Shown here: in pieces, positions 1 through 64,000 of the stretch | Layout of the letters: each line of letters starts with the position of its first letter | How positions within the stretch are numbered: the stretch's first letter is position 1 | IMG/VR virus record: IMGVR_UViG_3300027736_001324 | Location: 62,001 to 126,000 of that record | Direction: 5' to 3' (one strand) | DNA length: 64,000 nt | Notes under the pieces: generated by a model | The model's database searches: none | Told to the model about the DNA's origin: nothing | The model's input: only the letters and a program-made list of their open reading frames with translations | Position numbers and translations under genes: made by a program

Positions 1-3000
1 ACAAATGCTAAAGATTTAGATTACGGCTCACAACCATACTATGGCACTGCGCTAGATTTTAATGATAATCGTGTTACTGTAGGAACTCCTAACTTTGCGC
101 CAACAACTAACGCCAATGACACCAATGGACAAGTAATTACTTATGTAAGTTTAAGTAGCGAACCTGATTGGGCAGTATTTAGAAGTACAAGCGCAATTGT
201 TGATGTTAATAGTTTAGGGCCTATTCAGTTGTTTAGTGCAAGCACCAATCAAACACTAGAGAATTTAGATTATTTTGATCCCTTGCAAGGCAAATTATTG
301 GGGGCTATACAACAAAATATAGATGTTATATCTAATGTAGATCCAGCTGGATATAATAGTCCTAGCTATACCCAGGGTAATTTAGTTTGGGGGCCTGAAA
401 AATTAGGCATGATTTGGTTTAATACCAATAACACTAGATTTATGAATTATCATCAAAATGATGTAACATACAACAGTCAGTGGTGGGGTAGAGTATTCCC
501 GGGAAGTGATGTTTCAGTTTATTCTTGGGTTGTAAGCAATGTGCCGCCGGCACAATATCCAGGTCCTGGTGTACCATTTAGTCCAACTGATTATAGTGTA
601 CAAGGCGTAATTAATGCTGAGGGATTAGTAGTACCTGTTTATTACTTCTGGGCAAGAAACACTAATACTGTGTTTACCCGCAGAGATAAGACATTAGCTG
701 ACACTACATTGCAATTATATATTGCTAACCCACAGGGAACTGGCATTAGTTATTTCTCACCGTTATTACCAAATGTGTTTGGATTATATAACTGTTTTGA
801 TTATGTTAATGGAAATGATACAACATTACATATTGGATATGCAACAGCAAACAATGATGATGTAGCGCATAATCAATATAGTTTGATTAGAGCAAATTAT
901 GCTGATGACTTCTTGCCCGGCGTACCGGGCTCAGGCGCAGCATATCAATATCACGGGGCAGTAGGGATTACAGAGCCAACTAGTCTATACAATAGAATGT
1001 TAGATAGTATGTGTGGCGTAGATAATTTTGGAGCAGTGGTTCCTAATCCGCTATTGCCAAAACTAGTACAAACAGGTGTATTGGCTAAGCCAAGACAAGG
1101 TTTCTTCTACGACAGATTTGGTGCATTACAGAATTATTTACAGTATGCGAATGAAATATTAGCACAGTATCCTATAACTGAAACCAGAAATGCTGCATTT
1201 TTATCAAAAACCGGCACATTCTATGACACTAAAAATTATTGGAATTACATAAACTGGTGGGCAACAGGATATAATAATAATACTAAATCATCATTACAGG
1301 TTTCTATCTACGCAGACTTATCTACGTTGGATGTAGCAGCGGGCACAATTGTTACAGTAGCAGCAAATAGCGCCGGCAATAGCGAAACATACATCTATAA
1401 TGTTGATGGTACCTGGACACGAATTGGATTAACAAACGGCACAATAGAGTTCAGTAGCTATCTTTGGGATTATCCAAGTGCTAAATTAGGGTTTGGTGAT
1501 AATTTCTTTGATACAAACTTATATGATGAATATCCTAGTGAAGAAACACGTAACATAGTTCGTGCATTGAATGAAGAAATATATACCAATGAATTATTAA
1601 TTCATAGAAATAAAAGTTTAATATTATTATTTGAATATATTCAAAGTGAAACTGTTGAAAATCAAAATTATTTACCATGGTTAAACAAAACTTCATTGAT
1701 GGATGTTTCACATACTATTAGAGAATTATTACCATTGGAAGTATTTCGTTCTGATAATCAAGACTTCTTGGCAGGATATATTAATGAAGTTAAACCTTAT
1801 CACGTAGTAATTAAAGAATTCTTATTCAAGTATACAAAAACTGATGTATTTGAAGGAGACATAACTGACTTTGACATTCCATCACAATTTAACACAACTG
1901 TACAGCAATTCATATCTCCTGAGTTAGTATATGCTAATCCAAGTGGCGACAACCAATTCTTGCCAACTGATCCAATATGGCAAACTGCTCCTTATAGCCA
2001 ATGGTTTAGTAATTATGGATTGAGCATAGGATATAGAGTAGAAAACACAGTAGCAGGTGAGACTAATTATCCTATTACTAAATTAGCATCGTATGTTTCA
2101 TTAAGTTCTAACTCACTGTATGTTGATAATGTTAATGGTTTTCCAGTAACCGGTTCAATACTAATTGGGACAGAAGAAATTGCATACAGTTCTATAGATT
2201 TATTAACTAATCAATTATTAGGATTGGCTCGTGGATATAATAGTACTACTATAGAACAACATATTCCCGGCGAACAAATATATATTGATTTGCCAGCAGT
2301 AATAGTATTGAATTCAGGTAGAGGATATACTGAACCTCCTAGAGTTACTGCATATATTGACACTACGGTATATCCTGCACCAAGAGTAGTTGCACAACTT
2401 GAACCTATAATGAGTTTAGATTCAGTTATAGGTGTTAAAGTTTTAAATCCGGGCGAAGGCTATGCAGTTCTCCCAACAATTCAAATTGACCCTGCATTTA
2501 CAATTACATTTAATAGTACAAGTGTTAATGTTGATAATAGTACTATTGAAATAGAAGCACCATTATTACAAACAGGAGATTTATTAATATATAATATCCC
2601 AGCCGGATCTACTAAAATAGGTGGATTAGTTGATGGACAAAAATATTATGTTGGAGTTTTAGAAACTACCCCGTCTACTGTTATTGCATTGTATGATACA
2701 TATTTTACTTTATTAAATGATCACGACAGGGTGCCATTGACTAGTCAGGGTTCAGGAACTCAAACATTAAAAGTAGGAGCAGTAGCATCTTGCATAACAA
2801 GTTCTATTCCAACAAGAGAAAATTCAATAACCTTACGCTATGATAGAACCTCATATACCTCTCAAGTAATTGAGTGGGAACCATCTGGTTATTATGGGTC
2901 TTTTTATGCTGGATCATTCAACGATAGTTTAAGATTATCTTCATCTTCAATATCATTAGAAGCATCAAGCCCTCCAATCAGTTCGGTTTTAGCTAGTGCG

Positions 3001-6000
3001 CAGGGTGTTGGGTTCTCTATTTTAGATGTAGAAAATAATCAAACATTGACTTGGTCATCACGCACAAGAGATACTATACAAACATATGATAATACTACGT
3101 TGTATCCCAATGCGATAAGAATTAATCCAAGTACGGGCGGATCATCAGTAGATGCATTGTTAGGTTCTACCTTAGGATTCTATGTGGGTATGCCTGTGAA
3201 ATTTGTTGGTTCAATTCCAGCTGGTAGTCCAATCGTATCGTCAACTCCAATCGGTGTTACCCCGGAATCTACTACAATATATTATGTTAAGTCATTGCTT
3301 AAGTTACCTAAAATAATAGATGCAGGTTCTTTTGTATTCGGAAAAGTTTATACGATTGTTTCAGTAGGTAATACTGATTTTGTGGCAATAGGTGCTAGTG
3401 CTAATACAGTGGGTGTTGTTTTTACTGCAACTGGCACAGGATCTGGCACAGGTACAGCATCAGACGCAACATTATTAGAAGATACTGGATTTACAATTTC
3501 TGCCACAGTAGATACAGATGGTGTACCGGGCGCTACCTTTTCATTGACAACTGCAACAGTTGGAACCGCAGGGCTTACTTTGTATGTAGGTGAGTTAACT
3601 AATACTGCAATAATGACAGTTAATTATAATGGTATTAGAACAGTAACAGGAACAAGTTCTACAAATAATATCATTACAATACCATTAAATGCTATTGGGG
3701 AAAATGGAACAACAGGATTTTATCAAGGTCTTCCTATATTCTTCACTGGAAACGTATTTGGCGGTGTTGTTGAAAATGACACTTACTATGTAACTACAGT
3801 CATTGACTTGCAGAATTTCACTATGTCTACAATCAATGATCCATTAGTATTAACTGCAACTGCAACTAATGCATCCGGATATGCAATTACATGTAATACA
3901 ACATTGGGATTATCAGTAAATGATCCGATTATATTTACCGGAACAACATTTGGTGGTATAGTTGAAGGCACCATCTATTATGTAAGAGAGTTATTCTCTG
4001 GCAATTCAACATTCTCTATTTCAGCTTCTGTTAATGGAAGTGCAGTTGTTTTAACAACTGATTCAGGTTCATGTACTGTTACTAGTCAGGTTGATACTGT
4101 AGTATTAACTACATCAACCGGATCAATGACATTAAATATGGGCTTGCCAGTAAGTCCCGGACAAGTTAATGGACAACAATTTACATTGTATAAAACATCC
4201 GGGGAATACACTTCAGTATCTGGAACTGTTTCTAATTTAATAGAAAGAAATATTACTGCTACATTGGCTACAGTTAATAGAGTATGTTTAACTACAAACA
4301 GCGGTGGAATAACTAATATTTACACGAACATGGATTTTGATGTTGCTAGTAATATTGGTGGATTAACTACATCCGGCGGTCCATATACAGTTACTGGTAC
4401 AGGAACAACATCAATAACAGTTACCGCTACTTTTTCAAATAATAGATTAAGATGTACTGACACTGACATATTATACGAAGGAATGCCAATATATTTTAGT
4501 GGAACATCATTGGGTGGAGTATCACTTGATGAAGTATATTATGTATTAGATATTGTTAATTCTACTGATTTCACAATATCTGAATCACCTGCAGGATCAG
4601 AATTTGATACGTTAGGTGACAGTGGGTCAATGACTGGTACAGGTGAACCTTATCTAACTGTAGCAGATACATTATCTGATGCTACTGGATTAGTAACATT
4701 AACTCAATCAGTAGGAACTACTCCGACATTTAATGTAAGTTATATATTAGGTGGATATCAAGCTGTTGTTGCCACAGCTGGCACCGGCTATGCTGAAACT
4801 AATATTATAACTATTTTAGGAACTGCTATTGGCGGAACTACTCCTACAAATAATTTATCATTACAAGTATCGGCAGTTAATTCATCAGGCGGAATACTCG
4901 GCACTATTGCAAGTGGTGCTCCTGCAGGCGCAACAGAACAATATTATGTTAAAGTCTATTCTGAAACTCAGTTAGAATTATATGAAAATTCTAACTTAAC
5001 GGTTGCAGTAAGCGGACTAAACTTCCCATATACAGGAATAACAACAACTACTGCAACAGTAGCAACCGCATCTAATAATAGATTTACAGTTGGTAGTTCT
5101 GCTGGCTTCAATTTGAATGATTCTGTTGTGTTTACTGGAACAGTATTTGGTGGAGTCACACTAGGGGAAACTTATTATATTCTAGCTAAACCAACTTCAA
5201 CTACTGTTACTATTTCTACATCAATCGGTGGAACAGTTTTTGATATAACTGCTGATGACACTGGCTCAATGTCAATGGCTAAAGCTGGTGATTTTGCGTT
5301 GTTACCAGAACCGTTCTTCTTTGATGCATCTGTTGTAAAATATAATAATCGTCTATATCAATGTATTATTAGCAATAATGACCAAGACTTTATCTTTGGC
5401 AAGTGGGAATTGTTGCAAGCTGGAAACTATAACTTAAATGCACTAGATAGAATTGTTGGTTACTATAAGCCGAACAAAACAAATACTGAAGCATGGGCAC
5501 AATATATTAATATGCCCGGTGATGACTTGACGCAGTTAGTATCTGGAATAACATATCCAAATGCAACATACTTAGGTAATCCGTTTGCCCCAGCAGACGA
5601 ATTCACACTTGATACTATCTTAACTGATAGGCCATTCTATGCCACTGGATTAGATTTGAAAGCTGTAATTTGGAATGGCACAACTTATATTAGTGCAGCA
5701 GATACAACTTCATATACTTCATTGAATGTAAGTGCAAATAGTGTAACCTGGGCTATAACACAACTATCAAATTCAACTATCAATGTTACTGACATGATAT
5801 TTAATGGTTTGTATTATGTTATGACATGTAATAACAGTGCAACTCCTGTATTAACAAGTACAGATGGAATTAATTGGAGTACTATTACTTCATACACTCC
5901 ATATGGATTAACAGCTACTACGATACCATTATCATTGAATAGCATAGTGTATCAGACTAGTTTGCCATATGTTGCAGTAGGAAATACTATTCTTATTTGT

Positions 6001-9000
6001 GCTGATGTAATAAATCTAGCAGCATGGACTGAAGTTTACAGATTGCCAACTACAGCTACATTTAACGGCAACCCAGTTGCGGTAACTAATGTACTTAACG
6101 GAGTTACTTATGCACATACAACTGGTTACACTGGATTTGTTGCAGTTGGTTTAGGACAAACACCGTCTGGTTCTAATTTAGTTAATGTAGCATTAATATA
6201 TACTAGCGTTGATGGAATTACTTGGAATCAAGTAACATTCAATGCTACAACATACGGGTTTAATGCAATCGCATCTAACGGACAAACAATTGCAGCAGTC
6301 GGTGATCATGGCATCATCTACACAAGTACCAATGCAATTACTTGGTTTGCACAATCATCTGGAACTGTTCGTAATCTAACTAACATCATTTGGGACAGTG
6401 TTAATAATGTATTTGTTGCGCTTGGTGAAAACGGTGTAATTTTAACTTCTGATATATTTGGCATTACATGGACTGCCCGAACATCAGGCACAACTGAAAC
6501 ACTAGAAAGCGTTGTTTGGAACAATGATGATAGTGAATATGTAGTAGTTGGTTTAAACAATACTGTATTGAGAAGTACCGACCTGACCACATGGACATCA
6601 ACATCTAATTTTGTAACTCCAGAAGCTGTGTACACCGTACAGGGGGATGCATTTACAGCAGGTTACGGTCCAGAAGAAATGGTACCAGGCATAGTGTCTG
6701 ATACGATTACGATGATTACTAATACTCGTCCTGGATCAAACTGGGATGAAACAATATATCAACATGTTGGATATGGTGTAGTTTCTTTAGAATTGACTCC
6801 AACCTCAGGAAATCAAGTTGAATATAGTTTTGTCAACGCAACAATTGTTCCAACTCAAGTTAGTGTATTTGTAATAGATTACGCTACTGGATTAAGCACC
6901 ACTTTATATGAAGGTATTGATTATTCAGTTGATTGGATTAATAAAATAGTAACATTAGATACTCCTATTAATTACATTACTCCGGGTACTGATACTTTAC
7001 GCATTGACGTATATGAAGTTGGTAATGGAGATCAATTAGTTAAAGCAAATACAGAAACTGATCCTATCAGATTAAATTCAACAACAGGCTTCCATGAAAT
7101 TTATGTTAATGCAAATTATACTGCTGGTATATATCAAGGATCAGGGGTAATTAGACCCACTACTGAACCATTAAAAGCAATTGCACTTTTAACTAACGGA
7201 ACATCTGATGCGATAACTTGTGATTCTGTAGAAAACTTTGTGTTGAATAGTCCAATAACATTTAGCGGAACAGTATTTGGTAATATTGTAGAAGATCAAG
7301 TTTATTATGTTAAATCTATTAGTGGTGCAACAAACAGAATTACTATATCATTGACTGTCAACGGTGATACTTTTGCATTGGCTGATGCCACAGGATCCAT
7401 GACTGCAATTATACAAGTGGGTACTGGTATTGTGTGGACTCCCCCTGCAATGTATCACAATGGATCTCCGTTGACATTGGGTACTACTAGTATCGTTACT
7501 AGAACAAAATCAACTACTAATACTATCACAACCAATTCAACCGGAACGATGGTACCAAATCAATCAATCGTATTCAGTAATACAATGTTTGGGGATGTAA
7601 TTGTACCACAACAAGTGTATTATGTAAAAACAGTATATGATGCAAATGAGTTTACTGTATCAGAAACTCAAGGTGGAGATACATTAGAATTATCTGATGC
7701 AACCGGCGGCGCAATATTCATTACCAATGATTATGCAATCGGATTAGCAGATAATGGTGTCACTGCATCAATTATGCTAGCAGCAGATTATGATGTTACT
7801 ATAGATTATCTAGCATATACTTTAATGGGTGAAACATTGCCTATACAGTATGGTTATACATTGCCAATAGTAGAAACATTTGTCGGTGATGCTGTTGGAA
7901 CAGCATCATTCACTTTGACTAACTATTTGGGAGGAACTAACCCAACAAATGCAATTGTGGAAATTAATGGGGTAAGACAGAATAATTCTGCATACACAAT
8001 AAATGATATTAATAATACAATATTATTTTATAGTCCACCATCTGATGGAGATGTTATTTCAGTAACCACATATAACTTAACTGACCGTCAATATTTTAAT
8101 ACACAATACAATATTACAAGTTCCGGAGCAGGTGTAGCAAGTATTACAATAAGCAATACTACTGCAACAGCAATACCGTTTGATTACAGTGTTCTTGCTG
8201 GAAGTTTTGTTATTGGACAACTTTATACTATACAATCACTTAACGATGATGCATATCCTACTCCCGGAGCAAATACAAATTTCACTTTAATTGGGGCCTC
8301 TTCAAATACAGTAGGCGTTACATTTACTGCAACCGGCCCCGGAACTGGAACTGGATCAGCGATAATTGCCGGCAATGGATTTGATGCTACACAACAAACT
8401 GTATTACAAACGGCCGGATCATTTGTTTTGACTAATGTTTATTCTATTGTAACATTAGGAACAACGACTAATACACAATGGAATACTATTGCAGGAACAT
8501 CCGGCGTAACTTACAGCGTTGGTAGTACTTTTACTTGTGCTAATATTGGTACAGGTTTGGGGAACGGAACGGCCTATGCTTACTCATCTGGCTTGTATAG
8601 TCAATCATTATATTATTTGACATTGGCTTCAGGTACTACAAGTTCATTGATAATTAATAGTTCTATTGTATTTGAAAATGTAATAGGTGGAATAGTTGCT
8701 GGACAAACATATTATATAACAGAAATATTAAATTCTACTGACTTTGTTATCTCAAGTCAAGTGGGAGGATTACCATACGAAGTTACCACTGACAGTGGAG
8801 CAATGACTAGTGTTGTTGGTGAGCTAACTGTTTCTAACATTGTTGGAATAGATAATTCTATCACTACTCCTGTTGCAATTACTGTTTCAGGAACTATAGC
8901 CGCGGATGATTCAGTAATTTGTAGCACTACAAGTAATTTAACTGTTGGACAAGATATAATATTTAAAGCAGCAATTATAGGAGTTACTGAAGGAATAGTA

Positions 9001-10800
9001 AACAGTTATCAATATCAAATTATTGATTTAGGTACTACTACTAATGCTGAATGGAATGACATTGCATTAACGTCCGGTGTTACATATGAAGTAGGTAGCA
9101 CGTTCACCGTGCTTGCAGCTTCAGCAGCAGCGGGAACCGGCACTGTGTTACTTACTAATTTAGGTGGTATCAGCACACTTGGTGAAGTTTATTTTGTTAG
9201 AGCATTATTAGATAGCACACATTTTACTATAGAAGATCAATATGGTAATATAATTGAACTTACTGATACCTCAGGTAATTCATTATATGCATACAGCGGA
9301 GGCTTAGTAGCAGTTAGAGTTATAACTGGAATTGATCACGGTTTAACAGAAAATTCATTAATTCGTATTGACGGTGTAGTTGGATCAACCCAGTTAAACA
9401 ACAATACATATTATGCTAGAATAATAAGTAATACTGAATTTGATTTGTATACCTATCCATACAATCCTGCATATGGAGCTATTAATTACCCGGTCGTTGC
9501 AATATCTGCATATATCTCAGGTGGATATGCATGGTTAGATCAATTGTTTACTATTGCTACTACTGTAACAATTGGAACAAATTCTACTAATAACAGAATT
9601 GCTGTACAAGACGGAACTAAATTAATACATGGAACTCCGGTATACTTTACTCAATTTGGCGCTACTCAAAATGAAGATATATTGGGTAATATTTTAGCAC
9701 AGCATGAATATTATGTGTATGAAATTACACCGGCAACAAGTGTAGATGATTTTGTAATAGGGTACCAGTATCAAATTTTAGAATTGGGTGATACTGACTG
9801 GAACTTTGTTGCAGGTACAGTAGACGTTGATTATGTTGTAGAGGATATAATTACAGTTGAGGATGTTGATTCAGGAACAACAGGCGTTGCAAGTAGTTTA
9901 CAAGAATTTACTATTAGCGAAACTCGCTATCCAAATGAATCAATTTTTGCAGTAACAACAGCTACAGGTGTAGTAAATGTTTCTCAATTCCAACAAATCA
10001 ATGTTGATAGATTGTGGGTAACTGTAAATGGTTTACGAGTTCCGGCGTCGTCATTGAGACTAAATGAATATAATAATTTAAGTATTTTGACAACTATTCA
10101 AACTGGCGATGTAGTTATTATAACTAGTATGATGCCAACAGCTACTCCAAATGAAGAAACTTATTTATTAAATGTAACTACAAGCAATCAGCCATCTGTA
10201 TATAGAGCAAATTCACAGACTAGAACTTGGTTAACTCACCCATTAGAATACACTGATACTTTGATTTATTTAAATGATGTAAGTCGTATAACCGATACTA
10301 TTGTTCAGGATGTAACGTGTCCAGTTGCTGTAGACGGGTTATATAATATTGGATTAACTTCTAATAAGAACGTAATATGTCATTTGACAGTTTATAACAA
10401 TACAACTTCTACCTTAGTGGACCCAGTAAATTATTCAACAATTGTTGTAGATACCGCTCCAATATTGCAAATTTCTGCTCAAGTTTCAGTTGGGGATTCA
10501 TTGACAATCACTTCAGTTGAAGGTAGATTATTATATGTCAATGGGGAGCAAATTGGATTCAGAGAATGTGATTTGACCAACAATACAGTCAGTGATTTGC
10601 AACGCGGAACAAACGGCACAGGTACACAGACTTATATTCCGTTATATTCTGAAGCATACGGATTGGTTCCAAATAATCGTATGACAGACGTACTATATTC
10701 TTCTGCGTGGAATTCTTATGTATACAATACAGTTGAGGGCGATCCGTTGCAGATTAGTGACACATTGGGAGCAGGTTTCTTAAGAACGGATAGAACTTAA
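1..10800 (+). CDS. Giant virion structural protein (baseplate/tail-associated), 5'-truncated by the window edge
   Basis: The frame is open from base 1, so the track start at 229 is internal. T/G/S/V-rich beta-strand composition; repeated 'FxGxxFGGIxxxxxYYV...FTIS' and 'AGSFVxGxxYTIxxxGxT...G.GTG' modules; beta-propeller-like 'S.DG.TW' repeats near 5.7-6.6 kb; lies upstream of tail-fibre genes. Confidence 0.75.
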   Translation, partial: TNAKDLDYGSQPYYGTALDFNDNRVTVGTPNFAPTTNANDTNGQVITYVSLSSEPDWAVFRSTSAIVDVNSLGPIQLFSASTNQTLENLDYFDPLQGKLLGAIQQNIDVISNVDPAGYNSPSYTQGNLVWGPEKLGMIWFNTNNTRFMNYHQNDVTYNSQWWGRVFPGSDVSVYSWVVSNVPPAQYPGPGVPFSPTDYSVQGVINAEGLVVPVYYFWARNTNTVFTRRDKTLADTTLQLYIANPQGTGISYFSPLLPNVFGLYNCFDYVNGNDTTLHIGYATANNDDVAHNQYSLIRANYADDFLPGVPGSGAAYQYHGAVGITEPTSLYNRMLDSMCGVDNFGAVVPNPLLPKLVQTGVLAKPRQGFFYDRFGALQNYLQYANEILAQYPITETRNAAFLSKTGTFYDTKNYWNYINWWATGYNNNTKSSLQVSIYADLSTLDVAAGTIVTVAANSAGNSETYIYNVDGTWTRIGLTNGTIEFSSYLWDYPSAKLGFGDNFFDTNLYDEYPSEETRNIVRALNEEIYTNELLIHRNKSLILLFEYIQSETVENQNYLPWLNKTSLMDVSHTIRELLPLEVFRSDNQDFLAGYINEVKPYHVVIKEFLFKYTKTDVFEGDITDFDIPSQFNTTVQQFISPELVYANPSGDNQFLPTDPIWQTAPYSQWFSNYGLSIGYRVENTVAGETNYPITKLASYVSLSSNSLYVDNVNGFPVTGSILIGTEEIAYSSIDLLTNQLLGLARGYNSTTIEQHIPGEQIYIDLPAVIVLNSGRGYTEPPRVTAYIDTTVYPAPRVVAQLEPIMSLDSVIGVKVLNPGEGYAVLPTIQIDPAFTITFNSTSVNVDNSTIEIEAPLLQTGDLLIYNIPAGSTKIGGLVDGQKYYVGVLETTPSTVIALYDTYFTLLNDHDRVPLTSQGSGTQTLKVGAVASCITSSIPTRENSITLRYDRTSYTSQVIEWEPSGYYGSFYAGSFNDSLRLSSSSISLEASSPPISSVLASAQGVGFSILDVENNQTLTWSSRTRDTIQTYDNTTLYPNAIRINPSTGGSSVDALLGSTLGFYVGMPVKFVGSIPAGSPIVSSTPIGVTPESTTIYYVKSLLKLPKIIDAGSFVFGKVYTIVSVGNTDFVAIGASANTVGVVFTATGTGSGTGTASDATLLEDTGFTISATVDTDGVPGATFSLTTATVGTAGLTLYVGELTNTAIMTVNYNGIRTVTGTSSTNNIITIPLNAIGENGTTGFYQGLPIFFTGNVFGGVVENDTYYVTTVIDLQNFTMSTINDPLVLTATATNASGYAITCNTTLGLSVNDPIIFTGTTFGGIVEGTIYYVRELFSGNSTFSISASVNGSAVVLTTDSGSCTVTSQVDTVVLTTSTGSMTLNMGLPVSPGQVNGQQFTLYKTSGEYTSVSGTVSNLIERNITATLATVNRVCLTTNSGGITNIYTNMDFDVASNIGGLTTSGGPYTVTGTGTTSITVTATFSNNRLRCTDTDILYEGMPIYFSGTSLGGVSLDEVYYVLDIVNSTDFTISESPAGSEFDTLGDSGSMTGTGEPYLTVADTLSDATGLVTLTQSVGTTPTFNVSYILGGYQAVVATAGTGYAETNIITILGTAIGGTTPTNNLSLQVSAVNSSGGILGTIASGAPAGATEQYYVKVYSETQLELYENSNLTVAVSGLNFPYTGITTTTATVATASNNRFTVGSSAGFNLNDSVVFTGTVFGGVTLGETYYILAKPTSTTVTISTSIGGTVFDITADDTGSMSMAKAGDFALLPEPFFFDASVVKYNNRLYQCIISNNDQDFIFGKWELLQAGNYNLNALDRIVGYYKPNKTNTEAWAQYINMPGDDLTQLVSGITYPNATYLGNPFAPADEFTLDTILTDRPFYATGLDLKAVIWNGTTYISAADTTSYTSLNVSANSVTWAITQLSNSTINVTDMIFNGLYYVMTCNNSATPVLTSTDGINWSTITSYTPYGLTATTIPLSLNSIVYQTSLPYVAVGNTILICADVINLAAWTEVYRLPTTATFNGNPVAVTNVLNGVTYAHTTGYTGFVAVGLGQTPSGSNLVNVALIYTSVDGITWNQVTFNATTYGFNAIASNGQTIAAVGDHGIIYTSTNAITWFAQSSGTVRNLTNIIWDSVNNVFVALGENGVILTSDIFGITWTARTSGTTETLESVVWNNDDSEYVVVGLNNTVLRSTDLTTWTSTSNFVTPEAVYTVQGDAFTAGYGPEEMVPGIVSDTITMITNTRPGSNWDETIYQHVGYGVVSLELTPTSGNQVEYSFVNATIVPTQVSVFVIDYATGLSTTLYEGIDYSVDWINKIVTLDTPINYITPGTDTLRIDVYEVGNGDQLVKANTETDPIRLNSTTGFHEIYVNANYTAGIYQGSGVIRPTTEPLKAIALLTNGTSDAITCDSVENFVLNSPITFSGTVFGNIVEDQVYYVKSISGATNRITISLTVNGDTFALADATGSMTAIIQVGTGIVWTPPAMYHNGSPLTLGTTSIVTRTKSTTNTITTNSTGTMVPNQSIVFSNTMFGDVIVPQQVYYVKTVYDANEFTVSETQGGDTLELSDATGGAIFITNDYAIGLADNGVTASIMLAADYDVTIDYLAYTLMGETLPIQYGYTLPIVETFVGDAVGTASFTLTNYLGGTNPTNAIVEINGVRQNNSAYTINDINNTILFYSPPSDGDVISVTTYNLTDRQYFNTQYNITSSGAGVASITISNTTATAIPFDYSVLAGSFVIGQLYTIQSLNDDAYPTPGANTNFTLIGASSNTVGVTFTATGPGTGTGSAIIAGNGFDATQQTVLQTAGSFVLTNVYSIVTLGTTTNTQWNTIAGTSGVTYSVGSTFTCANIGTGLGNGTAYAYSSGLYSQSLYYLTLASGTTSSLIINSSIVFENVIGGIVAGQTYYITEILNSTDFVISSQVGGLPYEVTTDSGAMTSVVGELTVSNIVGIDNSITTPVAITVSGTIAADDSVICSTTSNLTVGQDIIFKAAIIGVTEGIVNSYQYQIIDLGTTTNAEWNDIALTSGVTYEVGSTFTVLAASAAAGTGTVLLTNLGGISTLGEVYFVRALLDSTHFTIEDQYGNIIELTDTSGNSLYAYSGGLVAVRVITGIDHGLTENSLIRIDGVVGSTQLNNNTYYARIISNTEFDLYTYPYNPAYGAINYPVVAISAYISGGYAWLDQLFTIATTVTIGTNSTNNRIAVQDGTKLIHGTPVYFTQFGATQNEDILGNILAQHEYYVYEITPATSVDDFVIGYQYQILELGDTDWNFVAGTVDVDYVVEDIITVEDVDSGTTGVASSLQEFTISETRYPNESIFAVTTATGVVNVSQFQQINVDRLWVTVNGLRVPASSLRLNEYNNLSILTTIQTGDVVIITSMMPTATPNEETYLLNVTTSNQPSVYRANSQTRTWLTHPLEYTDTLIYLNDVSRITDTIVQDVTCPVAVDGLYNIGLTSNKNVICHLTVYNNTTSTLVDPVNYSTIVVDTAPILQISAQVSVGDSLTITSVEGRLLYVNGEQIGFRECDLTNNTVSDLQRGTNGTGTQTYIPLYSEAYGLVPNNRMTDVLYSSAWNSYVYNTVEGDPLQISDTLGAGFLRTDRT

Positions 10801-10814
10801 AGATAAATAAATAT

Positions 10815-10967
10815 ATGAACGAAAAACTGGAAGAAAACAAAGAACAAACGCCCGTGGCACAGGAGAAAAAACCCAATGAACACGGGGGTTTTTACTTTTC
10901 TTCCAGCGTAAAGATAACGGACCCAAATACTAAGGAAGTCTTAGTACATACACGAGGCGATAATTAA
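10815..10967 (+). CDS. Small 50-aa protein (MNEKLEE...KITDPNTKEVLVHTRGDN), not in the ORF track
   Basis: ATG 5 nt after TAAATA; the stop abuts the next ATG; resembles the N-terminus of the next protein (KIYDPNNGEIFV). Confidence 0.7.
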   Translation: MNEKLEENKEQTPVAQEKKPNEHGGFYFSSSVKITDPNTKEVLVHTRGDN

Positions 10968-11588
10968 ATGTCAGTAATAACACTATCATATAAAGTAGAA
11001 GGATTTATCAAAATCTATGACCCTAACAATGGGGAAATATTTGTAGACAAGAAAAATGCTATAAATTATGAAACCATGTCTGAGGCCATTGCTGACACAT
11101 TAAGCAGTCGTGGTTACGGGGAAATCTATGAAATGGCGTTTGGGAACGGTGGCGCAAGCGTATCTGAGACCGGAGTTATTACTTATTTGCCCCCAAACGT
11201 AACCGGGCAAAATGCAGCACTATACAATCAAACTTACGCTAAAATCGTAGATGATACAAGTGTTTTTAATTTGGATCCTACACGCAACAAGATGACAGTT
11301 TCTCATACTACAGGGAAGTATTATACAGATATTTTGGTACAATGCTTGTTAGATTACGGTGAACCAGCTGGACAAGCAGCATTTGATAATAGTACACAAA
11401 CCGACAGTTCTTATATTTTTGATGAATTAGGTTTGCTTGCTAATTACGGGACTGATAGTTCGGGAGCAACTATCACTAGATTATTGACCCATGTGATTTT
11501 TCACCCGGTTCAAAAGAGTTTAAATAGACAGATACAAATTGATTACACGGTTAGAATTCAAAGTCTGACAAACTTAGTAACAATTTAA
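10968..11588 (+). CDS. Baseplate/tail-collar-like structural protein
   Basis: 'MAFGNGG', 'FDELGL' and 'HVIFHPVQKS...IQIDYTVRI' motifs typical of tail-fibre attachment proteins; structural gene context. Confidence 0.55.
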   Translation: MSVITLSYKVEGFIKIYDPNNGEIFVDKKNAINYETMSEAIADTLSSRGYGEIYEMAFGNGGASVSETGVITYLPPNVTGQNAALYNQTYAKIVDDTSVFNLDPTRNKMTVSHTTGKYYTDILVQCLLDYGEPAGQAAFDNSTQTDSSYIFDELGLLANYGTDSSGATITRLLTHVIFHPVQKSLNRQIQIDYTVRIQSLTNLVTI

Positions 11589-11619
11589 GATAAATAACAG
11601 ATATCGGAGTAATTTTAAA

Positions 11620-12870
11620 ATGGCATATACAATTGTAAAAAGTAATGGTTCAGTATTAACAACCATTGCTGACGGTACTATTAACACAAATAGTACCTCA
11701 CTAGCATTACCGGGTAGAAACTATGCAGGATATGGTTCCTATCTGGATACCAACTTTGTTCACGCCCTAGAAAATTTTGCAAATGCTTCACCCCCAACAA
11801 ATCCATTACAGGGTCAACTATGGTATAATACTAATGCTAATACATTATGTATTTGTCCAGCTGATGGCACTACTACTGCAAGTTCATGGATCACCCTGGC
11901 ACAATCAGGCAGCGGTGGAACAACAACATTTGGAACAGTTAACGTTACAGGAACATTAACAGCAGGAAATCTTTCTACTGGTGGAACAGTAACCGGGGCA
12001 AATGCAGTAGTTACTAATATATCTGTAAGTGCAAATGCTAATATAACTACCGGAAATCTTACTACCGCTAATATTGGAACAACAAATACTCAACTTATTT
12101 CTACTGGTGCTAATGCTACTAATGGAATACTACAAGGTACTTGGACATTAAACGGCGGTGGCATTGCAGGTAGTGTAGCAGGACTAAGTTTATTAGTTCA
12201 AAATGGTAATCTACAAATTGGAACTGAAGGCAGCACATTAGGAATTAGAACGGACAACTACAGATATGCTAACGGTACTACAGTTAGTTTTGCAGGTACA
12301 TACAACAATAGTAATGTATCTGACTATCTATCAAACGCATCGGTGGCAGGCGGCAGATTTGCAGGATCAATTTACCCGGCTAGTGTAACAACAGCCAATA
12401 TAACTACTGGTGCAAGTGGTACGGCAGGCCAATTTACTGGTAACTGGACATTGACTAGCGGTTCTAGGCTTAATGCAACATACGCTGACTTGGCCGAACG
12501 CTTTGAGGCAGATGCATATTATGATGCAGGAACAGTAGTTGAATTGGGCGGAGAAAAAGAAATCACTAGTGTAAGATACGAATTAAGTGAAGATATATTT
12601 GGTGTTATCTCTGATACTGCTGCTTATTTAATGAATTCAGGTGCAGGAGATAATACAACTCACCCGCCAGTAGCTATGACAGGACGGGTTCAAGTAAAAG
12701 TCACTGGTATAGTAAAGAAAGGTGATCGTTTAGTTAGTGCAGGCAACGGCATAGCACGAGCAGCACAAGCAGGCGAGGCAACTGCGTTTAACGTTATCGG
12801 ACGAGCATTAGAAAATAAAACAACAAATAGCATTGGAACAGTTTTAGCAATTGTTACTGTATCTAAATAA
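11620..12870 (+). CDS. Tail fibre/spike protein with C-terminal intramolecular chaperone (peptidase G2-like) domain
   Basis: N-terminal 'L.GRNYAGYG...NF...LENFA...P..P..GQLWY'; G/T/N-rich shaft; C-terminal 'YADLAERFEAD...GVIS...AMTGRV.VKV...GD.LVS'. Confidence 0.7.
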   Translation: MAYTIVKSNGSVLTTIADGTINTNSTSLALPGRNYAGYGSYLDTNFVHALENFANASPPTNPLQGQLWYNTNANTLCICPADGTTTASSWITLAQSGSGGTTTFGTVNVTGTLTAGNLSTGGTVTGANAVVTNISVSANANITTGNLTTANIGTTNTQLISTGANATNGILQGTWTLNGGGIAGSVAGLSLLVQNGNLQIGTEGSTLGIRTDNYRYANGTTVSFAGTYNNSNVSDYLSNASVAGGRFAGSIYPASVTTANITTGASGTAGQFTGNWTLTSGSRLNATYADLAERFEADAYYDAGTVVELGGEKEITSVRYELSEDIFGVISDTAAYLMNSGAGDNTTHPPVAMTGRVQVKVTGIVKKGDRLVSAGNGIARAAQAGEATAFNVIGRALENKTTNSIGTVLAIVTVSK

Positions 12871-12879
12871 GGATTAAAA

Positions 12880-13818
12880 ATGAGTTACGCACAATACGGA
12901 ACAATCGCAGCATCAGATTATAACACCTTGGTGGGTGGAGATCCGGTCACAAGTTCCGGAACTTTAAATGCAGTCTGGGCAACAGGTGGAACTAATACTG
13001 GGTATGGTCAAACAGCAGAAGCAAATGTGGCGGCGGGTGATTCAGTTACTGCTACAAAATGGGCTAATCTTGTAAATAAAACTGCAAACTCCGCATCGCA
13101 TCAAGGAACATCAATTAGTTCAGTTACTGCACCTGCAGCGGGCGGCACAGTTACTTACTTGTCTGCAATACCAACAAATTTAACTACAATTTATACCAAT
13201 AGATTAAATGCCACAAGTCAAGGTACTACAACTGCTAATACTGCAACTTATGCTAGTACATGGCAAGCAGCATTAACTTTTACACATACTGTAACATTTG
13301 CTAATGCAAATGCTGCTAGGTATTTCTTTAATGCAGGCGGACAACTAAAAGTTACTTGCGCTCATGCAAATACCGCAACTTCTATCAATACATTATATAA
13401 CGGACTAGCATCTAATATTGGTACAGTTGTATTAAGTTCACCCGTTACTGGCTCAATAACTGTGAATAGTGTCTCATTCAACGGTATCACTAAAGTTGGT
13501 GGAGGTGGTAATGCTCCTACTATTAGTACTAATACAGGGTATTATGCACTGACTACTAGTAATGCAAATGTATTCACCCAATTAGCATCAACTGGCCCAT
13601 CAGGATACTTAAGTTCATTCATTCGTATAATCGCTGTAAGTAATGGCTCCCCGGGCGCTACTGTTACTATCTATACAGTTTGGGATGAAGTTCCAGATGG
13701 ATTAACTGTTGGAACAGGCTCTGCTACTACGGTAACTATTGTAGCACCTGAAACAACTTATTTACCTACAGCAAGTTGGGGAACTCCAACCGTATCCGGA
13801 ACAGTAACCGGCTCATAA
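12880..13818 (+). CDS. Virion structural protein (T/A/G/S-rich)
   Basis: Composition, 'ARYFFNAGG' motif, AAGGA RBS, position after the fibre gene. Confidence 0.5.
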   Translation: MSYAQYGTIAASDYNTLVGGDPVTSSGTLNAVWATGGTNTGYGQTAEANVAAGDSVTATKWANLVNKTANSASHQGTSISSVTAPAAGGTVTYLSAIPTNLTTIYTNRLNATSQGTTTANTATYASTWQAALTFTHTVTFANANAARYFFNAGGQLKVTCAHANTATSINTLYNGLASNIGTVVLSSPVTGSITVNSVSFNGITKVGGGGNAPTISTNTGYYALTTSNANVFTQLASTGPSGYLSSFIRIIAVSNGSPGATVTIYTVWDEVPDGLTVGTGSATTVTIVAPETTYLPTASWGTPTVSGTVTGS

Positions 13819-13830
13819 TTTTTCACATCA

Positions 13831-13878
13831 TCTTTGTATCCATCTAAATACTCATAGGAGTACTCATGGATACAAAGA
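13831..13878 (+). promoter_or_regulatory. Late promoter (TAAATA 13845-13850) inside a 13-bp perfect inverted repeat that masks the start codon
   Basis: tctttgtatccat (13831-13843) is the reverse complement of atggatacaaaga (13866-13878). Confidence 0.7.
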
Positions 13879-14171
13879 CATTAATAAGTGAAGCTAAAGC
13901 CCGCTTCAATCATAACTCAGCTAAAGCCTATCTAAAAGACAAATACGACAGTAAATTTATTGTTGCTGATCAAAATGGACTTTGGCGCGCCAATCTAGAA
14001 ACCATTAACTTCTTAAATTCTTCTACTGAAGAATGGGTAATACTAATAGACACCTTTGATAATCCAGTTAAAGTAAAACGAGTAGATTTGCTAAGTAAAC
14101 TTTCTGATACTTACAAAATCACAATGGAAGAATGGTATAACGAATGGGCTGAATTAGAGAAGAAAAGATGA
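13866..14171 (+). CDS. Hypothetical protein, first gene of the glycan cluster
   Basis: AGGAG RBS; ATGA overlap with the next gene. Confidence 0.7.
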   Translation: MDTKTLISEAKARFNHNSAKAYLKDKYDSKFIVADQNGLWRANLETINFLNSSTEEWVILIDTFDNPVKVKRVDLLSKLSDTYKITMEEWYNEWAELEKKR

Positions 14172-14974
14172 GTAGAGGCGTATTACTTTTTGCATTCAAT
14201 AGCCCAAAATATAACTACTACAAAATGGCAGTAGCAACTGCTAAACGAGTAAATCACTTTTTGGATCTACCTGTTACAATCGTAACAGATAATGATTCAT
14301 TGCCTGAACAACAAACATATACATTTGATAAGGTTATCATAGCTGATGCTGATAAAACCAATAAAAGAGATTGGGGGATATGGTTCAACAAAGGTAGATA
14401 TCGTGCATATGCATTAAGTCCATATGATGAAACTATATTGCTAGACACAGATTACATGGTCAACTCAGACAAATTATTAAAGACATTTGATTTACTAACA
14501 GACTTTTGCTGCCACGATACTACTAGTTTTATTATGTACCCAAACGCCGAACAAGAACTATTGAGTGGTCGTAGCTTTAACACATTGTGGGCTACTGTAA
14601 TTATGTTTAAGAAAACAAAAAGAGTAGAACAAATATTCAATTGCTTAGAAATGGTTCAAAAGAACTTTGAACATTACTCAAATATACACGGATTCATATC
14701 ATCTACCTTTCGCAACGATTACGGATTGACACTAGCAACAAGAATAGTTAACGGACATCTTACTACTAAAGAAGATGTAATCCCATGGAACTTATTACAT
14801 GTGGGAAAAAACACAGTAGTGTACAGAAACAATGATGATGAATTTAATAATGAATATACAGTAATGTTTGATAATTGGAACCGCGGAAAGATTCGTAAAG
14901 AATATATCACTATCAAAGATACTGATTTTCATGTTATGAACAAAGAAAACTTTATGGAGCTGATAAGTGAATAA
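14168..14974 (+). CDS. Glycosyltransferase-like protein (GT-A fold)
   Basis: 'GVLLFAFN' first strand; 'LSPYDETILLDTD' DxD motif. Confidence 0.6.
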   Translation: MSRGVLLFAFNSPKYNYYKMAVATAKRVNHFLDLPVTIVTDNDSLPEQQTYTFDKVIIADADKTNKRDWGIWFNKGRYRAYALSPYDETILLDTDYMVNSDKLLKTFDLLTDFCCHDTTSFIMYPNAEQELLSGRSFNTLWATVIMFKKTKRVEQIFNCLEMVQKNFEHYSNIHGFISSTFRNDYGLTLATRIVNGHLTTKEDVIPWNLLHVGKNTVVYRNNDDEFNNEYTVMFDNWNRGKIRKEYITIKDTDFHVMNKENFMELISE

Positions 14975-15707
14975 AGGTTTTGTAATAATGGCTCAGGATA
15001 CCGAGAAAACAAGCTATACTAAGTGTGCTGAAACATTAAAGAAAAGTATATTAAGAGTAATGCCAGACGCTAGCATCACTATTATAACTAGTGATATGTT
15101 GCCCTACGGTGATCTAGGTGGCTTTGCAAATGATTGGCAAGTATATGAAGCTAGTCCATATGATTATACAATCAAGTTAGAAGCGGATATGTATATCCCG
15201 CGCAACATAGACCATTGGTGGGATGTACTCAACCACAGAGATGTTGTAGTTTCAAGTACAATTAGAAATTTCATGCAGGAGATATCTGATGTAAGGGTGT
15301 ATCGCAGATTCATTGATGATAACAATTTGCCAGACGTATATAATGCAATCACTTATTTTAAGAAATCTGATGTGGCTAACCAATTCTTTAGTATAGTTAA
15401 AGACATATTTGAGAACTGGGAAGAATACAAAAAGATATTGAAATGCAACCAAACAGAATTAGTTACTACAGACTGGGTTTATTCTATTGCTTGTCATATT
15501 ATGGGAGTAGAAAAAACTACAATGCCTACGTTTAATGAGATGAGCATGGTGCATATGAAAGCATTTGTTAATAATAATGTGACTGAAAACTGGACTGATA
15601 CTTTTGTATATGAATGCTTGCCCGATCAGATTAGAGTACAGACAGTTCCGCAGCAATATCCATTTCACTATCATGTGAAGAACTTTTGTGATAAAATAGT
15701 AATATGA
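14967..15707 (+). CDS. Glycosyltransferase-like protein, paralog of the upstream gene
   Basis: 'KGFVIMAQ'; 'ASPYDYTIKLEAD' (ExD variant); 'HYH' near the C-terminus. Confidence 0.6.
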   Translation: MNKGFVIMAQDTEKTSYTKCAETLKKSILRVMPDASITIITSDMLPYGDLGGFANDWQVYEASPYDYTIKLEADMYIPRNIDHWWDVLNHRDVVVSSTIRNFMQEISDVRVYRRFIDDNNLPDVYNAITYFKKSDVANQFFSIVKDIFENWEEYKKILKCNQTELVTTDWVYSIACHIMGVEKTTMPTFNEMSMVHMKAFVNNNVTENWTDTFVYECLPDQIRVQTVPQQYPFHYHVKNFCDKIVI

Positions 15708-16039
15708 CCGAAGAAGATTATATTATTATTTGGGAAGCACCTAAATTAATACCGCCGGAGTATAGATTATATTATGATGACAAGGGTAAAGTAATTTGCT
15801 ATTCAGGAGATAAATCGGTAGAGGGCAAGTACATTGTTATTGATGCACAAACTTTTGTTGAAGCAAGACCTGATCTAGTGGTTATCGATGAAAAACTATC
15901 CCGTGCTAGACCAAACGCAATGGTAAGTAAATTGATGCCTGACGATAGTGAAGGGGTCACTTGTCATCCAGAAGATATGAGTATAATAGTTGATGATGCC
16001 AATCACATTAAATGGAAATTAAATATATATGAACTCTAA
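15704..16039 (+). CDS. Hypothetical protein
   Basis: Overlaps both neighbours, consistent with translational coupling. Confidence 0.65.
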   Translation: MTEEDYIIIWEAPKLIPPEYRLYYDDKGKVICYSGDKSVEGKYIVIDAQTFVEARPDLVVIDEKLSRARPNAMVSKLMPDDSEGVTCHPEDMSIIVDDANHIKWKLNIYEL

Positions 16040-16979
16040 TATCGTAGATGTGGCAGACTTGGATTGTATCTATCTAAGTTATGATGAGCCACAGAAAGAA
16101 GAATTCTGGCTTAAGATAAAGAACATGGTTCCCTGGGCAAAGCGTGTTGATAGTGTTAAAGGTAGTGATGCCGCACATAAAGCCGCAGCAGAAGAATCTG
16201 ATACCGAAAGATTTATTCTTATTGATGGTGATAATATGCCTAATGAGAATTTCTTTAATATACAATTAGACTTTACTGATAAAGGTTCTGAATATCAGCT
16301 AGCACAATATCGTTGGAAAGCTGTTAATAGTATTAACGGACTACGTTATGGCAATGGCGGCATGAGTAGCTGGACTAAAACTTATGTGCGTGAAATGAAA
16401 ACTCACGAAAATCAAAAAGACGGAGATGTAGCACGTATTGCTGATTTCTGTATGGATGGAAAAGATAATTTATATTGGGCAATGCATGATTGTTATTCTA
16501 CTACTTATCCTAATTATACTCCGTTTCAAGCGTGGCGTGCTGGATTCCGAGAAGGAGTAAAAATGGTTCTTGATAAAGGTGCAAGACCTGATATTGACAC
16601 TTTTAAAGAAACTGTTGCTAGTCGCAACTTAAACAATTTAACAATCTGGCATAACGTAGGTGCTGATGTTGAGAATGGCATGTGGGCTATCTATGGTGCA
16701 AGACTTGGAACATATATGACTATGTTAACTGAGTGGGATCACGCAAATGTTCAATGGTTTGATAACTATATAACACTTTGGGAAGAACAAGAATACAGAG
16801 ATCCAGAACGTGAAGCAACATTGATTGGTGAAGCATTAAATGATAAACTAGGATTGCCAATGTGTACATTGAGTAGCGAACAAAGCAAATTCTTTAAGCG
16901 ACACTATAATGCTGATAAGTACAATATCGGTCCATTGATAAGAGAGATGGATGTAATAAGAAAGATTGAGGGTTGGTAA
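16029..16979 (+). CDS. GT2-like glycosyltransferase-family protein
   Basis: 'IYLSYDEP', 'GSDAAHKAAA', 'FILIDGDN' DxD, 'AWRAGFREGVKM'. Confidence 0.6.
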   Translation: MNSNIVDVADLDCIYLSYDEPQKEEFWLKIKNMVPWAKRVDSVKGSDAAHKAAAEESDTERFILIDGDNMPNENFFNIQLDFTDKGSEYQLAQYRWKAVNSINGLRYGNGGMSSWTKTYVREMKTHENQKDGDVARIADFCMDGKDNLYWAMHDCYSTTYPNYTPFQAWRAGFREGVKMVLDKGARPDIDTFKETVASRNLNNLTIWHNVGADVENGMWAIYGARLGTYMTMLTEWDHANVQWFDNYITLWEEQEYRDPEREATLIGEALNDKLGLPMCTLSSEQSKFFKRHYNADKYNIGPLIREMDVIRKIEGW

Positions 16980-18550
16980 TGAAAAAGCTAGATGATGTAA
17001 TTTGGATAAAAAATAATTCCGGTGATATTGTTTCTAATAAAGAAAATGTAGAAACTGTAAAAAATCTATTAAATGACACTGGATGTGGATTTTGTTTAGC
17101 AAAGTTTACACAAGTCACTATGCATTTGGGTACAGGATTAGTACATTCATGTCATCATCCAAAAGCACATGTTGTGCCATTGGAAGAATTAGAAAATAAC
17201 CCGGCTGCATTGTTTAATACAAGCAAGTTAAAAAAAGCACGAAAACAAATGTTGTCCGGCGAGAAACCAAGTGAGTGTGATTATTGCTGGCGCGTAGAAG
17301 ATAGAAATAGTCCAAGTGACAGATACTTCAAGAGCCTTGAAAATTGGGCATTATCAAGTCATGATATGGTACTTGATAATGGACATGAGATTGATTACTA
17401 TCCTACTTACTTAGAGGTTGACTTTAGCAACGTATGTAATTTTAGCTGTATCTATTGCGGGCCTGAGTATAGTAGCATTTGGGTAGAAGATTTAAAAAGA
17501 AACGGTCCAGTTAAAGTATTAGATAATACAAGCAAGGTACAATGGGTACAGGGATGGCAAGACTTAGATTCTATTACATATAAGAACAGAGAACATAATC
17601 CATATGTTGAAGCATTTTGGAAATGGTTCCCCGATGCATATAAGAAACTTAAGTTTTACCGTATTACGGGTGGAGAGCCATTACTAAGCAAAGAAACATT
17701 TAGAAGTATTGATTGGCTCATTGAGAATCCAAATACTGAATTAGATTTCAGTATTAACAGTAACATGGGTGTACCAGATAAGTTATGGTATTCATTTTTA
17801 GATAAGATAAAAGTATTAGCAAATGGAAATTATGTTAAGAAATTTACCTTGTTTACAAGCGTTGATGCCTGGGGAGAGAAAGCAGAATATCTACGCCCTG
17901 GATTAGATTTTGAATTATTCAAAAAACGATATGAAGAAGTCCTACAAATTGGTGGTGTAAGATGCGTAATCATGTGTACATTTAATCTATTGAGTGTTAC
18001 TAGTATACAAAAGTTATTAGAATGGCAGTCTGAGTTACGAAGCAAATATAATGTTGACAGAGAGTTGTTACATTTAGAAACACAATTTGGTGTTAATCTA
18101 GGTGGAGAAATTTCTCATACTGAAAGAAACAAATTATCCGGTGAGCATTTTGCAATAGTTGGTATTGATATTCCGTATCTGCGTCATCCTCAATGTTTAG
18201 ATGCACATTTCTCGGATAAAAATTTGATTGAGAAATATTTAGTGCCGGCGATTAATTTCATGGCAAAAAACACAGGAAGTTCGCATTGGGGATTACATCA
18301 AGGGTATGAGTCATATGAAGTTGAAAAAATGAAAAGAAATGTATTTGATATAATTCATTTCAATTCAATACATGATGAAGAAAATCCAGTTGTAGTTGAA
18401 GGTAGGGCGAAGTTTTATGATTTTGTTAATGATATGGATAGGCGGCATGGTAAAAATTTCGTAGATGTCTTCCCAGAGTTTAAATCATTTTATGAAAAAT
18501 GTAGACAAAACAAAAACGACATATTAAAAGAGGAACATAAACTACCATGA
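16979..18550 (+). CDS. Radical SAM protein with N-terminal Cys-rich (twitch/SPASM-like) domain
   Basis: CNFSCIYC (CxxxCxxC), 'TGGEPL', N-terminal 'FCLAKF...HSCHH...ECDYCW'. Start taken at the ATG overlapping the upstream TAA. Confidence 0.85.
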   Translation: MKKLDDVIWIKNNSGDIVSNKENVETVKNLLNDTGCGFCLAKFTQVTMHLGTGLVHSCHHPKAHVVPLEELENNPAALFNTSKLKKARKQMLSGEKPSECDYCWRVEDRNSPSDRYFKSLENWALSSHDMVLDNGHEIDYYPTYLEVDFSNVCNFSCIYCGPEYSSIWVEDLKRNGPVKVLDNTSKVQWVQGWQDLDSITYKNREHNPYVEAFWKWFPDAYKKLKFYRITGGEPLLSKETFRSIDWLIENPNTELDFSINSNMGVPDKLWYSFLDKIKVLANGNYVKKFTLFTSVDAWGEKAEYLRPGLDFELFKKRYEEVLQIGGVRCVIMCTFNLLSVTSIQKLLEWQSELRSKYNVDRELLHLETQFGVNLGGEISHTERNKLSGEHFAIVGIDIPYLRHPQCLDAHFSDKNLIEKYLVPAINFMAKNTGSSHWGLHQGYESYEVEKMKRNVFDIIHFNSIHDEENPVVVEGRAKFYDFVNDMDRRHGKNFVDVFPEFKSFYEKCRQNKNDILKEEHKLP

Positions 18551-19323
18551 GAGTAGCATTATGTATTAGTGGTCAGCCTAGAACATGGGAAAAATGCTAT
18601 CAAAATTGGATAGATAGTATTCTTCCCGGCGCAGAGAAAGACGTTTTTTTTCATTTATGGGATTACAATTCATTACCTAGTATAATTAATACTATCCCGG
18701 GCGCACCGACAAACTATAATAAAAAAATATCTGAGGATGAGAAAAATCTAATTGTGGATACATTAAAGCCAAAGAAGCATAAATTTGATAATAAGGAAAT
18801 TCCAAATCGTAGTGATGATCCTAGTTTTATTAATGAATTTGTTAAAACTCCTTTGGGATGGTGGTGCAGAGGACAATATTATAGTTTATGGTATGCTGCT
18901 CAATTAAAACGACAATATGAATTAGAAAATAACTTTGATTATGATGTAGTATTCAGATTGAGAACTGATTTGATTTTTACAGAACCAGTTATATTACCTG
19001 AAAAAGTTGAATATAATTCTATATATTCTACAAATAATGGATGGATGGAAAATGTTGGAACTTTTATGATAGGTGATACTTTTTATTTTGCTGATAGTTT
19101 TACCTACGATCAAATATCTCAATTTATACATGGATTAGATTTTATCGACACATTTAATGTAGTTGATTCACATATAACTTTTCACCCACCTGAAGTTGCG
19201 TTTTATCCTTTTATTAAATCACTTGGAATAAAAAACATAAATTCACCGCAGCATTTTAAAATAGCAAGAACACAAGAATATCTTGACATTAAGAAAGAAT
19301 TAGGTTCGTATGAAATCATATAA
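18547..19323 (+). CDS. Putative glycosyltransferase, 'A(V/L)CxSGxxR' family, paralog 1
   Basis: MRVALCISGQPR...FFHLW...YDVVFRLRTD. Confidence 0.6.
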   Translation: MRVALCISGQPRTWEKCYQNWIDSILPGAEKDVFFHLWDYNSLPSIINTIPGAPTNYNKKISEDEKNLIVDTLKPKKHKFDNKEIPNRSDDPSFINEFVKTPLGWWCRGQYYSLWYAAQLKRQYELENNFDYDVVFRLRTDLIFTEPVILPEKVEYNSIYSTNNGWMENVGTFMIGDTFYFADSFTYDQISQFIHGLDFIDTFNVVDSHITFHPPEVAFYPFIKSLGIKNINSPQHFKIARTQEYLDIKKELGSYEII

Positions 19324-20062
19324 TATTGCTGTTTGTTTTAGTGGTCAAATTAGGACCGGGGTTTATGCTGCACCAAATATAAAAAGATTTATAGGTGATT
19401 TATGGGACAATTGTGATTTTTTTATACACACGTGGAATGTTTCTAATGAAAAGCCTACTCCTAAACAAGCTAAAGATGGAAATATGTTTGGTGATGCGCA
19501 GGAAATAGATTTTGAAACACTTAATAAAATTTATAATTTTAAAAAAATAAACATTACCCCGAGAATTCTATTGGACATGGGACTATGGCTGTCTTGGCTA
19601 CTAAGTGTACATTTAAAACAACAACATGAAATAGAAAATAATAAAAAATATGATTATGTTGTGAAGTTAAGACCTGATATGATTTATCGCAACTCATTAA
19701 CGCTAGATGATATGATTAAAAATACTTCATCTAAATCGGTTTCTGTAATGGAAACTTTTATATACGACGGTGATCAAATTACCGATGATTCATTGTATAT
19801 TGCTGATTCAACAACTATGGATCTATTTGTAAATTTTGTAAATGAATTACCCCATCTAACTCCTCACAAGACACCCCATCATGCTTTATATAATTATGCA
19901 ATAGAACACGGTATCATCATTAATGATTTAAAATGCGGATATTTTTCTGGTAACTACACTATATTAAGACAACCCTGTATATCGTATTGTACGTTGACTG
20001 AATTTGAAAAATGTGAAAAAATGGATAAGTTAATATATTATCCTGGAATGGCTAACAGATAA
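19310..20062 (+). CDS. Putative glycosyltransferase, same family, paralog 2
   Basis: IAVCFSGQIR...FIHTW...YDYVVKLRPD. Confidence 0.6.
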   Translation: MKSYNIAVCFSGQIRTGVYAAPNIKRFIGDLWDNCDFFIHTWNVSNEKPTPKQAKDGNMFGDAQEIDFETLNKIYNFKKINITPRILLDMGLWLSWLLSVHLKQQHEIENNKKYDYVVKLRPDMIYRNSLTLDDMIKNTSSKSVSVMETFIYDGDQITDDSLYIADSTTMDLFVNFVNELPHLTPHKTPHHALYNYAIEHGIIINDLKCGYFSGNYTILRQPCISYCTLTEFEKCEKMDKLIYYPGMANR

Positions 20063-21036
20063 TGAAAATTGCTGTTTGTTTTAGCGGAGAACCAAGAACC
20101 TGGAAACATACCGCCGCCGCAATTAAATATTTTTTTAGTAGCGATGTACATGATTATAAATTTTTTGGACATGCATGGAATAGCAGTTATTTTAATAAAG
20201 AACGTCAATCTGCTATGAACTCTGTTATGAATTCTTTTAAATCATCCACTGTATCCACTGCAACACCGGAACAGTTATTATATAAAAATATTTTAATAAA
20301 TAAATTTAAAAATCGTAATGTACAGACAATAAGTAATTGGCAAGAGCAGTATGAGAACAAAACCCTAGCAGACAATTTAATTGATACTTTTGGAATGACT
20401 GATGTGTTAGTTGAAGATAAATTGGTTGTTACTGAAGCTATGTCAAAAGATGAACTCATTGATCCCAACCTGAGGATTAACATTCCTAGAGCCACTATGG
20501 CTAATATGCGAAAACCGACCGGATGGGCGTATCTATCTTATACTAAGATGAGGGCTAATGCGTTAAAAACTAAATATGAATTAGCAAACGAAATGCAATT
20601 TGATGTAGTAGTAAGTGCTAGGTATGATGTATGTTACCCTCCTGAAGCAAAATTTGATCATTTATTGAACTATCACGGGAAACTTCTCCCTATTGCAGTA
20701 TACGGCGAAACTAATTATTATCCCAACGAATTCTTTTTGCCGCATATAAATGAGTTATTGTATTTTGGAAATAGCAGAGTTATGAACATAGTTGACGATT
20801 TTTATCGTTATTATGCCTCAGGAAAATTTTGGGAAATGACAAATGAACCGTTTACTGACAGTTCATTGAAATTCTGTGGATATGGTCCTAATTTGTATCG
20901 TTGGCTTACTATGAAAAACATATTAATGGTTAGTAAATTTAACCCATATGGTGTTTTTAGAAAAACAGCGGAACATTTAACATGGCCCCAAGACTGGGAT
21001 AAAATCCTTAAGGCTAACTCTAATTTGTTTACATAA
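20062..21036 (+). CDS. Putative glycosyltransferase, same family, paralog 3
   Basis: MKIAVCFSGEPR...FGHAW...FDVVVSARYD. Confidence 0.6.
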   Translation: MKIAVCFSGEPRTWKHTAAAIKYFFSSDVHDYKFFGHAWNSSYFNKERQSAMNSVMNSFKSSTVSTATPEQLLYKNILINKFKNRNVQTISNWQEQYENKTLADNLIDTFGMTDVLVEDKLVVTEAMSKDELIDPNLRINIPRATMANMRKPTGWAYLSYTKMRANALKTKYELANEMQFDVVVSARYDVCYPPEAKFDHLLNYHGKLLPIAVYGETNYYPNEFFLPHINELLYFGNSRVMNIVDDFYRYYASGKFWEMTNEPFTDSSLKFCGYGPNLYRWLTMKNILMVSKFNPYGVFRKTAEHLTWPQDWDKILKANSNLFT

Positions 21037-21052
21037 CGTAACTGAAAGTAAT

Positions 21053-21850
21053 ATGATTAATCACTTATATACTAATGGTTGTAGCTGGACAGCAGGCAAC
21101 GGAATTGATTTTGATCCATTATTAGCACATATACGTTACCCAGAAAAATATAATTATTTAAATAAATTAAATTGGCCCAGTCAACTAGCAGATCACTTAA
21201 ACATTCTTTTTACTAATGAAGGTATGGGAGCCGGAAGTAATAAAAGAATAATTCGTACAACTTACGATTTTTTAAGAAATTATCCCAAGCAAGAATATAA
21301 AAATTTACTGGTAGTGTTGGGATGGACATCAGTTGATCGTAGTGAAATGTATTTCAAAGAAAATGAAAATTTAAAAGGCTGGTGCATGTTTAATGCATCT
21401 CAGCCTGCAAGTAGTCATGGTTTACTATTTCGTCCAAATTTCTCATCAAACTTTTTGGCTAGCATGGATCAATGGCAAAAACAATATATTACTGATTTTT
21501 TTGATGAATATCCTAATTATTCATATTATTTTCAAGAAATGTATTTAATGAGTAATTTGCTAGAAAATTTAGGAATTAAATATATATTCTTTAGTAGTTT
21601 GCCATGGAAAAATACAATATATAGCGCAGAAAATATTTTAGAATTATTTGAACAAGAAATCAAAGAACTCAAAAAACCAAATATTTTGCAAACAAGAGAG
21701 TGTGATGATTCATTAAATGTAATGTCAAATTTTTGTTTGAAAAATAATTTACCAATGGCACCGGATAATCATCCAATGATTGAAGGACATGCTAAATGGG
21801 CTATGCATTTATTCAATGAAATTAAAGGTATTTATCCAAATGACATTTAA
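21053..21850 (+). CDS. SGNH/GDSL-like hydrolase or acyltransferase
   Basis: 'NGCSWT' block I, 'GAGSN', 'GWTSVDR', C-terminal 'DNHP'. Confidence 0.7.
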   Translation: MINHLYTNGCSWTAGNGIDFDPLLAHIRYPEKYNYLNKLNWPSQLADHLNILFTNEGMGAGSNKRIIRTTYDFLRNYPKQEYKNLLVVLGWTSVDRSEMYFKENENLKGWCMFNASQPASSHGLLFRPNFSSNFLASMDQWQKQYITDFFDEYPNYSYYFQEMYLMSNLLENLGIKYIFFSSLPWKNTIYSAENILELFEQEIKELKKPNILQTRECDDSLNVMSNFCLKNNLPMAPDNHPMIEGHAKWAMHLFNEIKGIYPNDI

Positions 21851-22724
21851 ATTAATAACAAACGGTGATAGTTGGACTTTTGGTAGTGAAATAGCTGATC
21901 CAAAATTAGTGAGTAAATATATAGACAAAAAACATGTTACGGAATTTGATCATTTTCCAGAAAATGATTCTTACAGAATTACAAAAATTTGGCCCACATT
22001 CATGAGTAAACTTGTGGATTGTGAGGTAATTAATTTATCCTGGCCTGCTGATGATAACGGATCTATCCTTAGGCGAACTATAAATTATATAACCAATACA
22101 TATATTGCAAATAATATTCCAATGAATGATTTATTTGTAATAATTGGATGGAGTAGCCCTGAACGTAATTCATTCTGGTATAAGGATGAATCTATGACAA
22201 GGCCATTTAGATTATGGCCGCAGAATAACCATTTTGATGCAAAGCCCCAAGAAAAGTTTTGGGATTTATATACTAGATACTTATGGAACGCTGAAGAATA
22301 CATGCCCAGGTATGTATTAGATGTATTACAATTTCAAAATTTTTGTAAGGCTCATGATATTAAATGGATGTGCTTTAATAGCTTTTATCAAACCCCTAAT
22401 AGTAATATTGAAGATTGGAATGACTTAGATGTTTCCGCAGAATTAAAAAATTTACAAAATAAACTCTCCGGGTATCAATATCAATCTACAACTGATATGT
22501 TACGCCGGTATGATCAAATAGATTATCAAACACTTTGGAAAACAATTGATCCTATTCGTTTTTATAAGAAAGATCAGCCTTGTAATACTTTTAAGAGTTA
22601 TATTGAAAACGTTGAACCTAAAATTGAACCGGTGTTCAATGGGTGGCATCCTAGTCCTGCTTCACATGAAATGTGGGCATACGAATTAGTAAATTATATT
22701 ACAACTAATAATTTAATAAAATGA
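21840..22724 (+). CDS. SGNH/GDSL-like hydrolase or acyltransferase, paralog
   Basis: 'NGDSWT', 'GWSSPER', 'GWHP'. The ATG at 21840 is the likely start rather than 21780. Confidence 0.7.
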   Translation: MTFKLITNGDSWTFGSEIADPKLVSKYIDKKHVTEFDHFPENDSYRITKIWPTFMSKLVDCEVINLSWPADDNGSILRRTINYITNTYIANNIPMNDLFVIIGWSSPERNSFWYKDESMTRPFRLWPQNNHFDAKPQEKFWDLYTRYLWNAEEYMPRYVLDVLQFQNFCKAHDIKWMCFNSFYQTPNSNIEDWNDLDVSAELKNLQNKLSGYQYQSTTDMLRRYDQIDYQTLWKTIDPIRFYKKDQPCNTFKSYIENVEPKIEPVFNGWHPSPASHEMWAYELVNYITTNNLIK

Positions 22725-22739
22725 AGCATTATTGTGTAA

Positions 22740-24041
22740 TTATTTGAACTTGACATTCATCGAACAGGCGCCTGCATTTGACCAACAACCGCCGGTGTAG
22801 GCAACAAACGCTCCAGAAGTAGTGGGTTTAATTTGTGCCGAATATGGCTTTAACGTAACGCTAGGGTTATAAAAAGTATGTATAACACTGGCAGTAACTG
22901 TATCAGTTGAGTATTTAATAATAGCCCATTCTACTCCTTCTATTGGTACTCCTGCCCACCCGTCAGTAACGTAGAAATAAAAATACCCATTATCGTATAC
23001 AACATCTAGCGCGGTGCTATATCTAGTGCCATGAGAAGTTGATAATGGCATGATAAATTTTTTAATAGTTGACCAATCAAAACCTCCTTTTTTGTCCCCC
23101 TTGACCCAAATCGTAAATGACTCTTTAGACAAAATCAAATCCAATCGACCATCAATTGGAATTACCATGAGGTTCCACATTATATTTAAATCTGGCATTG
23201 AAGAAGATTTTGGAATTATTTTGGTATCTTGTTTAAATGTACCGTCGCCATTCCCCAACAAAACTGCCACACTATCAACTCCGCTATTAGAATCGGGGAA
23301 AATAGTATTACCAAAAACATTAATAGTTACTATATCAATATTTCCGTCACCGTTTATATCGGCTGCTGCTGCTTGGTGAGCGTATATGTTAAATGGAACT
23401 TCTACTCGTTTGTACGTATTGTCTTTTTGGCTTAAAAAAATAATTTGATTACTACTCTTATAATTTATTAATTCGGACATAGAAAATCCAAAATTATAGA
23501 AATCATTGTCAACCCCACTACATGAAATATAAACATCAGGTTTACCGTCATTGTTGAAATCCGCGGTCATAGAATAACTTGCTGATATACAAGTTGCCCT
23601 ATCTGAGTTCGTCTTTAATAATTCGTTTGTTCTATCTCGCCACTTTCCATTAATATCCTGACTAAGAAAATAAGCCACCCCTGGCGCATCAGGTAAATTT
23701 TCAATACCGTACTTATTGGTAGCCCGCATAGATGAAACGAAAGCTGAATATTTCCCTTCTTGAAAAAAATCCCCAAATGTAACAGACCTTTCATTTGAAT
23801 CTAATTCGTCGGAATATACTTTTGGTATTCCTAAATTACGTACTCCGGGCATTTGAGTTTGATCAAAATTAATTGAGTTTTTATTTTCGTAAGAAGTACC
23901 AAATACAGCAAACGGTACTATTTTGGCAGGTATATTAGCTGGCGCAGTAGTATTACTAATAGAACCGCCCCCGCCCCCACCCCCACACGCAACTAATGCA
24001 AAAATGGAATATGCTATTGCTGTATACTTGATATAGTTCAT
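22740..24041 (-). CDS. Lipoprotein with FG-GAP/VCBS-like Ca-binding repeats
   Basis: Lipobox 'LVA-C' followed by poly-Gly; 'ADFNNDGKPD', 'ADINGDGNID', 'GNGDGTF'. Confidence 0.8.
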   Translation of the reverse strand: MNYIKYTAIAYSIFALVACGGGGGGGSISNTTAPANIPAKIVPFAVFGTSYENKNSINFDQTQMPGVRNLGIPKVYSDELDSNERSVTFGDFFQEGKYSAFVSSMRATNKYGIENLPDAPGVAYFLSQDINGKWRDRTNELLKTNSDRATCISASYSMTADFNNDGKPDVYISCSGVDNDFYNFGFSMSELINYKSSNQIIFLSQKDNTYKRVEVPFNIYAHQAAAADINGDGNIDIVTINVFGNTIFPDSNSGVDSVAVLLGNGDGTFKQDTKIIPKSSSMPDLNIMWNLMVIPIDGRLDLILSKESFTIWVKGDKKGGFDWSTIKKFIMPLSTSHGTRYSTALDVVYDNGYFYFYVTDGWAGVPIEGVEWAIIKYSTDTVTASVIHTFYNPSVTLKPYSAQIKPTTSGAFVAYTGGCWSNAGACSMNVKFK

Positions 24042-24067
24042 ACGAATTTCACTATGTTAAATAACGT

Positions 24068-24096
24068 ATTATACTGTATTTCTGCAATAAAGTCAA
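24068..24096 (-). promoter_or_regulatory. sigma70-type promoter of the lipoprotein gene
   Basis: Minus strand TTGACT-17 nt-TATAAT. Confidence 0.7.
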
Positions 24097-24125
24097 GTGT
24101 CTCGGGTTGCACACTAAATAATACT

Positions 24126-24905
24126 ATGAAAATTGCAGTATGTTTTTGGGGACAAATAAGAACCGGTATACATTCGCATCCGAGTATATTATCTTATTTT
24201 GATGGATTATTGGGCAATATAGATTTTTTTACACACACATGGGATACGGAAACAATTTCTTATTGTGAAATAAATGAAAATCCCATGCTTCCAGATTATC
24301 AGTCATTAAAAGAAAAAATATATAATGACTTGTCAACCTTTCAAATTGAAGTGCCAAAGGAAAAATTGAATAATTTTTTAAATATATATCAGCCAAAAAG
24401 ATTTAAAATTGACAATCCACTCAATTTTAAATTTAGTTTACCGGCGCATTATAGAAGCAGATATGAAGTCAATTTGCTGAAACAAGATTATGAAAAAAAT
24501 AATAATTTTGAGTATGATGTAGTTATTAGTATGCGCCCAGACCTTATATTTAATTCTTCTACTAAATTAAGTGCTGATTTAAATAAAGTAAATTTAAATG
24601 GTACTAATATTTACAATCGACACCATACTGATTTAGAAAACAAAGAAGAATTGATTGAAAGTTTATTTATTATAGGAAATTCAAAAAACATGGATTTGTT
24701 TTCCAGCTTTAAAACTTGCGATACAAACACGGGGGAAGATACACAACGATTGGATTATAAATATTCAACCAGTCGAGGATTAAATTTGAAAAGAATAATT
24801 AACTATGACTTTAGGGTGTTTCGATATTATAATAAATTTATGTTTGATATGGGAATATCATTTGATCAAATGATACAAAATTTTTATCTAGGTAAAATAA
24901 TATGA
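24126..24905 (+). CDS. Putative glycosyltransferase, same family, paralog 4
   Basis: MKIAVCFWGQIR...FTHTW...YDVVISMRPD. The start at 24126 matches the paralog N-termini and follows TAAATA-N5. Confidence 0.6.
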   Translation: MKIAVCFWGQIRTGIHSHPSILSYFDGLLGNIDFFTHTWDTETISYCEINENPMLPDYQSLKEKIYNDLSTFQIEVPKEKLNNFLNIYQPKRFKIDNPLNFKFSLPAHYRSRYEVNLLKQDYEKNNNFEYDVVISMRPDLIFNSSTKLSADLNKVNLNGTNIYNRHHTDLENKEELIESLFIIGNSKNMDLFSSFKTCDTNTGEDTQRLDYKYSTSRGLNLKRIINYDFRVFRYYNKFMFDMGISFDQMIQNFYLGKII

Positions 24906-25729
24906 GAATTGCAGTATGTTTTAGTGGTATGGTTAGGACTGCCAACTATGTTACCCCCAATCTATTAAATTATTTTGGAGATTTACTTCCTAATATTGAT
25001 TTTTTTATGCATACATGGGATGTAACACAACATAAACAATACACTCAGGGTGCAATGGGAGTGCTATCACACAACTACAGACAATGTCCAATGGAACCTA
25101 GTTATCCAATAGTATGTACGATTACAAATGACTATAAAAATTTTAAAAAAATAAAAATTGAATCATATTCAGTTCACTGTCAGTCGTATGTTCGTTTTCC
25201 ACTGTGGTATTCATGGGCCAAAAGTATAGAGTTAGCAAAAGAATATGAAAAAGAATATAATTTTACATATGATGTAGTATTAAAAATGAGACCGGAAATG
25301 ATTTTTCCTGCAAAAAGTACACTGCAACAGGAAATAGATAATTTTTTAATTAATCCTGAAATATTTTATGTTATGGGAGGCGATGACACCCGTTTAAATG
25401 ATGTATATTTTTTATCATCTTCACTAAACATGTCTACTGCTACTAACATAATACATAACACAACCCATTGGAAAAACAATGAATTTAATATGCATCTTTT
25501 AAGTAATAATATTAAATATTCACAAGTTTATAGACCAGCATATGCTATATACAGAGAAGAATGTGTTGGAGTTTCTCCAATGGATTGGTTAGGATGTCAT
25601 GTAGTTGAAACGTATTATTACTCTCCAAAAGAAACATTTGAGATATATTGCAGACAACAAAATTTTTTAACTAAATTTGTAGAACTATACGAATTTTTAA
25701 TGAAAAAAACAAAAAATGAAATTAATTAA
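24902..25729 (+). CDS. Putative glycosyltransferase, same family, paralog 5
   Basis: MRIAVCFSGMVR...FMHTW...YDVVLKMRPE. Confidence 0.6.
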   Translation: MRIAVCFSGMVRTANYVTPNLLNYFGDLLPNIDFFMHTWDVTQHKQYTQGAMGVLSHNYRQCPMEPSYPIVCTITNDYKNFKKIKIESYSVHCQSYVRFPLWYSWAKSIELAKEYEKEYNFTYDVVLKMRPEMIFPAKSTLQQEIDNFLINPEIFYVMGGDDTRLNDVYFLSSSLNMSTATNIIHNTTHWKNNEFNMHLLSNNIKYSQVYRPAYAIYREECVGVSPMDWLGCHVVETYYYSPKETFEIYCRQQNFLTKFVELYEFLMKKTKNEIN

Positions 25730-26855
25730 CAGGAACACTGATGTAATCACTAATAGTGCAAATCTTGAAGATTTACATGCTGTCACGGATGTTCCTATAT
25801 TGATGAGTTGTACAGCAGAAAAAGAATCAACTGATATTAAGAAAGATTTAATTTGGCAAATAAGTAAAGACTCCGGGATCATACAATTAAAAAATCTCAT
25901 CCCATTGAATGTGCTATATTCCGTGCCTCATAGCGGCACAACAGGTGGAATGTGGTTACAACATCATCAAGAATTTTCTAAATTCTTAAGTAAATTCAAC
26001 CCTACCTCAGTGTTAGAAATTGGCGGAGCACATGGTATATTGGCTACTGATTATTTGAAAAATAATATGATTCCCTGGACTATAATTGAACCTAATCCCT
26101 GCCCAATAGATAAGTGTCTGGCTAAATTTATTAAAAGATTTTTTGATGATAAGTTTTCTGTTAACGAAATTAACGAAAAAATTGACACAATAGTACATAG
26201 TCATGTGTTTGAACATGTTTATGACCCGACGGAATTTATGCAAAACATTTCAAATATAATGCATAACGGTAATAAATTAATATTTACCTTGCCCAATCTA
26301 CAAATTATGTTAGAAAACAAATATACTAACTGTATAAATTTTGAACATACTATTTTCTTGTCTGAACCGTACATAGAATACTTATTATCAAAATTTGGGT
26401 TTCGGGTCATAGAAAAAACATACTTTAGCAATCATAGCATTTTTTATTCAACTGTCAGAGATGATACGGTTGCCCCGTTTGAATTAGATCCCAATCTGTA
26501 TGAACAGAACAAACAACTGTACTTGGACTATGTAAAATATTATGAGGATCTTATAATAGAATTAAATAATAAATCAAAGGATACTACTCTTCCCATTTAT
26601 TTGTTTGGGGCACATGTGTTCTCGCAATATTTGTTAACATTAGGATTGGATAGCACTAAAATTAATAGTATCTTGGATAATGATCCAAAGAAACACGGCA
26701 AGCGTTTATATGGCACTGGTTTGAAAATTCAATCACCTAGTGTACTAAGCAGCGTAGAACCAATGATTGTTATTTTAAAAGCAGGGTTTTATAATGAAGA
26801 AATTAAACAAGATATATTGAAAAACATAAATCCAAATATAATATTTTGGGAATAA
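25716..26855 (+). CDS. Class I SAM-dependent methyltransferase (sugar C-methyltransferase-like)
   Basis: 'VLEIGGAHG', 'HSHVFEH', C-terminal 'LFGA...DND..KHGK.LYG'. Confidence 0.75.
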   Translation: MKLINRNTDVITNSANLEDLHAVTDVPILMSCTAEKESTDIKKDLIWQISKDSGIIQLKNLIPLNVLYSVPHSGTTGGMWLQHHQEFSKFLSKFNPTSVLEIGGAHGILATDYLKNNMIPWTIIEPNPCPIDKCLAKFIKRFFDDKFSVNEINEKIDTIVHSHVFEHVYDPTEFMQNISNIMHNGNKLIFTLPNLQIMLENKYTNCINFEHTIFLSEPYIEYLLSKFGFRVIEKTYFSNHSIFYSTVRDDTVAPFELDPNLYEQNKQLYLDYVKYYEDLIIELNNKSKDTTLPIYLFGAHVFSQYLLTLGLDSTKINSILDNDPKKHGKRLYGTGLKIQSPSVLSSVEPMIVILKAGFYNEEIKQDILKNINPNIIFWE

Positions 26856-26857
26856 AG

Positions 26858-27310
26858 ATGATCACAAAAGATAAAAAGTTAGTTAAAAAACACTGGGGAC
26901 AGGAAGAATGGTTTGCAGATGGAGTAGCTACCCCATTTGCATTGAAACGTATATTGTTCTTAGCTGGGAACAGAACAAGTCTACAAGTGCATCAATATAA
27001 GTTTGAAACAACTTTTGTATTGTCTGGCACTGGCAAATTATATAAGTCTAAAGAACCATTGGATATAGAAAATTTCCTACATGTAGGAATGACCTCTAAG
27101 CAAGTTGAAGAATATGAAGCAACGTTTGATGTACTAGATTTGCATGAGGGTGTTTTATTCGACCTCAGCCCAGGATACGTTCATCGTGTTGTGGCTACTA
27201 CCGACTTAACTTTTATCGAAGCTAGCACTTGTGAATTGGATGATGTATTTCGTTTACAAGATGATGGTGGAAGAACACACGGGCGCATAAGCTACGAACA
27301 TGAAAATTAA
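26858..27310 (+). CDS. Cupin-domain protein (mannose-6-phosphate isomerase type II-like)
   Basis: 'V.K.WG.E', 'TSLQVH..K.ET', 'PGYVHR', 'DDVFRLQD'. Confidence 0.75.
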   Translation: MITKDKKLVKKHWGQEEWFADGVATPFALKRILFLAGNRTSLQVHQYKFETTFVLSGTGKLYKSKEPLDIENFLHVGMTSKQVEEYEATFDVLDLHEGVLFDLSPGYVHRVVATTDLTFIEASTCELDDVFRLQDDGGRTHGRISYEHEN

Positions 27311-28829
27311 TACAGTAATTATACCTACTGCAGGTACAGGTAGTAGAATGGGTAACTATACAAAGAATCTCAACAAAGCATTATTGCCCTATAAAAATAA
27401 ACCAGTGATATCACATATCATTGACAGTTTCCCCCAAGACACAAAATTTATTCTACCAGTTGGTTACTTAGCAGATCAAATCAAAGACTTCTGTAAAATA
27501 GCATATGCTGATAGAGATATTGAATTTGTTCAGATAGATGATTATCTTAGTAGCAAATCAGGCACTTCATATACATTGCGACATTGTAGAGACAAAGTAA
27601 ACGCACCGTTTTGGTATGTGCCGTGTGATACTTATTTTAATGAATCAGTTGTTGACAAAGTAAACGAAAGTAATTGTTACTTTGTAAAAAAAGTTCCAGA
27701 GAAAGACAGCTATCTCTATACTATGTTTGATGTAGATACCAACAAAAATATAACTGAGATAACATTTAAAAAACACACCCCAGAATCATATGAAGCCTTT
27801 ACTGGGTTAATGTACATACATGATTATGTAGAATTCTTTGATAGTTTGGAAACAATCAATTCAACTGAATTAATTTATTCCATACAGTTAGGTGACAAAG
27901 TAGCTAAGTTGGACACTTGGCAAGACTTTGGAGATCCAGTCAACTATCAAACTGAATTGGGGAAAAGTCAAAAGTTTGACTTTAGTAAAAAAGATGAACT
28001 AACCTATATCTGTAACAATCGTGTAGTCAAATGGTGGATAGATGATGCTACCCCAAAAAAGAAATATATTAAGACATTAAAAAATCCCTCTGTATTTCCT
28101 GCTAACTGTCAACACATTGGCAACTTCATGGCTTACGATTACTTTGATGGCCAAACACTATATGAGTATAATAACCCAGTAGCATTTACTTCATATCTTA
28201 ATTGGCTAAAAGATGAAGTTTGGTTGCCAGTTGATGCGGATATTACCAGTGCTGCAACTGAATTCTATAAAAACAAAACACTAGCACGAGTTAATAAGTT
28301 TTTAGAAAAGTACCCAGACCTCAAACAAATTAACTTTATTGATGGTATAAAAGTTAATGATTATAGTTACTACTTGAATAAGATTGATTGGGACTATTTA
28401 AGCACTACCACATTACCAGGGTTTGTGCATGGGGATTTACATTTTGATAATACTGTTATCAATGATGAGGGTAAATTTAAAGTGATAGATTGGAGACATG
28501 AATTTGCTAATATAGTAGAGTATGGGGATATCTATTATGACCTAGCTAAACTAGCAGGTGGATTTATAATCAACTATGCTAACATCAAAGAACATAACTT
28601 CAATATTGAAATAGATAATGATAATGTCACACTAGCTATCCCTAGTGTAGACCATGTTAATGTTTATCAACGTCAACTTAAAGAATTCGTAATAAGTCAG
28701 GGGTACGATTACAAAAAAGTACAAACGCTAATTCCAATTATATATTGGAATATGAGTCCATTACATACTGCGCCATTTGATGTATTCTTATGGTACTTGG
28801 GTATTAAATTGTTCCAAGAATTAGAATGA
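27300..28829 (+). CDS. Nucleotidyltransferase fused to a choline/aminoglycoside kinase-like phosphotransferase
   Basis: N-terminal 'PTAGTGSRM...NKALLP'; C-terminal 'HGDLHFDN', 'VIDW', 'GDIYYDLAKL'. Confidence 0.8.
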   Translation: MKINTVIIPTAGTGSRMGNYTKNLNKALLPYKNKPVISHIIDSFPQDTKFILPVGYLADQIKDFCKIAYADRDIEFVQIDDYLSSKSGTSYTLRHCRDKVNAPFWYVPCDTYFNESVVDKVNESNCYFVKKVPEKDSYLYTMFDVDTNKNITEITFKKHTPESYEAFTGLMYIHDYVEFFDSLETINSTELIYSIQLGDKVAKLDTWQDFGDPVNYQTELGKSQKFDFSKKDELTYICNNRVVKWWIDDATPKKKYIKTLKNPSVFPANCQHIGNFMAYDYFDGQTLYEYNNPVAFTSYLNWLKDEVWLPVDADITSAATEFYKNKTLARVNKFLEKYPDLKQINFIDGIKVNDYSYYLNKIDWDYLSTTTLPGFVHGDLHFDNTVINDEGKFKVIDWRHEFANIVEYGDIYYDLAKLAGGFIINYANIKEHNFNIEIDNDNVTLAIPSVDHVNVYQRQLKEFVISQGYDYKKVQTLIPIIYWNMSPLHTAPFDVFLWYLGIKLFQELE

Positions 28830-29524
28830 AACAATTTTATAGTCTAAGTCAATATCCTGGCAAAACCGGAGAAACTTACTATCGTAAGTTTTTTAATTTA
28901 AAGAATTTGCCACACTCTTACAATGCATTAAAATGCGAAAATATAGTTGATAGTGTTACTGAATTAAAAAATATTAAAGCTAGTGGGTTCAGTGTCAGTA
29001 TGCCCTACAAGGCATCAGTCATACCTTTACTTGATGAAGTGGATAATTTAGTTACACAATTCAATAGTTGTAACACAGTAGTGAACGTCGACGGAAAGTA
29101 TATTGGTTACAATGCTGATTACTATGGGGCAATACATGTACTAAAAACTATCCTAGAACATGAACCAATTAACATATTGGGCAACGGTGCAATGGGCAAT
29201 ATGTTTAAAAAAATACTAGGTTCTAGGGCTAACATCTACAGTCGTTCATTGGGCAATTGGGACCAAATACAATCATTATCTGGAACTATAATAAACTGTA
29301 CTAGTTTAGGTACCTCTACTAAGGATAGTCCCTTCATTAAGTTGCCAAATATAAGCCATGTGATTGACTTGGCTATGAATGACAATGATTTAAAAAAACA
29401 AACCATCTCATCTGATATTAAATATATAGGCGGAAAAGAGTTTTACCAGCAGCAATTCAAAAAACAATTTGAAATTTACACCGGTATAACATTAAGCCAA
29501 TCAGAACTTGAAGATGATAATTAA
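28826..29524 (+). CDS. Shikimate dehydrogenase (AroE)-like oxidoreductase
   Basis: 'GFSVSMPYK', 'CNTV', 'GYNAD', 'ILGNGAMG', 'INCTSLG'. Confidence 0.75.
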   Translation: MKQFYSLSQYPGKTGETYYRKFFNLKNLPHSYNALKCENIVDSVTELKNIKASGFSVSMPYKASVIPLLDEVDNLVTQFNSCNTVVNVDGKYIGYNADYYGAIHVLKTILEHEPINILGNGAMGNMFKKILGSRANIYSRSLGNWDQIQSLSGTIINCTSLGTSTKDSPFIKLPNISHVIDLAMNDNDLKKQTISSDIKYIGGKEFYQQQFKKQFEIYTGITLSQSELEDDN

Positions 29525-29999
29525 TAAATTAGTTTTAGACGTTGACGGAGTACTTAACACCGGGCATATTTTATATAGCAGTCAGGGTAAGATGTATAAA
29601 GTCTTTGGTCCACACGACAAAGATGGATTCAAAATAATAAAAAAATATCTAAATGATATTACCTTTATCACAGCAGATGTGACTGGCTGGGATATAACCT
29701 ACGCCCGAATAGTAAACGATTGGAAGTATGATCCTTCACAATTAATATTGGTTACAGAAGAAGATCGTATGAGATGGTTTGAAAAGAATTGTGATTTTGA
29801 AACTACAGCATATATAGCAGACGGATACAATGATGCCCCTATACTAGATAGAGTTAAAGTTGGCATTGCACCCAAATCAGCAAGAATAGAAGCAAGATCA
29901 GCAGCAATATATGTAACACCTTCAAAAGCAGGACAAGGTGCTGTGTTAGATGCTTGCTTATACTTAGAAAGATTAATTAATGGACTTGAAGAAATTTAA
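29514..29999 (+). CDS. HAD phosphatase, KdsC-like
   Basis: 'LDVDGVL', 'K.F..HD..G', 'YIADGYND', 'AGQGAV'. Confidence 0.8.
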   Translation: MIINKLVLDVDGVLNTGHILYSSQGKMYKVFGPHDKDGFKIIKKYLNDITFITADVTGWDITYARIVNDWKYDPSQLILVTEEDRMRWFEKNCDFETTAYIADGYNDAPILDRVKVGIAPKSARIEARSAAIYVTPSKAGQGAVLDACLYLERLINGLEEI

Positions 30000-30996
30000 A
30001 TTGGGCGTGGGCCCTATGAGTCCAGAAGTAGTTGATATTTGTTTGGAATACAGCAAGGTACATAATTTTCCAATTATGATTATTGCTAGTAGAAATCAAG
30101 TTGATGCTAATAATGGATATTCATTTACCACTGAGAAATTAGTAGATTTTGTCAAATCTAATACAAACTATGATCCTGAAAGAATACTTATATGCAGAGA
30201 TCATTGCGGACCATACTACGGTGATGTTGACACTGGCTTATCAGTAGAGGATGCACTAAAGAATTGTATCAACACAATTGATTCTGACGTTAAGAATGGA
30301 TTTAATTTGATACATGTGGATATCAGCAGAGTAGCTAAAGAAGAAAGATACACAATAGCACACGAAATTATCAATTACATTTTGAAATTGAATCCCAATA
30401 TTATGTTAGAATTTGGTAGTGAGGACAATCTTAGCGTAGAAGAAAACAACAATCAAATACATTATGATGTTGAGTTTAGTAGACGCTATCTAAATCAGAT
30501 TAAATTTGTTGTTGGTCGTACAGGTAGTCTCACTAAACATAAACAAGTGGGTCATTTTGATGTGGAAGATAATATCAAACTAGCAGAGGTTATACACAAG
30601 CATGGATTCTTATTTAAAGAACATAATGCTGATTACTTAACTGAACAAGATATTGTATTAAGAAAACAAGCCGGAGTAGATTCGTTAAATATTGCACCAC
30701 AATTAGGAGTGGTACATACTAATGTACTTGTTAAGTTAGGTAAAGAATTTGAGGATGAGTATAATACATTTAAGAAATCTGTAATTGAAAAAGAAGTATG
30801 GAAGAAATGGATTACTCCTGAGATAACAGATGACGAAACTAAGTTATCAGTAAGCGGACATTATTTCTTAAACACAGTTGAAGCCAAACAGTTGTTAGAA
30901 AAAATTGATATAGCAAAGTTTAAAAATGTTTTGAAAACAGAGATATTTGAAGTACTTGATATATATAGAAAAGGACTTGGCAATGAGCATACTTAA
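29980..30996 (+). CDS. GatZ/KbaZ-family (tagatose-bisphosphate aldolase subunit / tagatose-6-P epimerase-like) TIM-barrel enzyme
   Basis: 'IASRNQVD...GY', 'RDHCGP', 'GFNLIHVD', 'KEHNADY', 'NIAPQLG'. Confidence 0.7.
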   Translation: MDLKKFKLGVGPMSPEVVDICLEYSKVHNFPIMIIASRNQVDANNGYSFTTEKLVDFVKSNTNYDPERILICRDHCGPYYGDVDTGLSVEDALKNCINTIDSDVKNGFNLIHVDISRVAKEERYTIAHEIINYILKLNPNIMLEFGSEDNLSVEENNNQIHYDVEFSRRYLNQIKFVVGRTGSLTKHKQVGHFDVEDNIKLAEVIHKHGFLFKEHNADYLTEQDIVLRKQAGVDSLNIAPQLGVVHTNVLVKLGKEFEDEYNTFKKSVIEKEVWKKWITPEITDDETKLSVSGHYFLNTVEAKQLLEKIDIAKFKNVLKTEIFEVLDIYRKGLGNEHT

Positions 30997-31108
30997 AAAA
31001 ATTAAATACTTCATTGTAGAACGATTGTTTGGTAAAATTACCAGAGAATTGCGCTATAGAAAAAGATTAAAAGAATTACGCAAACGAGACCCGTTTATTT
31101 ACAAATGA
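30983..31108 (+). CDS. Small basic 41-aa protein ending RKRDPFIYK, not in the ORF track
   Basis: AAGGA RBS; ATGA-coupled to the carbamoyltransferase gene. Confidence 0.65.
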   Translation: MSILKKIKYFIVERLFGKITRELRYRKRLKELRKRDPFIYK

Positions 31109-32586
31109 ACTATATAGGTATAAGTGCCGGTTTTCATGACGCTGCAATCAGCGTAGTTGATGACCATGGCAACATCTTGTTTGCTGGACATAGTGAACGC
31201 TATAGTAAGAATAAGCATGACAAAGATGTATGTGAAGAATTATTAACGGATGCATTAAAGCACACTAATTCATCATACTTAGAGTATCATTACTATGAAC
31301 GCCCGTGGTTAAAGTCATTACGTCAATTACGCACTGGTGAAGGCTTTACTTGGCCGTCATGGGAAAAGATATTAGGTAGTACATATCATCAGATGGGTAC
31401 ACCTAAAATACATACACATAGTCATCATCTATGTCATGCGGCTGCAGGATTTCAAACAAGTCCATTTGAAGATGCCACTGTTGTTGTGATTGATGCTATA
31501 GGAGAATTTGATACTATCACTATCTGGGATGCTTGGTACGATTTCTCAACGGGCAAAGCACAATACAAAAAACTATGGAGTCTTAAATATCCAGATAGCA
31601 TTGGATTATTCTATTCAGCAATGACTGAACGAGTTGGACTACGCCCATTAGATGAAGAATACATTCTAATGGGTATGGCTGCGTACGGAGAACCTAATCA
31701 TGTTGCTGATATGATTAATGAGTTAGTAGATAAAAAAGATATATTAACCTTCAAGCAAAATCTACACACTGGGGTTAGTAAAGATTTCTTAAAAGATGCT
31801 GATCCATTGGACATTGCTAGCAGTAGTCAACACTTAGTTGAGTACATGATTACTAGAGTAATGAGTAAAGCTAGAACATTGGGTCGTAGTAGAAATCTAG
31901 TATACGGCGGCGGGGTAGCATTGAATTGTTTAGCGAACAGACTATTAGGGAACTTCTATGAAAATATTTGGATTATGCCTAACCCTGGCGATGCGGGTAA
32001 TAGTCTCGGTGCAGCATGTCTTGGGCACAGTCGTAAAACTAATTGGACTGATGCTTTTCTTGGTCATAACATTCCTGGTAAGTATCCTGTTAACGGTTTA
32101 CTTGATGTGTTACTTACTGATAGGATTGTTGGTGTCGCTTCAGGACGAGCAGAGTTCGGCCCGAGAGCATTGGGAAATAGAAGTCTACTCGCAGACCCAA
32201 GAGGCGATGAAATTAAAGATAAAGTAAATGAGATTAAACGTAGACAAAAGTTTAGACCATTTGCTCCTGTCATATTAGAAGAATATGCTCATCAGTATTT
32301 TGAAATGCCTAAGCACTGGCATGATAGTAGATATATGCAGGTTATTAGTAAATGTAAATATCCTGAGAAATTCCCTGCTATTGCACATCACGATTGGACT
32401 AGTAGAGTACAAACTGTACCAAAAGATGGGTCTGGCATCAGAGAGTTATTAGAAAAATGGTATGTAATGACCGAATGCCCAATGTTATTGAACACAAGTT
32501 TAAACATACGTGGCGAGCCAATGGTCAACGACCATAGTGATGCTGATAGGTTTGAAAAACTATATGGAGTTAAGGTTTTGTCATAA
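31105..32586 (+). CDS. O-carbamoyltransferase (NodU/CmcH family)
   Basis: 'HDAA', 'ER...KH', 'HHLCHAA', 'GGVALNC', 'EFGPRALGNRS', 'RPFAP', 'LNTSLN.RGEP'. Confidence 0.92.
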   Translation: MNYIGISAGFHDAAISVVDDHGNILFAGHSERYSKNKHDKDVCEELLTDALKHTNSSYLEYHYYERPWLKSLRQLRTGEGFTWPSWEKILGSTYHQMGTPKIHTHSHHLCHAAAGFQTSPFEDATVVVIDAIGEFDTITIWDAWYDFSTGKAQYKKLWSLKYPDSIGLFYSAMTERVGLRPLDEEYILMGMAAYGEPNHVADMINELVDKKDILTFKQNLHTGVSKDFLKDADPLDIASSSQHLVEYMITRVMSKARTLGRSRNLVYGGGVALNCLANRLLGNFYENIWIMPNPGDAGNSLGAACLGHSRKTNWTDAFLGHNIPGKYPVNGLLDVLLTDRIVGVASGRAEFGPRALGNRSLLADPRGDEIKDKVNEIKRRQKFRPFAPVILEEYAHQYFEMPKHWHDSRYMQVISKCKYPEKFPAIAHHDWTSRVQTVPKDGSGIRELLEKWYVMTECPMLLNTSLNIRGEPMVNDHSDADRFEKLYGVKVLS

Positions 32587-32594
32587 GTAATTAA

Positions 32595-35500
32595 ATGCTA
32601 AGAGATGTATTTTATTACGGCGCCAAACCCAACGTTCACCCAAGAGAAAAATTTGCAACTTCACTAGAAGATGCTAGACAACAATCTACCACAGAACATT
32701 TTTGGATAATAAACGAATATTGTGATTATCGTAATTTTGATTGGGACTTTGATTTTGAATTTCTACCCGACGAAGATGTATGGGCAGAAGAACATAACAA
32801 CGTATGGCCTAGTATACATCAAAAAGATAGCGGCACATGGCTATGCACATCAAACCCAACCGAGATAATTATATATCGGGCTGACGTTGAACCAGTAAAA
32901 CGTAAAAACGAAACACACAAAAATTGGGTACTACTAGATTTAGTAGATGAAACTAAATTTGATTTTAGTTGGCATCCAGACCCAACTGACCCTCCCTATA
33001 TCTATACATGGGGATGTAAATATTTCCCAGTAGAATTGCAAGCCTGCTTAGAATATCATGTTCCGGGTGCAACAACCGTGAAGTACATGGATAGTATTGT
33101 AGAGTTGTTGCCACATACAGATCGATGGGTTGAAGTACAGAATATTGACAAATCATTATTTGATATGTCATGGAGACCTAGTCCATTGGATCCTCCTATG
33201 AATTATGTTTGGGGTAACAAACACATTGATGGCAAATTGAAATCTACACTAGAGTATCATATGCCCGGTGCGACTGATACAAAGTATATGTCTTATCCTT
33301 TGCCAGTATTACCTGAGTGGGATAGATGGCAAATCCATGACGAGATAGATAAAACTAGTTTTGATTTTAGTTGGAGACCAGATCCAAGAGAGCCGGCTTA
33401 TATATACCAATGGGGTAATAAACATTATAGTAGTGAATTATCTCCTACTATTTCCTATACTGCCCCGGGAGCAACTGAAGTTAAACATATGTCACAAGAT
33501 GTTAATCTAGCAGTAAGTAAAAATTGGGTTTTCTATCACGCAGTAAATAAAACTAAATTTGATTTGACATGGAGACCTGATCCAACTAGCCCACCTTATA
33601 TCTATGCATGGGGAAATAAATATGATCCAGCAGAAGTTAAACCTACGCTAGAATATATTGTACCCGGGGCAACCGAATACAAGTATATGGACGTTGTTGA
33701 TTTAGAGCCAGAATGGGATAGATGGAAAGAACATATTTTTGTTGATCATTCTAAATTTGATTTTAGTTGGAGACCAGATCCTAATCTACATGAGCCACCT
33801 TATATCTATGTGTGGGGCAACAAGTATGATCCGGCAGAAGTTAAGCCTACGCTAGAATATCATGTGCCCGGAGCAACTGAATATAAGTATATGAACATTG
33901 TTGATTTAGAGCCAGAATGGGATAGATGGCAAGAAATTCAACCAGTAGATAAAAGTAAGTTTGATTTTAGTTGGAGACCTGATCCTAACTTACACGAACC
34001 ACCTTATATCTATGTGTGGGGTAATAAACATATATCAGCAGAACTTAAATCAACAATAGAATATCATGTGCCGGGCGCTACAGAACGCAAGTACATGAGT
34101 CAGTTAGTAGAAGTGTTGCCTGAATTCAATCGGTGGAAAGAAATACAATCTATTGATAGAAACAAGTTTGATTTAACATGGAGACCAGATCCAAGAGAAC
34201 CAGCATATATTTATGTATGGGGAAATAAACATATACCGGGTGAACTGAAATCAACAATAGAATATCAATGTGACGGGGCTACTGAATATAAGTATATGGA
34301 TGAACTTGTTGAAGTATTACCTGAACAAGAACACTGGAAAGTTACGCAAGAAGTAAAAAACTTTGACTTTACCTGGAGACCTGATCCACGTGAACCTGCA
34401 TACATTTACACTTGGGGTAATAAACATATAGCAGCAGAACTTAAACCCACAATAGAGTATTATTGTGAGGGTGCAACAGAACACAAGTATATGGGTGAAG
34501 TTGATGTTGTTCCTGAAATGGATCGTTGGAATATTGTACAAGAAATTTCTAACACATTTGATTTGTCATGGAGACCTGACCCACGTGAACCTGCATATAT
34601 CTATACATGGGGTAACAAATATATACCCGGAGATATAAAACCTACACTTGAATATCATTGTGAGGGTGCTACCGAACGAAAGTATATGGGTGATGTTGAT
34701 GTATTGCCTGAGTTAGACAAGTGGAAAGAAATTCAATCAATAGATAAAACTAAGTTTGATATGTCGTGGAGACCAGACCCGCGTGAACCGGCATACATTT
34801 ACGTGTGGGGTAATAAACACGTTGAAGCTGAATTAAAGTCAACTATTGAATATCATTGTCCTGATGCAACCGAACGCAAGTACATGGGTGATGTTGAAGT
34901 ATTACCTGAATTAGATAAATGGAATATTGTACAACAAGTAGAAAACTTTGATTTTACATGGAGACCAGATCCAAGAGAACCTGCATATATCTACACATGG
35001 GGTAACAAGCATGTTAGTGCTGAATTGAAACCGACACTTGAATATCATTGTCCTGATGCAACTGAACGAAAATACATGGGTGATGTTGAAGTGTTACCGG
35101 AGTTTGACAAATGGAAAGAAATACAGCCAATAGATAACACTAAGTTTGATATGTCGTGGAGACCTGATCCACGTGAACCTGCATATATTTACACATGGGG
35201 TAATAAACATGTTAGTGCTGAGTTTAAGCCAACACTTGAATATTATTGTGAAGGTGCAACAGAGCGCAAGTACATGGGTGATGTTGAAGTTTTACCTGAG
35301 TTTGACAAATGGAATATTGTACAACAAGTAGAAAACTTTGATTTTACATGGAGACCAGATCCAAGAGAACCTGCATATATTTATGTATGGGGTAACAAAT
35401 GGATACAAGGAGATTTAAAATCTACACTTGAGTATCACTGTGAAGGGGCAACTGAATTCAAGTATATGAAAGAATTATTAGATGTTGCACCAATACACGA

Positions 35501-38500
35501 CCACTGGAACATTATACAAAAAGTAGAAAACTTTGATTTTAGTTGGAGACCTGATCCACGTGAACCTGCATATATTTATATATGGGGTAATAAACATATA
35601 GCAGGTGAATTAAAACCAACACTTGAATTTCATTGCCAAGGTGCTATTGAACGTAAATTTATGGGTACTGCTGAAGTAGCACCAGAATGGGATAGATATC
35701 AAATATTAATACCAGTAGATAAAACTAGCTTTGACTTCACGTGGAGACCAGATCCCAGAGAACCTGAATTTATATATGTATGGGGTAATCAATCTAACAT
35801 TGCAGAAAAAGAACCTACTATTGAATATCATTGTCCTGGCGCTACTGAACGAAAATACATGAATGACAATGTGGCTAAGACATTACCTGTAGTTGAAAAT
35901 TGGAAGATATTAATTTCAGTAGAAAACTTTGATTTTAGTTGGAGACCTGATCCTAATAGCCCTCCCTACATCTATATATTTGGTAATCAATGGCATGATG
36001 CTATGACAGAGCCTACATTAGAATATCATGTAGAGGGCGCTGCCGAAAAGAAATATGTCACAGAGATTGTTCCTACTGCAACAAAGACTCAGGAGTATTG
36101 GAAAACTCTTATTCCAATCGAATCATTTGATTATAGCTGGAGACCCAATCCACATTCAACCCCTTACATATATGTATTTGGTAATCAATGGCATGATAGC
36201 ATAACTGAACCCACAATAGAATATCATTGTCCTGGCGCAACGGATAAGAAATACATTACTGATGTAATTGCATTAGCCAAATCAACAGCAACAGACAATC
36301 ATTGGAAACGATTAATACCGATTGAATCATTTGATTATAGCTGGAGACCTGATCCTAATAGTCCTCCTTATATCTATGTGTTTGGTAATAAATGGAACGA
36401 TGCTGCAACTGAACCATCGGTTGAATATTATGTTGACGGCGCAACTGAACACAAATATGTATCTGACCCTGTTGCTATTCCTAAAGCAGAGATACAATAC
36501 TGGGCTATCAATAATAATGATGACTTAGAAACATTTGATTTTACATGGAGACCCAATCCACATAGTCCATCACAAATATATCAATGGCAAGATAATGGAC
36601 CAAGGTATACGGTTCCTGGCGCAACAGATGTGGTGTTAATGGAACACACTGGAAAGACAAAGAAAGTAATCGTTAATCGTTACAAGATTAAAACAACATT
36701 GGAAGATTTAATTAACGAACATCCGGAAGAAGTATTCTGGGCTATCAACCCTGATTTGAATTATGATAAGTTTGACTTTAGTTGGCGACCCAACGAAGAA
36801 AACTTTAGACATATAAATGTATTTGGCAATGAGTATAGCAAAAATACACAAACGTATTATATTAATAGTCCAATGTATATGCTTGGAAACAAAGAATATA
36901 ATTATGTAGAGGATCAATCAGTGCAGGTTGATAGTAATCTAAGTATGTTCTTTATTGATAAAAGTAATAAGGAAAGTACAAGTAGATTTAATGAATTAAA
37001 ATTACGCTATCCACAATTACAAAAGACAAGATATCTTAATAGTTGGGTAGATACAATCAATCGTTGTATTACTAAATCAGAAACTAAATTGTTCTGGGTA
37101 CTGAATAGTGAATTAGATTATAGTGAGTTTGATTTTGACTTCTATCCTAGCCCATGGCAAATGAATATGATACATGTGTTTGGAACACAATGGAGTCATT
37201 GGGGTAACACCTACATGGTTAATAAAGAAACCTTTGCAGAAGATACAAAGTATGTAAAGATTATTGAACATCTATCTAACTTGAATTTTGTAAAACAAAG
37301 AAAAGCAAAAGCAACAAATGTATTGTATGACATTGTTTATATTGACCATGGTAATAAAGATTTGTCTGATATTAATAACTTAATCATCAAGTATGAAAAG
37401 AGTTATTTGACTACTTTTAGAAACATGTTAGATAAACTTTCAGTAAAGAAAGAACATTATGTTTGGGTAGCTAGTACTATATGTGATTACACAAACTTTG
37501 ACTTTACCTATATATGTGATCCGTTTGCCAAAGAGCAATTACATGTATTTCCAAGTGATAAGCAGAAGTTTGGTGATACGTTTTTAATTGATGTGAATAG
37601 ATTACGTGAATTAGTAGATGATATGACTACATTGGAAGACTACAATAAGATTAACTTTAATCAAAGTCAAAGAGTAAAAAGATTAGAAGCACCTGTGATT
37701 ATTACTGAGGAAGATACTCATGTATCTAGTATTAACACGGAGTTTGATTTTCCGTATGCTGTATTCACCACAGTTGATAATAAAGACATTAAAGTATTGG
37801 ATAATGAACCAATGAACATATGGAGTTATGAGACTAAAAATATCATAATAACCAGTGAAGGTGGAACAAGAATTATTGTTCCCAAAGAAGCAAGAAAATA
37901 TATTAAAAACGAATTATATGATTATCCATATATAATGCCCAATGACAAATTAGCAAAGTCTAATCCGTTGGACATTGTTTTCTTTAGTAACGGTGAAGCC
38001 TGTGCTGAGGCAAATTATAAACATTTGCTTAAACTAACTGAAAAGCTACCCAACAATGTATTAAGAATTGACGGTATAAATGGTCGTGTAAAAAGCCAAC
38101 ATGCTGCTGCTGAAAGTAGTGCTACCCCATGGTACTTCTTAGTCAATGCTAAACTGAAAGTAGATTCAAAGTTTAATTTTAATTGGCAACCGGACAGATT
38201 GCAGATACCTAAGCATTATATTTTCCATGCCACCAACCCTGTAAACGGATTAGTATATGGTCACCAAGCTATCGTTGCTAACAACAAGAAACTTACCTTA
38301 GCAAACTTTGGAACTGGATTAGACTTTACTATGGACAGTGAGCATGAAGTTGTTGCTATTAATAGCGGCATTGGTATGTATAATAGTAGTGAGTGGGATA
38401 CATGGCGTACTGCATTCCGCGAATGTATTAAACTTAAATTATCCAAAACTATGGAAAATAAAGAACGTCTAGATGTATGGTTAAACGTTGGCCTTGGTGA

Positions 38501-38639
38501 GTTTGCCCAATATAGTATACAAGGTGCCAAAGATGCAGTAGAATACTATTATGAAGTTGAAAGTGACTTTAAAAAATTGCGTTTAAGTTATGATTGGGAT
38601 TGGTTAAGAACATTCTATGAGACTAAATACAAACTATGA
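32595..38639 (+). CDS. 2014-aa protein with ~19 tandem ~65-aa W-R-P-D-P repeats and terminal GT-like domains
   Basis: Repeat unit FD(F/L/M)(S/T)WRPDPREPAYIY.WGNK....KPT(L/I)EYH..GATE.KYM; the C-terminal domain resembles ORF 16029-16979. Confidence 0.8.
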   Translation: MLRDVFYYGAKPNVHPREKFATSLEDARQQSTTEHFWIINEYCDYRNFDWDFDFEFLPDEDVWAEEHNNVWPSIHQKDSGTWLCTSNPTEIIIYRADVEPVKRKNETHKNWVLLDLVDETKFDFSWHPDPTDPPYIYTWGCKYFPVELQACLEYHVPGATTVKYMDSIVELLPHTDRWVEVQNIDKSLFDMSWRPSPLDPPMNYVWGNKHIDGKLKSTLEYHMPGATDTKYMSYPLPVLPEWDRWQIHDEIDKTSFDFSWRPDPREPAYIYQWGNKHYSSELSPTISYTAPGATEVKHMSQDVNLAVSKNWVFYHAVNKTKFDLTWRPDPTSPPYIYAWGNKYDPAEVKPTLEYIVPGATEYKYMDVVDLEPEWDRWKEHIFVDHSKFDFSWRPDPNLHEPPYIYVWGNKYDPAEVKPTLEYHVPGATEYKYMNIVDLEPEWDRWQEIQPVDKSKFDFSWRPDPNLHEPPYIYVWGNKHISAELKSTIEYHVPGATERKYMSQLVEVLPEFNRWKEIQSIDRNKFDLTWRPDPREPAYIYVWGNKHIPGELKSTIEYQCDGATEYKYMDELVEVLPEQEHWKVTQEVKNFDFTWRPDPREPAYIYTWGNKHIAAELKPTIEYYCEGATEHKYMGEVDVVPEMDRWNIVQEISNTFDLSWRPDPREPAYIYTWGNKYIPGDIKPTLEYHCEGATERKYMGDVDVLPELDKWKEIQSIDKTKFDMSWRPDPREPAYIYVWGNKHVEAELKSTIEYHCPDATERKYMGDVEVLPELDKWNIVQQVENFDFTWRPDPREPAYIYTWGNKHVSAELKPTLEYHCPDATERKYMGDVEVLPEFDKWKEIQPIDNTKFDMSWRPDPREPAYIYTWGNKHVSAEFKPTLEYYCEGATERKYMGDVEVLPEFDKWNIVQQVENFDFTWRPDPREPAYIYVWGNKWIQGDLKSTLEYHCEGATEFKYMKELLDVAPIHDHWNIIQKVENFDFSWRPDPREPAYIYIWGNKHIAGELKPTLEFHCQGAIERKFMGTAEVAPEWDRYQILIPVDKTSFDFTWRPDPREPEFIYVWGNQSNIAEKEPTIEYHCPGATERKYMNDNVAKTLPVVENWKILISVENFDFSWRPDPNSPPYIYIFGNQWHDAMTEPTLEYHVEGAAEKKYVTEIVPTATKTQEYWKTLIPIESFDYSWRPNPHSTPYIYVFGNQWHDSITEPTIEYHCPGATDKKYITDVIALAKSTATDNHWKRLIPIESFDYSWRPDPNSPPYIYVFGNKWNDAATEPSVEYYVDGATEHKYVSDPVAIPKAEIQYWAINNNDDLETFDFTWRPNPHSPSQIYQWQDNGPRYTVPGATDVVLMEHTGKTKKVIVNRYKIKTTLEDLINEHPEEVFWAINPDLNYDKFDFSWRPNEENFRHINVFGNEYSKNTQTYYINSPMYMLGNKEYNYVEDQSVQVDSNLSMFFIDKSNKESTSRFNELKLRYPQLQKTRYLNSWVDTINRCITKSETKLFWVLNSELDYSEFDFDFYPSPWQMNMIHVFGTQWSHWGNTYMVNKETFAEDTKYVKIIEHLSNLNFVKQRKAKATNVLYDIVYIDHGNKDLSDINNLIIKYEKSYLTTFRNMLDKLSVKKEHYVWVASTICDYTNFDFTYICDPFAKEQLHVFPSDKQKFGDTFLIDVNRLRELVDDMTTLEDYNKINFNQSQRVKRLEAPVIITEEDTHVSSINTEFDFPYAVFTTVDNKDIKVLDNEPMNIWSYETKNIIITSEGGTRIIVPKEARKYIKNELYDYPYIMPNDKLAKSNPLDIVFFSNGEACAEANYKHLLKLTEKLPNNVLRIDGINGRVKSQHAAAESSATPWYFLVNAKLKVDSKFNFNWQPDRLQIPKHYIFHATNPVNGLVYGHQAIVANNKKLTLANFGTGLDFTMDSEHEVVAINSGIGMYNSSEWDTWRTAFRECIKLKLSKTMENKERLDVWLNVGLGEFAQYSIQGAKDAVEYYYEVESDFKKLRLSYDWDWLRTFYETKYKL
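32960..36620 (+). repeat. Intragenic tandem repeat array, period ~190-205 bp
   Basis: 'tggagacc' anchors recur about every 195 bp; 34917-34990 and 35307-35380 are identical over 74 bp. Confidence 0.9.
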
Positions 38640-38827
38640 TAGTTAAACTCGCAAACAAAATTGGGCAAGCACATGCCAAGTTCTTTATGTGGTTGGGTCA
38701 CAAAGCCGAAACTAACCCATGGTGGGCAGTCGCATTAACTGTTTGGGCATTATATGAAATTGGCGAGCATATTGCTGGTCCAGTTATGGCAATCATGTAT
38801 GCTACCGGACATCTTGTTGTCCAATAA
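38636..38827 (+). CDS. Small membrane protein
   Basis: Hydrophobic 63 aa; ATGA-coupled to the upstream gene. Confidence 0.55.
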   Translation: MIVKLANKIGQAHAKFFMWLGHKAETNPWWAVALTVWALYEIGEHIAGPVMAIMYATGHLVVQ

Positions 38828-38877
38828 TGTCAACTAAATACATATCTAGCACGTTATATATGTATAGGAGATAAAAT

Positions 38878-39204
38878 ATGAAAAAATTACTTTTGGTTGC
38901 TTTAACATTAATGGTCAGTAATATGGCTTTTGCTCAAGATTGCCGTTGGGGATTAGATCATCGTCATCACAATTGTGGACCTCGTTGGGAACCTCGCACA
39001 GTTATTGTTGAACGTAATGATTGGATAGCCCCATTAATCATCGGCGGAATTGCAGGAGCAGTTATTGCTAATCAAAATCAACAGCAACCAGTTGTTCAAC
39101 AACCGCAGACGGTAATAGTTCAGACTCAAAATGTGTGTACAGCATGGAAAGAGATTCAACAACCAGATGGTCAAATTTACCGTGAGCGTACCTGTACAAA
39201 ATAA
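38878..39204 (+). CDS. Secreted protein with glycine-zipper-like segment
   Basis: Signal peptide 'MKKLLLVAL...AFA'; 'APLIIGGIAGAVIA'; AGGAG RBS. Confidence 0.7.
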   Translation: MKKLLLVALTLMVSNMAFAQDCRWGLDHRHHNCGPRWEPRTVIVERNDWIAPLIIGGIAGAVIANQNQQQPVVQQPQTVIVQTQNVCTAWKEIQQPDGQIYRERTCTK

Positions 39205-39350
39205 TGTATCGTTATAAAGTTTGGGTTAGGTTAAATCAATATCAGACGGCTGATGTAACAATCAATGCTGATAATGATTTACAAGCCAAGATGTTAGCAG
39301 AATCTATATATGGTCAGGGCATGGTACTAAACTATACTCGCATTGACTAA
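39204..39350 (+). CDS. Small 48-aa hypothetical protein (MYRYKVWVRL...)
   Basis: TAATG coupling with the upstream gene; fills the gap. Confidence 0.6.
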   Translation: MYRYKVWVRLNQYQTADVTINADNDLQAKMLAESIYGQGMVLNYTRID

Positions 39351-39360
39351 AGGAGAACTT

Positions 39361-39507
39361 ATGTTTATTGGGTTAATGGGTGTTGATAATGATGGCAAAA
39401 CCATGTATACTCCAAATGGTAATAAGATATGGTTCACATTGCCATGGGGACTAGCGTGGAAATTACAAGAGATACAACATTGGATCGCTAAGAAAACTTG
39501 GCGATAA
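39361..39507 (+). CDS. Small 48-aa hypothetical protein (MFIGLMGVD...)
   Basis: Strong AAGGAG RBS. Confidence 0.6.
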   Translation: MFIGLMGVDNDGKTMYTPNGNKIWFTLPWGLAWKLQEIQHWIAKKTWR

Positions 39508-39514
39508 ATAGTAG

Positions 39515-39818
39515 TTATTGCTGTATGAAGCAAAGAGAAAAGTGTTCTGGACGCGGGTTCGACTCCCGCCAGGTCCACCATAAACATAATGTCTACTGGT
39601 GAATGAGATAACAATGCTCATAATAAAAGTCCAAACAGTATGTTTATGATGGGCCTGACATTGGTTTCGACAGGGCAACAAGTAAATGAGTGGACAGCAC
39701 AAGAGCAACCTTGTAAAAAGAAGAAAAACCGTAAACGCAAACGACGAATTGTTCGCATTAGCAGCCTAAACGCTGCTTAGGGTTTCGGTAGGTTTCCTCG
39801 TAACAGAATAACCTACCA
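39515..39818 (+). ncRNA. ssrA: Circularly permuted (two-piece) tmRNA: acceptor piece ~39515-39580, intervening segment 39581-39650, coding piece from 39651, tag ANDELFALAA (39737-39769)
   Basis: The T-arm and CAGGTCC-ACCA end lie upstream of the 5' end GGGCCTG...TTCGAC. The acceptor stem pairs with a G3-U70 alanine determinant. The tag ORF is gca aac gac gaa ttg ttc gca tta gca gcc taa. Confidence 0.92.
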
Positions 39819-39832
39819 TTAAGTTAATACGT

Positions 39833-40504
39833 ATGAACAAAGAAATTATTTACGATAGTCCATTGATTATAAAATATCACAATTTTTTAACTTATGATGA
39901 GTGTAAATCCATAATAGATGCAATTGATGCAAAAGAATATGATAAAGCAACCGTATATTCCGTACCGGCTAGAGATTATTATAAGTCTGAGGGTAGAACT
40001 AATTCGACCTATGTAGACCGTACTAAAAAATTATTGCAACTAGAGATAAAAATTACTGATTTTTTTAATACTGAATTAAATGCAATCAATGGTAAAAATA
40101 CTCAGTATAATCCGGAAACACCACTTGCAATACAAAAATATGGAGTTGGCGAACAATACAAGGTACATGTAGATTATTTTAATAACACAGAAAAAGTTCA
40201 TAATAATGATAGACTTGCAACCTGCATTTTATACCTTAATGATGATTTTGAAGGTGGACACACATTTTTTAAACAGCTTAATATTAGTATTAAACCTAAG
40301 TCAGGAATGATATTATTTTTTAAGTATGATAGTAAATATTCACACGAAAATTATAAAACGATACATGCAGGTTTGCCAGTGGAGTCAGGAACCAAGTATA
40401 TTATATCAGCGTTCATGCGTGAAGGAAGTATACCGGACTGGAAACCCACTGCATCGGATAAAATAATTAAATTAAATCATGTTTACCCACATATAACTGC
40501 ATAA
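39833..40504 (+). CDS. 2OG-Fe(II) oxygenase, prolyl 4-hydroxylase-like
   Basis: 'HVD' (HxD), 'R.AT..LYLND.FEGG.T.F', 'HAGLPV..G.K'. Confidence 0.85.
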   Translation: MNKEIIYDSPLIIKYHNFLTYDECKSIIDAIDAKEYDKATVYSVPARDYYKSEGRTNSTYVDRTKKLLQLEIKITDFFNTELNAINGKNTQYNPETPLAIQKYGVGEQYKVHVDYFNNTEKVHNNDRLATCILYLNDDFEGGHTFFKQLNISIKPKSGMILFFKYDSKYSHENYKTIHAGLPVESGTKYIISAFMREGSIPDWKPTASDKIIKLNHVYPHITA

Positions 40505-40650
40505 ATATAATTTTCCTTTATCAACTAGCATACATTACGCAAACAGTATACTTACTTTGCGAGAATACATAATTTATTTGACTGTATTTCTACTACTAAA
40601 TATTAGTCTAGCCTGAGTAATATCAGGTTTTTATTTAAAGGAAATTTAAT

Positions 40651-41535
40651 ATGAAGAAAATCGCACTTGCGACAATTTTAGCCGCTGCATCTCTTGCAGC
40701 ATCAGCACAAGTAGCCGTTTACGGTAAAATGCGTGTGTATGAAGAATCAGTAACAGTTGGATCTGCGGCAGCAGTAACAGCACTAACCAACGATACAAGT
40801 CGTTTAGGTTTTAAAGGTACTGAAGCATTAGGTGGCGGACTATCTGCTAACTTCACAATTGAAACTGGTATCGGTGCAGATGCTCCAGCAGCATCAACAT
40901 TGGGCGACAGAACTATGATTGTAGGTTTGTCAAACAGTTTAGGTTCAGTTAATGTTGGTCGTGACAAGCACACAATCGCACGTACACTTGATAACTATGA
41001 CGCAATGGGTAATGTATACGGTTCTAGTACCGCAGTCATTCACGCTGCTCAAGGTTCACGTTTCAGTAATGCGTTGTTTGTTTCAGCTACTCCAATGGCT
41101 GGTTTAACTGTTAACTACATCAATAGCAATAGCGAAGTAGCAGGCGTTAATAACCCACAAGCTGCTAGTATTGAATTTACTCGTGGTCCAATCAGTGCTA
41201 CTGTAGCAAATTTTGATAACGGTACAACAAGTACTTCAACAATCTATGGTGCAAAAGTTAAAGTTGAAAAGACTGGTACTACAGTTTTCGCTACATACTC
41301 TGATGACAAAGTTTCAGGTGTAACTACAAGTGGTAAAAGTATTGGTGTTAATCACCCAGTTACTGGTTCATTGATGGCACTTGCTAGCTATGGTGAGAAC
41401 AATACTACTAAAGCATTAGACTTAGGCGCAAGCTATAGTTTAAGCAAGCGTACAACAGTTCACGCTCGTTACATCAAAGAAGATGCAGCAGCAACAACTA
41501 CTAAGTACGCATTGGGTATGGAACACAATTTCTAA
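40651..41535 (+). CDS. Outer-membrane porin (betaproteobacterial general porin type)
   Basis: Signal peptide; 'SRLGFKGTEALGGGLSA.F.IE'; 'YSLSKRT'; C-terminal 'GMEHNF'. Confidence 0.9.
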   Translation: MKKIALATILAAASLAASAQVAVYGKMRVYEESVTVGSAAAVTALTNDTSRLGFKGTEALGGGLSANFTIETGIGADAPAASTLGDRTMIVGLSNSLGSVNVGRDKHTIARTLDNYDAMGNVYGSSTAVIHAAQGSRFSNALFVSATPMAGLTVNYINSNSEVAGVNNPQAASIEFTRGPISATVANFDNGTTSTSTIYGAKVKVEKTGTTVFATYSDDKVSGVTTSGKSIGVNHPVTGSLMALASYGENNTTKALDLGASYSLSKRTTVHARYIKEDAAATTTKYALGMEHNF

Positions 41536-41557
41536 TCCAATCTAATCACATTGATTA

Positions 41558-41578
41558 TAAAGGGGCTTTGCCCCTTTA
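41558..41578 (+). terminator. Hairpin after the porin gene
   Basis: taaaggggc-ttt-gccccttta. Confidence 0.6.
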
Positions 41579-41583
41579 GCCAT

Positions 41584-41601
41584 ATGTAACATTACTGTCA
41601 C
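41584..41601 (+). promoter_or_regulatory. Pho box (PhoB-binding site) upstream of pstS
   Basis: ATGTAAC-ATTA-CTGTCAC: two half-sites 11 bp apart, matching the CTGTCAT-N4-CTGT(C/A)A(C/T) consensus, 39 nt before the pstS ATG. Confidence 0.75.
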
Positions 41602-41640
41602 AATTCAATAACTAAATATTTGTGTAACAAAGGAGATTAC

Positions 41641-42636
41641 ATGAAAAAACTATTTGCTATTCTATTAGCGGCTGTAACATTTGCAGCATCAGCACAAGAC
41701 ATTACAGGAGCCGGGGCAACATTCCCGGCTCCGTTGTATTCAAAGTGGGCAAGTGAATATAACAAAGCAACTGGCACTAAAATCAACTATCAATCAGTTG
41801 GTTCAGGAGCTGGCATTAAACAAATTGAAGCAAAGACAGTTACATTCGGTGCAAGTGATATGCCACTTACAGATGACAAACTAGCAGCGTCAGGGTTGTT
41901 TCAGTTTCCGACAGCAATCGGCGGAGTTGTCCCAGTTATCAATGTCAATAACATTGCTCCAGGACAATTGAAATTAACAGGCACAGTTATCGCTGATGTC
42001 TTTTTAGGTAAGATCACTAAATGGGATGACAATGCTATTAAGGCATTGAACCCAACATTAGTTTTGCCTAATCAAGATATTACTGTAGTTCGTAGAGCAG
42101 ATGGTAGTGGTACTACATTTATTTGGACAAACTATCTAAGCAAAGTAAGCAAAGAGTTTAAAGAAGTTATCGGTGAAGGTACTGCTGTAAATTGGAAAGT
42201 TGGAGCAGGCGGTAAGGGCAATGAAGGCGTAGCACAAATGGTTCGTCAACTACCGGGCTCATTGGGATATGTAGAGTTTGCTTATGTTAAACAAACTAAA
42301 ATGAATTGGGTTAACGTACAAAATAGTGCTGGAACTTGGGTGGCCCCAACAGAAGATGCTTTTAAAGCAGCGGCTGCTAATGCTGATTGGAACAAAAGTT
42401 ACTATCAGATACTAACTAATCAAGCAGGCAAAGAAGCATGGCCTATCAGTGGTGCTACATTTATTCTTGTTTACATCAAACCAGAAGATGTTGCTAAGTC
42501 TAAAGCAGCAATGACATTCTTTGATTGGGCATTCAGTAACGGAGATAAAGCAGCAGATGATTTAGATTATGTTGCACTACCAACATCAGTTAAGAACAAG
42601 ATTCGTGCTGATTGGAAACATTTAGGATTATTTTAA
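41641..42636 (+). CDS. pstS: Phosphate ABC transporter substrate-binding protein PstS
   Basis: 'ITGAGATFP', 'GSGAG', 'FGASD', 'RRADGSGTT', 'GKGNEG', 'WPI'. AAGGAG RBS precedes the ATG at 41641. Confidence 0.96.
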   Translation: MKKLFAILLAAVTFAASAQDITGAGATFPAPLYSKWASEYNKATGTKINYQSVGSGAGIKQIEAKTVTFGASDMPLTDDKLAASGLFQFPTAIGGVVPVINVNNIAPGQLKLTGTVIADVFLGKITKWDDNAIKALNPTLVLPNQDITVVRRADGSGTTFIWTNYLSKVSKEFKEVIGEGTAVNWKVGAGGKGNEGVAQMVRQLPGSLGYVEFAYVKQTKMNWVNVQNSAGTWVAPTEDAFKAAAANADWNKSYYQILTNQAGKEAWPISGATFILVYIKPEDVAKSKAAMTFFDWAFSNGDKAADDLDYVALPTSVKNKIRADWKHLGLF

Positions 42637-42681
42637 ACCGACCGCAAGATTGAGCGGAAGCTGGAACTCGTAACCAGTACT

Positions 42682-42703
42682 AAGGGCCGAAAGGCTCTTT
42701 TTT
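42682..42703 (+). terminator. Intrinsic terminator after pstS
   Basis: aagggcc-gaaa-ggctctt followed by a T-run. Confidence 0.75.
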
Positions 42704-42734
42704 ATTATAACAATAAGAGTGAGAACAACAATGT

Positions 42735-43496
42735 ATGAAAACTTACCGATCAATATTTGTATCCGATGTTCATTTGGGTACAAAAGATAGTCAAGCCGAA
42801 AAATTAAATAACTTTCTGAAACACAATTCATGTGATACATTATACTTAATAGGAGATATAATCGATGCCTGGAGAATTCAACAAAACAAATGGAGATGGA
42901 AACAAAGCCACACTAATGTGGTCCGTCGTGTTCTCGGTCATGCTAAACGCGGCACTCGTGTTGTTTATATTGCAGGTAATCACGATGAATTTTTAAGACC
43001 TATGATACCATATGGGTTCAGTTTTGGACTCATTGAGATACATAATCAAATAGAACATATAGGTGCAGATGGTAATCATTATCTTGTAGTACACGGAGAT
43101 ATGTTTGACGGTATAACTAGATTGGCACCTTGGATAGCATTTTTAGGAGACAAAGCATATGATGTCATTTTATCAGTTAATAGCAAATTCAATTGGCTAC
43201 GCCATCGCATGGGTTTTGGGTATTTTAGTCTTAGTAAATATCTCAAAGCAAGAGTAAAGAAAGCAGTAGACTTCATATTCCACTTTGAAAAAAATCTCGC
43301 AACCTATTGTAAAAAACGTGGGTTTGATGGTGTTATCTGTGGACACATTCACCATGCAGAGATTAAAGACATTGATGGTATTAAATACATGAATGATGGT
43401 GACTGGGTTGAATCCTGTACAGCACTTGTAGAACATTGGGACGGTCGTTGGGAAATAGTTACTTGGACTAAGGAGAAGGACAATGAAATTAAGTGA
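42735..43496 (+). CDS. plcP: PlcP-like metallophosphoesterase (intracellular phospholipase C; family often annotated UDP-2,3-diacylglucosamine diphosphatase)
   Basis: 'YRSIFVSDVHLG', 'LYLIGDIID.W', 'W.W.QSH..VV', 'GNHDEFLR', 'HGD.FD', 'CGHIH', 'YMNDGDWVESCTALVE'. Confidence 0.75.
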   Translation: MKTYRSIFVSDVHLGTKDSQAEKLNNFLKHNSCDTLYLIGDIIDAWRIQQNKWRWKQSHTNVVRRVLGHAKRGTRVVYIAGNHDEFLRPMIPYGFSFGLIEIHNQIEHIGADGNHYLVVHGDMFDGITRLAPWIAFLGDKAYDVILSVNSKFNWLRHRMGFGYFSLSKYLKARVKKAVDFIFHFEKNLATYCKKRGFDGVICGHIHHAEIKDIDGIKYMNDGDWVESCTALVEHWDGRWEIVTWTKEKDNEIK

Positions 43497-44193
43497 TAAA
43501 ATTACTATAGTTGTACCCTGTAAGAATGAAGAAGATTATATTCATCATCTATTAGATTCATTACGTTCACAAAACATAGGTGATACTAGAGTCATTATTG
43601 CTGATTGCTCTACGGATAACACCAGACAAGTTATACGTGATAACAGTTTTGAATTGAATGTTGAGATCATTGAGGGAGGGCCTGTTTCAGTGGCCAAGAA
43701 TAATGGAGCAAGATTAGTTACTACTCCCTACATCTTATTCATTGACGCCGATGTTCGTTTTTTTAAATACGATGTGATCCATGATGCTGTCAATAAAATT
43801 GAATCTATGAACTTGGATTTAGTTGGATTGAACATCAAGTGCTATGACAATGACATAAGAGCAAAATTTGGGTTTACTATTTTTAACACTATAAATCACA
43901 CATTGAAATATTTCTCACCCTTTGCGGTTGGAGCATTTATGCTAACTCGGAAAGATAAGTTTGATGAGTATGGTGGATTCCCTGAACAGTTTTCAACGTC
44001 AGAGGACTATTTCTTGTCTAGGAAATATAGTCCTAAGAAGTTTAGAATAGTCAAACATCACTTTGGGCAAGACAGTCGTAGATTTAAGAAAATGGGTTAT
44101 ATGGGAATGGCTAAGTATCTAGTTAAGAACTTTGTCAATCGCAACAATAAGAAGTACTGGGACAGTTTAGACTCATCTAAATATTGGAATTAA
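43483..44193 (+). CDS. Glycosyltransferase family 2
   Basis: 'IVVPCKNEE', 'STDNT', 'A.NNGA', 'FIDAD', 'GGF', 'SED', 'SRRF'. Overlaps the plcP-like gene. Confidence 0.9.
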   Translation: MKLSDKITIVVPCKNEEDYIHHLLDSLRSQNIGDTRVIIADCSTDNTRQVIRDNSFELNVEIIEGGPVSVAKNNGARLVTTPYILFIDADVRFFKYDVIHDAVNKIESMNLDLVGLNIKCYDNDIRAKFGFTIFNTINHTLKYFSPFAVGAFMLTRKDKFDEYGGFPEQFSTSEDYFLSRKYSPKKFRIVKHHFGQDSRRFKKMGYMGMAKYLVKNFVNRNNKKYWDSLDSSKYWN

Positions 44194-44834
44194 CGTTTCA
44201 TTAAATCGTTAGTAAAATCTAACAGCAACTCATGGTGTCTACCACCATGCCATTTGTCACGCATATAACTATAACTATCATACCAAAATGGTTCTGATTC
44301 TGGATGACAACCAATTAGTCCTATGCGTTTTTGATATATTGCCATTGGATCGCCGTTAGCGTATGTAGCAATTGTTTTGAATTTATGTCTATTACCAACT
44401 AAAGCACACCCATCATAGAAGAACATATTCATGCGTTCATCTTTCCATGTTATTGGTAAATTTTTAGCATGTGGTCTACGTGTATCAGTTCCGGGTTGTT
44501 TGATGTATTGTACGGCATCAACATCATCTAACACATTTAGGTAATAACTACCCGCCCAATATGCACCCATACAGATACCTAAATATCTGCCACCGCCGTG
44601 GATAAAATCTTTTACCCGTTTTCCGTTATTTTTGAATAGTTGTTTGAATGTATCACTATCACCTATTCCGCCGGGAACGGCAATCATGTCTACATCATCA
44701 AAGAAATCATATTCCAATTTGTTTTTGCTAAAGATTTTGAAGTTATAGTATTCACTCAAAGCCTTCATCATCCCATTTCCAGATTGCACGGAACATTTTG
44801 GGTCATACAAAAATAATGCGATTGTGGGTTTCAT
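44190..44834 (-). CDS. Class I glutamine amidotransferase-like (BPL_N-type) protein
   Basis: 'VPGG', 'GGRYLGICMGAY' nucleophile elbow, 'GCHPE'. Confidence 0.8.
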   Translation of the reverse strand: MKPTIALFLYDPKCSVQSGNGMMKALSEYYNFKIFSKNKLEYDFFDDVDMIAVPGGIGDSDTFKQLFKNNGKRVKDFIHGGGRYLGICMGAYWAGSYYLNVLDDVDAVQYIKQPGTDTRRPHAKNLPITWKDERMNMFFYDGCALVGNRHKFKTIATYANGDPMAIYQKRIGLIGCHPESEPFWYDSYSYMRDKWHGGRHHELLLDFTNDLMKR

Positions 44835-44861
44835 CACAACTATTTATGTTAGGGAAAACAC

Positions 44862-44890
44862 TTGACATAAATATCTCAGGATAGTATAAT
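44862..44890 (+). promoter_or_regulatory. Early sigma70-type promoter
   Basis: TTGACA-17-TATAAT. Confidence 0.85.
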
Positions 44891-44896
44891 GTTATT

Positions 44897-45151
44897 ATGA
44901 GAATAGAAAAGTCTTTGGATTGGCAACAGGTGTCTAGTAAAATACGCACTGATTTGAATAATATTGGGTACAATCCAGACTTAAAACGGATGTTTAATAA
45001 CATCAACACTATGGTATCAGAATTAAGTAAATTAGAAGTAAATGGGCGTAGATTACATACTGATAATTTTACTAAAGAGCCATTAGAAAAAATTAACAAA
45101 GCAATAGACCATTTAGAAAAATTAATTCTAATGGGTTTACTTATGAAATGA
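44897..45151 (+). CDS. Hypothetical protein
   Basis: ATG 6 nt after the -10 box; coupled to the next gene. Confidence 0.65.
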   Translation: MRIEKSLDWQQVSSKIRTDLNNIGYNPDLKRMFNNINTMVSELSKLEVNGRRLHTDNFTKEPLEKINKAIDHLEKLILMGLLMK

Positions 45152-46008
45152 ATCATTCAGAATTAACAATCGTTGCCGTATACGGTCATAATAGTGGAGC
45201 AAGTGCAATCCCATCAATAGTAAAAAGCATGACTGAATTACCTGGTAGTCGTGGATTGCTACTATCAGTAATTAAGCCAGATGACTTGCCTGAGGAAATT
45301 GAATGGAAACATATTTACCCCTTCAACTATAATCGTTATAGTGTTTTTATGATGCATTCATTGTATGCATTTATTGAAACTGAATATTGTTTGGTGGTGC
45401 AAGATGATGGATGGGTGTTGAATGGCAAAAACTTTAAACCTGAATTTTATAATTATGATTATATTGGGTCACCGGGACATTGTGCATTAACATTAAACGA
45501 GAAATCAGAAATAACAGGTATCTATCTTAACTTTAGATGGACTGAACCTGAGTTTGCTGATGTTGAAAATTTACATATAGTGCAAAATGGTGGGTTTAGT
45601 TTACGTTCTAAAAGATTTTTAGAATCTTGTAATAAACATGGATTACCACATTGGGGAGTAGAATCTATTCCAATGAAACAACCCGATGGAACTGATAAAC
45701 CCTGGAACCCAATTTGGAATGAGGATGTACATCTTACTGCATTGTTCAAACCAAAATTAGAAAAGATTGGGTATAGGTTTGCGCCACTTGAAGTGGCAAA
45801 ATCTTTTAGTATAGAATATTTGTTCCCGGCATTACATACTGAAGGATTTGATATAGCACTTAGTAATGCTTTAGGACAACATGGCCCAACTAGAAAATTG
45901 GCTACACTCAATGAGGTTCATTTCAAAAAACATACAGTTGGTATTGGCGGCGAACATCATGTTGTAAATTGGTTCATAGAGAACGGGTACAAAGTAAAAA
46001 TGGTCTAA
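45148..46008 (+). CDS. DUF5672-like glycosyltransferase-family protein
   Basis: 'LVVQDDG', 'YDYIG', 'NGGFSLRSK', 'NEDV', 'A..FS.E'. Confidence 0.7.
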   Translation: MNHSELTIVAVYGHNSGASAIPSIVKSMTELPGSRGLLLSVIKPDDLPEEIEWKHIYPFNYNRYSVFMMHSLYAFIETEYCLVVQDDGWVLNGKNFKPEFYNYDYIGSPGHCALTLNEKSEITGIYLNFRWTEPEFADVENLHIVQNGGFSLRSKRFLESCNKHGLPHWGVESIPMKQPDGTDKPWNPIWNEDVHLTALFKPKLEKIGYRFAPLEVAKSFSIEYLFPALHTEGFDIALSNALGQHGPTRKLATLNEVHFKKHTVGIGGEHHVVNWFIENGYKVKMV

Positions 46009-46037
46009 AATTGCTCAAAAATTAAGCAATTTTGAGG

Positions 46038-46066
46038 TTGACATTAAATGGTTTTGGGCTTATAAT
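46038..46066 (+). promoter_or_regulatory. Early sigma70-type promoter (copy 1)
   Basis: TTGACA-17-TATAAT. Confidence 0.85.
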
Positions 46067-46099
46067 AGAGGCTTAGACAGTCAACAAACGGAGTTAATT

Positions 46100-46357
46100 A
46101 TGTCAGCATTGCAAAAATACATAGACCAGAAAAATCGTTGGAACGCTATCTTTAAGGGTAAGCAGTATGAGATCCAAACTGCCGAAGGTCGTCAGGAAAT
46201 TGCTAATTGTTTGGACAGCGACCTCAGCCCCGAAAACTTGACTTGCGACGGTGAATTGTCCCGTAGTCAGGTCAATGTGAAGTATAATTCACTGACAAAA
46301 GCCGCAAAAGAACTGCAAAAACTGGATCCTAAAGTGAAATTCTACGAATTCGCTTGA
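46100..46357 (+). CDS. Early hypothetical protein
   Basis: GGAG RBS; 'LSPENLTCDGE' motif. Confidence 0.7.
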   Translation: MSALQKYIDQKNRWNAIFKGKQYEIQTAEGRQEIANCLDSDLSPENLTCDGELSRSQVNVKYNSLTKAAKELQKLDPKVKFYEFA

Positions 46358-46382
46358 CATTAAATGGATTTGGGTATATAAT
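46354..46382 (+). promoter_or_regulatory. Early sigma70-type promoter (copy 2)
   Basis: TTGACA-17-TATAAT; near-duplicate of 46038-46081. Confidence 0.85.
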
Positions 46383-46415
46383 ATAGACTTAGACAGTTAG
46401 ATAAAGGACTAGAAA

Positions 46416-46694
46416 ATGGCTTATTATGTTATCGCTCGTGGCACTGGACTTATCGTTACAGACGGCAAAAATCGTACCCAGACTTACAAAACGTTTGCGG
46501 CTGCCCGTGCTACACGGACCCGTCTATGTAACAAGTCAGGTTGGTCTGCTGGTGAACTGAGTATCGTTGATACCAAAACTTACAAACCTAACATGGTGAC
46601 TCGCAAGAATCTCATGAGTGGTATTGAATATCAGGAAGATGTTAACACTCCCCTGTGCTGTTCCCCAGCTAGCGAAACTTTTTGGAGCATGTAA
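46416..46694 (+). CDS. Early hypothetical protein
   Basis: AAGGA RBS; ends 'NTPLCCSPASETFWSM'. Confidence 0.7.
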   Translation: MAYYVIARGTGLIVTDGKNRTQTYKTFAAARATRTRLCNKSGWSAGELSIVDTKTYKPNMVTRKNLMSGIEYQEDVNTPLCCSPASETFWSM

Positions 46695-46834
46695 TGAATT
46701 TACATATTGAATACGATTCGGTACTTAGTTGCTATACCCTGCATTACAAAGGTGAGATTGTTTGCTTAGGTGCAAACACTAAGGCAGAGGCAAAGGAAGA
46801 AGCTATGCAATTGATTGAAAATGGATTAGTATAA
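46694..46834 (+). CDS. Small 46-aa hypothetical protein
   Basis: TAATG coupling at both ends; GGAG upstream. Confidence 0.55.
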   Translation: MNLHIEYDSVLSCYTLHYKGEIVCLGANTKAEAKEEAMQLIENGLV

Positions 46835-47244
46835 TGGAAATAGAAGTAGAAGGGTCCGCCCGTAGCAAAAAATTTGTTGAGGCAATGCTCCCTTCAATGG
46901 TCCGTCAACTTGGATTGGAAAAAAGTCGCAAGGCTTTATTGATCCGAATTAAAAACGAAACTGAAGGTACGGACGAAGGAATGACAATTGACTTGTCTAA
47001 ATGGACAGGTGCATATTTGGTGGTACTTAAACCCAAACGTAACCTAGTGCAATTGGGTTTGACATTGGCCCACGAAATGGTCCACGTGAAACAGTTGGCA
47101 AAAGGTACCTTGAAACAAAGGCGCAGTGGTCATACTTGGTTAGGTAAAATGTACAGTAAGAAAACTCCTTACTTGCAAATGCCCTGGGAGATTGAGGCAT
47201 TCAGTAAACAAGAATTGATTCTACGCCGTGCATTTGAGGAATAA
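46834..47244 (+). CDS. Zn-metallopeptidase-like protein
   Basis: 'LAHEMVHVKQ' HExxH and 'PWEIEA'. Confidence 0.7.
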   Translation: MEIEVEGSARSKKFVEAMLPSMVRQLGLEKSRKALLIRIKNETEGTDEGMTIDLSKWTGAYLVVLKPKRNLVQLGLTLAHEMVHVKQLAKGTLKQRRSGHTWLGKMYSKKTPYLQMPWEIEAFSKQELILRRAFEE

Positions 47245-47272
47245 TCTCTTACCCAAAATGTATAACAGATAT

Positions 47273-47301
47273 TTGACGATAAATCAATTTTCTGTTATAC
47301 T
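47273..47301 (+). promoter_or_regulatory. sigma70-type promoter
   Basis: TTGACG-17-TATACT. Confidence 0.7.
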
Positions 47302-47347
47302 ATGTTTTTAGTTTGTTAGTGTTAGTAAATATCTTAAAGGAAACAAA

Positions 47348-48454
47348 ATGGCATATTCAGTAGTTAGCGACAATCTTACAGTTACTTCAGTACAAGCCCG
47401 TAAGGCTATGCTGAAAGCATTTAAATCTAAGCGCCCACTCTTTCTCTGGGGCCCTCCCGGTATCGGTAAATCAGAAGTTGTGGCAGAAGTAACTGCTGAA
47501 CTTGGCGGTCATATGATTGACTTGCGTATGGCACAAATGGAGCCTACTGACATTCGCGGTATCCCATACTTCAATAAGGACCTCAATAAGATGGATTGGG
47601 CATCTCCCGTAGACTTGCCTGACGAGGATCTCGCATCACAATACCCTATCGTTGTTCTTTTCTTAGATGAAATGAATAGCGCATCACCCGCAGTACAGGC
47701 TGCTGGCTATCAATTGATTCTTAATCGCCGTGTAGGTAAGTATGTACTGCCTGATAACGTTGTTATCGTAGCAGCAGGTAATCGTGAATCTGACAAAGGT
47801 GTTACTTATCGTATGCCGATGCCCCTTGCTAATCGTTTCTTGCACTTGGAAATGCGCCCTGACTTTACAGCATGGCAAAACTGGGCAGTGAACAAAGGCA
47901 TTCACAAGGATGTGGTTGGTTACTTGTCGTTTGCTAAACAAGACTTGTACGATTTTGATAGCAAAAGTTCAAGCCGTGCTTTCGCTACACCACGCACTTG
48001 GTGCTTTGTTTCTGACTTGCTAGATGACGAGGCAGATACTGATACTGATACGTTGTTCAATCTGATTGCAGGTTCAGTTGGTGAAGGTCTCGCAGTTAAG
48101 TTTGCGGCCCATCGCAAAACATCAGGCAAGATGCCCGACCCGGCAGATATTCTTTCTGGCAAAGTAACTACATTGTCTGTGAAAGAAATTTCGGCAATGT
48201 ATTCATTGACAATTTCAATGTGCTATGAGTTGAAGGATGCATTGGAAGTACAAAAAGTGAACAACAAAAAGTTTCACGAAATGGCTGACAATTTCTTCAC
48301 ATACATCATGGCTAACTTTGAAACAGAGTTGGTTGTAATGGGTGCTAAAATTGCGCTTAAGACTTACAAGTTGCCGATTGAGCCTAGTCAATTGAAACAC
48401 TTTGATGAGTTTCACAAAAAGTACGGTAAGTACATTGTAGACGCAGGCAATTGA
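47348..48454 (+). CDS. MoxR-like AAA+ ATPase
   Basis: Walker A 'GPPGIGKS', Walker B 'LFLDE', 'AAGN', 'LANRF', 'TPRTW'. Confidence 0.9.
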   Translation: MAYSVVSDNLTVTSVQARKAMLKAFKSKRPLFLWGPPGIGKSEVVAEVTAELGGHMIDLRMAQMEPTDIRGIPYFNKDLNKMDWASPVDLPDEDLASQYPIVVLFLDEMNSASPAVQAAGYQLILNRRVGKYVLPDNVVIVAAGNRESDKGVTYRMPMPLANRFLHLEMRPDFTAWQNWAVNKGIHKDVVGYLSFAKQDLYDFDSKSSSRAFATPRTWCFVSDLLDDEADTDTDTLFNLIAGSVGEGLAVKFAAHRKTSGKMPDPADILSGKVTTLSVKEISAMYSLTISMCYELKDALEVQKVNNKKFHEMADNFFTYIMANFETELVVMGAKIALKTYKLPIEPSQLKHFDEFHKKYGKYIVDAGN

Positions 48455-48460
48455 TTTTAT

Positions 48461-48494
48461 GGGTGAGAATGGTGTGAACATTCTCACTCTTTTT
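48461..48494 (+). terminator. Hairpin/terminator after the AAA gene
   Basis: gtgagaatg...cattctcac followed by a T-run. Confidence 0.6.
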
Positions 48495-48496
48495 AC

Positions 48497-48525
48497 TTGC
48501 GTTTAAATAGATGTTGTGCTATAAT
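48497..48525 (+). promoter_or_regulatory. sigma70-type promoter
   Basis: TTGCGT-17-TATAAT with TG upstream of the -10. Confidence 0.65.
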
Positions 48526-48553
48526 ATAGCATATTTTAGATAAAGGATTGTAT

Positions 48554-49825
48554 ATGAGTAGCGTAATTGCAAAAAAGAAAACACGTAGCAAAAAATATGA
48601 AAATCTTATTGGACCTACTGATCCTAAGATTGATATGCTAGCCCGTGAACGATTGATTTCGGCACGTGTGGGTTTGCTATTGCGTCATTCATTCTTTGGC
48701 AATCTTGCTACCCGTCTCAAGTTAACTAATGCTGATGACTGGTGTGGTACTGCGGCTACTGATGGATTGAAATTCTACTACAATAGTCGTTTCATTATGC
48801 TATTGAAACCCAAAGAAGTTGAGTTTCTAGTTGGTCATGAAGTATTGCACGTTGTATACGAACACATGGACCGTCGTGGTAATCGTGATCCACAAATGTG
48901 GAATATTGCTGATGACTACGCAGTTAATGCTGACTTGAAGCGGCACAATGTTGGTCAGTTTATCACAAGCGTCCCATGCTTGTATGAAAAGAAATATGAC
49001 GGCAAGCCTGCTGAGGAAATCTATGATGATTTGATGTCAAATGTTCAGAAGATTAACATTGATGACTTGATTGAACAAATGCTGGATGATCACATGGATA
49101 GTGATGGTGATAGCGCAGGCGACGGTGAAGGTCCTGAAAGTCAAGGCAACGGTCGTCCCAAAATGACTGACGAGGAACGTGAACGTGCCCGTCAAGAAAT
49201 GAAGCAAGCAATTATCAGTGCGGCACAAAGTGCAGAAGCTGGTCAATTGCCCGCAGGTGTTGAACGCTTAATCAAGCAACATACTGACCCAGTTATGCCC
49301 TGGCGTGAACTGATTCAAACTAACTTGACTAGCAGTATTCGTACTGACTACACATGGATGCGTCCCTCACGTAGAGGTTGGCACATGGATGCTATCATGC
49401 CCGGCATGACTCCCGGAGAAGAAATTGATGTTGTAGTTTCACTTGATATGAGTGGTTCTATCAGCAACAAACAAGCACAGGCATTCTTGGGTGAGATTGG
49501 TGGCATGATGGATTCGTTTGATGGTTACAAGGTTCATGTATTCTGTTTTGATACTGATACATACAACCCGCAAGACTTTCATAGTGATAACATGGACAGT
49601 ATTGATGAATACGAACCACAAGGTGGTGGTGGTACTGACTTTGATTGTATCTTTAAATACTTGAAAGATAATGCAATTGACCCTAAGCGACTGATTGTAT
49701 TTACTGATGGATATCCCAATGGTTCATGGGGCGACCCAGACTACTGCGACACTACATGGATCATTCATGGTGACAAGAATCCCAATCCCCCGTTTGGTAC
49801 ATACGCATTGTATGACGAGGCATAA
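48554..49825 (+). CDS. Metallopeptidase + vWA-like (DUF2201-type) protein
   Basis: 'TAATDG', 'HEVLH', MIDAS 'DMSGS', 'GGGGTDF', 'FTDG'. Confidence 0.85.
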   Translation: MSSVIAKKKTRSKKYENLIGPTDPKIDMLARERLISARVGLLLRHSFFGNLATRLKLTNADDWCGTAATDGLKFYYNSRFIMLLKPKEVEFLVGHEVLHVVYEHMDRRGNRDPQMWNIADDYAVNADLKRHNVGQFITSVPCLYEKKYDGKPAEEIYDDLMSNVQKINIDDLIEQMLDDHMDSDGDSAGDGEGPESQGNGRPKMTDEERERARQEMKQAIISAAQSAEAGQLPAGVERLIKQHTDPVMPWRELIQTNLTSSIRTDYTWMRPSRRGWHMDAIMPGMTPGEEIDVVVSLDMSGSISNKQAQAFLGEIGGMMDSFDGYKVHVFCFDTDTYNPQDFHSDNMDSIDEYEPQGGGGTDFDCIFKYLKDNAIDPKRLIVFTDGYPNGSWGDPDYCDTTWIIHGDKNPNPPFGTYALYDEA

Positions 49826-49936
49826 ATGACATTTGAAGCATTGATTGCGTTAGGCGGTGTAGCATTGGTGGTGATTTTAATTATCATCAAGTGCTACACT
49901 TTTTTTATTAGCACTGACGATGAACTTCCAAAATAA
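49826..49936 (+). CDS. Small membrane peptide (36 aa)
   Basis: Single hydrophobic helix; GAGG RBS. Confidence 0.45.
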   Translation: MTFEALIALGGVALVVILIIIKCYTFFISTDDELPK

Positions 49937-50159
49937 TAAAGTATATGAAAGTCCGGACGGTGGTCAAACTATCTATGAGCGTGATGTAGGTTCCTCTGAA
50001 CGTACCTTGATTAAAGAGAATATCTCAATGAGAGACCAAGTAAGAGAACAGCAATTGTGGCATGAGATTCGTATAGCAGCAAGAACAAACACCACATTAG
50101 CAGATATTTTAGAACAGGCAAAGATGGTATATGCCCTCATCAAAAAAGAAACTAACTAG
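49920..50159 (+). CDS. Hypothetical protein
   Basis: 'YESPDGGQTIY.R' motif seen in T4-like phage proteins. Confidence 0.6.
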   Translation: MNFQNNKVYESPDGGQTIYERDVGSSERTLIKENISMRDQVREQQLWHEIRIAARTNTTLADILEQAKMVYALIKKETN

Positions 50160-50502
50160 ATTTGTAGTAATGTGGGACATGACTGGGCTTGAAGCCTTGA
50201 TCAATGTTACACAAATTGAAAAAGAACATGAACAATGGGAAAAAGAAAATATCTTTCGTATCCTAAAGGATCAAGATAAAACACTTAAGCCAGCACATGT
50301 TCCATTAGATATGATGATATTGCGGGCTAGAGTAAATAGTCAACGACATTATGAAATTTATACCTTTGATTCAGAATTGGCTGAAGAAGATATTAGAGAA
50401 ACATTTGAAACTAGTCCACAAGTAATAGTTGATGCTATTCGTAATGTAGGGCATGAATTGTATAGTGATAGAGTATTAAAGAAAACACAGGTGATTGTAT
50501 GA
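50131..50502 (+). CDS. Hypothetical protein
   Basis: Densely packed ORF; 'LRARVNSQRHYEIY'. Confidence 0.65.
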   Translation: MPSSKKKLTRFVVMWDMTGLEALINVTQIEKEHEQWEKENIFRILKDQDKTLKPAHVPLDMMILRARVNSQRHYEIYTFDSELAEEDIRETFETSPQVIVDAIRNVGHELYSDRVLKKTQVIV

Positions 50503-50909
50503 TGTATATTGGCACAAGTTTGGGTAGATGTTTACGTAGTATCTTGTTGGACGAAGTGTCCGAGGATGATGTACTATTGCTTATTACTCGGACACAAACT
50601 AAGGACTATGAGGCCTTCCTTGCTATTGTAAAACAATATTATGAGGATGGCAATTGGTCCTCACGCCGCCCAGAAGATTATGATCTTGCAGTCAAGCCAT
50701 GGAATGAAGTAGAAGAACTTGCTAGTAGATTGTATAAAGGCGGTAAGATTCATCAGCCTAGAAACTTTGTAGGTTTGGGTAATCAATTTATACATCCTGA
50801 TTTGAGAGATGATGTTTGGGTAGAAGTATCTCCTAAAAATCGTAACACAACACCTGCGGTTGTGCAAGCATATGAGCAATATAAATTGCTTGATTCATTG
50901 ACCAAATAA
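50499..50909 (+). CDS. Hypothetical protein
   Basis: ATGA-coupled ORF; 'GKIHQPR'. Confidence 0.65.
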   Translation: MMYIGTSLGRCLRSILLDEVSEDDVLLLITRTQTKDYEAFLAIVKQYYEDGNWSSRRPEDYDLAVKPWNEVEELASRLYKGGKIHQPRNFVGLGNQFIHPDLRDDVWVEVSPKNRNTTPAVVQAYEQYKLLDSLTK

Positions 50910-50975
50910 TACTTATAGAAAATATTTCATTGAGTATAATAGATATTAAATATCTATGCACTCTAGGAGAATAAT

Positions 50976-51704
50976 ATGAGTTTTTTAAAACATGTCGGTA
51001 AACAAGGTGATCGTAAGGTTGCTATCATTTTTCGTGAGATTCCAGGTGAACCTCACATGTGTCTTGTAACATATACAGAAACACTAAATCAACACATTCA
51101 CGATCCATTGATCCGTTGTATTGAAAGTGATATTGGGCAACATTCTGAATCATTATCAGATGCACTAAACCGCACATTGGGTTTAGATGGTCGTCCTATC
51201 TTACAAGTATTACATGCTGAAGGTTTACTAAAGAAAGTAAACACAGAAAATATTATTGTCACCCCAAATCCTCAAACTAAAATCAAGTTAAATGAACTTA
51301 ATAAGATTTTAACTGAGATGAAGCAAGGAGAAGAAGCAGTTAAACGTATGGCTGATATTGATCAAAGCAGAGGAATGCAAACTCCTGCAGAGGTAGCACG
51401 TAGACAACGTGAAAACAAAACCCGTGATGCTAAGGTTCAACAACCACCATTGATGGCTAGTGGCAATGATGCATTAGGCGATCAAATGTTAGCAAACAAT
51501 TTGCGTCAACAAGCAGCTAGAATGGCAGCAGAGGCTAAAGGATTGATGGCTGAAAGTCAAGACCTATTAAAGCAAGCAGCAGCAATGGATCCTCCTGTAA
51601 TGGAGAAGAAGCCACGTGCATCTAAGAAAGCAGTTGTAGTTGAAGCCCCAGTAGCAACACCTGCACCTAAGGTAAAGAAAACAAGAGCAAAAGTTAGTGC
51701 ATAA
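50976..51704 (+). CDS. Hypothetical protein
   Basis: AGGAG RBS; late motif upstream; K/A/P-rich tail. Confidence 0.7.
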   Translation: MSFLKHVGKQGDRKVAIIFREIPGEPHMCLVTYTETLNQHIHDPLIRCIESDIGQHSESLSDALNRTLGLDGRPILQVLHAEGLLKKVNTENIIVTPNPQTKIKLNELNKILTEMKQGEEAVKRMADIDQSRGMQTPAEVARRQRENKTRDAKVQQPPLMASGNDALGDQMLANNLRQQAARMAAEAKGLMAESQDLLKQAAAMDPPVMEKKPRASKKAVVVEAPVATPAPKVKKTRAKVSA

Positions 51705-52000
51705 TGAGCCCAGACTTCATCGAAAAGTGGGAACATATCCTTGAAGATGTTGAGAAAAATAAAATACCCGTAGAGTTTATTAAGAAATTAGTAGTCAAAC
51801 TACAGGGTAAAAAACAACATACTATAAACATTGAAAAGTTTTTAACTCAAGGATTAGACCCAGATCAGATAGAGGATATTGTCAGTAGAAAATTGCAAGA
51901 ATTAGATGAATCAGTGGTTGGTGTTGAATTTATTCTTAACGTCCAAAGCATTGCTGATACTGTACAGCCTGAAACAGATAAACTATTGAATAGACTATGA
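51704..52000 (+). CDS. Hypothetical protein
   Basis: Coupled to neighbours at both ends. Confidence 0.65.
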   Translation: MSPDFIEKWEHILEDVEKNKIPVEFIKKLVVKLQGKKQHTINIEKFLTQGLDPDQIEDIVSRKLQELDESVVGVEFILNVQSIADTVQPETDKLLNRL

Positions 52001-52908
52001 AACAATACTTAGAATTATTAAAAGATATTCTAGAAAACGGAGAAACAAAAGATGATAGAACTGGCACAGGGACTATTAGTGTGTTTGGACGTCACCTTCG
52101 CTTTGATTTGCGTAGGGGTTTTCCAGCCGTCACAACTAAAAAACTTGCTTGGAAAGCGTGTGTAGGAGAATTAATCTGGTTCATTGAGGGTAGCCGAGAT
52201 GAACGCAGATTAGCAGAACTTACACATGGTACCCGTGATGGTGTTGTTACTATATGGACACCAAACGCATTAGCAAGTTACTGGAAACCTAAAGCAAAGT
52301 TTGAGGGTGACTTAGGTCGTGTATACGGAGTACAATGGAGACATTGGCTTACCCCTGTATCACATAAAAGCGAAGTCTTTATGGATGAGTTTGGCTCAAC
52401 ATACAACCGCAAAGGTAGTATACATCATAAAGAAATTGACCAATTAAAAAATCTAATTGAGGGTATTAAAAATGACCCCAATGGTCGTAGACATATACTC
52501 ACTGCATGGAACCCAGGTGAGTTAGACCAAATGGCATTGCCACCATGTCATGTATTATGCCAATTCTATGTCAACAAGAATAAAGAACTATCTTGCCATA
52601 TGTATCAGCGTAGTGTTGATGTTTTCTTGGGGTTACCTTTTAACATTGCTAGCTATGCGTTACTCACTCATTTAATAGCACAAGTATGTGGATTGGGTGT
52701 AGCTGAATTAGTTATCAGTACAGGTGATACACATATCTATACCAATCACGTTGAGCAGGTTAAAGAACAATTAAGCCGTGAACCATTACCGTTGCCCACA
52801 TTGAAGATTAATCAATCTATAAAAAACATAGATGATTTCTTACCCGAAGATATTGAGTTAGTTGATTACAAGTGCTATACTGCTATTAAAGCAGATATGG
52901 CAGTATGA
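51997..52908 (+). CDS. thyA: Thymidylate synthase
   Basis: 'DRTGTGT', 'TTKK', 'YGVQWR', 'MALPPCH', 'YQRSVDVFLGLPFNIASY', 'HIY.NH'. Confidence 0.97.
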   Translation: MKQYLELLKDILENGETKDDRTGTGTISVFGRHLRFDLRRGFPAVTTKKLAWKACVGELIWFIEGSRDERRLAELTHGTRDGVVTIWTPNALASYWKPKAKFEGDLGRVYGVQWRHWLTPVSHKSEVFMDEFGSTYNRKGSIHHKEIDQLKNLIEGIKNDPNGRRHILTAWNPGELDQMALPPCHVLCQFYVNKNKELSCHMYQRSVDVFLGLPFNIASYALLTHLIAQVCGLGVAELVISTGDTHIYTNHVEQVKEQLSREPLPLPTLKINQSIKNIDDFLPEDIELVDYKCYTAIKADMAV

Positions 52909-53162
52909 CACTAGAACCAGATACAATTGAATGCGTAGTACACACCATTAAGATGGGTGATGTAGAAGATCCTGATTTGTATGTTGCTGAACCAATTTGG
53001 AAATGGCAACAAACAGAAGAAGGACAATGGCTTATGAAAAATAGTAAGCCGGCTCCAATTTGGAAAAGATATCACGATCCAATGATATATGGTTATTCAT
53101 ACACCATCCATGCCTTTTTAAAATCAAAAGATTACGTATTTTGGAGTTTAAAGTATAAATGA
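52905..53162 (+). CDS. Hypothetical protein
   Basis: 'MGDVEDPDLY' motif; coupled to neighbours. Confidence 0.65.
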   Translation: MTLEPDTIECVVHTIKMGDVEDPDLYVAEPIWKWQQTEEGQWLMKNSKPAPIWKRYHDPMIYGYSYTIHAFLKSKDYVFWSLKYK

Positions 53163-54175
53163 ATATATTAATAACAGGTGGACTTGGACTTATTGGACAT
53201 AACGTAGTCACACGATTACAAGATTTGGGACATCAAGTATCAATTGTTGATAACAAAACTAATTATGGTATTATACCTCAAAGTGAAATTGATTATCTTA
53301 TAAGCGAACGAGAAAAGAAAGTTGTTAATGATAAATTTATTAACACCTTAAGTTTTATCTATAACAAAGATATTGCAGATGTTGGGGAAATGGATAATGT
53401 CCTTCATATTGAAGAACCCGAAATTGTTATTCACATGGCTAGCTTTCCTAGGCAGAAAGTAGTTAATAGTAATCCAGCATTGGGCAGTCGTACAATGAGT
53501 GAAGGGTTACTAAATTTATTAGAATTATCTAATAAGTACGAAGTCCGTAAATTTATATATCTTAGTAGTTCAATGGTATACGGAGACTTTACAGACGATG
53601 TAAAAGAAGATGCTATTTGTAAACCGCAAGGTCAGTATGGCATTATGAAATTAGCAGGTGAGTGGCTAGTGCGTGATTATTCTCGCAAAACCAATCTTGT
53701 ACATACTATTATTCGTCCAAGTGCAGTATACGGTCCATTAGATGTAGAAGATAGAGTTATCAGTAAATTCTTACTTACAGCAATGCGAGGTGACGCAATA
53801 AAAGTAAACGGTGAAAAAGAAACACTAGACTTTACTTATGTTGATGACGCTGCTGATGGAATTGTTGCGGCTACACTAAGCGATAACACCGAGAACAAAA
53901 CATACAATATTACAAAGAGCCATAGCGTTACATTATTAGAAGCTGCACAGATGGCACTAAAATTAGCAGGTGGTGGTACACTATCTGTGTATCCCAAGGA
54001 CAGTGATTTCCCATCACGGGGAGCATTGAACATTGATGCTGCACGTAGAGACTTTGGGTATGATCCTAAAGTTGATGTAGCTGAAGGATTTCAGAAATAT
54101 TATGAGTGGTTAATTAATGATCCATACTTCAATAAAGATAAATATATGAATGTGGATTCTATCATATCTTCCTGA
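53159..54175 (+). CDS. NAD-dependent nucleotide-sugar epimerase/dehydratase
   Basis: 'ITGGLGLIG', 'SSSMVYG', YxxxK 'YGIMK', 'DFTYVDD'. Confidence 0.9.
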   Translation: MNILITGGLGLIGHNVVTRLQDLGHQVSIVDNKTNYGIIPQSEIDYLISEREKKVVNDKFINTLSFIYNKDIADVGEMDNVLHIEEPEIVIHMASFPRQKVVNSNPALGSRTMSEGLLNLLELSNKYEVRKFIYLSSSMVYGDFTDDVKEDAICKPQGQYGIMKLAGEWLVRDYSRKTNLVHTIIRPSAVYGPLDVEDRVISKFLLTAMRGDAIKVNGEKETLDFTYVDDAADGIVAATLSDNTENKTYNITKSHSVTLLEAAQMALKLAGGGTLSVYPKDSDFPSRGALNIDAARRDFGYDPKVDVAEGFQKYYEWLINDPYFNKDKYMNVDSIISS

Positions 54176-54662
54176 TTTCGTAACTCATATCATCTTTACT
54201 GTCGGAGTTGTAGGAACTATCGCTGGATTTGTTCTAGGTTTTATCCCTTTTATTGCTACATATAAACTCCCTATACAGATTATCAGTATTTTAGTATTAA
54301 GTTTTGGTTTATTCTTAGAGGGCGGATTAGCTGACCAAGCAGTTTGGCAGCTTAAAGTCAAAGAAATGGAAGCTAAAGTTGCTAAAGCTGAGACTGAATC
54401 ACAGAAAGTAAACACAGAAGTTGTTACCAAGATACTTACCAAGAAGCAAGTAATCAAAGAAAAGGGTGATGACATAGTGCAATTTATTGACAGGGAAATT
54501 GTCAAATATAACAATATCTGCGAAATCCCAGAGATAGTTATCACTACTCACAACGCAGCAGCAAAGAATGACCCAACCTTATTAAAGAAACAGATAGAAG
54601 TTCCTACTGATTTACATAATCAATTGGCTACCCCACCGATGATATTGGCCCCAAGAAAATGA
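54150..54662 (+). CDS. Inner-membrane spanin (Rz-like) candidate
   Basis: N-terminal TM helices plus coiled coil and C-terminal Cys; overlaps a downstream lipoprotein gene. Confidence 0.6.
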   Translation: MWILSYLPDFVTHIIFTVGVVGTIAGFVLGFIPFIATYKLPIQIISILVLSFGLFLEGGLADQAVWQLKVKEMEAKVAKAETESQKVNTEVVTKILTKKQVIKEKGDDIVQFIDREIVKYNNICEIPEIVITTHNAAAKNDPTLLKKQIEVPTDLHNQLATPPMILAPRK

Positions 54663-54931
54663 AAAAACTACTACTATTATCGGTAATCTTTTTGTCAGCC
54701 TGTAGCACAGTAGTTCCTGTGCAGCAAAAGTTCCCTGAATTGCCGGAACCACTGACACAAACCTGCAAACCTTTACAAACTATTGAGGGTAAAACTACAA
54801 CATTAAGCAACTTAATGGAAGTTGTAGCAAAAAACTACGCTACAAGACACGAATGTGCGGCTCAATTAGAAGCAATACTAGAGTGGTATACAGAACAGAA
54901 GAAGATTTTTGAGCAGGTCAATTCTGACTAA
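54659..54931 (+). CDS. Outer-membrane spanin (Rz1-like lipoprotein) candidate
   Basis: Lipobox 'LSA-C', Pro-rich segment, two further Cys. Confidence 0.65.
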   Translation: MKKLLLLSVIFLSACSTVVPVQQKFPELPEPLTQTCKPLQTIEGKTTTLSNLMEVVAKNYATRHECAAQLEAILEWYTEQKKIFEQVNSD

Positions 54932-54964
54932 ACTGATAAATACACTATAGTTTAGGATATAGAG

Positions 54965-55510
54965 ATGACCCAAGAAATAATCAATATAGGTGCACAACCC
55001 AACGATGGGGAAGGTGATCCGTTACGTACAGCCTTTGAGAAGATTAACAATAATTTTTCACAATTATACGGTACAGGGTTTTTTACTAGCAATGCGTACA
55101 CAGTGGGAAACACCTCTCAAGTTATATATGAAACCCCTGCAAATGCATTTACACAGGCAACATTTCAAATTAATTCTCAAAACGTAGATAACATGGATAG
55201 TCAAAACATTACGTTAAATGCCAGTATACTTAATGACTTAGACGGCGTAAGATGGAATGGTCACAGTACAATGTTTAACGGTAATTACCTTACACAATAT
55301 GATATGGATGTTTTTGATTCAAATGTTCGTATATTAGTTACTCCATTGACAGATAATGCTGCTACGTTATTTCACTTTATCTCATCACAGGTTACCTGGA
55401 TTGGAGAACCTGTTCCAGGATTGAATATTCAATTAAATGATTATCCTGATAGTATCATGGAAACAGAAAATTATTTGGATATGCAAACCGAGACCGATAG
55501 TATAATATGA
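54965..55510 (+). CDS. Structural protein with T4 gp9/gp10-like N-terminal motif
   Basis: 'INIG..PNDG.GDPLR.AF.KIN.NF'. Confidence 0.65.
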   Translation: MTQEIINIGAQPNDGEGDPLRTAFEKINNNFSQLYGTGFFTSNAYTVGNTSQVIYETPANAFTQATFQINSQNVDNMDSQNITLNASILNDLDGVRWNGHSTMFNGNYLTQYDMDVFDSNVRILVTPLTDNAATLFHFISSQVTWIGEPVPGLNIQLNDYPDSIMETENYLDMQTETDSII

Positions 55511-55881
55511 GAGCAAAAGAATTTATAACCGAACAAAGCAATTTACCTCAACGTATTGCTAATCCGTTGCCGGCTACCTGGGTAATACCAGAGTTACAAA
55601 ATCAAAATGCATATTTACAATATAGATTTTCCGTAGCATTAGCGGGGGCAAAAGCAGCACGTAATGGAGATATACCTAGAGTGAGCAAAGATTCAGTTTG
55701 GGGAGAAAATCAAATTGTGTCAGGTTATATGAATCCAGGAACCGCAGAAGATATTGATTTTGCATTAGGTGAAATGGGTCTTAGTGGTAAAGAATTAGTT
55801 ACATCTGAAAAGAGTGAAGAAACAAGTGATACTGGTATAATTAGCCCACTTAACGCCTTTAAGGGATATAAAAGAAAATGA
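55507..55881 (+). CDS. Putative internal head protein A
   Basis: N-terminal MRAKEFITE resembles the T4 capsid-targeting sequence; ends FKGYKRK. Confidence 0.5.
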   Translation: MRAKEFITEQSNLPQRIANPLPATWVIPELQNQNAYLQYRFSVALAGAKAARNGDIPRVSKDSVWGENQIVSGYMNPGTAEDIDFALGEMGLSGKELVTSEKSEETSDTGIISPLNAFKGYKRK

Positions 55882-56264
55882 GAGCAAATGAATTTATAGT
55901 TGAAGGCGGTGCCGGATCTAATAACGGTTCTAAAGGAAAACTACATCCACATCAAGAATCTGCAATGGGTATGATACATAAATTTGCAGGAACCGCTGAT
56001 AGAATTTATGATTTAAATCGTGCTATGATGGCTGTAGCCAGTAGTGATGGCAAAACTATGAGCCATGAACCGAAAGAAGAAAGTTGGATCGGTAGAAACA
56101 ATATGGCTGCACCGTATACTAAAGTAGAACATGATATGTTACATCATGCATATAAATCAATTGGTACTCCAATTGAATCTGCACTAAGTGATGACCGTTC
56201 TGAGCCTGATGACACAAACAAAGTAAGTCCACATAAACCATTTAAAGGTTACAAAAGAAAATAA
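55878..56264 (+). CDS. Putative internal head protein B (paralog)
   Basis: N-terminal MRANEFIVE; ends FKGYKRK. Confidence 0.5.
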   Translation: MRANEFIVEGGAGSNNGSKGKLHPHQESAMGMIHKFAGTADRIYDLNRAMMAVASSDGKTMSHEPKEESWIGRNNMAAPYTKVEHDMLHHAYKSIGTPIESALSDDRSEPDDTNKVSPHKPFKGYKRK

Positions 56265-56316
56265 TCAGAACATCAAATCCTAGAATAAGTAATTATATCA
56301 AATTATAGGATTCTTG

Positions 56317-57018
56317 ATGCTAATCGATATTAACAAAACACTAGATTTAATTAAACTTAAATTTTACAACGAATGGTTATACACCGCTCATATCTATGAA
56401 GAAGGTGATAGCGAACTACACAAGGGGTTAACCGAAACTGTAGTTAAACAATACATTGACCCACTTGAAATTCCCAAAGATGCTAAAATCTTAGATTTAG
56501 GCTGCGGCCCGGGCTATTTCTTAGACGAGATGAAATCTAGAGGTTATACTGATTTAACTGGGGTAACATTAAGCCCAGGTGATATAAAAATCTGTGAAGA
56601 TAAAGGGCATACAATTAAAAAGTATGATTTAACTTTCATCCCGCAAAGTGAAGGTTACTATGATGAATCAGTAGATATGATATTCTTGCGTCATGCATTA
56701 GAACATAGTCCATATCCTATCTTTAGTTTAATGGAATATAATCGTATATTAAAGCAGGGTGGCAAGATTTACATTGAAGTCCCGCAACCTGATTGTGAAA
56801 GACGCCATGAAGATAACTTAAATCATTACAGTATTTTGGGGCAAACTCAACTAGCAGCATTGATTGTTAGAACTGGATTTAACATTGATAAATTCGATAA
56901 TTTTGAATTTGATGTTGAATTCCCTGATCAGGAGAACCCAGGGGAACCTAATCTTAAAGCAAAAGAGAAATTCTATTGCATCGTTGCTACTAAGCAACGA
57001 CCTTTAGATATCAAGTAA
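56317..57018 (+). CDS. Class I SAM-dependent methyltransferase
   Basis: 'ILDLGCGPG', 'RHALEHS', 'RILKQGG'. Confidence 0.85.
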   Translation: MLIDINKTLDLIKLKFYNEWLYTAHIYEEGDSELHKGLTETVVKQYIDPLEIPKDAKILDLGCGPGYFLDEMKSRGYTDLTGVTLSPGDIKICEDKGHTIKKYDLTFIPQSEGYYDESVDMIFLRHALEHSPYPIFSLMEYNRILKQGGKIYIEVPQPDCERRHEDNLNHYSILGQTQLAALIVRTGFNIDKFDNFEFDVEFPDQENPGEPNLKAKEKFYCIVATKQRPLDIK

Positions 57019-57053
57019 AACAATAAATACTCACTACATGTGAGTATTTTTTT

Positions 57054-57332
57054 ATGTTCGATCCATTTAAACAAGCAAAAATTCAAAACGGTTATGCCAA
57101 ACTCAGAGGCATTAAACTCCCTGAGAAGGATATGACATTAGATGAACTAAAACAATTGAGTGGGTCTGGACAAGTCACTGGTGAATATTCATATACACTA
57201 TTACATGAATTAGCGCAAAAGAAACAACAATATATGCGTGAGAATAATATCAAGCCAGGTGACAAAGAATGGTTTAGAGTTATGTTTGCTAAAACACATC
57301 TTACAGGTGAAGATCCGTTTTCTAAAAACTAG
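57054..57332 (+). CDS. Hypothetical late protein
   Basis: 'ELKQLSG' and 'MRENNIKPG..EWF' motifs; directly upstream of terminase. Confidence 0.6.
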   Translation: MFDPFKQAKIQNGYAKLRGIKLPEKDMTLDELKQLSGSGQVTGEYSYTLLHELAQKKQQYMRENNIKPGDKEWFRVMFAKTHLTGEDPFSKN

Positions 57333-57355
57333 TAGTTACCGTAATAAATACATTT

Positions 57356-58912
57356 ATGGCAACCAATAATGCAGGACCTTCGTTAGTAAAGAATCCCTAT
57401 ACAAAGACGAAATTTAAGAATGATAAGGAATTACAGGACTTTATAAAGTGCTGTGACCCAGACACAGGTTATCTATACTTCATGGATAACTTCTTTATGA
57501 TACAACACCCTACCATGGGCAGCTTAGTATATCATCCATACGGATATCAAAAACGATTAATAGAAACTTATCATAACTATCGCTATAGTATTAGCTTGAT
57601 GCCACGACAGTCAGGTAAATCAACAAGCGCAGCCGGATACTTACTCTGGTATGCCATGTTCAAACCAGACAGTACGATTCTTATCGCAGCACATAAGTAC
57701 ACGGGCGCACAAGAGATCATGCAGCGTGTTCGTTACGCATATGAAAACTGTCCAGACTATATCAAAGCAGGTGTAACAACATATAACAAAGGCTCATTGG
57801 ACTTTGAGAATGGTAGTCGTATTGTAAGTGCAACTACAACTGAAAACACAGGTCGTGGTATGAGTATTACACTACTATACCTTGACGAGTTTGCGTTCGT
57901 TAGACCAAGTATCGCTAAAGAATTCTGGACAGCTATTACTCCAACATTAAGTACTGGTGGTAAAGCTATTATCACAAGTACACCAAACAGTGACGAAGAT
58001 CAGTTTGCCTTCATCTGGAAAGGTGCTAACAAAACTGAAGATGAATTTGGTAACACAACTGAATTAGGTATCAATGGCTTTAGAGCATATAGAGCAGAGT
58101 GGCATGAACAACCAGGTAGAGATCAGAAGTGGGCTGATGAAATGAAAGCACAGCTTGGTGAGGATCGTTTCAACCGAGAGATTGGTTGCGAATTCATTAT
58201 CGCTGATGAAACACTTATTAATCCTAATACATTATTAATGTTAGAAGGAATAGAACCAGTTAGTCGTATGGGACAAGTTCGTTGGTATCAGAAGCCAAAA
58301 AAGGGCAGTATCTATACAGTATCATTAGATCCAAGTCTTGGTACAGGTAGTGATCCAGCGGCAATACAAATCTTTGAAGCAAATACTGTTACACAGATTG
58401 GTGAGTGGAAACACAACAAAACTGATATCCCAACACAGATTAAACTTATTGCACAAATAAACAAATACATAGTTGAATGTACAGGTGAACCAAACAATTT
58501 ATATTATTCTGTAGAGAATAACAGTATCGGTGAGGCCTCATTAGTGTCATTAAACGAATATGGAGAGAACAATATCCCCGGAACATTCATTAGCGAACCG
58601 GGCAAGAAGCGTAAGGGCTTTAATACTACAAACAAGAGTAAATTAACCGCTTGCGCCAAGTTTAAGACATTACTAGAAAGCAAGAAACTAACCATTAATA
58701 GTCGTAGTCTTATCAGCGAGTTGAAAGCGTTTGTAGCACATGCGGGTAGTTATGCTGCCAAGATCGGTGATACAGATGATTTAATTATGGCCAGCTTATT
58801 AAATGTCAGAATGATTCAAGAATTAGGGTCATATCACTTTGAATTAGATAGTTATGTCAAGGACCACGAGGAATTTATTGCACCCTTGCCCTTCTTTGCC
58901 GTGCTAAGTTGA
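57356..58912 (+). CDS. Terminase large subunit (T4 gp17-like)
   Basis: Walker A 'PRQSGKS', 'GRG.S', Walker B 'LLYLDEFAF', 'ITSTPN', nuclease 'SLDP...DDLIMA'. Confidence 0.95.
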   Translation: MATNNAGPSLVKNPYTKTKFKNDKELQDFIKCCDPDTGYLYFMDNFFMIQHPTMGSLVYHPYGYQKRLIETYHNYRYSISLMPRQSGKSTSAAGYLLWYAMFKPDSTILIAAHKYTGAQEIMQRVRYAYENCPDYIKAGVTTYNKGSLDFENGSRIVSATTTENTGRGMSITLLYLDEFAFVRPSIAKEFWTAITPTLSTGGKAIITSTPNSDEDQFAFIWKGANKTEDEFGNTTELGINGFRAYRAEWHEQPGRDQKWADEMKAQLGEDRFNREIGCEFIIADETLINPNTLLMLEGIEPVSRMGQVRWYQKPKKGSIYTVSLDPSLGTGSDPAAIQIFEANTVTQIGEWKHNKTDIPTQIKLIAQINKYIVECTGEPNNLYYSVENNSIGEASLVSLNEYGENNIPGTFISEPGKKRKGFNTTNKSKLTACAKFKTLLESKKLTINSRSLISELKAFVAHAGSYAAKIGDTDDLIMASLLNVRMIQELGSYHFELDSYVKDHEEFIAPLPFFAVLS

Positions 58913-58930
58913 GTTTAAGATAAATACATT

Positions 58931-61900
58931 ATGCCTACGAATACAGAATCACTAAACCGCGAATTGTTTAGATTATTGTCTAAATATAAACCAAAACCCC
59001 TGGATGCTGAGGGCAAAGCCACTCCTGTTCCAGAAGAAGCAGATATTTTCAAGTTTGAATTCACTAAAGACGGAGAAGATTACGGAACTGTTTATGTTAC
59101 ATTAGATGATGAACGTGTACTGACTGTCTATTTTGGCGATGACGTATCCGATAGTCCCGGCGACAAAACACCTGGATTAGATTATGATGACACATGGAGT
59201 GGGTTACTACATCAATTAAGTTCTTGGAGAATGACCAAGGGCCTAAGAGGATTCAAAACACAAAACAAAGACCGAGTCGGAGATGACATGGCAAGAAGGA
59301 ACCATATGAGAAACAAAGATAAAATAGCAGAGGGTTACTACCCAATGGGCAAGAGTCGCAGTTATAGTGATGCTGTACCTAGCGTAAAGATTGTTATTGA
59401 ACATAGCCGTGTCATTGAAGAAGGTGAACAACGCTATCGTAATATCAATAGAATTTTCTTAGAGAATCAAGACGGTGAACGCTATTTACTTGATACTAAG
59501 AAGCCTGGTATTGCCCGTGTCTATGCTAGACATATTGCTGAAGGTGGCAAAGTCAATGATGACCGTTGGAGTCATATTGGTAATCTTTGTGAAGAATATC
59601 AAAAGATGGCTGGATTTGTCCGTGCTACACGTAATGGACAATTCAATGAATCAGCACAAGCATTAGTTAACGAAGGACTAGAACACTATCAAAGTCTACG
59701 TGAATCATTAAGCCGTATGACTGGTAAGCGTGGATATAACGCTTATTTTGAAAGTTGGACTCCACCTTTGATGGAAGATGGAACTGAAGAAAACAATCTA
59801 AACGAATTGTTTGTACAAGAGACATTAGATCCACGCATTGAAAGCGTAATGCCAATATTGAATAGAATACATAAAAAAGTTTCTGAATCAATAGTTGATA
59901 AAGAAATGAACAAGTTAGCAGAGTGGGCTGATAGTTTAGTTGAAGAAGAAAGTCTAACAAGTAATAATCCAGGTGGCATTCCTGAAGATCGCAGTTTAAA
60001 GACAGAGGCCAAGTACGATCCAACCGTCGATGGTTCACACAGCTACGGCACAGATTTGCTATTCAATATTCGTATGCTATACATATATGCTAGAGACGGT
60101 AGGGACACCCGTCATCAGATTGCATCGTTGAAGAATTTAAAAGATGGAATTGAACAAAGTGAAGAACCGCGTCTTATCCAGTGCTACGACTACCTAATGA
60201 AGAATCTTGCTGGTGGAACAGTGACTGATCCTAAAATGATAATGCAAATAGCAGATAAGGCTCATCAATTATTTCACCCAAGCCTTGAACCCATTGCACA
60301 AGCAACTCGTGAGGGTGTAGAAATGGAAGAAGCTATTACTCCAGGTGCTTCTTTACAAAGATTTAGAAACGATCCTAGAGGTAATGAAAAATTACCTGCA
60401 AAAGAAGTTGACGAAGGCAGTTCAGAAAACAAATATTCTAACTTATCTAACCGCGGAGTAACTCGTGGAATAAATCGTGCCGCTGATGATTTTGACAGAT
60501 TTATGGACCTTGACCAAGTAGAATCACCACATTATAAAACACAACATCAACAAGATACAAAGCAAAGACTAAAAACAAAACCAATGGCAGGTCCTAAGGG
60601 GCAATTACCTGAAGAGCAAGGTGTGGCGGAAGAAGGTCTTGATGCTAATCAAAAGCGTGTAGGTCAATTAGGCCCAACAGAGAAAGTTAAAAACAATAAC
60701 ATTGGTAAACTAGTCGGTGCTAATGAAAACTTTATCAACCAAGCTAGCCAAGCAGTTACAACTGAAGAAGATGAGGGTATGTTTGGTAGATCCAAAAACG
60801 ATAAACGTTATTTAGATAAATTTGATCCAACTGAAGTGATGAACATCAGTGATGATCCTAGTAAGGCACATAAAACAACGGGCAAGGGTTCATTAAGAAC
60901 ATCTAAGGAAGATTTAGAATTTGCATTTGGACCACCCGGAGAAGATGATACATGGGTTTTAGAATTTGGTAATGGATTAATTGCTACTATATATCCTCAA
61001 TCTAACAGTGGTGGCATGGATTGGATCATAGGTGGTAATCATCCAGACACTGAAGATTTTGTGCATATGGCTTATTCGGCTGCGCTTGATGATGAACTTG
61101 AAGAAGGTGAACATACTCAACATGCCATGCGCGGCCGCAATCCTGGTGCTAACGAATTTGAACATGATTTTGAAAATGATAAGATTGATAACATCCATGA
61201 CAAGATATCAAAGATGTTAAAGAGATTAGAGAAACCAAAACATGAACCAAGTATGAAAGATACCGATCTTGGCAATACATTACATGAAGTAGACACTGGT
61301 GAATATGATGCCCGTAAATCAACTCATAAGGGTGAAACTACTCCAGAACAGGAAAAGGAATTCCGTAAGAAAGTAGACACATACGGCAAAGAATTAGAAC
61401 AGAGACAAAAAGAAAAGGGTAATGTAAAAGAAGGGCAAGAAGATTTTGATGCTATTCTAAGAATCATTAGCAAGAAAAATGTGAAAGAAAGCATCCAATT
61501 AAATGAAAGTCTCATGGATTCATTGAACAGTATGATTGCTAAAATTAAAGCAATGCCAGGAATACAAAAATATATTCAAATGGCACAATCCAAGAAAGCA
61601 GAATTGACTCAAGCATTACAACATAGTGCAAATGGTAAAGATTTAGTTGCAAACATTCAACAAGCAGTTGGCGGACAACAAGCTGTAGCTGAAGGTTGGG
61701 GTCAAAAAATCGGCGGCGCTGTGGCTGCTAGTGCAGGCGGCGGTCTATTAGCAGGTGCTGCCGACATTATGATGAGAGCATATATTGCTATGGGTAAACC
61801 AGATTTAACACAGATGATGAATGACCCTAATGGTAAAAATGCTTTGGTACTAGTATCAATGTTAGTTGTATTGGGTGCATTAGCAATGTTTGCCGGCGGC

Positions 61901-61996
61901 CATCAAGTTAAACAAGGTATGGACAATGATATCGGACAACAAATGCGTGAAGGTCAAGAGGACCTAGACGCTATTCTAAGAATCATTAGAAAATAA
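58931..61996 (+). CDS. Modular acidic head-associated protein (putative prohead-core / internal polyprotein)
   Basis: Follows terminase, late motif upstream, many (V/L/I)xE-(G/S/E) junctions, duplicated C-terminal 'EGQED.DAILRII'. Confidence 0.5.
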   Translation: MPTNTESLNRELFRLLSKYKPKPLDAEGKATPVPEEADIFKFEFTKDGEDYGTVYVTLDDERVLTVYFGDDVSDSPGDKTPGLDYDDTWSGLLHQLSSWRMTKGLRGFKTQNKDRVGDDMARRNHMRNKDKIAEGYYPMGKSRSYSDAVPSVKIVIEHSRVIEEGEQRYRNINRIFLENQDGERYLLDTKKPGIARVYARHIAEGGKVNDDRWSHIGNLCEEYQKMAGFVRATRNGQFNESAQALVNEGLEHYQSLRESLSRMTGKRGYNAYFESWTPPLMEDGTEENNLNELFVQETLDPRIESVMPILNRIHKKVSESIVDKEMNKLAEWADSLVEEESLTSNNPGGIPEDRSLKTEAKYDPTVDGSHSYGTDLLFNIRMLYIYARDGRDTRHQIASLKNLKDGIEQSEEPRLIQCYDYLMKNLAGGTVTDPKMIMQIADKAHQLFHPSLEPIAQATREGVEMEEAITPGASLQRFRNDPRGNEKLPAKEVDEGSSENKYSNLSNRGVTRGINRAADDFDRFMDLDQVESPHYKTQHQQDTKQRLKTKPMAGPKGQLPEEQGVAEEGLDANQKRVGQLGPTEKVKNNNIGKLVGANENFINQASQAVTTEEDEGMFGRSKNDKRYLDKFDPTEVMNISDDPSKAHKTTGKGSLRTSKEDLEFAFGPPGEDDTWVLEFGNGLIATIYPQSNSGGMDWIIGGNHPDTEDFVHMAYSAALDDELEEGEHTQHAMRGRNPGANEFEHDFENDKIDNIHDKISKMLKRLEKPKHEPSMKDTDLGNTLHEVDTGEYDARKSTHKGETTPEQEKEFRKKVDTYGKELEQRQKEKGNVKEGQEDFDAILRIISKKNVKESIQLNESLMDSLNSMIAKIKAMPGIQKYIQMAQSKKAELTQALQHSANGKDLVANIQQAVGGQQAVAEGWGQKIGGAVAASAGGGLLAGAADIMMRAYIAMGKPDLTQMMNDPNGKNALVLVSMLVVLGALAMFAGGHQVKQGMDNDIGQQMREGQEDLDAILRIIRK

Positions 61997-62006
61997 AAAG
62001 GGTAAA

Positions 62007-62033
62007 TAAACCTCACTTAAAAGGTGAGGTTTA
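62007..62033 (+). terminator. Hairpin after the modular protein gene
   Basis: taaacctcac-N7-gtgaggttta. Confidence 0.55.
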
Positions 62034-62045
62034 CCACATCTGGCA

Positions 62046-62082
62046 TAAATACATTGACAGGTTGAGAAAGTAGTGCTATACT
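62046..62082 (+). promoter_or_regulatory. Tandem late motif (TAAATA 62046-62051) and sigma70 promoter for the SSB gene
   Basis: TTGACA (62054)-17-TATACT (62077). Confidence 0.75.
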
Positions 62083-62161
62083 TACTCATCGTGTTAGTTA
62101 CTTCATAGTGAAGTAGCGAATTAAAAACGAGACCATCTCAAATTTATAAGGAAATATTATT

Positions 62162-63166
62162 ATGGCATCATTAGCAGAAATCCGCGCACGTATCGCAGCG
62201 CAAGACAATAAGTCAACAACAAAGAGTTCTAACACTCAATCAGATAATTCTATCTACCCCCACTGGAATATGGACGAAGGCACAACAGCCGCAATTCGTT
62301 TCTTGCCCGATGGCGACACAAAGAACGAATTCTTCTGGGTAGAAAAACAAATCATTAAACTTCCATTCAATGGAGTTAAAGGACATCCTGAAATGAAACA
62401 GGTTGTTGTTCAAGTACCTTGCGTTGAAATGTATAACGATGGTTCAACTTGTCCTATTTTGGCTGAGGTTCGCCCTTGGTACAAAGATGAGACATTGAAA
62501 GAAATGGCAAACAAATATTGGAAGAAGCGTAGTTACATCTTTCAAGGCTTTGTACGTCAGAACCCACTTGGTGATGACAAGACTCCTGCGAATCCAATTC
62601 GTAGATTCGTTATCAGCCCACAAATTATCCCAATCGTTAAGAGTGGATTACTTGATCCTGAAATCATGGAATTGCCTACAGATTATACACGTGGTCTTGA
62701 CTTCAATATTAAGAAGTCTAGCAAAGGTGGCTATGCTGATTACAGTACAAGTAACTGGGCACGTAGAGAAACAGCATTGACTGAGGTTGAACAAACAGCA
62801 ATCGAGGCACATGGATTGTTTGACCTTAGTACATTTTTACCGAAGAAGCCAGGTGAAGCTGAATTGCGTATTTTGAAAGAAATGTTTGAAGCATCAGTAG
62901 ATGGTCAACCATACGACAACGAACGTTGGGGACAATACTATCGTCCATGGGGCTTAGATGCTCCAGCTGGTTCACAAACTGAAGCAGCGCCCTTGCCAAC
63001 TCGCACTGCACCAGCAGCACCCGCAGGTCTACCCGCTTGGGAAGATGATGTTGCGGCAGCAGAAGCATCTTTCACTAGTCCAGTTGTAGTTCCTACAGCG
63101 GCTCCGTCAAGTGATAAAGCACAAGACATTCTAGCAATGATTCGTGCTAGACAAAACAAGTCTTAA
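62162..63166 (+). CDS. Single-stranded DNA-binding protein (T4 gp32-like)
   Basis: 'LAEIRA', 'IRFLP', 'PC.E...CPI', 'G.DF...K..KGGYADYSTS', acidic tail, next to uvsX. Confidence 0.88.
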   Translation: MASLAEIRARIAAQDNKSTTKSSNTQSDNSIYPHWNMDEGTTAAIRFLPDGDTKNEFFWVEKQIIKLPFNGVKGHPEMKQVVVQVPCVEMYNDGSTCPILAEVRPWYKDETLKEMANKYWKKRSYIFQGFVRQNPLGDDKTPANPIRRFVISPQIIPIVKSGLLDPEIMELPTDYTRGLDFNIKKSSKGGYADYSTSNWARRETALTEVEQTAIEAHGLFDLSTFLPKKPGEAELRILKEMFEASVDGQPYDNERWGQYYRPWGLDAPAGSQTEAAPLPTRTAPAAPAGLPAWEDDVAAAEASFTSPVVVPTAAPSSDKAQDILAMIRARQNKS

Positions 63167-63171
63167 TCTAA

Positions 63172-63191
63172 ATAGGGGCTACGGCCCCTAT
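63172..63191 (+). terminator. cUACGg-capped hairpin after the SSB gene
   Basis: ataggggc-tacg-gcccctat. Confidence 0.7.
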
Positions 63192-63205
63192 CTTAGGAGA
63201 ACACT

Positions 63206-63445
63206 ATGACATTACCAGACGAAAGATATCGTGCCTTAAAGCAAGGCAAAAAATTATTAGAGGAGTTGTGTGATCCTGGACGTACACCACGTGTACCTAG
63301 TTTAATCAGAGACCGCGCAAGAGCCGCACTACGTCACTATCCGCAAGATTGGGAAATTGATTCAATTGCAGAAAAATGTCCCGATATACTTGATAAAATA
63401 TCATATTCTGATAGAATGTATCTTAATGGTACAAATAACCGATAA
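63206..63445 (+). CDS. Hypothetical protein
   Basis: AGGAG RBS; 'MTLPDERYRA...TPRVP...LRHYP'. Confidence 0.7.
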   Translation: MTLPDERYRALKQGKKLLEELCDPGRTPRVPSLIRDRARAALRHYPQDWEIDSIAEKCPDILDKISYSDRMYLNGTNNR

Positions 63446-63465
63446 CAAAGAAAGAGAGATTATCA

Positions 63466-64000
63466 ATGGCAAAACCATTTGACGTATCGAAATTTAGAAA
63501 AGAAATTACTAAGTCAATTGAAGGACTTAGCATAGGATATAACGATCCAACAGATTGGATCAGTACAGGAAATTATGGACTTAATTATCTCATTAGCGGG
63601 GATTTTAATAAAGGCGTTCCTCTTGGTAAAGTTACTGTCTTTGCCGGAGAGTCTGGATCAGGAAAATCATTCATCTGCTCAGGAAACCTCGTCAGACACG
63701 CACAACAACAAGGAATCTACGTTGTCTTAATTGATAGCGAAAACGCCTTAGATGAAAAATGGCTACACGCATTGGGTGTAGATACAAGCGAAACTAAATT
63801 GCTTAAACTAAACATGGCTATGATTGATGATGTGGGTAAGACTATATCAGAATTTATGAAGTCATACAAACTAATGGCAGAAGATGATAAACCAAAAGTA
63901 TTGTTTGTCATTGACAGTCTTGGTATGCTATTGACTCCAACTGACGTTAATCAGTTTGAAGCAGGTGATATGAAAGGTGATATGGGTCGTAAGCCTAAAG
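63466..64000 (+). CDS. uvsX: RecA-like recombinase (UvsX), 3'-truncated by the window edge
   Basis: Translated by hand: 'ISTG...LN', Walker A 'GESGSGKS', 'DSENALD', Walker B 'FVIDSLG'. Confidence 0.93.
   Translation, partial: MAKPFDVSKFRKEITKSIEGLSIGYNDPTDWISTGNYGLNYLISGDFNKGVPLGKVTVFAGESGSGKSFICSGNLVRHAQQQGIYVVLIDSENALDEKWLHALGVDTSETKLLKLNMAMIDDVGKTISEFMKSYKLMAEDDKPKVLFVIDSLGMLLTPTDVNQFEAGDMKGDMGRKPK

Follow-up and report, generated by a model that had tools for sequence, protein, structure and literature searches.

Bacteria that are starved for phosphate can exchange membrane phospholipids for phosphorus-free lipids, and the PlcP-Agt pathway is the main bacterial route for this exchange. 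The corresponding lipid renovation operon is known from S. meliloti (SMc00171), P. aeruginosa (PA3219-PA3218), B. cenocepacia (BCAL2364-2365), Phaeobacter MED193 and SAR11, and all characterised PlcP partners named in the papers that we read are Agt, a GT4 enzyme (PMC8528852, PMC13691135). Phages, on the other hand, are known to carry Pho-regulon auxiliary genes such as pstS, phoA and phoH (cyanophages and pelagimyophages; PMC12379486 for pelagimyophage pstS), and these known examples act on uptake or on external organic phosphorus. A third related protein is LpxH, the UDP-2,3-diacylglucosamine diphosphatase, which has a calcineurin-like fold with a helical lipid-binding cap and is the usual database label for PlcP-family genes.

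We report that an uncultured freshwater jumbo phage carries, next to a phosphate-uptake gene, an orthologue of PlcP together with a GT2-family glycosyltransferase gene, which suggests that phages may make starving hosts exchange phospholipids for sugar lipids and free phosphorus during infection. The window, i.e. the whole stretch of DNA that was analysed, comprises 64 kb of IMG/VR record IMGVR_UViG_3300027736_001324. It has a large terminase subunit that is 48-50% identical to those of the jumbo phages PA5oct and Phosso. The host is probably a betaproteobacterium, although the support is limited to clues, namely a beta-type tmRNA, a Porin_4 porin and a similar contig binned with a Polynucleobacter MAG. 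The features of the region are as follows:

41584..41601 (+), Pho-box-like element with two TGTMAY half-sites 11 bp apart (ATGTAAC and CTGTCAC, separated by ATTA)
41613..41618 (+), -10-like hexamer TAAATA, 11 nt after the Pho-box-like element; its function as a -10 element is inferred
41641..42636 (+), pstS, periplasmic phosphate-binding protein with a signal peptide
42660..42709 (+), two hairpins after pstS, GCTGGAACTCGTAACCAG and then the terminator AAGGGCCGAAAGGCTCTT followed by a T-run
42735..43496 (+), plcP, PlcP-family metallophosphoesterase and predicted intracellular phospholipase C
43483..44193 (+), GT2-family glycosyltransferase, proposed DAG glycosyltransferase and functional analogue of Agt
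44190..44837 (-), BPL_N/class I glutamine amidotransferase-like gene, a recurrent neighbour of function unknown (possible accessory)

A preceding sequence-only reading had proposed that the Pho box, pstS, a PlcP-like phospholipase C and a glycosyltransferase constitute a phosphate-starvation lipid-remodelling module. All the features it listed were confirmed, including all four metallophosphoesterase motifs in the translation, and every part of its interpretation that could be tested computationally was supported, although for Pho regulation of plcP-GT2 in this window the support is only indirect.

In profile searches the pstS product scored 429 bits against the NCBIfam PstS equivalog NF008171 (cutoff 339) and 389 bits against TIGR00975 (cutoff 205), and it matched PHROG 5385 "phosphate transporter subunit" with E=7e-72. 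The translation starts with a Sec-type signal peptide, MKKLFAILLAAVTFAASA/QD, and the gene is 88% identical to the pstS of L006, one of the related phage contigs. With respect to expression, the one true metatranscriptome examined, from a lake, holds a single 227-nt contig identical to 42401-42627, i.e. within pstS, while three "RNA" runs are probably DNA. A scan for intrinsic terminators identified a terminator-like stem at 42682-42699, followed by a T-run, between pstS and plcP. The first hairpin is conserved after pstS in the related loci L034, L074 and L094, and L072 carries a compensatory variant.

The metallophosphoesterase matches Pfam Metallophos (PF00149, E=2e-12), and residues D11, H13, D41, N82, H83, H120, H204 and H206 are invariant in 45 diverse homologues. 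It is 53.9% identical to PA3219 and 48.4% identical to SMc00171, in both cases over at least 96% of the length; these two experimentally characterised PlcP enzymes, which were anchored by synteny (PA3219 next to agt1 (PA3218), cyaB and azoR3; SMc00171 next to sinR and sinI), are 46% identical to each other (PMC8528852). In trees computed with IQ-TREE the clade holding the window protein and both PlcPs was separated from five LpxH sequences with 100/100 support, and an AU test rejected forcing the phage clade to join LpxH (p=0.004). Moreover, the LpxH equivalog models NF003743 and TIGR01854 scored 46 and 33.7 bits against cutoffs of 134 and 190, respectively, and Ralstonia carries both paralogues. 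The AF2 model (pLDDT 89) has an LpxH-like fold with a helical cap and its twelve nearest solved structures are all LpxH, including the lipid-binding helical cap, but the identity to LpxH is only 17-20%. The genomic context is also with a glycosyltransferase and Pho genes, not with lipid A genes.

The downstream gene overlaps plcP by 14 nt and encodes a 236-aa protein that hits only GT2-type Pfam families (PF00535, E=5e-21, 75.8 bits against a cutoff of 23.3). D88 and D90 of its FIDADV motif are invariant, the AF2 model (pLDDT 84) has a GT-A fold, and Foldseek matched it to GT2 structures with E of about 1e-10. Hence, it differs from Agt, which is a GT4 enzyme with a GT-B fold; this had been raised as a caveat in the sequence-only reading and is largely answered by comparison. 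In 80 related viral loci, plcP is followed by this GT2 in 56 and by an Agt-like GT4 in 23, never both, such that all 79 loci with room downstream have a glycosyltransferase gene directly after plcP. The GT4 is 38% identical over its full length to Agt1, which makes MGDG (PMC8528852). On a tree of plcP alleles 85-93% identical to that of the window the partner type changes at least 3, and by parsimony 15, times, and L094 has the same backbone as the window with GT4 exactly replacing GT2.

The GT2-PlcP pair also occurs in cells. Of 10 GT2 homologues of at least 40% identity in genome contigs, 9 are adjacent to a PlcP homologue; homologues of 41-69% identity in L107, SAR86 genomes and an uncultured bacterium have this arrangement, and L107 adds a UDP-glucose dehydrogenase and a lipase. 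The closest cellular counterpart is found in marine SAR86 (SAG contigs L109-L111), where the two genes (GT2 60-62% and PlcP 46% identical) are adjacent and overlapping but in inverted order, GT2 then plcP, with the alkaline phosphatase gene phoX lying divergently next door; this pair is experimentally uncharacterised. A search of cultured phage genomes gave no GT2 match at E<=1e-8, and among plasmids there were only two distant hits, in (hydrolase or PAP2)-GT2-VTT/LssY_C operons, which suggest a lipid context but are not decisive. No similarity was detected between the GT2 and a GT21 "ceramide glucosyltransferase" that follows a PlcP-like gene in Pannonibacter. The BPL_N-like gene matches PF09825 (E=3e-10), and a homologue flanks the plcP-GT pair in about 20 of the 80 viral loci, on either strand; its nearest Atlas clusters are mostly viral and this search gave no function.

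The Pho-box-like element, ATGTAACATTACTGTCAC, matches 10 of the 14 specified positions of the E. coli consensus CTGTCATNNNNCTGTCAT. On its own this is not significant: the window holds 52 matches of that quality on both strands, giving about 0.03 expected in a 120-nt upstream region, and a relaxed half-site pattern occurs once in the window against about 1.1 expected by chance. The support is instead comparative. The same architecture (tandem TGTMAY half-sites, about 11 nt, then TAAATA) precedes 10 of 11 pstS and 39 of 80 plcP genes in the related viral loci, against about 0.02 expected per 150 nt (about 2 expected by chance). The hexamer follows the box at 10-11 nt in most of these promoters, with wider spacings in a few, and some have three tandem half-sites. 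However, the box could be a phage-specific promoter element rather than a PhoB site, and in this window plcP-GT2 has no Pho box of its own and lies after two hairpins with a T-run, such that its phosphate dependence here is doubtful. Linkage of pstS and plcP recurs in 11 of the 80 viral loci and in pelagimyophage Mosig.

Taken together, we consider it more likely than not that the region is an auxiliary metabolic module that the phage acquired from bacterial Pho regulons. In the mechanism that we propose, host PhoB would bind the box at 41584-41601 in a phosphate-starved host and drive pstS, raising phosphate capture in the periplasm. The PlcP orthologue, made by read-through of the pstS terminator or from a phage promoter, would cleave the phosphodiester bond of host membrane glycerophospholipids to yield diacylglycerol (DAG) and a phosphorylated head group, whose phosphorus becomes available for phage nucleotide synthesis. 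The translationally coupled GT2 would then transfer a sugar from a UDP-sugar to DAG, and the resulting phosphorus-free glycolipid would keep the membrane intact until lysis. The catalytic activities, DAG as acceptor (which rests on genomic context only), PhoB binding, expression of plcP-GT2 in this particular arrangement and a benefit to the phage are inferred. Compared with the bacterial PlcP-Agt operon, this module is encoded by a lytic-type jumbo phage, has no dagK and has a GT2 in place of Agt. Compared with the known phage Pho-regulon genes, it shares a pstS with a signal peptide behind a Pho-box-like promoter, but would tap and replace the membrane phospholipid pool of the host.

Other explanations appear less likely. 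That the GT2 does not act on DAG, but on a polyprenyl phosphate, an LPS or capsule precursor or a PlcP-released head group, with PlcP acting alone or with host Agt, is possible but in our view unlikely. GT2 enzymes mostly use non-DAG acceptors, and the structural neighbours (including GtrB, ArnC, PcManGT and TarP) are generic GT-A enzymes with sugar, teichoic-acid or polyprenyl-phosphate acceptors and do not identify the acceptor. Moreover, distant homologues in Photobacterium and Parasedimentitalea lie in (alpha/beta-hydrolase or PAP2)-GT2-VTT/LssY_C operons, which could concern polyprenyl-phosphate. Against this stand the mutual exclusion and repeated exchange of GT2 and Agt-like GT4 in the same slot after closely similar plcP alleles, the GT2-PlcP adjacency that survives an inversion of gene order in SAR86, and the 14-nt overlap in the window.

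We regard it as equally unlikely that the cassette primarily remodels the envelope for the protection of the phage, i.e. by blocking superinfection by competing phages or altering grazing or antibiotic susceptibility, with phosphorus release as a side effect. Bacterial lipid remodelling is reported to change phage adsorption and predator-prey outcomes (PMC9938194, PMC9457565, PMC9804370), the window also carries a porin gene and a large sugar-modification island, so this phage invests in surface changes, and plcP-GT2 lacks its own Pho box here; but the linkage to pstS, the pstS-type boxed promoter in many relatives and the location next to phoX in SAR86 point to phosphate economy, and the two roles are not mutually exclusive. 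An LpxH function within a lipid A/LPS auxiliary gene set, as suggested by JGI, GenBank and KEGG-based annotation (LpxH or K03269) and by the nearest solved structures, is very unlikely given the model scores, identities, tree and AU test; SMc00171 and PA3219 carry the same "LpxH" annotation yet are experimentally PlcP (PMC8528852).

At least 525 IMG/VR contigs and more than 8000 metagenome proteins are relatives. In the literature that we searched, no paper describes phage plcP, combines PlcP with phage auxiliary genes or pelagimyophages with phospholipase, and the Mosig announcement and the pelagimyophage survey do not mention the gene. A broader possibility, which we judge about as likely as not, is that phosphate-starvation lipid renovation is a widespread and so far unrecognised phage auxiliary function. 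Hundreds of freshwater jumbo-phage contigs carry PlcP-family genes, as do a pelagimyophage and a freshwater cyanophage, and in the jumbo-phage contigs plcP forms a mobile cassette, often behind a Pho-box-like element, with one of two interchangeable glycosyltransferases. The small GT2 would then be a new family of diacylglycerol glycosyltransferase, also occurring in the abundant marine group SAR86, and infection would convert host phospholipid into glycolipid and redirect membrane phosphorus into virions.

Phage "lpxH" hits in auxiliary-gene surveys are probably plcP and are filed under the wrong pathway, and, if lipid renovation is a widespread phage function, genes now counted as "lpxH/LPS biosynthesis" would need re-reading. 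The phage pstS and plcP promoters, often Pho-box-like, offer a direct test of how phages plug into host two-component regulation. Finally, phospholipids are a sizeable, mobilisable phosphorus store in bacteria, and a phage-encoded version of the PlcP-Agt pathway would add a new class to the known phosphorus-related auxiliary genes (pstS, phoA, phoH), acting not on uptake but on internal reallocation of host membrane phosphorus, with consequences for phosphorus cycling in phosphorus-limited lakes and oceans.

The window is phage DNA of about 36% G+C, encoding a large terminase subunit 48-50% identical to those of jumbo phages (Sinorhizobium phage Phosso and Pseudomonas phage PA5oct), a T4-type ssDNA-binding protein, virion proteins and many auxiliary-looking genes, while no cultured phage is similar at the DNA level. 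It also has two giant ORFs (229-10800 and 32595-38639; 3523 and 2014 aa), and between these lies a long island (about 14000-32600) of sugar/glycan-modification-type genes, including a radical SAM protein and a Nol-like carbamoyltransferase (31105-32586). The features in the region of interest are, in order:

39468-39826, + strand, two-piece (permuted) tmRNA of the betaproteobacterial type
+ strand, 2OG-Fe(II) oxygenase
40651-41535, + strand, Porin_4 porin
41641-42636, + strand, pstS
42735-43496, + strand, metallophosphoesterase
43483-44193, + strand, GT2 glycosyltransferase, overlapping the previous gene by 14 nt
44190-44837, − strand (convergent), BPL_N/class I glutamine amidotransferase-like gene

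The tmRNA scores 112 bits on Rfam RF01850 and 129 bits on RF04321, ARAGORN predicts the tag ANDELFALAA, and it is a clue that the host is a betaproteobacterium; a similar tmRNA 3' end is visible upstream of plcP in L005, one of the related cassette-carrying contigs. The Gram-negative porin (E=5e-23) lies immediately upstream of the pstS promoter, has homologues beside the cassette in L005 and in the related viral contigs L034 and L094, and could increase outer-membrane permeability, possibly to phosphate. The pstS gene passes both NCBIfam equivalog cutoffs (429 bits against 339, and 389 against 205), and a terminator-like hairpin with a T-run is present at 42682-42699. Moreover, all the metallophosphoesterase motifs on which the sequence-only reading had based its PlcP assignment are present, and that observation is confirmed.

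The metallophosphoesterase family is referred to in databases as "UDP-2,3-diacylglucosamine diphosphatase" (LpxH). However, the LpxH equivalog models score only 46 and 34 bits against cutoffs of 134 and 190, and solved LpxH chains match at only E of about 1e-4. A tblastn search of a plasmid collection hit records that are really chromosomal DNA, and these supplied two experimentally characterised anchors: P. aeruginosa PA3219, recognised by its neighbours (a downstream overlapping "glycosyltransferase family 1" gene, i.e. agt1, PA3218, together with cyaB and azoR3) and 53.9% identical to the window protein, and S. meliloti SMc00171, which lies beside sinR and sinI and is 48.4% identical. Since PA3219 is itself 46-47% identical to the Sinorhizobium and Phaeobacter PlcPs (PMC8528852), the phage protein is as close to each characterised enzyme as they are to each other.

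Two phylogenetic trees support this assignment. In an 86-row tree, the window protein and its phage relatives sit inside the clade that also holds PA3219 and SMc00171, while LpxH from E. coli, Ralstonia, Neisseria, Acinetobacter and Legionella lies across a very long branch. In a careful 40-row tree the same split has 100/100 support, and forcing the phage clade to join LpxH costs 34 log-likelihood units (p-AU 0.004). Ralstonia solanacearum carries both paralogues, and the metal ligands are invariant in 45 diverse homologues. The AlphaFold model (pLDDT 89) is most similar to LpxH structures over its full length, including the helical cap that holds acyl chains in LpxH, which fits a lipid substrate. 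Hence, grouping with LpxH, which the sequence-only reading had named as evidence against its proposal, was not observed, and we consider membership of the PlcP family highly likely.

The window glycosyltransferase is a GT2 with a DxD motif and a predicted GT-A fold, and it is not a GT4 like Agt. A structure search does not reveal its acceptor, and the decisive evidence is comparative. At least 525 IMG/VR contigs encode a relative of the phage PlcP, and the 80 best are 85-93% identical and come from contigs of up to 525 kb. In 56 of the 80, the same GT2 (65-88% identical) follows plcP directly, in 23 a roughly 335-aa GT4 follows instead, and one contig ends too early to tell; no locus has both. 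The GT4 is 38% identical over its full length to P. aeruginosa Agt1, the expression of which in E. coli makes monoglucosyl-DAG (PMC8528852), and part of this phage population thus carries a canonical plcP-agt operon. The BPL_N-like gene recurs next to the plcP-GT pair in about 20 of the 80 loci, upstream or downstream and on either strand; its nearest Atlas clusters are mostly viral, and it may be a third member of the module.

On a tree of the plcP alleles, the partner type changes 15 times by parsimony, and at least 3 changes are forced by well-supported branches. Specifically, contig L094 (1-4700) shares the backbone of the window (40511-45152) at about 78% DNA identity, i.e. the upstream region, the pstS 3' hairpins, plcP and the BPL_N gene, but an Agt-like GT4 replaces the GT2 exactly between plcP and the BPL_N gene. 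It also lacks pstS, such that the Pho-box-like element is followed directly by the pstS 3' hairpins and plcP. Two unrelated glycosyltransferase folds alternating in one slot behind closely similar plcP genes is what non-orthologous replacement of one function would look like.

A scan of 185,579 species genomes with the GT2 alignment returned 15 loci, and of the 10 with at least 40% identity all but one (a Patescibacteria MAG) are again adjacent to a PlcP homologue. Three SAR86 single-cell genomes have the inverted order GT2 then plcP (60-62% and 46% identity) in a clearly cellular context, with the phoX alkaline phosphatase gene divergently next door. In one of these (L111, 4458-7432) the neighbours are a TonB-dependent receptor, an alternative oxidase and a cyclopropane-fatty-acid-synthase-like gene, and the pair is a candidate uncharacterised lipid-renovation operon of SAR86. 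An uncultured bacterium has two copies on a 1.26-Mb contig. In L107 (2738-5929), a contig binned with a Crocinitomicaceae MAG, plcP-GT2 is followed by a UDP-glucose/GDP-mannose dehydrogenase-like gene and a class 3 lipase, which hints at further lipid turnover and at a supply of UDP-glucuronate, the donor made by UDP-glucose dehydrogenase and used for glucuronosyl-DAG. On a Pannonibacter plasmid (L016, 1472-3513) a more distant PlcP-like gene (31% identical) overlaps a downstream "ceramide glucosyltransferase" (GT21), a third glycosyltransferase family found directly after a PlcP-like gene, to which the window GT2 shows no detectable similarity. We therefore consider DAG glycosylation the most likely function of the GT2, with moderate confidence given that PlcP is a PLC, although this is an inference from context.

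With respect to phosphate regulation, the 18-bp element at 41584 matches the E. coli Pho-box consensus at 10 of 14 positions; such matches are common (52 in the window), and alone it proves nothing. Related contigs show the same layout, two or three TGTMAY half-sites at 11-bp spacing, then 10-11 nt and then TAAATA, in front of pstS in 10 of 11 viral loci and in front of plcP in 39 of 80, against about 2 expected from the background density. In the 64-kb window the pattern occurs only once, before pstS, and it is therefore not a general phage promoter. In L005 (4105-4160), from a relative of the window phage, a Pho-box-like element with TAAATA also precedes an SBP_bac_3 solute-binding protein and an SDF-family symporter. 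Sharing the half-site promoter layout with pstS, the archetypal Pho-regulon gene, is good evidence that plcP-GT cassettes in these phages are co-regulated with pstS, most simply by host PhoB, although the box could be a phage-specific promoter element rather than a PhoB site, and a Pho-type promoter in front of the window pstS is likely.

In this window, however, plcP-GT2 has no box of its own and follows two hairpins and a T-run, and its expression would need read-through or another promoter; phosphate regulation of plcP-GT2 in this exact arrangement is accordingly only tentative. The first hairpin (42660-42677; GCTGG-AACTCGTAA-CCAGC) is conserved upstream of plcP in the related contigs L034, L072, L074 and L094, across pstS alleles only 51-53% identical to the window's protein, with L072 having a compensatory GCCGG...CCGGC version, and it is probably a terminator or processing element. 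The related contig L084 has the same gene order as the window and keeps a separate box before plcP. The linkage of pstS and plcP recurs in 11 of 80 loci, and also in the cultured pelagimyophage Mosig, where the two genes are divergent; the intergenic region (L001, 5851-6000) contains TTTAACA and CTTAACA repeats, with one adjacent pair at 11-bp spacing resembling the cyanobacterial and SAR11-style Pho box. The only true metatranscriptome that holds the sequence has one 227-nt contig identical to the 3' end of pstS, which neither supports nor refutes transcription of plcP-GT2.

Contigs L003, L005 and L006 carry the cassette in unrelated neighbourhoods. Moreover, metagenome contigs (runs X2-X4) join the pstS terminator (42703/42704) directly to the end of the BPL_N gene (44196) and skip exactly the plcP-GT2 cassette (1491-1492 nt), which looks like a presence/absence polymorphism among related phages, although the flanks are short (30-37 nt), the likeness threshold was 85% and the evidence is tentative. 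The cassette therefore behaves as a discrete moron. More than 8000 metagenome proteins match at E<=1e-10, the best at about 90% identity, and the contigs examined come from lake samples.

The PlcP-Agt pathway is well established in bacteria (PMC8528852, PMC13691135) and phage pstS is well known, including in pelagimyophages (PMC12379486). In the literature searched, no paper combines PlcP with phage auxiliary genes, or pelagimyophages with phospholipase; the Mosig genome announcement and the pelagimyophage survey do not discuss the gene, and viral auxiliary-gene surveys list "lpxH" under LPS biosynthesis. We hold the model as a whole with moderate confidence, the enzyme activities, the GT2 acceptor and phosphate-dependent expression being inferred. 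While the pathway itself is known, what is new is that it is phage-borne and modular, with a previously unrecognised GT2 as the likely alternative to Agt.

What the first reader, a model, noticed from the sequence alone, without database searches (positions are those of the whole stretch)
58931..61996. Modular head protein with cassettes bounded by protease-like Glu sites and a duplicated C-terminus
Seen: after a ~340-aa N-terminal region, the protein is a string of unrelated segments joined at motifs such as LVEE, LKTE, VDEG, GVAEE, LEEG, VKEG, LNES, VAEG and MREG. 'EGQED.DAILRII' occurs twice (61430-61470 and 61949-61989, with 20 identical nt), bracketing a ~160-aa cassette with a glycine zipper and a hydrophobic helix. 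Established: T4 prohead protease gp21 cleaves after (L/I)-x-E. Inference: a polyprotein that packages exchangeable cargo peptides into the head for release by maturation cleavage.
Basis: partly seen in the sequence, partly recalled or inferred. Interest (0 to 1): 0.6.

Follow-up and report, generated by a model that had tools for sequence, protein, structure and literature searches.

The report
Shuffled-cassette head protein, giant phage
A 1021-residue protein of an uncultured freshwater giant T4-like phage has a fixed front domain, a fixed 14-residue tail helix and, between them, cassettes that differ from strain to strain and are joined at motifs that look like cutting sites of the phage's own head-maturation protease, so it is probably a precursor cut into pieces inside the head, though no experiment has shown this.

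Summary
ORF 58931-61996 is real. The 13-residue peptide occurs twice, with 20 identical nt, around a 173-residue unit that carries a glycine zipper and a hydrophobic helix.

Comparison with more than 1,400 relatives (clusters at 50% identity) supports modularity. Residues 1-352 and the last ~14 residues are conserved. The middle is a mosaic of gained, lost and reordered cassettes. A close relative ends exactly at the internal copy, so that copy is a former C-terminus.

Cassette junctions fall after hydrophobic-x-Glu (Φ-x-E). This holds at DNA breakpoints and in 76 of 86 distinct junction contexts.

The genome encodes a T4-type S77 prohead protease. Φ-x-E-[G/S] enrichment ranks this protein second of 210 ORFs (z 7.1), between the scaffold (9.1) and the protease (5.2). 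In T4 the same statistic picks only gp22 and gp21.

The last cassette also exists as a free-standing ~165-residue gene in other phages.

Not shown: presence in virions, cleavage, or any cassette function. The front domain has no known fold. The virion mass-spectrometry label on a distant Pseudomonas phage PA5oct homologue is weak evidence.

Verdict: probably a protease-processed modular head protein, a new variant of known kinds (T4 internal proteins, polyvalent proteins).

The parts
58931..61996 (+). Whole gene, 1021 aa (P0001). It starts 18 nt after the large terminase gene (57356-58912).
58931..59986 (+). Conserved N-terminal domain, aa 1-352. Sub-domain A is aa 1-112 (alpha/beta). Sub-domain B is about aa 125-340 (beta-sheet plus long helices). 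It ends at I-P-E352. Eleven hydrophobic-x-Glu sites between aa 132 and 320 are kept in at least 92 of 104 homologues.
   Evidence: phrog_13484 'virion structural protein', E 1e-8. No solved fold matched.
59987..60628 (+). Variable block 1, aa 353-566. It holds a confidently predicted four-helix bundle (aa 372-457, pLDDT about 92) followed by a disordered stretch, and ends at V-A-E566. It is replaced by other sequence in relative L005, and by only 6 nt in a contig of run X7.
60629..60730 (+). Conserved central module, aa 567-600 ('EGLDANQKRVGQLGPTEKV...GKLVGANE'). It is present in most homologues and is predicted unstructured. In distant homologues it lies directly before the C-terminal helix.
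60731..61105 (+). Variable block 2, aa 601-725: a linker, then a small beta-sheet-plus-helix domain (aa 672-719). It ends at L-E-E725.
61106..61288 (+). Cassette 'EHTQHAM...', aa 726-786, mostly disordered. It ends at L-H-E786.
61289..61432 (+). Cassette 'VDTGEYDARK...', aa 787-834, with a helix at aa 805-828. It ends at V-K-E834. In relative L006 it lies upstream of the central module, so the module order is reshuffled.
61433..61480 (+). Internal copy of the tail peptide, aa 835-850 (GQEDFDAILRIISK...). It is a former C-terminus: relative P0002 (759 aa) stops exactly here.
61481..61951 (+). Terminal cassette, aa 851-1007: helical, with a glycine-zipper segment (aa 925-953) and a hydrophobic helix (aa 971-990). 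It ends at M-R-E1007. It is an insertion relative to L005. Free-standing homologues of about 165 aa exist in other phage contigs.
61952..61993 (+). C-terminal amphipathic helix peptide, aa 1008-1021 (GQEDLDAILRIIRK). It is conserved in kind at the very end of at least 179 of 211 distinct homologue tails. In 118 of these, a [LIVM]xE[GS] site has its Glu exactly 4 residues upstream of the helix core.
61430..61495 (+). Direct repeat, copy 1 (66 nt).
61949..62014 (+). Direct repeat, copy 2 (76% identical to copy 1, 20 nt identical core). L005 nt 6233-6282 matches both copies.
62005..62035 (.). 12-bp hairpin directly after the stop codon. The best sigma-70-like promoter of the region follows at 62054-62082, ahead of the SSB gene. 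The gene therefore closes the transcription unit that holds the terminase gene.

Best explanation
The gene encodes a hypervariable, modular precursor protein of the phage head.

Shown:
- Three elements are fixed across a very large family of uncultured giant T4-like phages: a 352-residue N-terminal domain, a 34-residue central peptide, and a 14-residue C-terminal amphipathic helix.
- Between them lie cassettes that are gained, lost, swapped and reordered between closely related strains.
- The junctions fall after hydrophobic-x-Glu (Φ-x-E), usually followed by Gly, Ser or Glu.
- This motif is the recognition pattern of T4-type prohead proteases, and the genome encodes such a protease.

Inferred:
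- The precursor is built into the prohead core. The conserved N-domain and/or the C-terminal helix act as the docking signal.
- The S77 protease then cuts at the junctions. It probably also cuts at the 11 conserved sites inside N-terminal sub-domain B.
- This releases folded cassettes (a four-helix bundle, a small beta domain, a two-helix membrane-type module) as separate small head proteins. The disordered linkers and the tail peptide are trimmed away.

More speculative:
- The released cassettes are ejected with the DNA and act early in infection. Their turnover would then reflect an arms race, as with the T-even internal proteins.

Origin of the duplicated tail: a complete cassette-plus-tail unit was added behind a former C-terminus.
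For: Mosaicism:
- More than 1,500 homologues of 596-1076 aa have an N-domain 85-98% identical, yet the best local alignment covers only about 34% of the query.
- There are 1,407 clusters at 50% identity, 378-1601 aa long.
- Pairs with 90-100% identical N-domains share on average only 52% of the variable region.
- DNA comparison with three close relatives gives flanks of 88-98% identity. The gene-internal breaks lie at aa 352, 561/566, 615, 725, 786, 834 and 1007. Module order is reshuffled in L006. The 519-bp last cassette is bounded by the repeat.
- Contigs from other lake samples show cassette indels at the same junctions.

Motif at junctions:
- The Glu of [LIVM]xE sits exactly at homology breakpoints: 69 of 900 de-duplicated right-end contexts against a baseline of about 22, and 79 of 691 left starts. 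Control motifs are flat.
- Three recurrent modules keep Φ-x-E directly upstream in 76 of 86 distinct upstream contexts.
- A [LIVM]xE[GS] site has its Glu at a fixed 4-residue spacing before the tail helix in 118 tails.

Protease link:
- S77 protease, gp23-type capsid protein and gp20-type portal genes are in the genome.
- The capsid protein's N-terminus carries LLEG, LLEG and LLAE|SSAG.
- The genome-wide enrichment z-score ranks the scaffold 9.1, this protein 7.1 and the protease 5.2, out of 210 ORFs.
- The same statistic on 74 kb of T4 ranks gp22 at 5.6 and gp21 at 5.0, with nothing else above 2.5.
- T4 Alt loses propeptides at both ends, at ITE-6 and LTE-619 (PMC5694885).

Context:
- The gene follows the terminase gene by 18 nt. 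A hairpin and a promoter separate it from the SSB gene. This synteny holds in all relatives checked.

Cassette autonomy:
- The terminal cassette has free-standing homologues of about 165 aa, in which 'QLDEG' (once 'QIDEG') lies where P0001 has 'QLNES'.
- The fold model shows beads on a string. 7 of 10 variable-region sites lie in low-confidence linkers.
Against: - There is no direct evidence of virion location or cleavage.
- The PA5oct homologue (23% identity over aa 10-315) is labelled as a virion protein from mass spectrometry. So are PA5oct's SSB orthologue (50% identical to the downstream gene here) and its UvsX-like protein, so the label is not specific.
- No other ORF in this genome, which is only 69% complete, carries the tail peptide. 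It is therefore not a shared targeting signal of the T4 CTS kind.
- The N-domain's conserved Φ-x-E sites could be structural or catalytic residues rather than cut sites.
- The complex prediction of the protease with the tail gave no verdict.
- Some junctions end in E without a hydrophobic residue at P3 (EDE-615, ANE-599).
- The major breakpoints coincide with the edges of conserved modules. Homologous recombination would place them there whatever the motif does.
Confidence: 0.5

Rival explanations
1. Scaffold-like assembly factor, not a cargo carrier. The protein is built into the prohead core and cut by the protease, but the variable region is disposable filler. It would be degraded and expelled like gp22, and the cassette turnover would be largely neutral.
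For: - 312 of 669 variable-region residues have pLDDT below 50.
- Motif density resembles that of the scaffold.
- N-terminal sub-domain B has conserved sites every 10-40 residues, like a protein meant to be chopped up.
- Long, multiply cut propeptides are known in SPN3US and phiKZ head proteins (PMC10052503).
Against: - Several cassettes are confidently folded (aa 372-457 at pLDDT about 92; aa 859-997).
- One cassette is conserved as an independent gene at 51-66% identity. This argues for a function of its own.
- The genome already has a gp22-like scaffold.
Confidence: 0.2
2. An uncleaved protein. The Glu motifs would then be linker or helix-capping features, or leftovers of recombination at module edges. 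The comparison here, recalled from memory, is with the conserved glycine-rich or His-box motifs that delimit the exchangeable segments of T-even tail-fibre adhesins. On this reading the protein works intact as a long flexible tether or decoration.
For: - The major breakpoints lie at the edges of the three conserved modules, where homologous recombination would put them anyway.
- Short shared DNA words occur at junctions, such as the exact 16-nt repeat at 59415 and 61098 and the 'GAAGAAGG' words.
Against: - The motif is kept at the protein level with a varying P3 (V/L/I/M) and a free P2, so DNA microhomology is at most about 5 nt.
- Control motifs show no breakpoint enrichment.
- Motif enrichment to this degree occurs otherwise only in the scaffold and the protease, both here and in T4.
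Confidence: 0.15
3. A hub protein of packaging, replication or recombination that is not part of the virion. Its C-terminal helix would dock onto a partner of the replication or recombination genes next door, perhaps the same partner as the SSB's own C-terminal helix.
For: - The conserved gene order is terminase, this gene, gp32-like SSB, UvsX.
- The SSB ends in a conserved amphipathic helix ('AQDILAMIRARQ') of similar character.
- The PA5oct mass-spectrometry label is not specific for structural proteins.
Against: - The SSB tail is invariant while the polyprotein tail comes in at least three types, so there is no co-variation.
- A hairpin and a strong promoter separate the gene from the SSB gene, while it abuts the terminase gene.
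- The protease-motif enrichment is unexplained on this reading.
- The SSB and UvsX genes are not among the 15 most motif-enriched ORFs.
Confidence: 0.08
4. A self-processing polyvalent protein. The conserved N-domain would itself be a peptidase that releases the cassettes, as proposed for the zincin-like domains of polyvalent proteins.
For: - Invariant His, Glu and Arg residues sit on a beta-sheet plus two helices (H158, E164, H201, E204, H215, E221).
- Weak shape matches to clusters carrying MPTase-PolyVal (TM 0.28-0.30).
- A structural neighbour in BFVD is annotated as carrying a large-polyvalent-protein-associated domain.
Against: - There is no HExxH or other peptidase motif.
- There is no Pfam hit, even at E below 1 across 104 members.
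- There is no solved peptidase among the fold matches (best Z 6.3, a KA1-like match to aa 2-106).
- TM 0.3 is below any meaningful threshold.
Confidence: 0.05

Closest known systems
T4 internal proteins IPI/IPII/IPIII and Alt (capsid-targeted, cut by gp21, ejected with the DNA)
   Same: - The phage has a T4-type head module and an S77 protease.
- The cleavage-type motif is hydrophobic-x-Glu.
- The variable parts are highly diverse and are attached to a conserved short peptide.
- Alt loses propeptides at both ends (PMC3012670, PMC5694885).
   Different: - In T4 each internal protein is a separate gene with a roughly 10-residue N-terminal targeting sequence.
- Here many cassettes are strung in one 600-1600-residue polypeptide.
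- That polypeptide has a 352-residue conserved N-domain and a conserved C-terminal helix.
- There is no sequence similarity to the IPs or Alt, and no shared signal on other proteins of this genome.
Polyvalent proteins of phages and conjugative elements (Iyer et al. 2017, PMC5512222)
   Same: - Large multi-domain proteins with very variable architectures.
- Encoded next to portal or terminase genes.
- Proposed to be packaged, processed into units and delivered with the DNA.
- A BFVD structural neighbour of the N-domain is annotated as carrying a large-polyvalent-protein-associated domain.
   Different: - None of the hallmark enzymatic domains (MPTase, ArdC-N, ParB, methylases, MuF) is detectable in this protein.
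- Processing would be done by the head protease in trans, not by a built-in peptidase.
- The cassettes are small (50-210 aa) and half of the region is disordered.
phiKZ / 201phi2-1 / SPN3US head and ejection proteins with long, multiply cut propeptides
   Same: - Giant phages.
- A protease related to gp21 that cuts after Glu within a short motif.
- Multiple cuts within one precursor (PMC10052503, PMC5694885).
   Different: - Their motif is A/S/G-x-E and their protease is family S80.
- Their propeptides are N-terminal and the mature part is a single body.
- No strain-to-strain cassette shuffling has been reported for them.
PA5oct gp278 / PHROG 13484 'virion structural protein'
   Same: - The N-domain is homologous (tblastn 5e-10 with 23% identity over aa 10-315; phrog E 1e-8).
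- The position is the same, downstream of the large terminase gene and upstream of the SSB and UvsX genes.
   Different: - The PA5oct protein is 496 aa and lacks the central module.
- Its C-terminus has no significant sequence similarity to this tail; it is only helix-like to the eye.
- It has no described modularity or function.

Membership tests
Substrates of T4-type (S77, gp21-like) prohead protease | The phage encodes an S77 prohead protease | tested here: met
   PF03420 match at E 3.3e-29, G000:C1:25714-26157. phrog_207 'head maturation protease', E 4e-62.
Substrates of T4-type (S77, gp21-like) prohead protease | Hydrophobic-x-Glu sites present beyond chance and conserved | tested here: met
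   z 7.1, rank 2 of 210 ORFs. The T4 control picks gp22 and gp21. Sites are conserved at junctions and before the tail helix.
Substrates of T4-type (S77, gp21-like) prohead protease | The protein is present in proheads or virions | not testable with these tools
   There is only a mass-spectrometry label on the distant PA5oct homologue. PA5oct's SSB orthologue and its UvsX-like protein carry the same label.
Substrates of T4-type (S77, gp21-like) prohead protease | Cleavage observed at the sites | not testable with these tools
   No proteomic data are at hand. The complex prediction gave no verdict.
T4 internal-protein family (CTS-bearing) | A short N-terminal capsid-targeting sequence shared by several head-internal proteins and ending in a cleavage site | tested here: not met
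   The N-terminus is part of a 352-aa conserved domain. No other ORF in the genome shares the N- or C-terminal peptide.
Polyvalent proteins (Iyer et al. 2017) | Many domains in one polypeptide, with highly variable architectures among relatives | tested here: met
   Mosaic, reordered cassettes.
Polyvalent proteins (Iyer et al. 2017) | Hallmark conflict domains (zincin-like MPTase, ArdC-N, DdrB-ParB, methylases, LPD domains) | tested here: not met
   No Pfam family in P0001. DUF6321 appears as a cassette only in homologues P0013 and P0037.
Polyvalent proteins (Iyer et al. 2017) | Encoded among virion or packaging genes of a portal-terminase phage | tested here: met
   The gene lies directly after the large terminase gene.
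PHROG 13484 / PA5oct gp278-like proteins | Sequence homology of the N-terminal domain | tested here: met
   phrog_13484 at E 1e-8 over aa 117-272. tblastn at 5e-10 over aa 10-315. BLASTP at 4e-16.
Tape-measure proteins | Length constant among close relatives, because it sets the tail length | tested here: not met
   Lengths of 596-1076 aa occur among homologues whose N-domains are mostly 85-98% identical.

The most novel reading that the evidence does not exclude
This would be a previously undescribed way of loading a phage head. A single 'cargo array' precursor is docked by a conserved N-domain and/or a C-terminal helix. The head protease frees its interchangeable cassettes at standard hydrophobic-x-Glu joints. 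Lineages could then swap, add or drop ejected effector proteins by recombination without having to re-evolve targeting. One such effector would be a small two-helix membrane protein that also exists as a free gene. The system is widespread, with at least 1,400 clusters at 50% identity among uncultured giant T4-like phages.
Probability: 0.3. Interest if true: 0.8.

Novelty: new variant of a known kind. Interest (0 to 1): 0.62.

Why it matters
If the cassettes are released in the head and ejected, this family is a natural plug-in system for delivering proteins into bacteria together with phage DNA. It would be a compact record of an arms race in abundant, uncultured freshwater giant phages. It also offers defined parts (docking domain, tail helix, joint motif) that could be tested for packaging foreign proteins, as was done with the T4 capsid-targeting sequence. 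Even if the variable part is only filler, the family shows that head-protease motifs can be read from a genome by a simple enrichment statistic. That statistic picks the known substrates in T4 and flags further candidate head proteins here.

Tried and rejected
- Pfam on the protein and on 10 homologues found nothing but DUF6321 in two homologues. Pfam at E below 1 on 104 N-domains found no consistent family.
- A profile search of the N-domain against PDB sequences gave no hit.
- Foldseek against the PDB gave no match at E below 0.01. The VIA wide search gave a best Z of 6.3 (KA1-like, aa 2-106) plus generic helical hairpins. The Atlas gave TM of at most 0.40. I do not claim a known fold for the N-domain, and I do not claim that the fold is new.
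- The VIA search on the variable-region model found only a generic four-helix bundle (Z at most 8.2).
- Complex prediction of the S77 protease with residues 990-1021 returned no verdict (score 0.01, controls not run). It counts neither for nor against binding.
- A search of all six frames of the genome for further copies of the tail peptide, or for N-terminal leaders of that kind, found none. There are no paralogues of any cassette in the genome.
- The idea that the N-terminal leader of the free-standing cassette homologues is homologous to the tail peptide was rejected. The two are colinear in the alignment, but the score is not above shuffles (p 0.2-0.7).
- Co-variation of the SSB's C-terminal helix with the tail type was not found.
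- The T4 late-promoter word TATAAATA is not enriched: 2 occurrences against 12.9 expected.
- A tape-measure reading was rejected because of the length variation.
- Cassette 353-495 has almost no free-standing relatives. The language-model look-alike search for aa 616-725 gave only a 0.79 hit to an unnamed viral cluster.
Full report
**What is there.**
- Window 58931-61996 (+) is an uninterrupted ORF of 1021 codons.
- The window is part of a 263.7-kb IMG/VR virus record, estimated 69% complete. That record also encodes a gp23-type major capsid protein, a gp20-type portal and a T4-type S77 prohead protease. The organism is therefore an uncultured giant T4-like phage.
- Near-identical DNA is found only in freshwater metagenomes, in 18 studies.
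- The gene starts 18 nt after the large terminase gene. It is followed by a 12-bp hairpin, then a near-consensus sigma-70-like promoter, then a gp32-like SSB gene and uvsX.
- This gene order is kept in every relative inspected. It is also kept in Pseudomonas phage PA5oct, where one extra gene lies between the terminase gene and the homologue.

**Checking the observation.**
- The duplicated peptide is confirmed: 61430-61495 and 61949-62014 are 76% identical over 66 nt with 20 identical nt, 519 nt apart.
- [LIVM]xE[GSAE] is over-represented in residues 346-1021 (10 observed, 3.5 expected, p about 0.0015) and in residues 1-345 (11 observed, 2.1 expected).
- Three corrections apply. The conserved front ends at IPE-352. 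VAEG-919 is internal to a cassette. A third conserved element, residues 567-600, was missed.

**Orthologues are not colinear.**
- The word-based search found more than 1,500 homologues of 596-1076 aa. Their first ~350 residues are mostly 85-98% identical to the query, yet the best local alignment covers only about a third of it.
- The exhaustive search with residues 1-345 found 1,407 clusters at 50% identity, 378-1601 aa long. In many of them extra sequence is also inserted between residues ~115 and ~125.
- Nearly all end in the same kind of C-terminal amphipathic helix, in variants such as ...DLDAILRIIRK...DELARILTIMNHRR and ...DPLDxIKRLLGK. At least 179 of 211 distinct tails match a helix pattern.
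- Pairs whose N-domains are 90-100% identical share on average only 52% of their variable region.
- At the DNA level, the flanks and the N-domain of three close relatives are 88-98% identical to the window. The interior breaks into blocks that are absent, replaced or reordered.
- Relative P0002 stops exactly at the internal copy of the tail. One 50-nt stretch of its contig matches both repeat copies. The last 519 bp are therefore an added cassette-plus-tail unit, and the internal copy is a former C-terminus.
- Contigs from four other lake samples show joints at 59986>60323, at 59988>60628 (with 6 nt between) and at 61272>61430. These are cassette indels at the same points. They come from assembled contigs at 88% likeness or more, so they show related strains, not variation within one strain.

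**The joints carry a protease-type motif.**
- DNA breakpoints map to IPE-352, LPE-561/VAE-566, ANE-599, EDE-615, LEE-725, LHE-786, VKE-834 and MRE-1007. All follow Glu, and six of the eight have an aliphatic residue at P3.
- In an all-against-all comparison of 262 homologues, the Glu of [LIVM]xE sits exactly on homology right-ends in 21% of cases, against a 2.4% background.
- After de-duplicating contexts and excluding the two dominant boundaries, the count is 69 of 900 at offset 0 against a baseline of about 22. For left starts it is 79 of 691. Four control motifs are flat.
- Three recurrent modules ('VDTGEYD', 'LDANQKR', 'EHTQHAM') are directly preceded by hydrophobic-x-Glu (Φ-x-E) in 76 of 86 distinct upstream contexts. 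P3 and P2 vary while Glu is fixed.
- In 124 of the 179 tails with a helix, [LIVM]xE[GS] precedes the helix. In 118 of them the Glu is exactly four residues before the helix core.

**Link to the head protease.**
- The phage's capsid protein begins with LLEG, LLEG and LLAE|SSAG. By my own comparison from memory, the last lies where T4 gp23 is cut. The gp22-like scaffold has 25 Φ-x-E sites in 366 residues.
- I scored every ORF of 100 aa or more (210 in all) for [LIVM]xE[GS] against composition-preserving shuffles. The scaffold is first (z 9.1), this protein second (13 observed, 2.7 expected, z 7.1) and the protease itself third (z 5.2).
- As a positive control, the same statistic on 74 kb of T4 (86 ORFs) ranks gp22 first (5.6) and gp21 second (5.0), with nothing else above 2.5.
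- T4-type and phiKZ-type prohead proteases cut after Glu in short motifs. T4 Alt is trimmed at both ends, at ITE-6 and LTE-619 (PMC5694885; PMC10052503).
- The T-even internal proteins are a diverse set joined only by a conserved targeting sequence (PMC3012670).

**Anatomy of the parts.**
- *N-domain.* The model (104-sequence alignment, mean pLDDT 83.8) has an alpha/beta sub-domain (aa 1-112), then a beta-sheet with long helices (aa 125-340).
- No solved structure matches it convincingly. Its structural neighbours are uncharacterised phage proteins, one of them annotated as carrying a large-polyvalent-protein-associated domain.
- Eleven Φ-x-E sites between residues 132 and 320 are kept in at least 92 of 104 homologues, with P3 swapping among I, L and V and Glu almost always kept. 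This suits a region meant to be chopped up, but it could equally reflect structure or catalysis.
- *Variable region.* The model has a mean pLDDT of 58.7, from a patchy alignment. It shows beads on a string:
  - a four-helix bundle (aa 372-457, pLDDT about 92);
  - a small beta-plus-helix unit (aa 672-719);
  - helices at aa 805-828 and 835-849;
  - a helical terminal cassette (aa 859-997);
  - the tail helix (aa 1002-1020).
- Residues 462-666 and 717-800 are predicted disordered. Seven of the ten variable-region sites lie in these low-confidence stretches.
- *Terminal cassette.* It has 22 free-standing homologues of about 156-250 aa (51-66% identity) in phage contigs. In those that begin at their own start codon, a ~25-residue N-terminal helix precedes 'QLDEG' (once 'QIDEG'), at the point where P0001 has 'QLNES'.

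**How it most likely works.**
- Shown: the modular, recombining architecture; the three conserved anchors; the motif at the joints; a matching protease in the genome; the motif statistics.
- Inferred: the precursor enters the prohead core, the S77 protease cuts at the joints, the folded cassettes remain as small head proteins, and the linkers and tail are removed.
- Speculative: the cassettes are ejected and act in the host.
- I put the processed-head-precursor reading at about 0.5. The rivals are a scaffold-like factor with disposable filler (0.2), an uncleaved protein whose motifs are linker or recombination features (0.15), a non-virion hub protein (0.08) and a self-processing peptidase (0.05).

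**Weak points.**
- The only virion evidence is the PA5oct mass-spectrometry label. PA5oct's SSB orthologue (50% identical to the gene downstream here) and its UvsX-like protein carry the same label.
- The tail peptide is not shared by any other ORF of this incomplete genome.
- The complex prediction gave no verdict.

**Comparison and novelty.**
- It works like the T4 internal proteins and Alt, and like the 'polyvalent proteins' of Iyer et al. (PMC5512222).
- It is not a member of either by their defining features. It has no N-terminal shared targeting sequence, no hallmark conflict domains and no built-in peptidase.
- I found no paper describing this family or architecture.
- I rate it a new variant of a known kind.

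Noticed in passing
window 63100-63166 (end of the SSB gene 62162-63166); also L005, L006, L016, L017, L001: The gp32-like SSB ends in a conserved amphipathic helix ('...SSDKAQDILAMIRARQ...'). It is nearly invariant from this phage to PA5oct. Its character resembles that of the polyprotein's tail helix, which raises the question of whether the two bind a common partner. It does not co-vary with the polyprotein's tail types.
   Followed up: partly
L001 (PA5oct 125964-138866): PA5oct gp277, annotated 'structural protein (ESI-MS/MS)', is a 50%-identical orthologue of the SSB. The UvsX-like gp274 carries the same mass-spectrometry note. 'Virion protein' labels in this record therefore include abundant DNA-binding proteins and should be read with care.
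   Followed up: yes
G000:C1:204618-207293 (+), 203054-204616 (+), 229968-232448 (-), 168401-171262 (+); all outside the window: Four more large ORFs (520-953 aa) are enriched in [LIVM]xE[GS] (z 4.3-5.1). One has a LysM domain. One has a weak ParB-like match plus a C-terminal DUF6321, the same domain that forms the last cassette of homologues P0013 and P0037. They are candidate additional protease-processed head proteins that share cassettes with this family.
   Followed up: partly
window 59415-59430 and 61098-61113: An exact 16-nt repeat (TTGAAGAAGGTGAACA) encodes ...EEGE(Q/H) at two hydrophobic-x-Glu-Gly sites, one inside the N-domain (IEEG-165) and one at a cassette joint (LEEG-726). It may be microhomology or chance.
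   Followed up: no
window 1-10800 and 32595-38639: Two very large ORFs. One has at least 3,599 codons and runs off the window's 5' end; its start matches phrog_10938 'virion structural protein'. The other has 2,014 codons and no PHROG match.
   Followed up: partly
window 16973-18550, 31105-32586, 53159-54175, 56314-57018: A scatter of modification-type genes sits among structural genes: a weak match to a radical-SAM family, a Nol-like carbamoyltransferase, an NAD-dependent sugar epimerase/dehydratase and a class I methyltransferase. This hints at glycan or nucleotide-sugar chemistry encoded by the phage.
   Followed up: no
L009 6001-6504 and relatives (P0265-P0286): The free-standing homologues of the terminal cassette lie in non-structural regions of other phage contigs, beside an HNH-motif protein, a GIY-YIG-like protein and an HTH gene. 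They keep 'QLDEG' (once 'QIDEG') after a ~25-residue N-terminal helix. Whether they are themselves head-targeted and cleaved is open.
   Followed up: partly
window 57025-57049 and 57054-57332: A 10-bp hairpin follows the methyltransferase gene. A 92-codon ORF with no family match then lies directly upstream of the large terminase gene. By position it could be the small terminase subunit.
   Followed up: no
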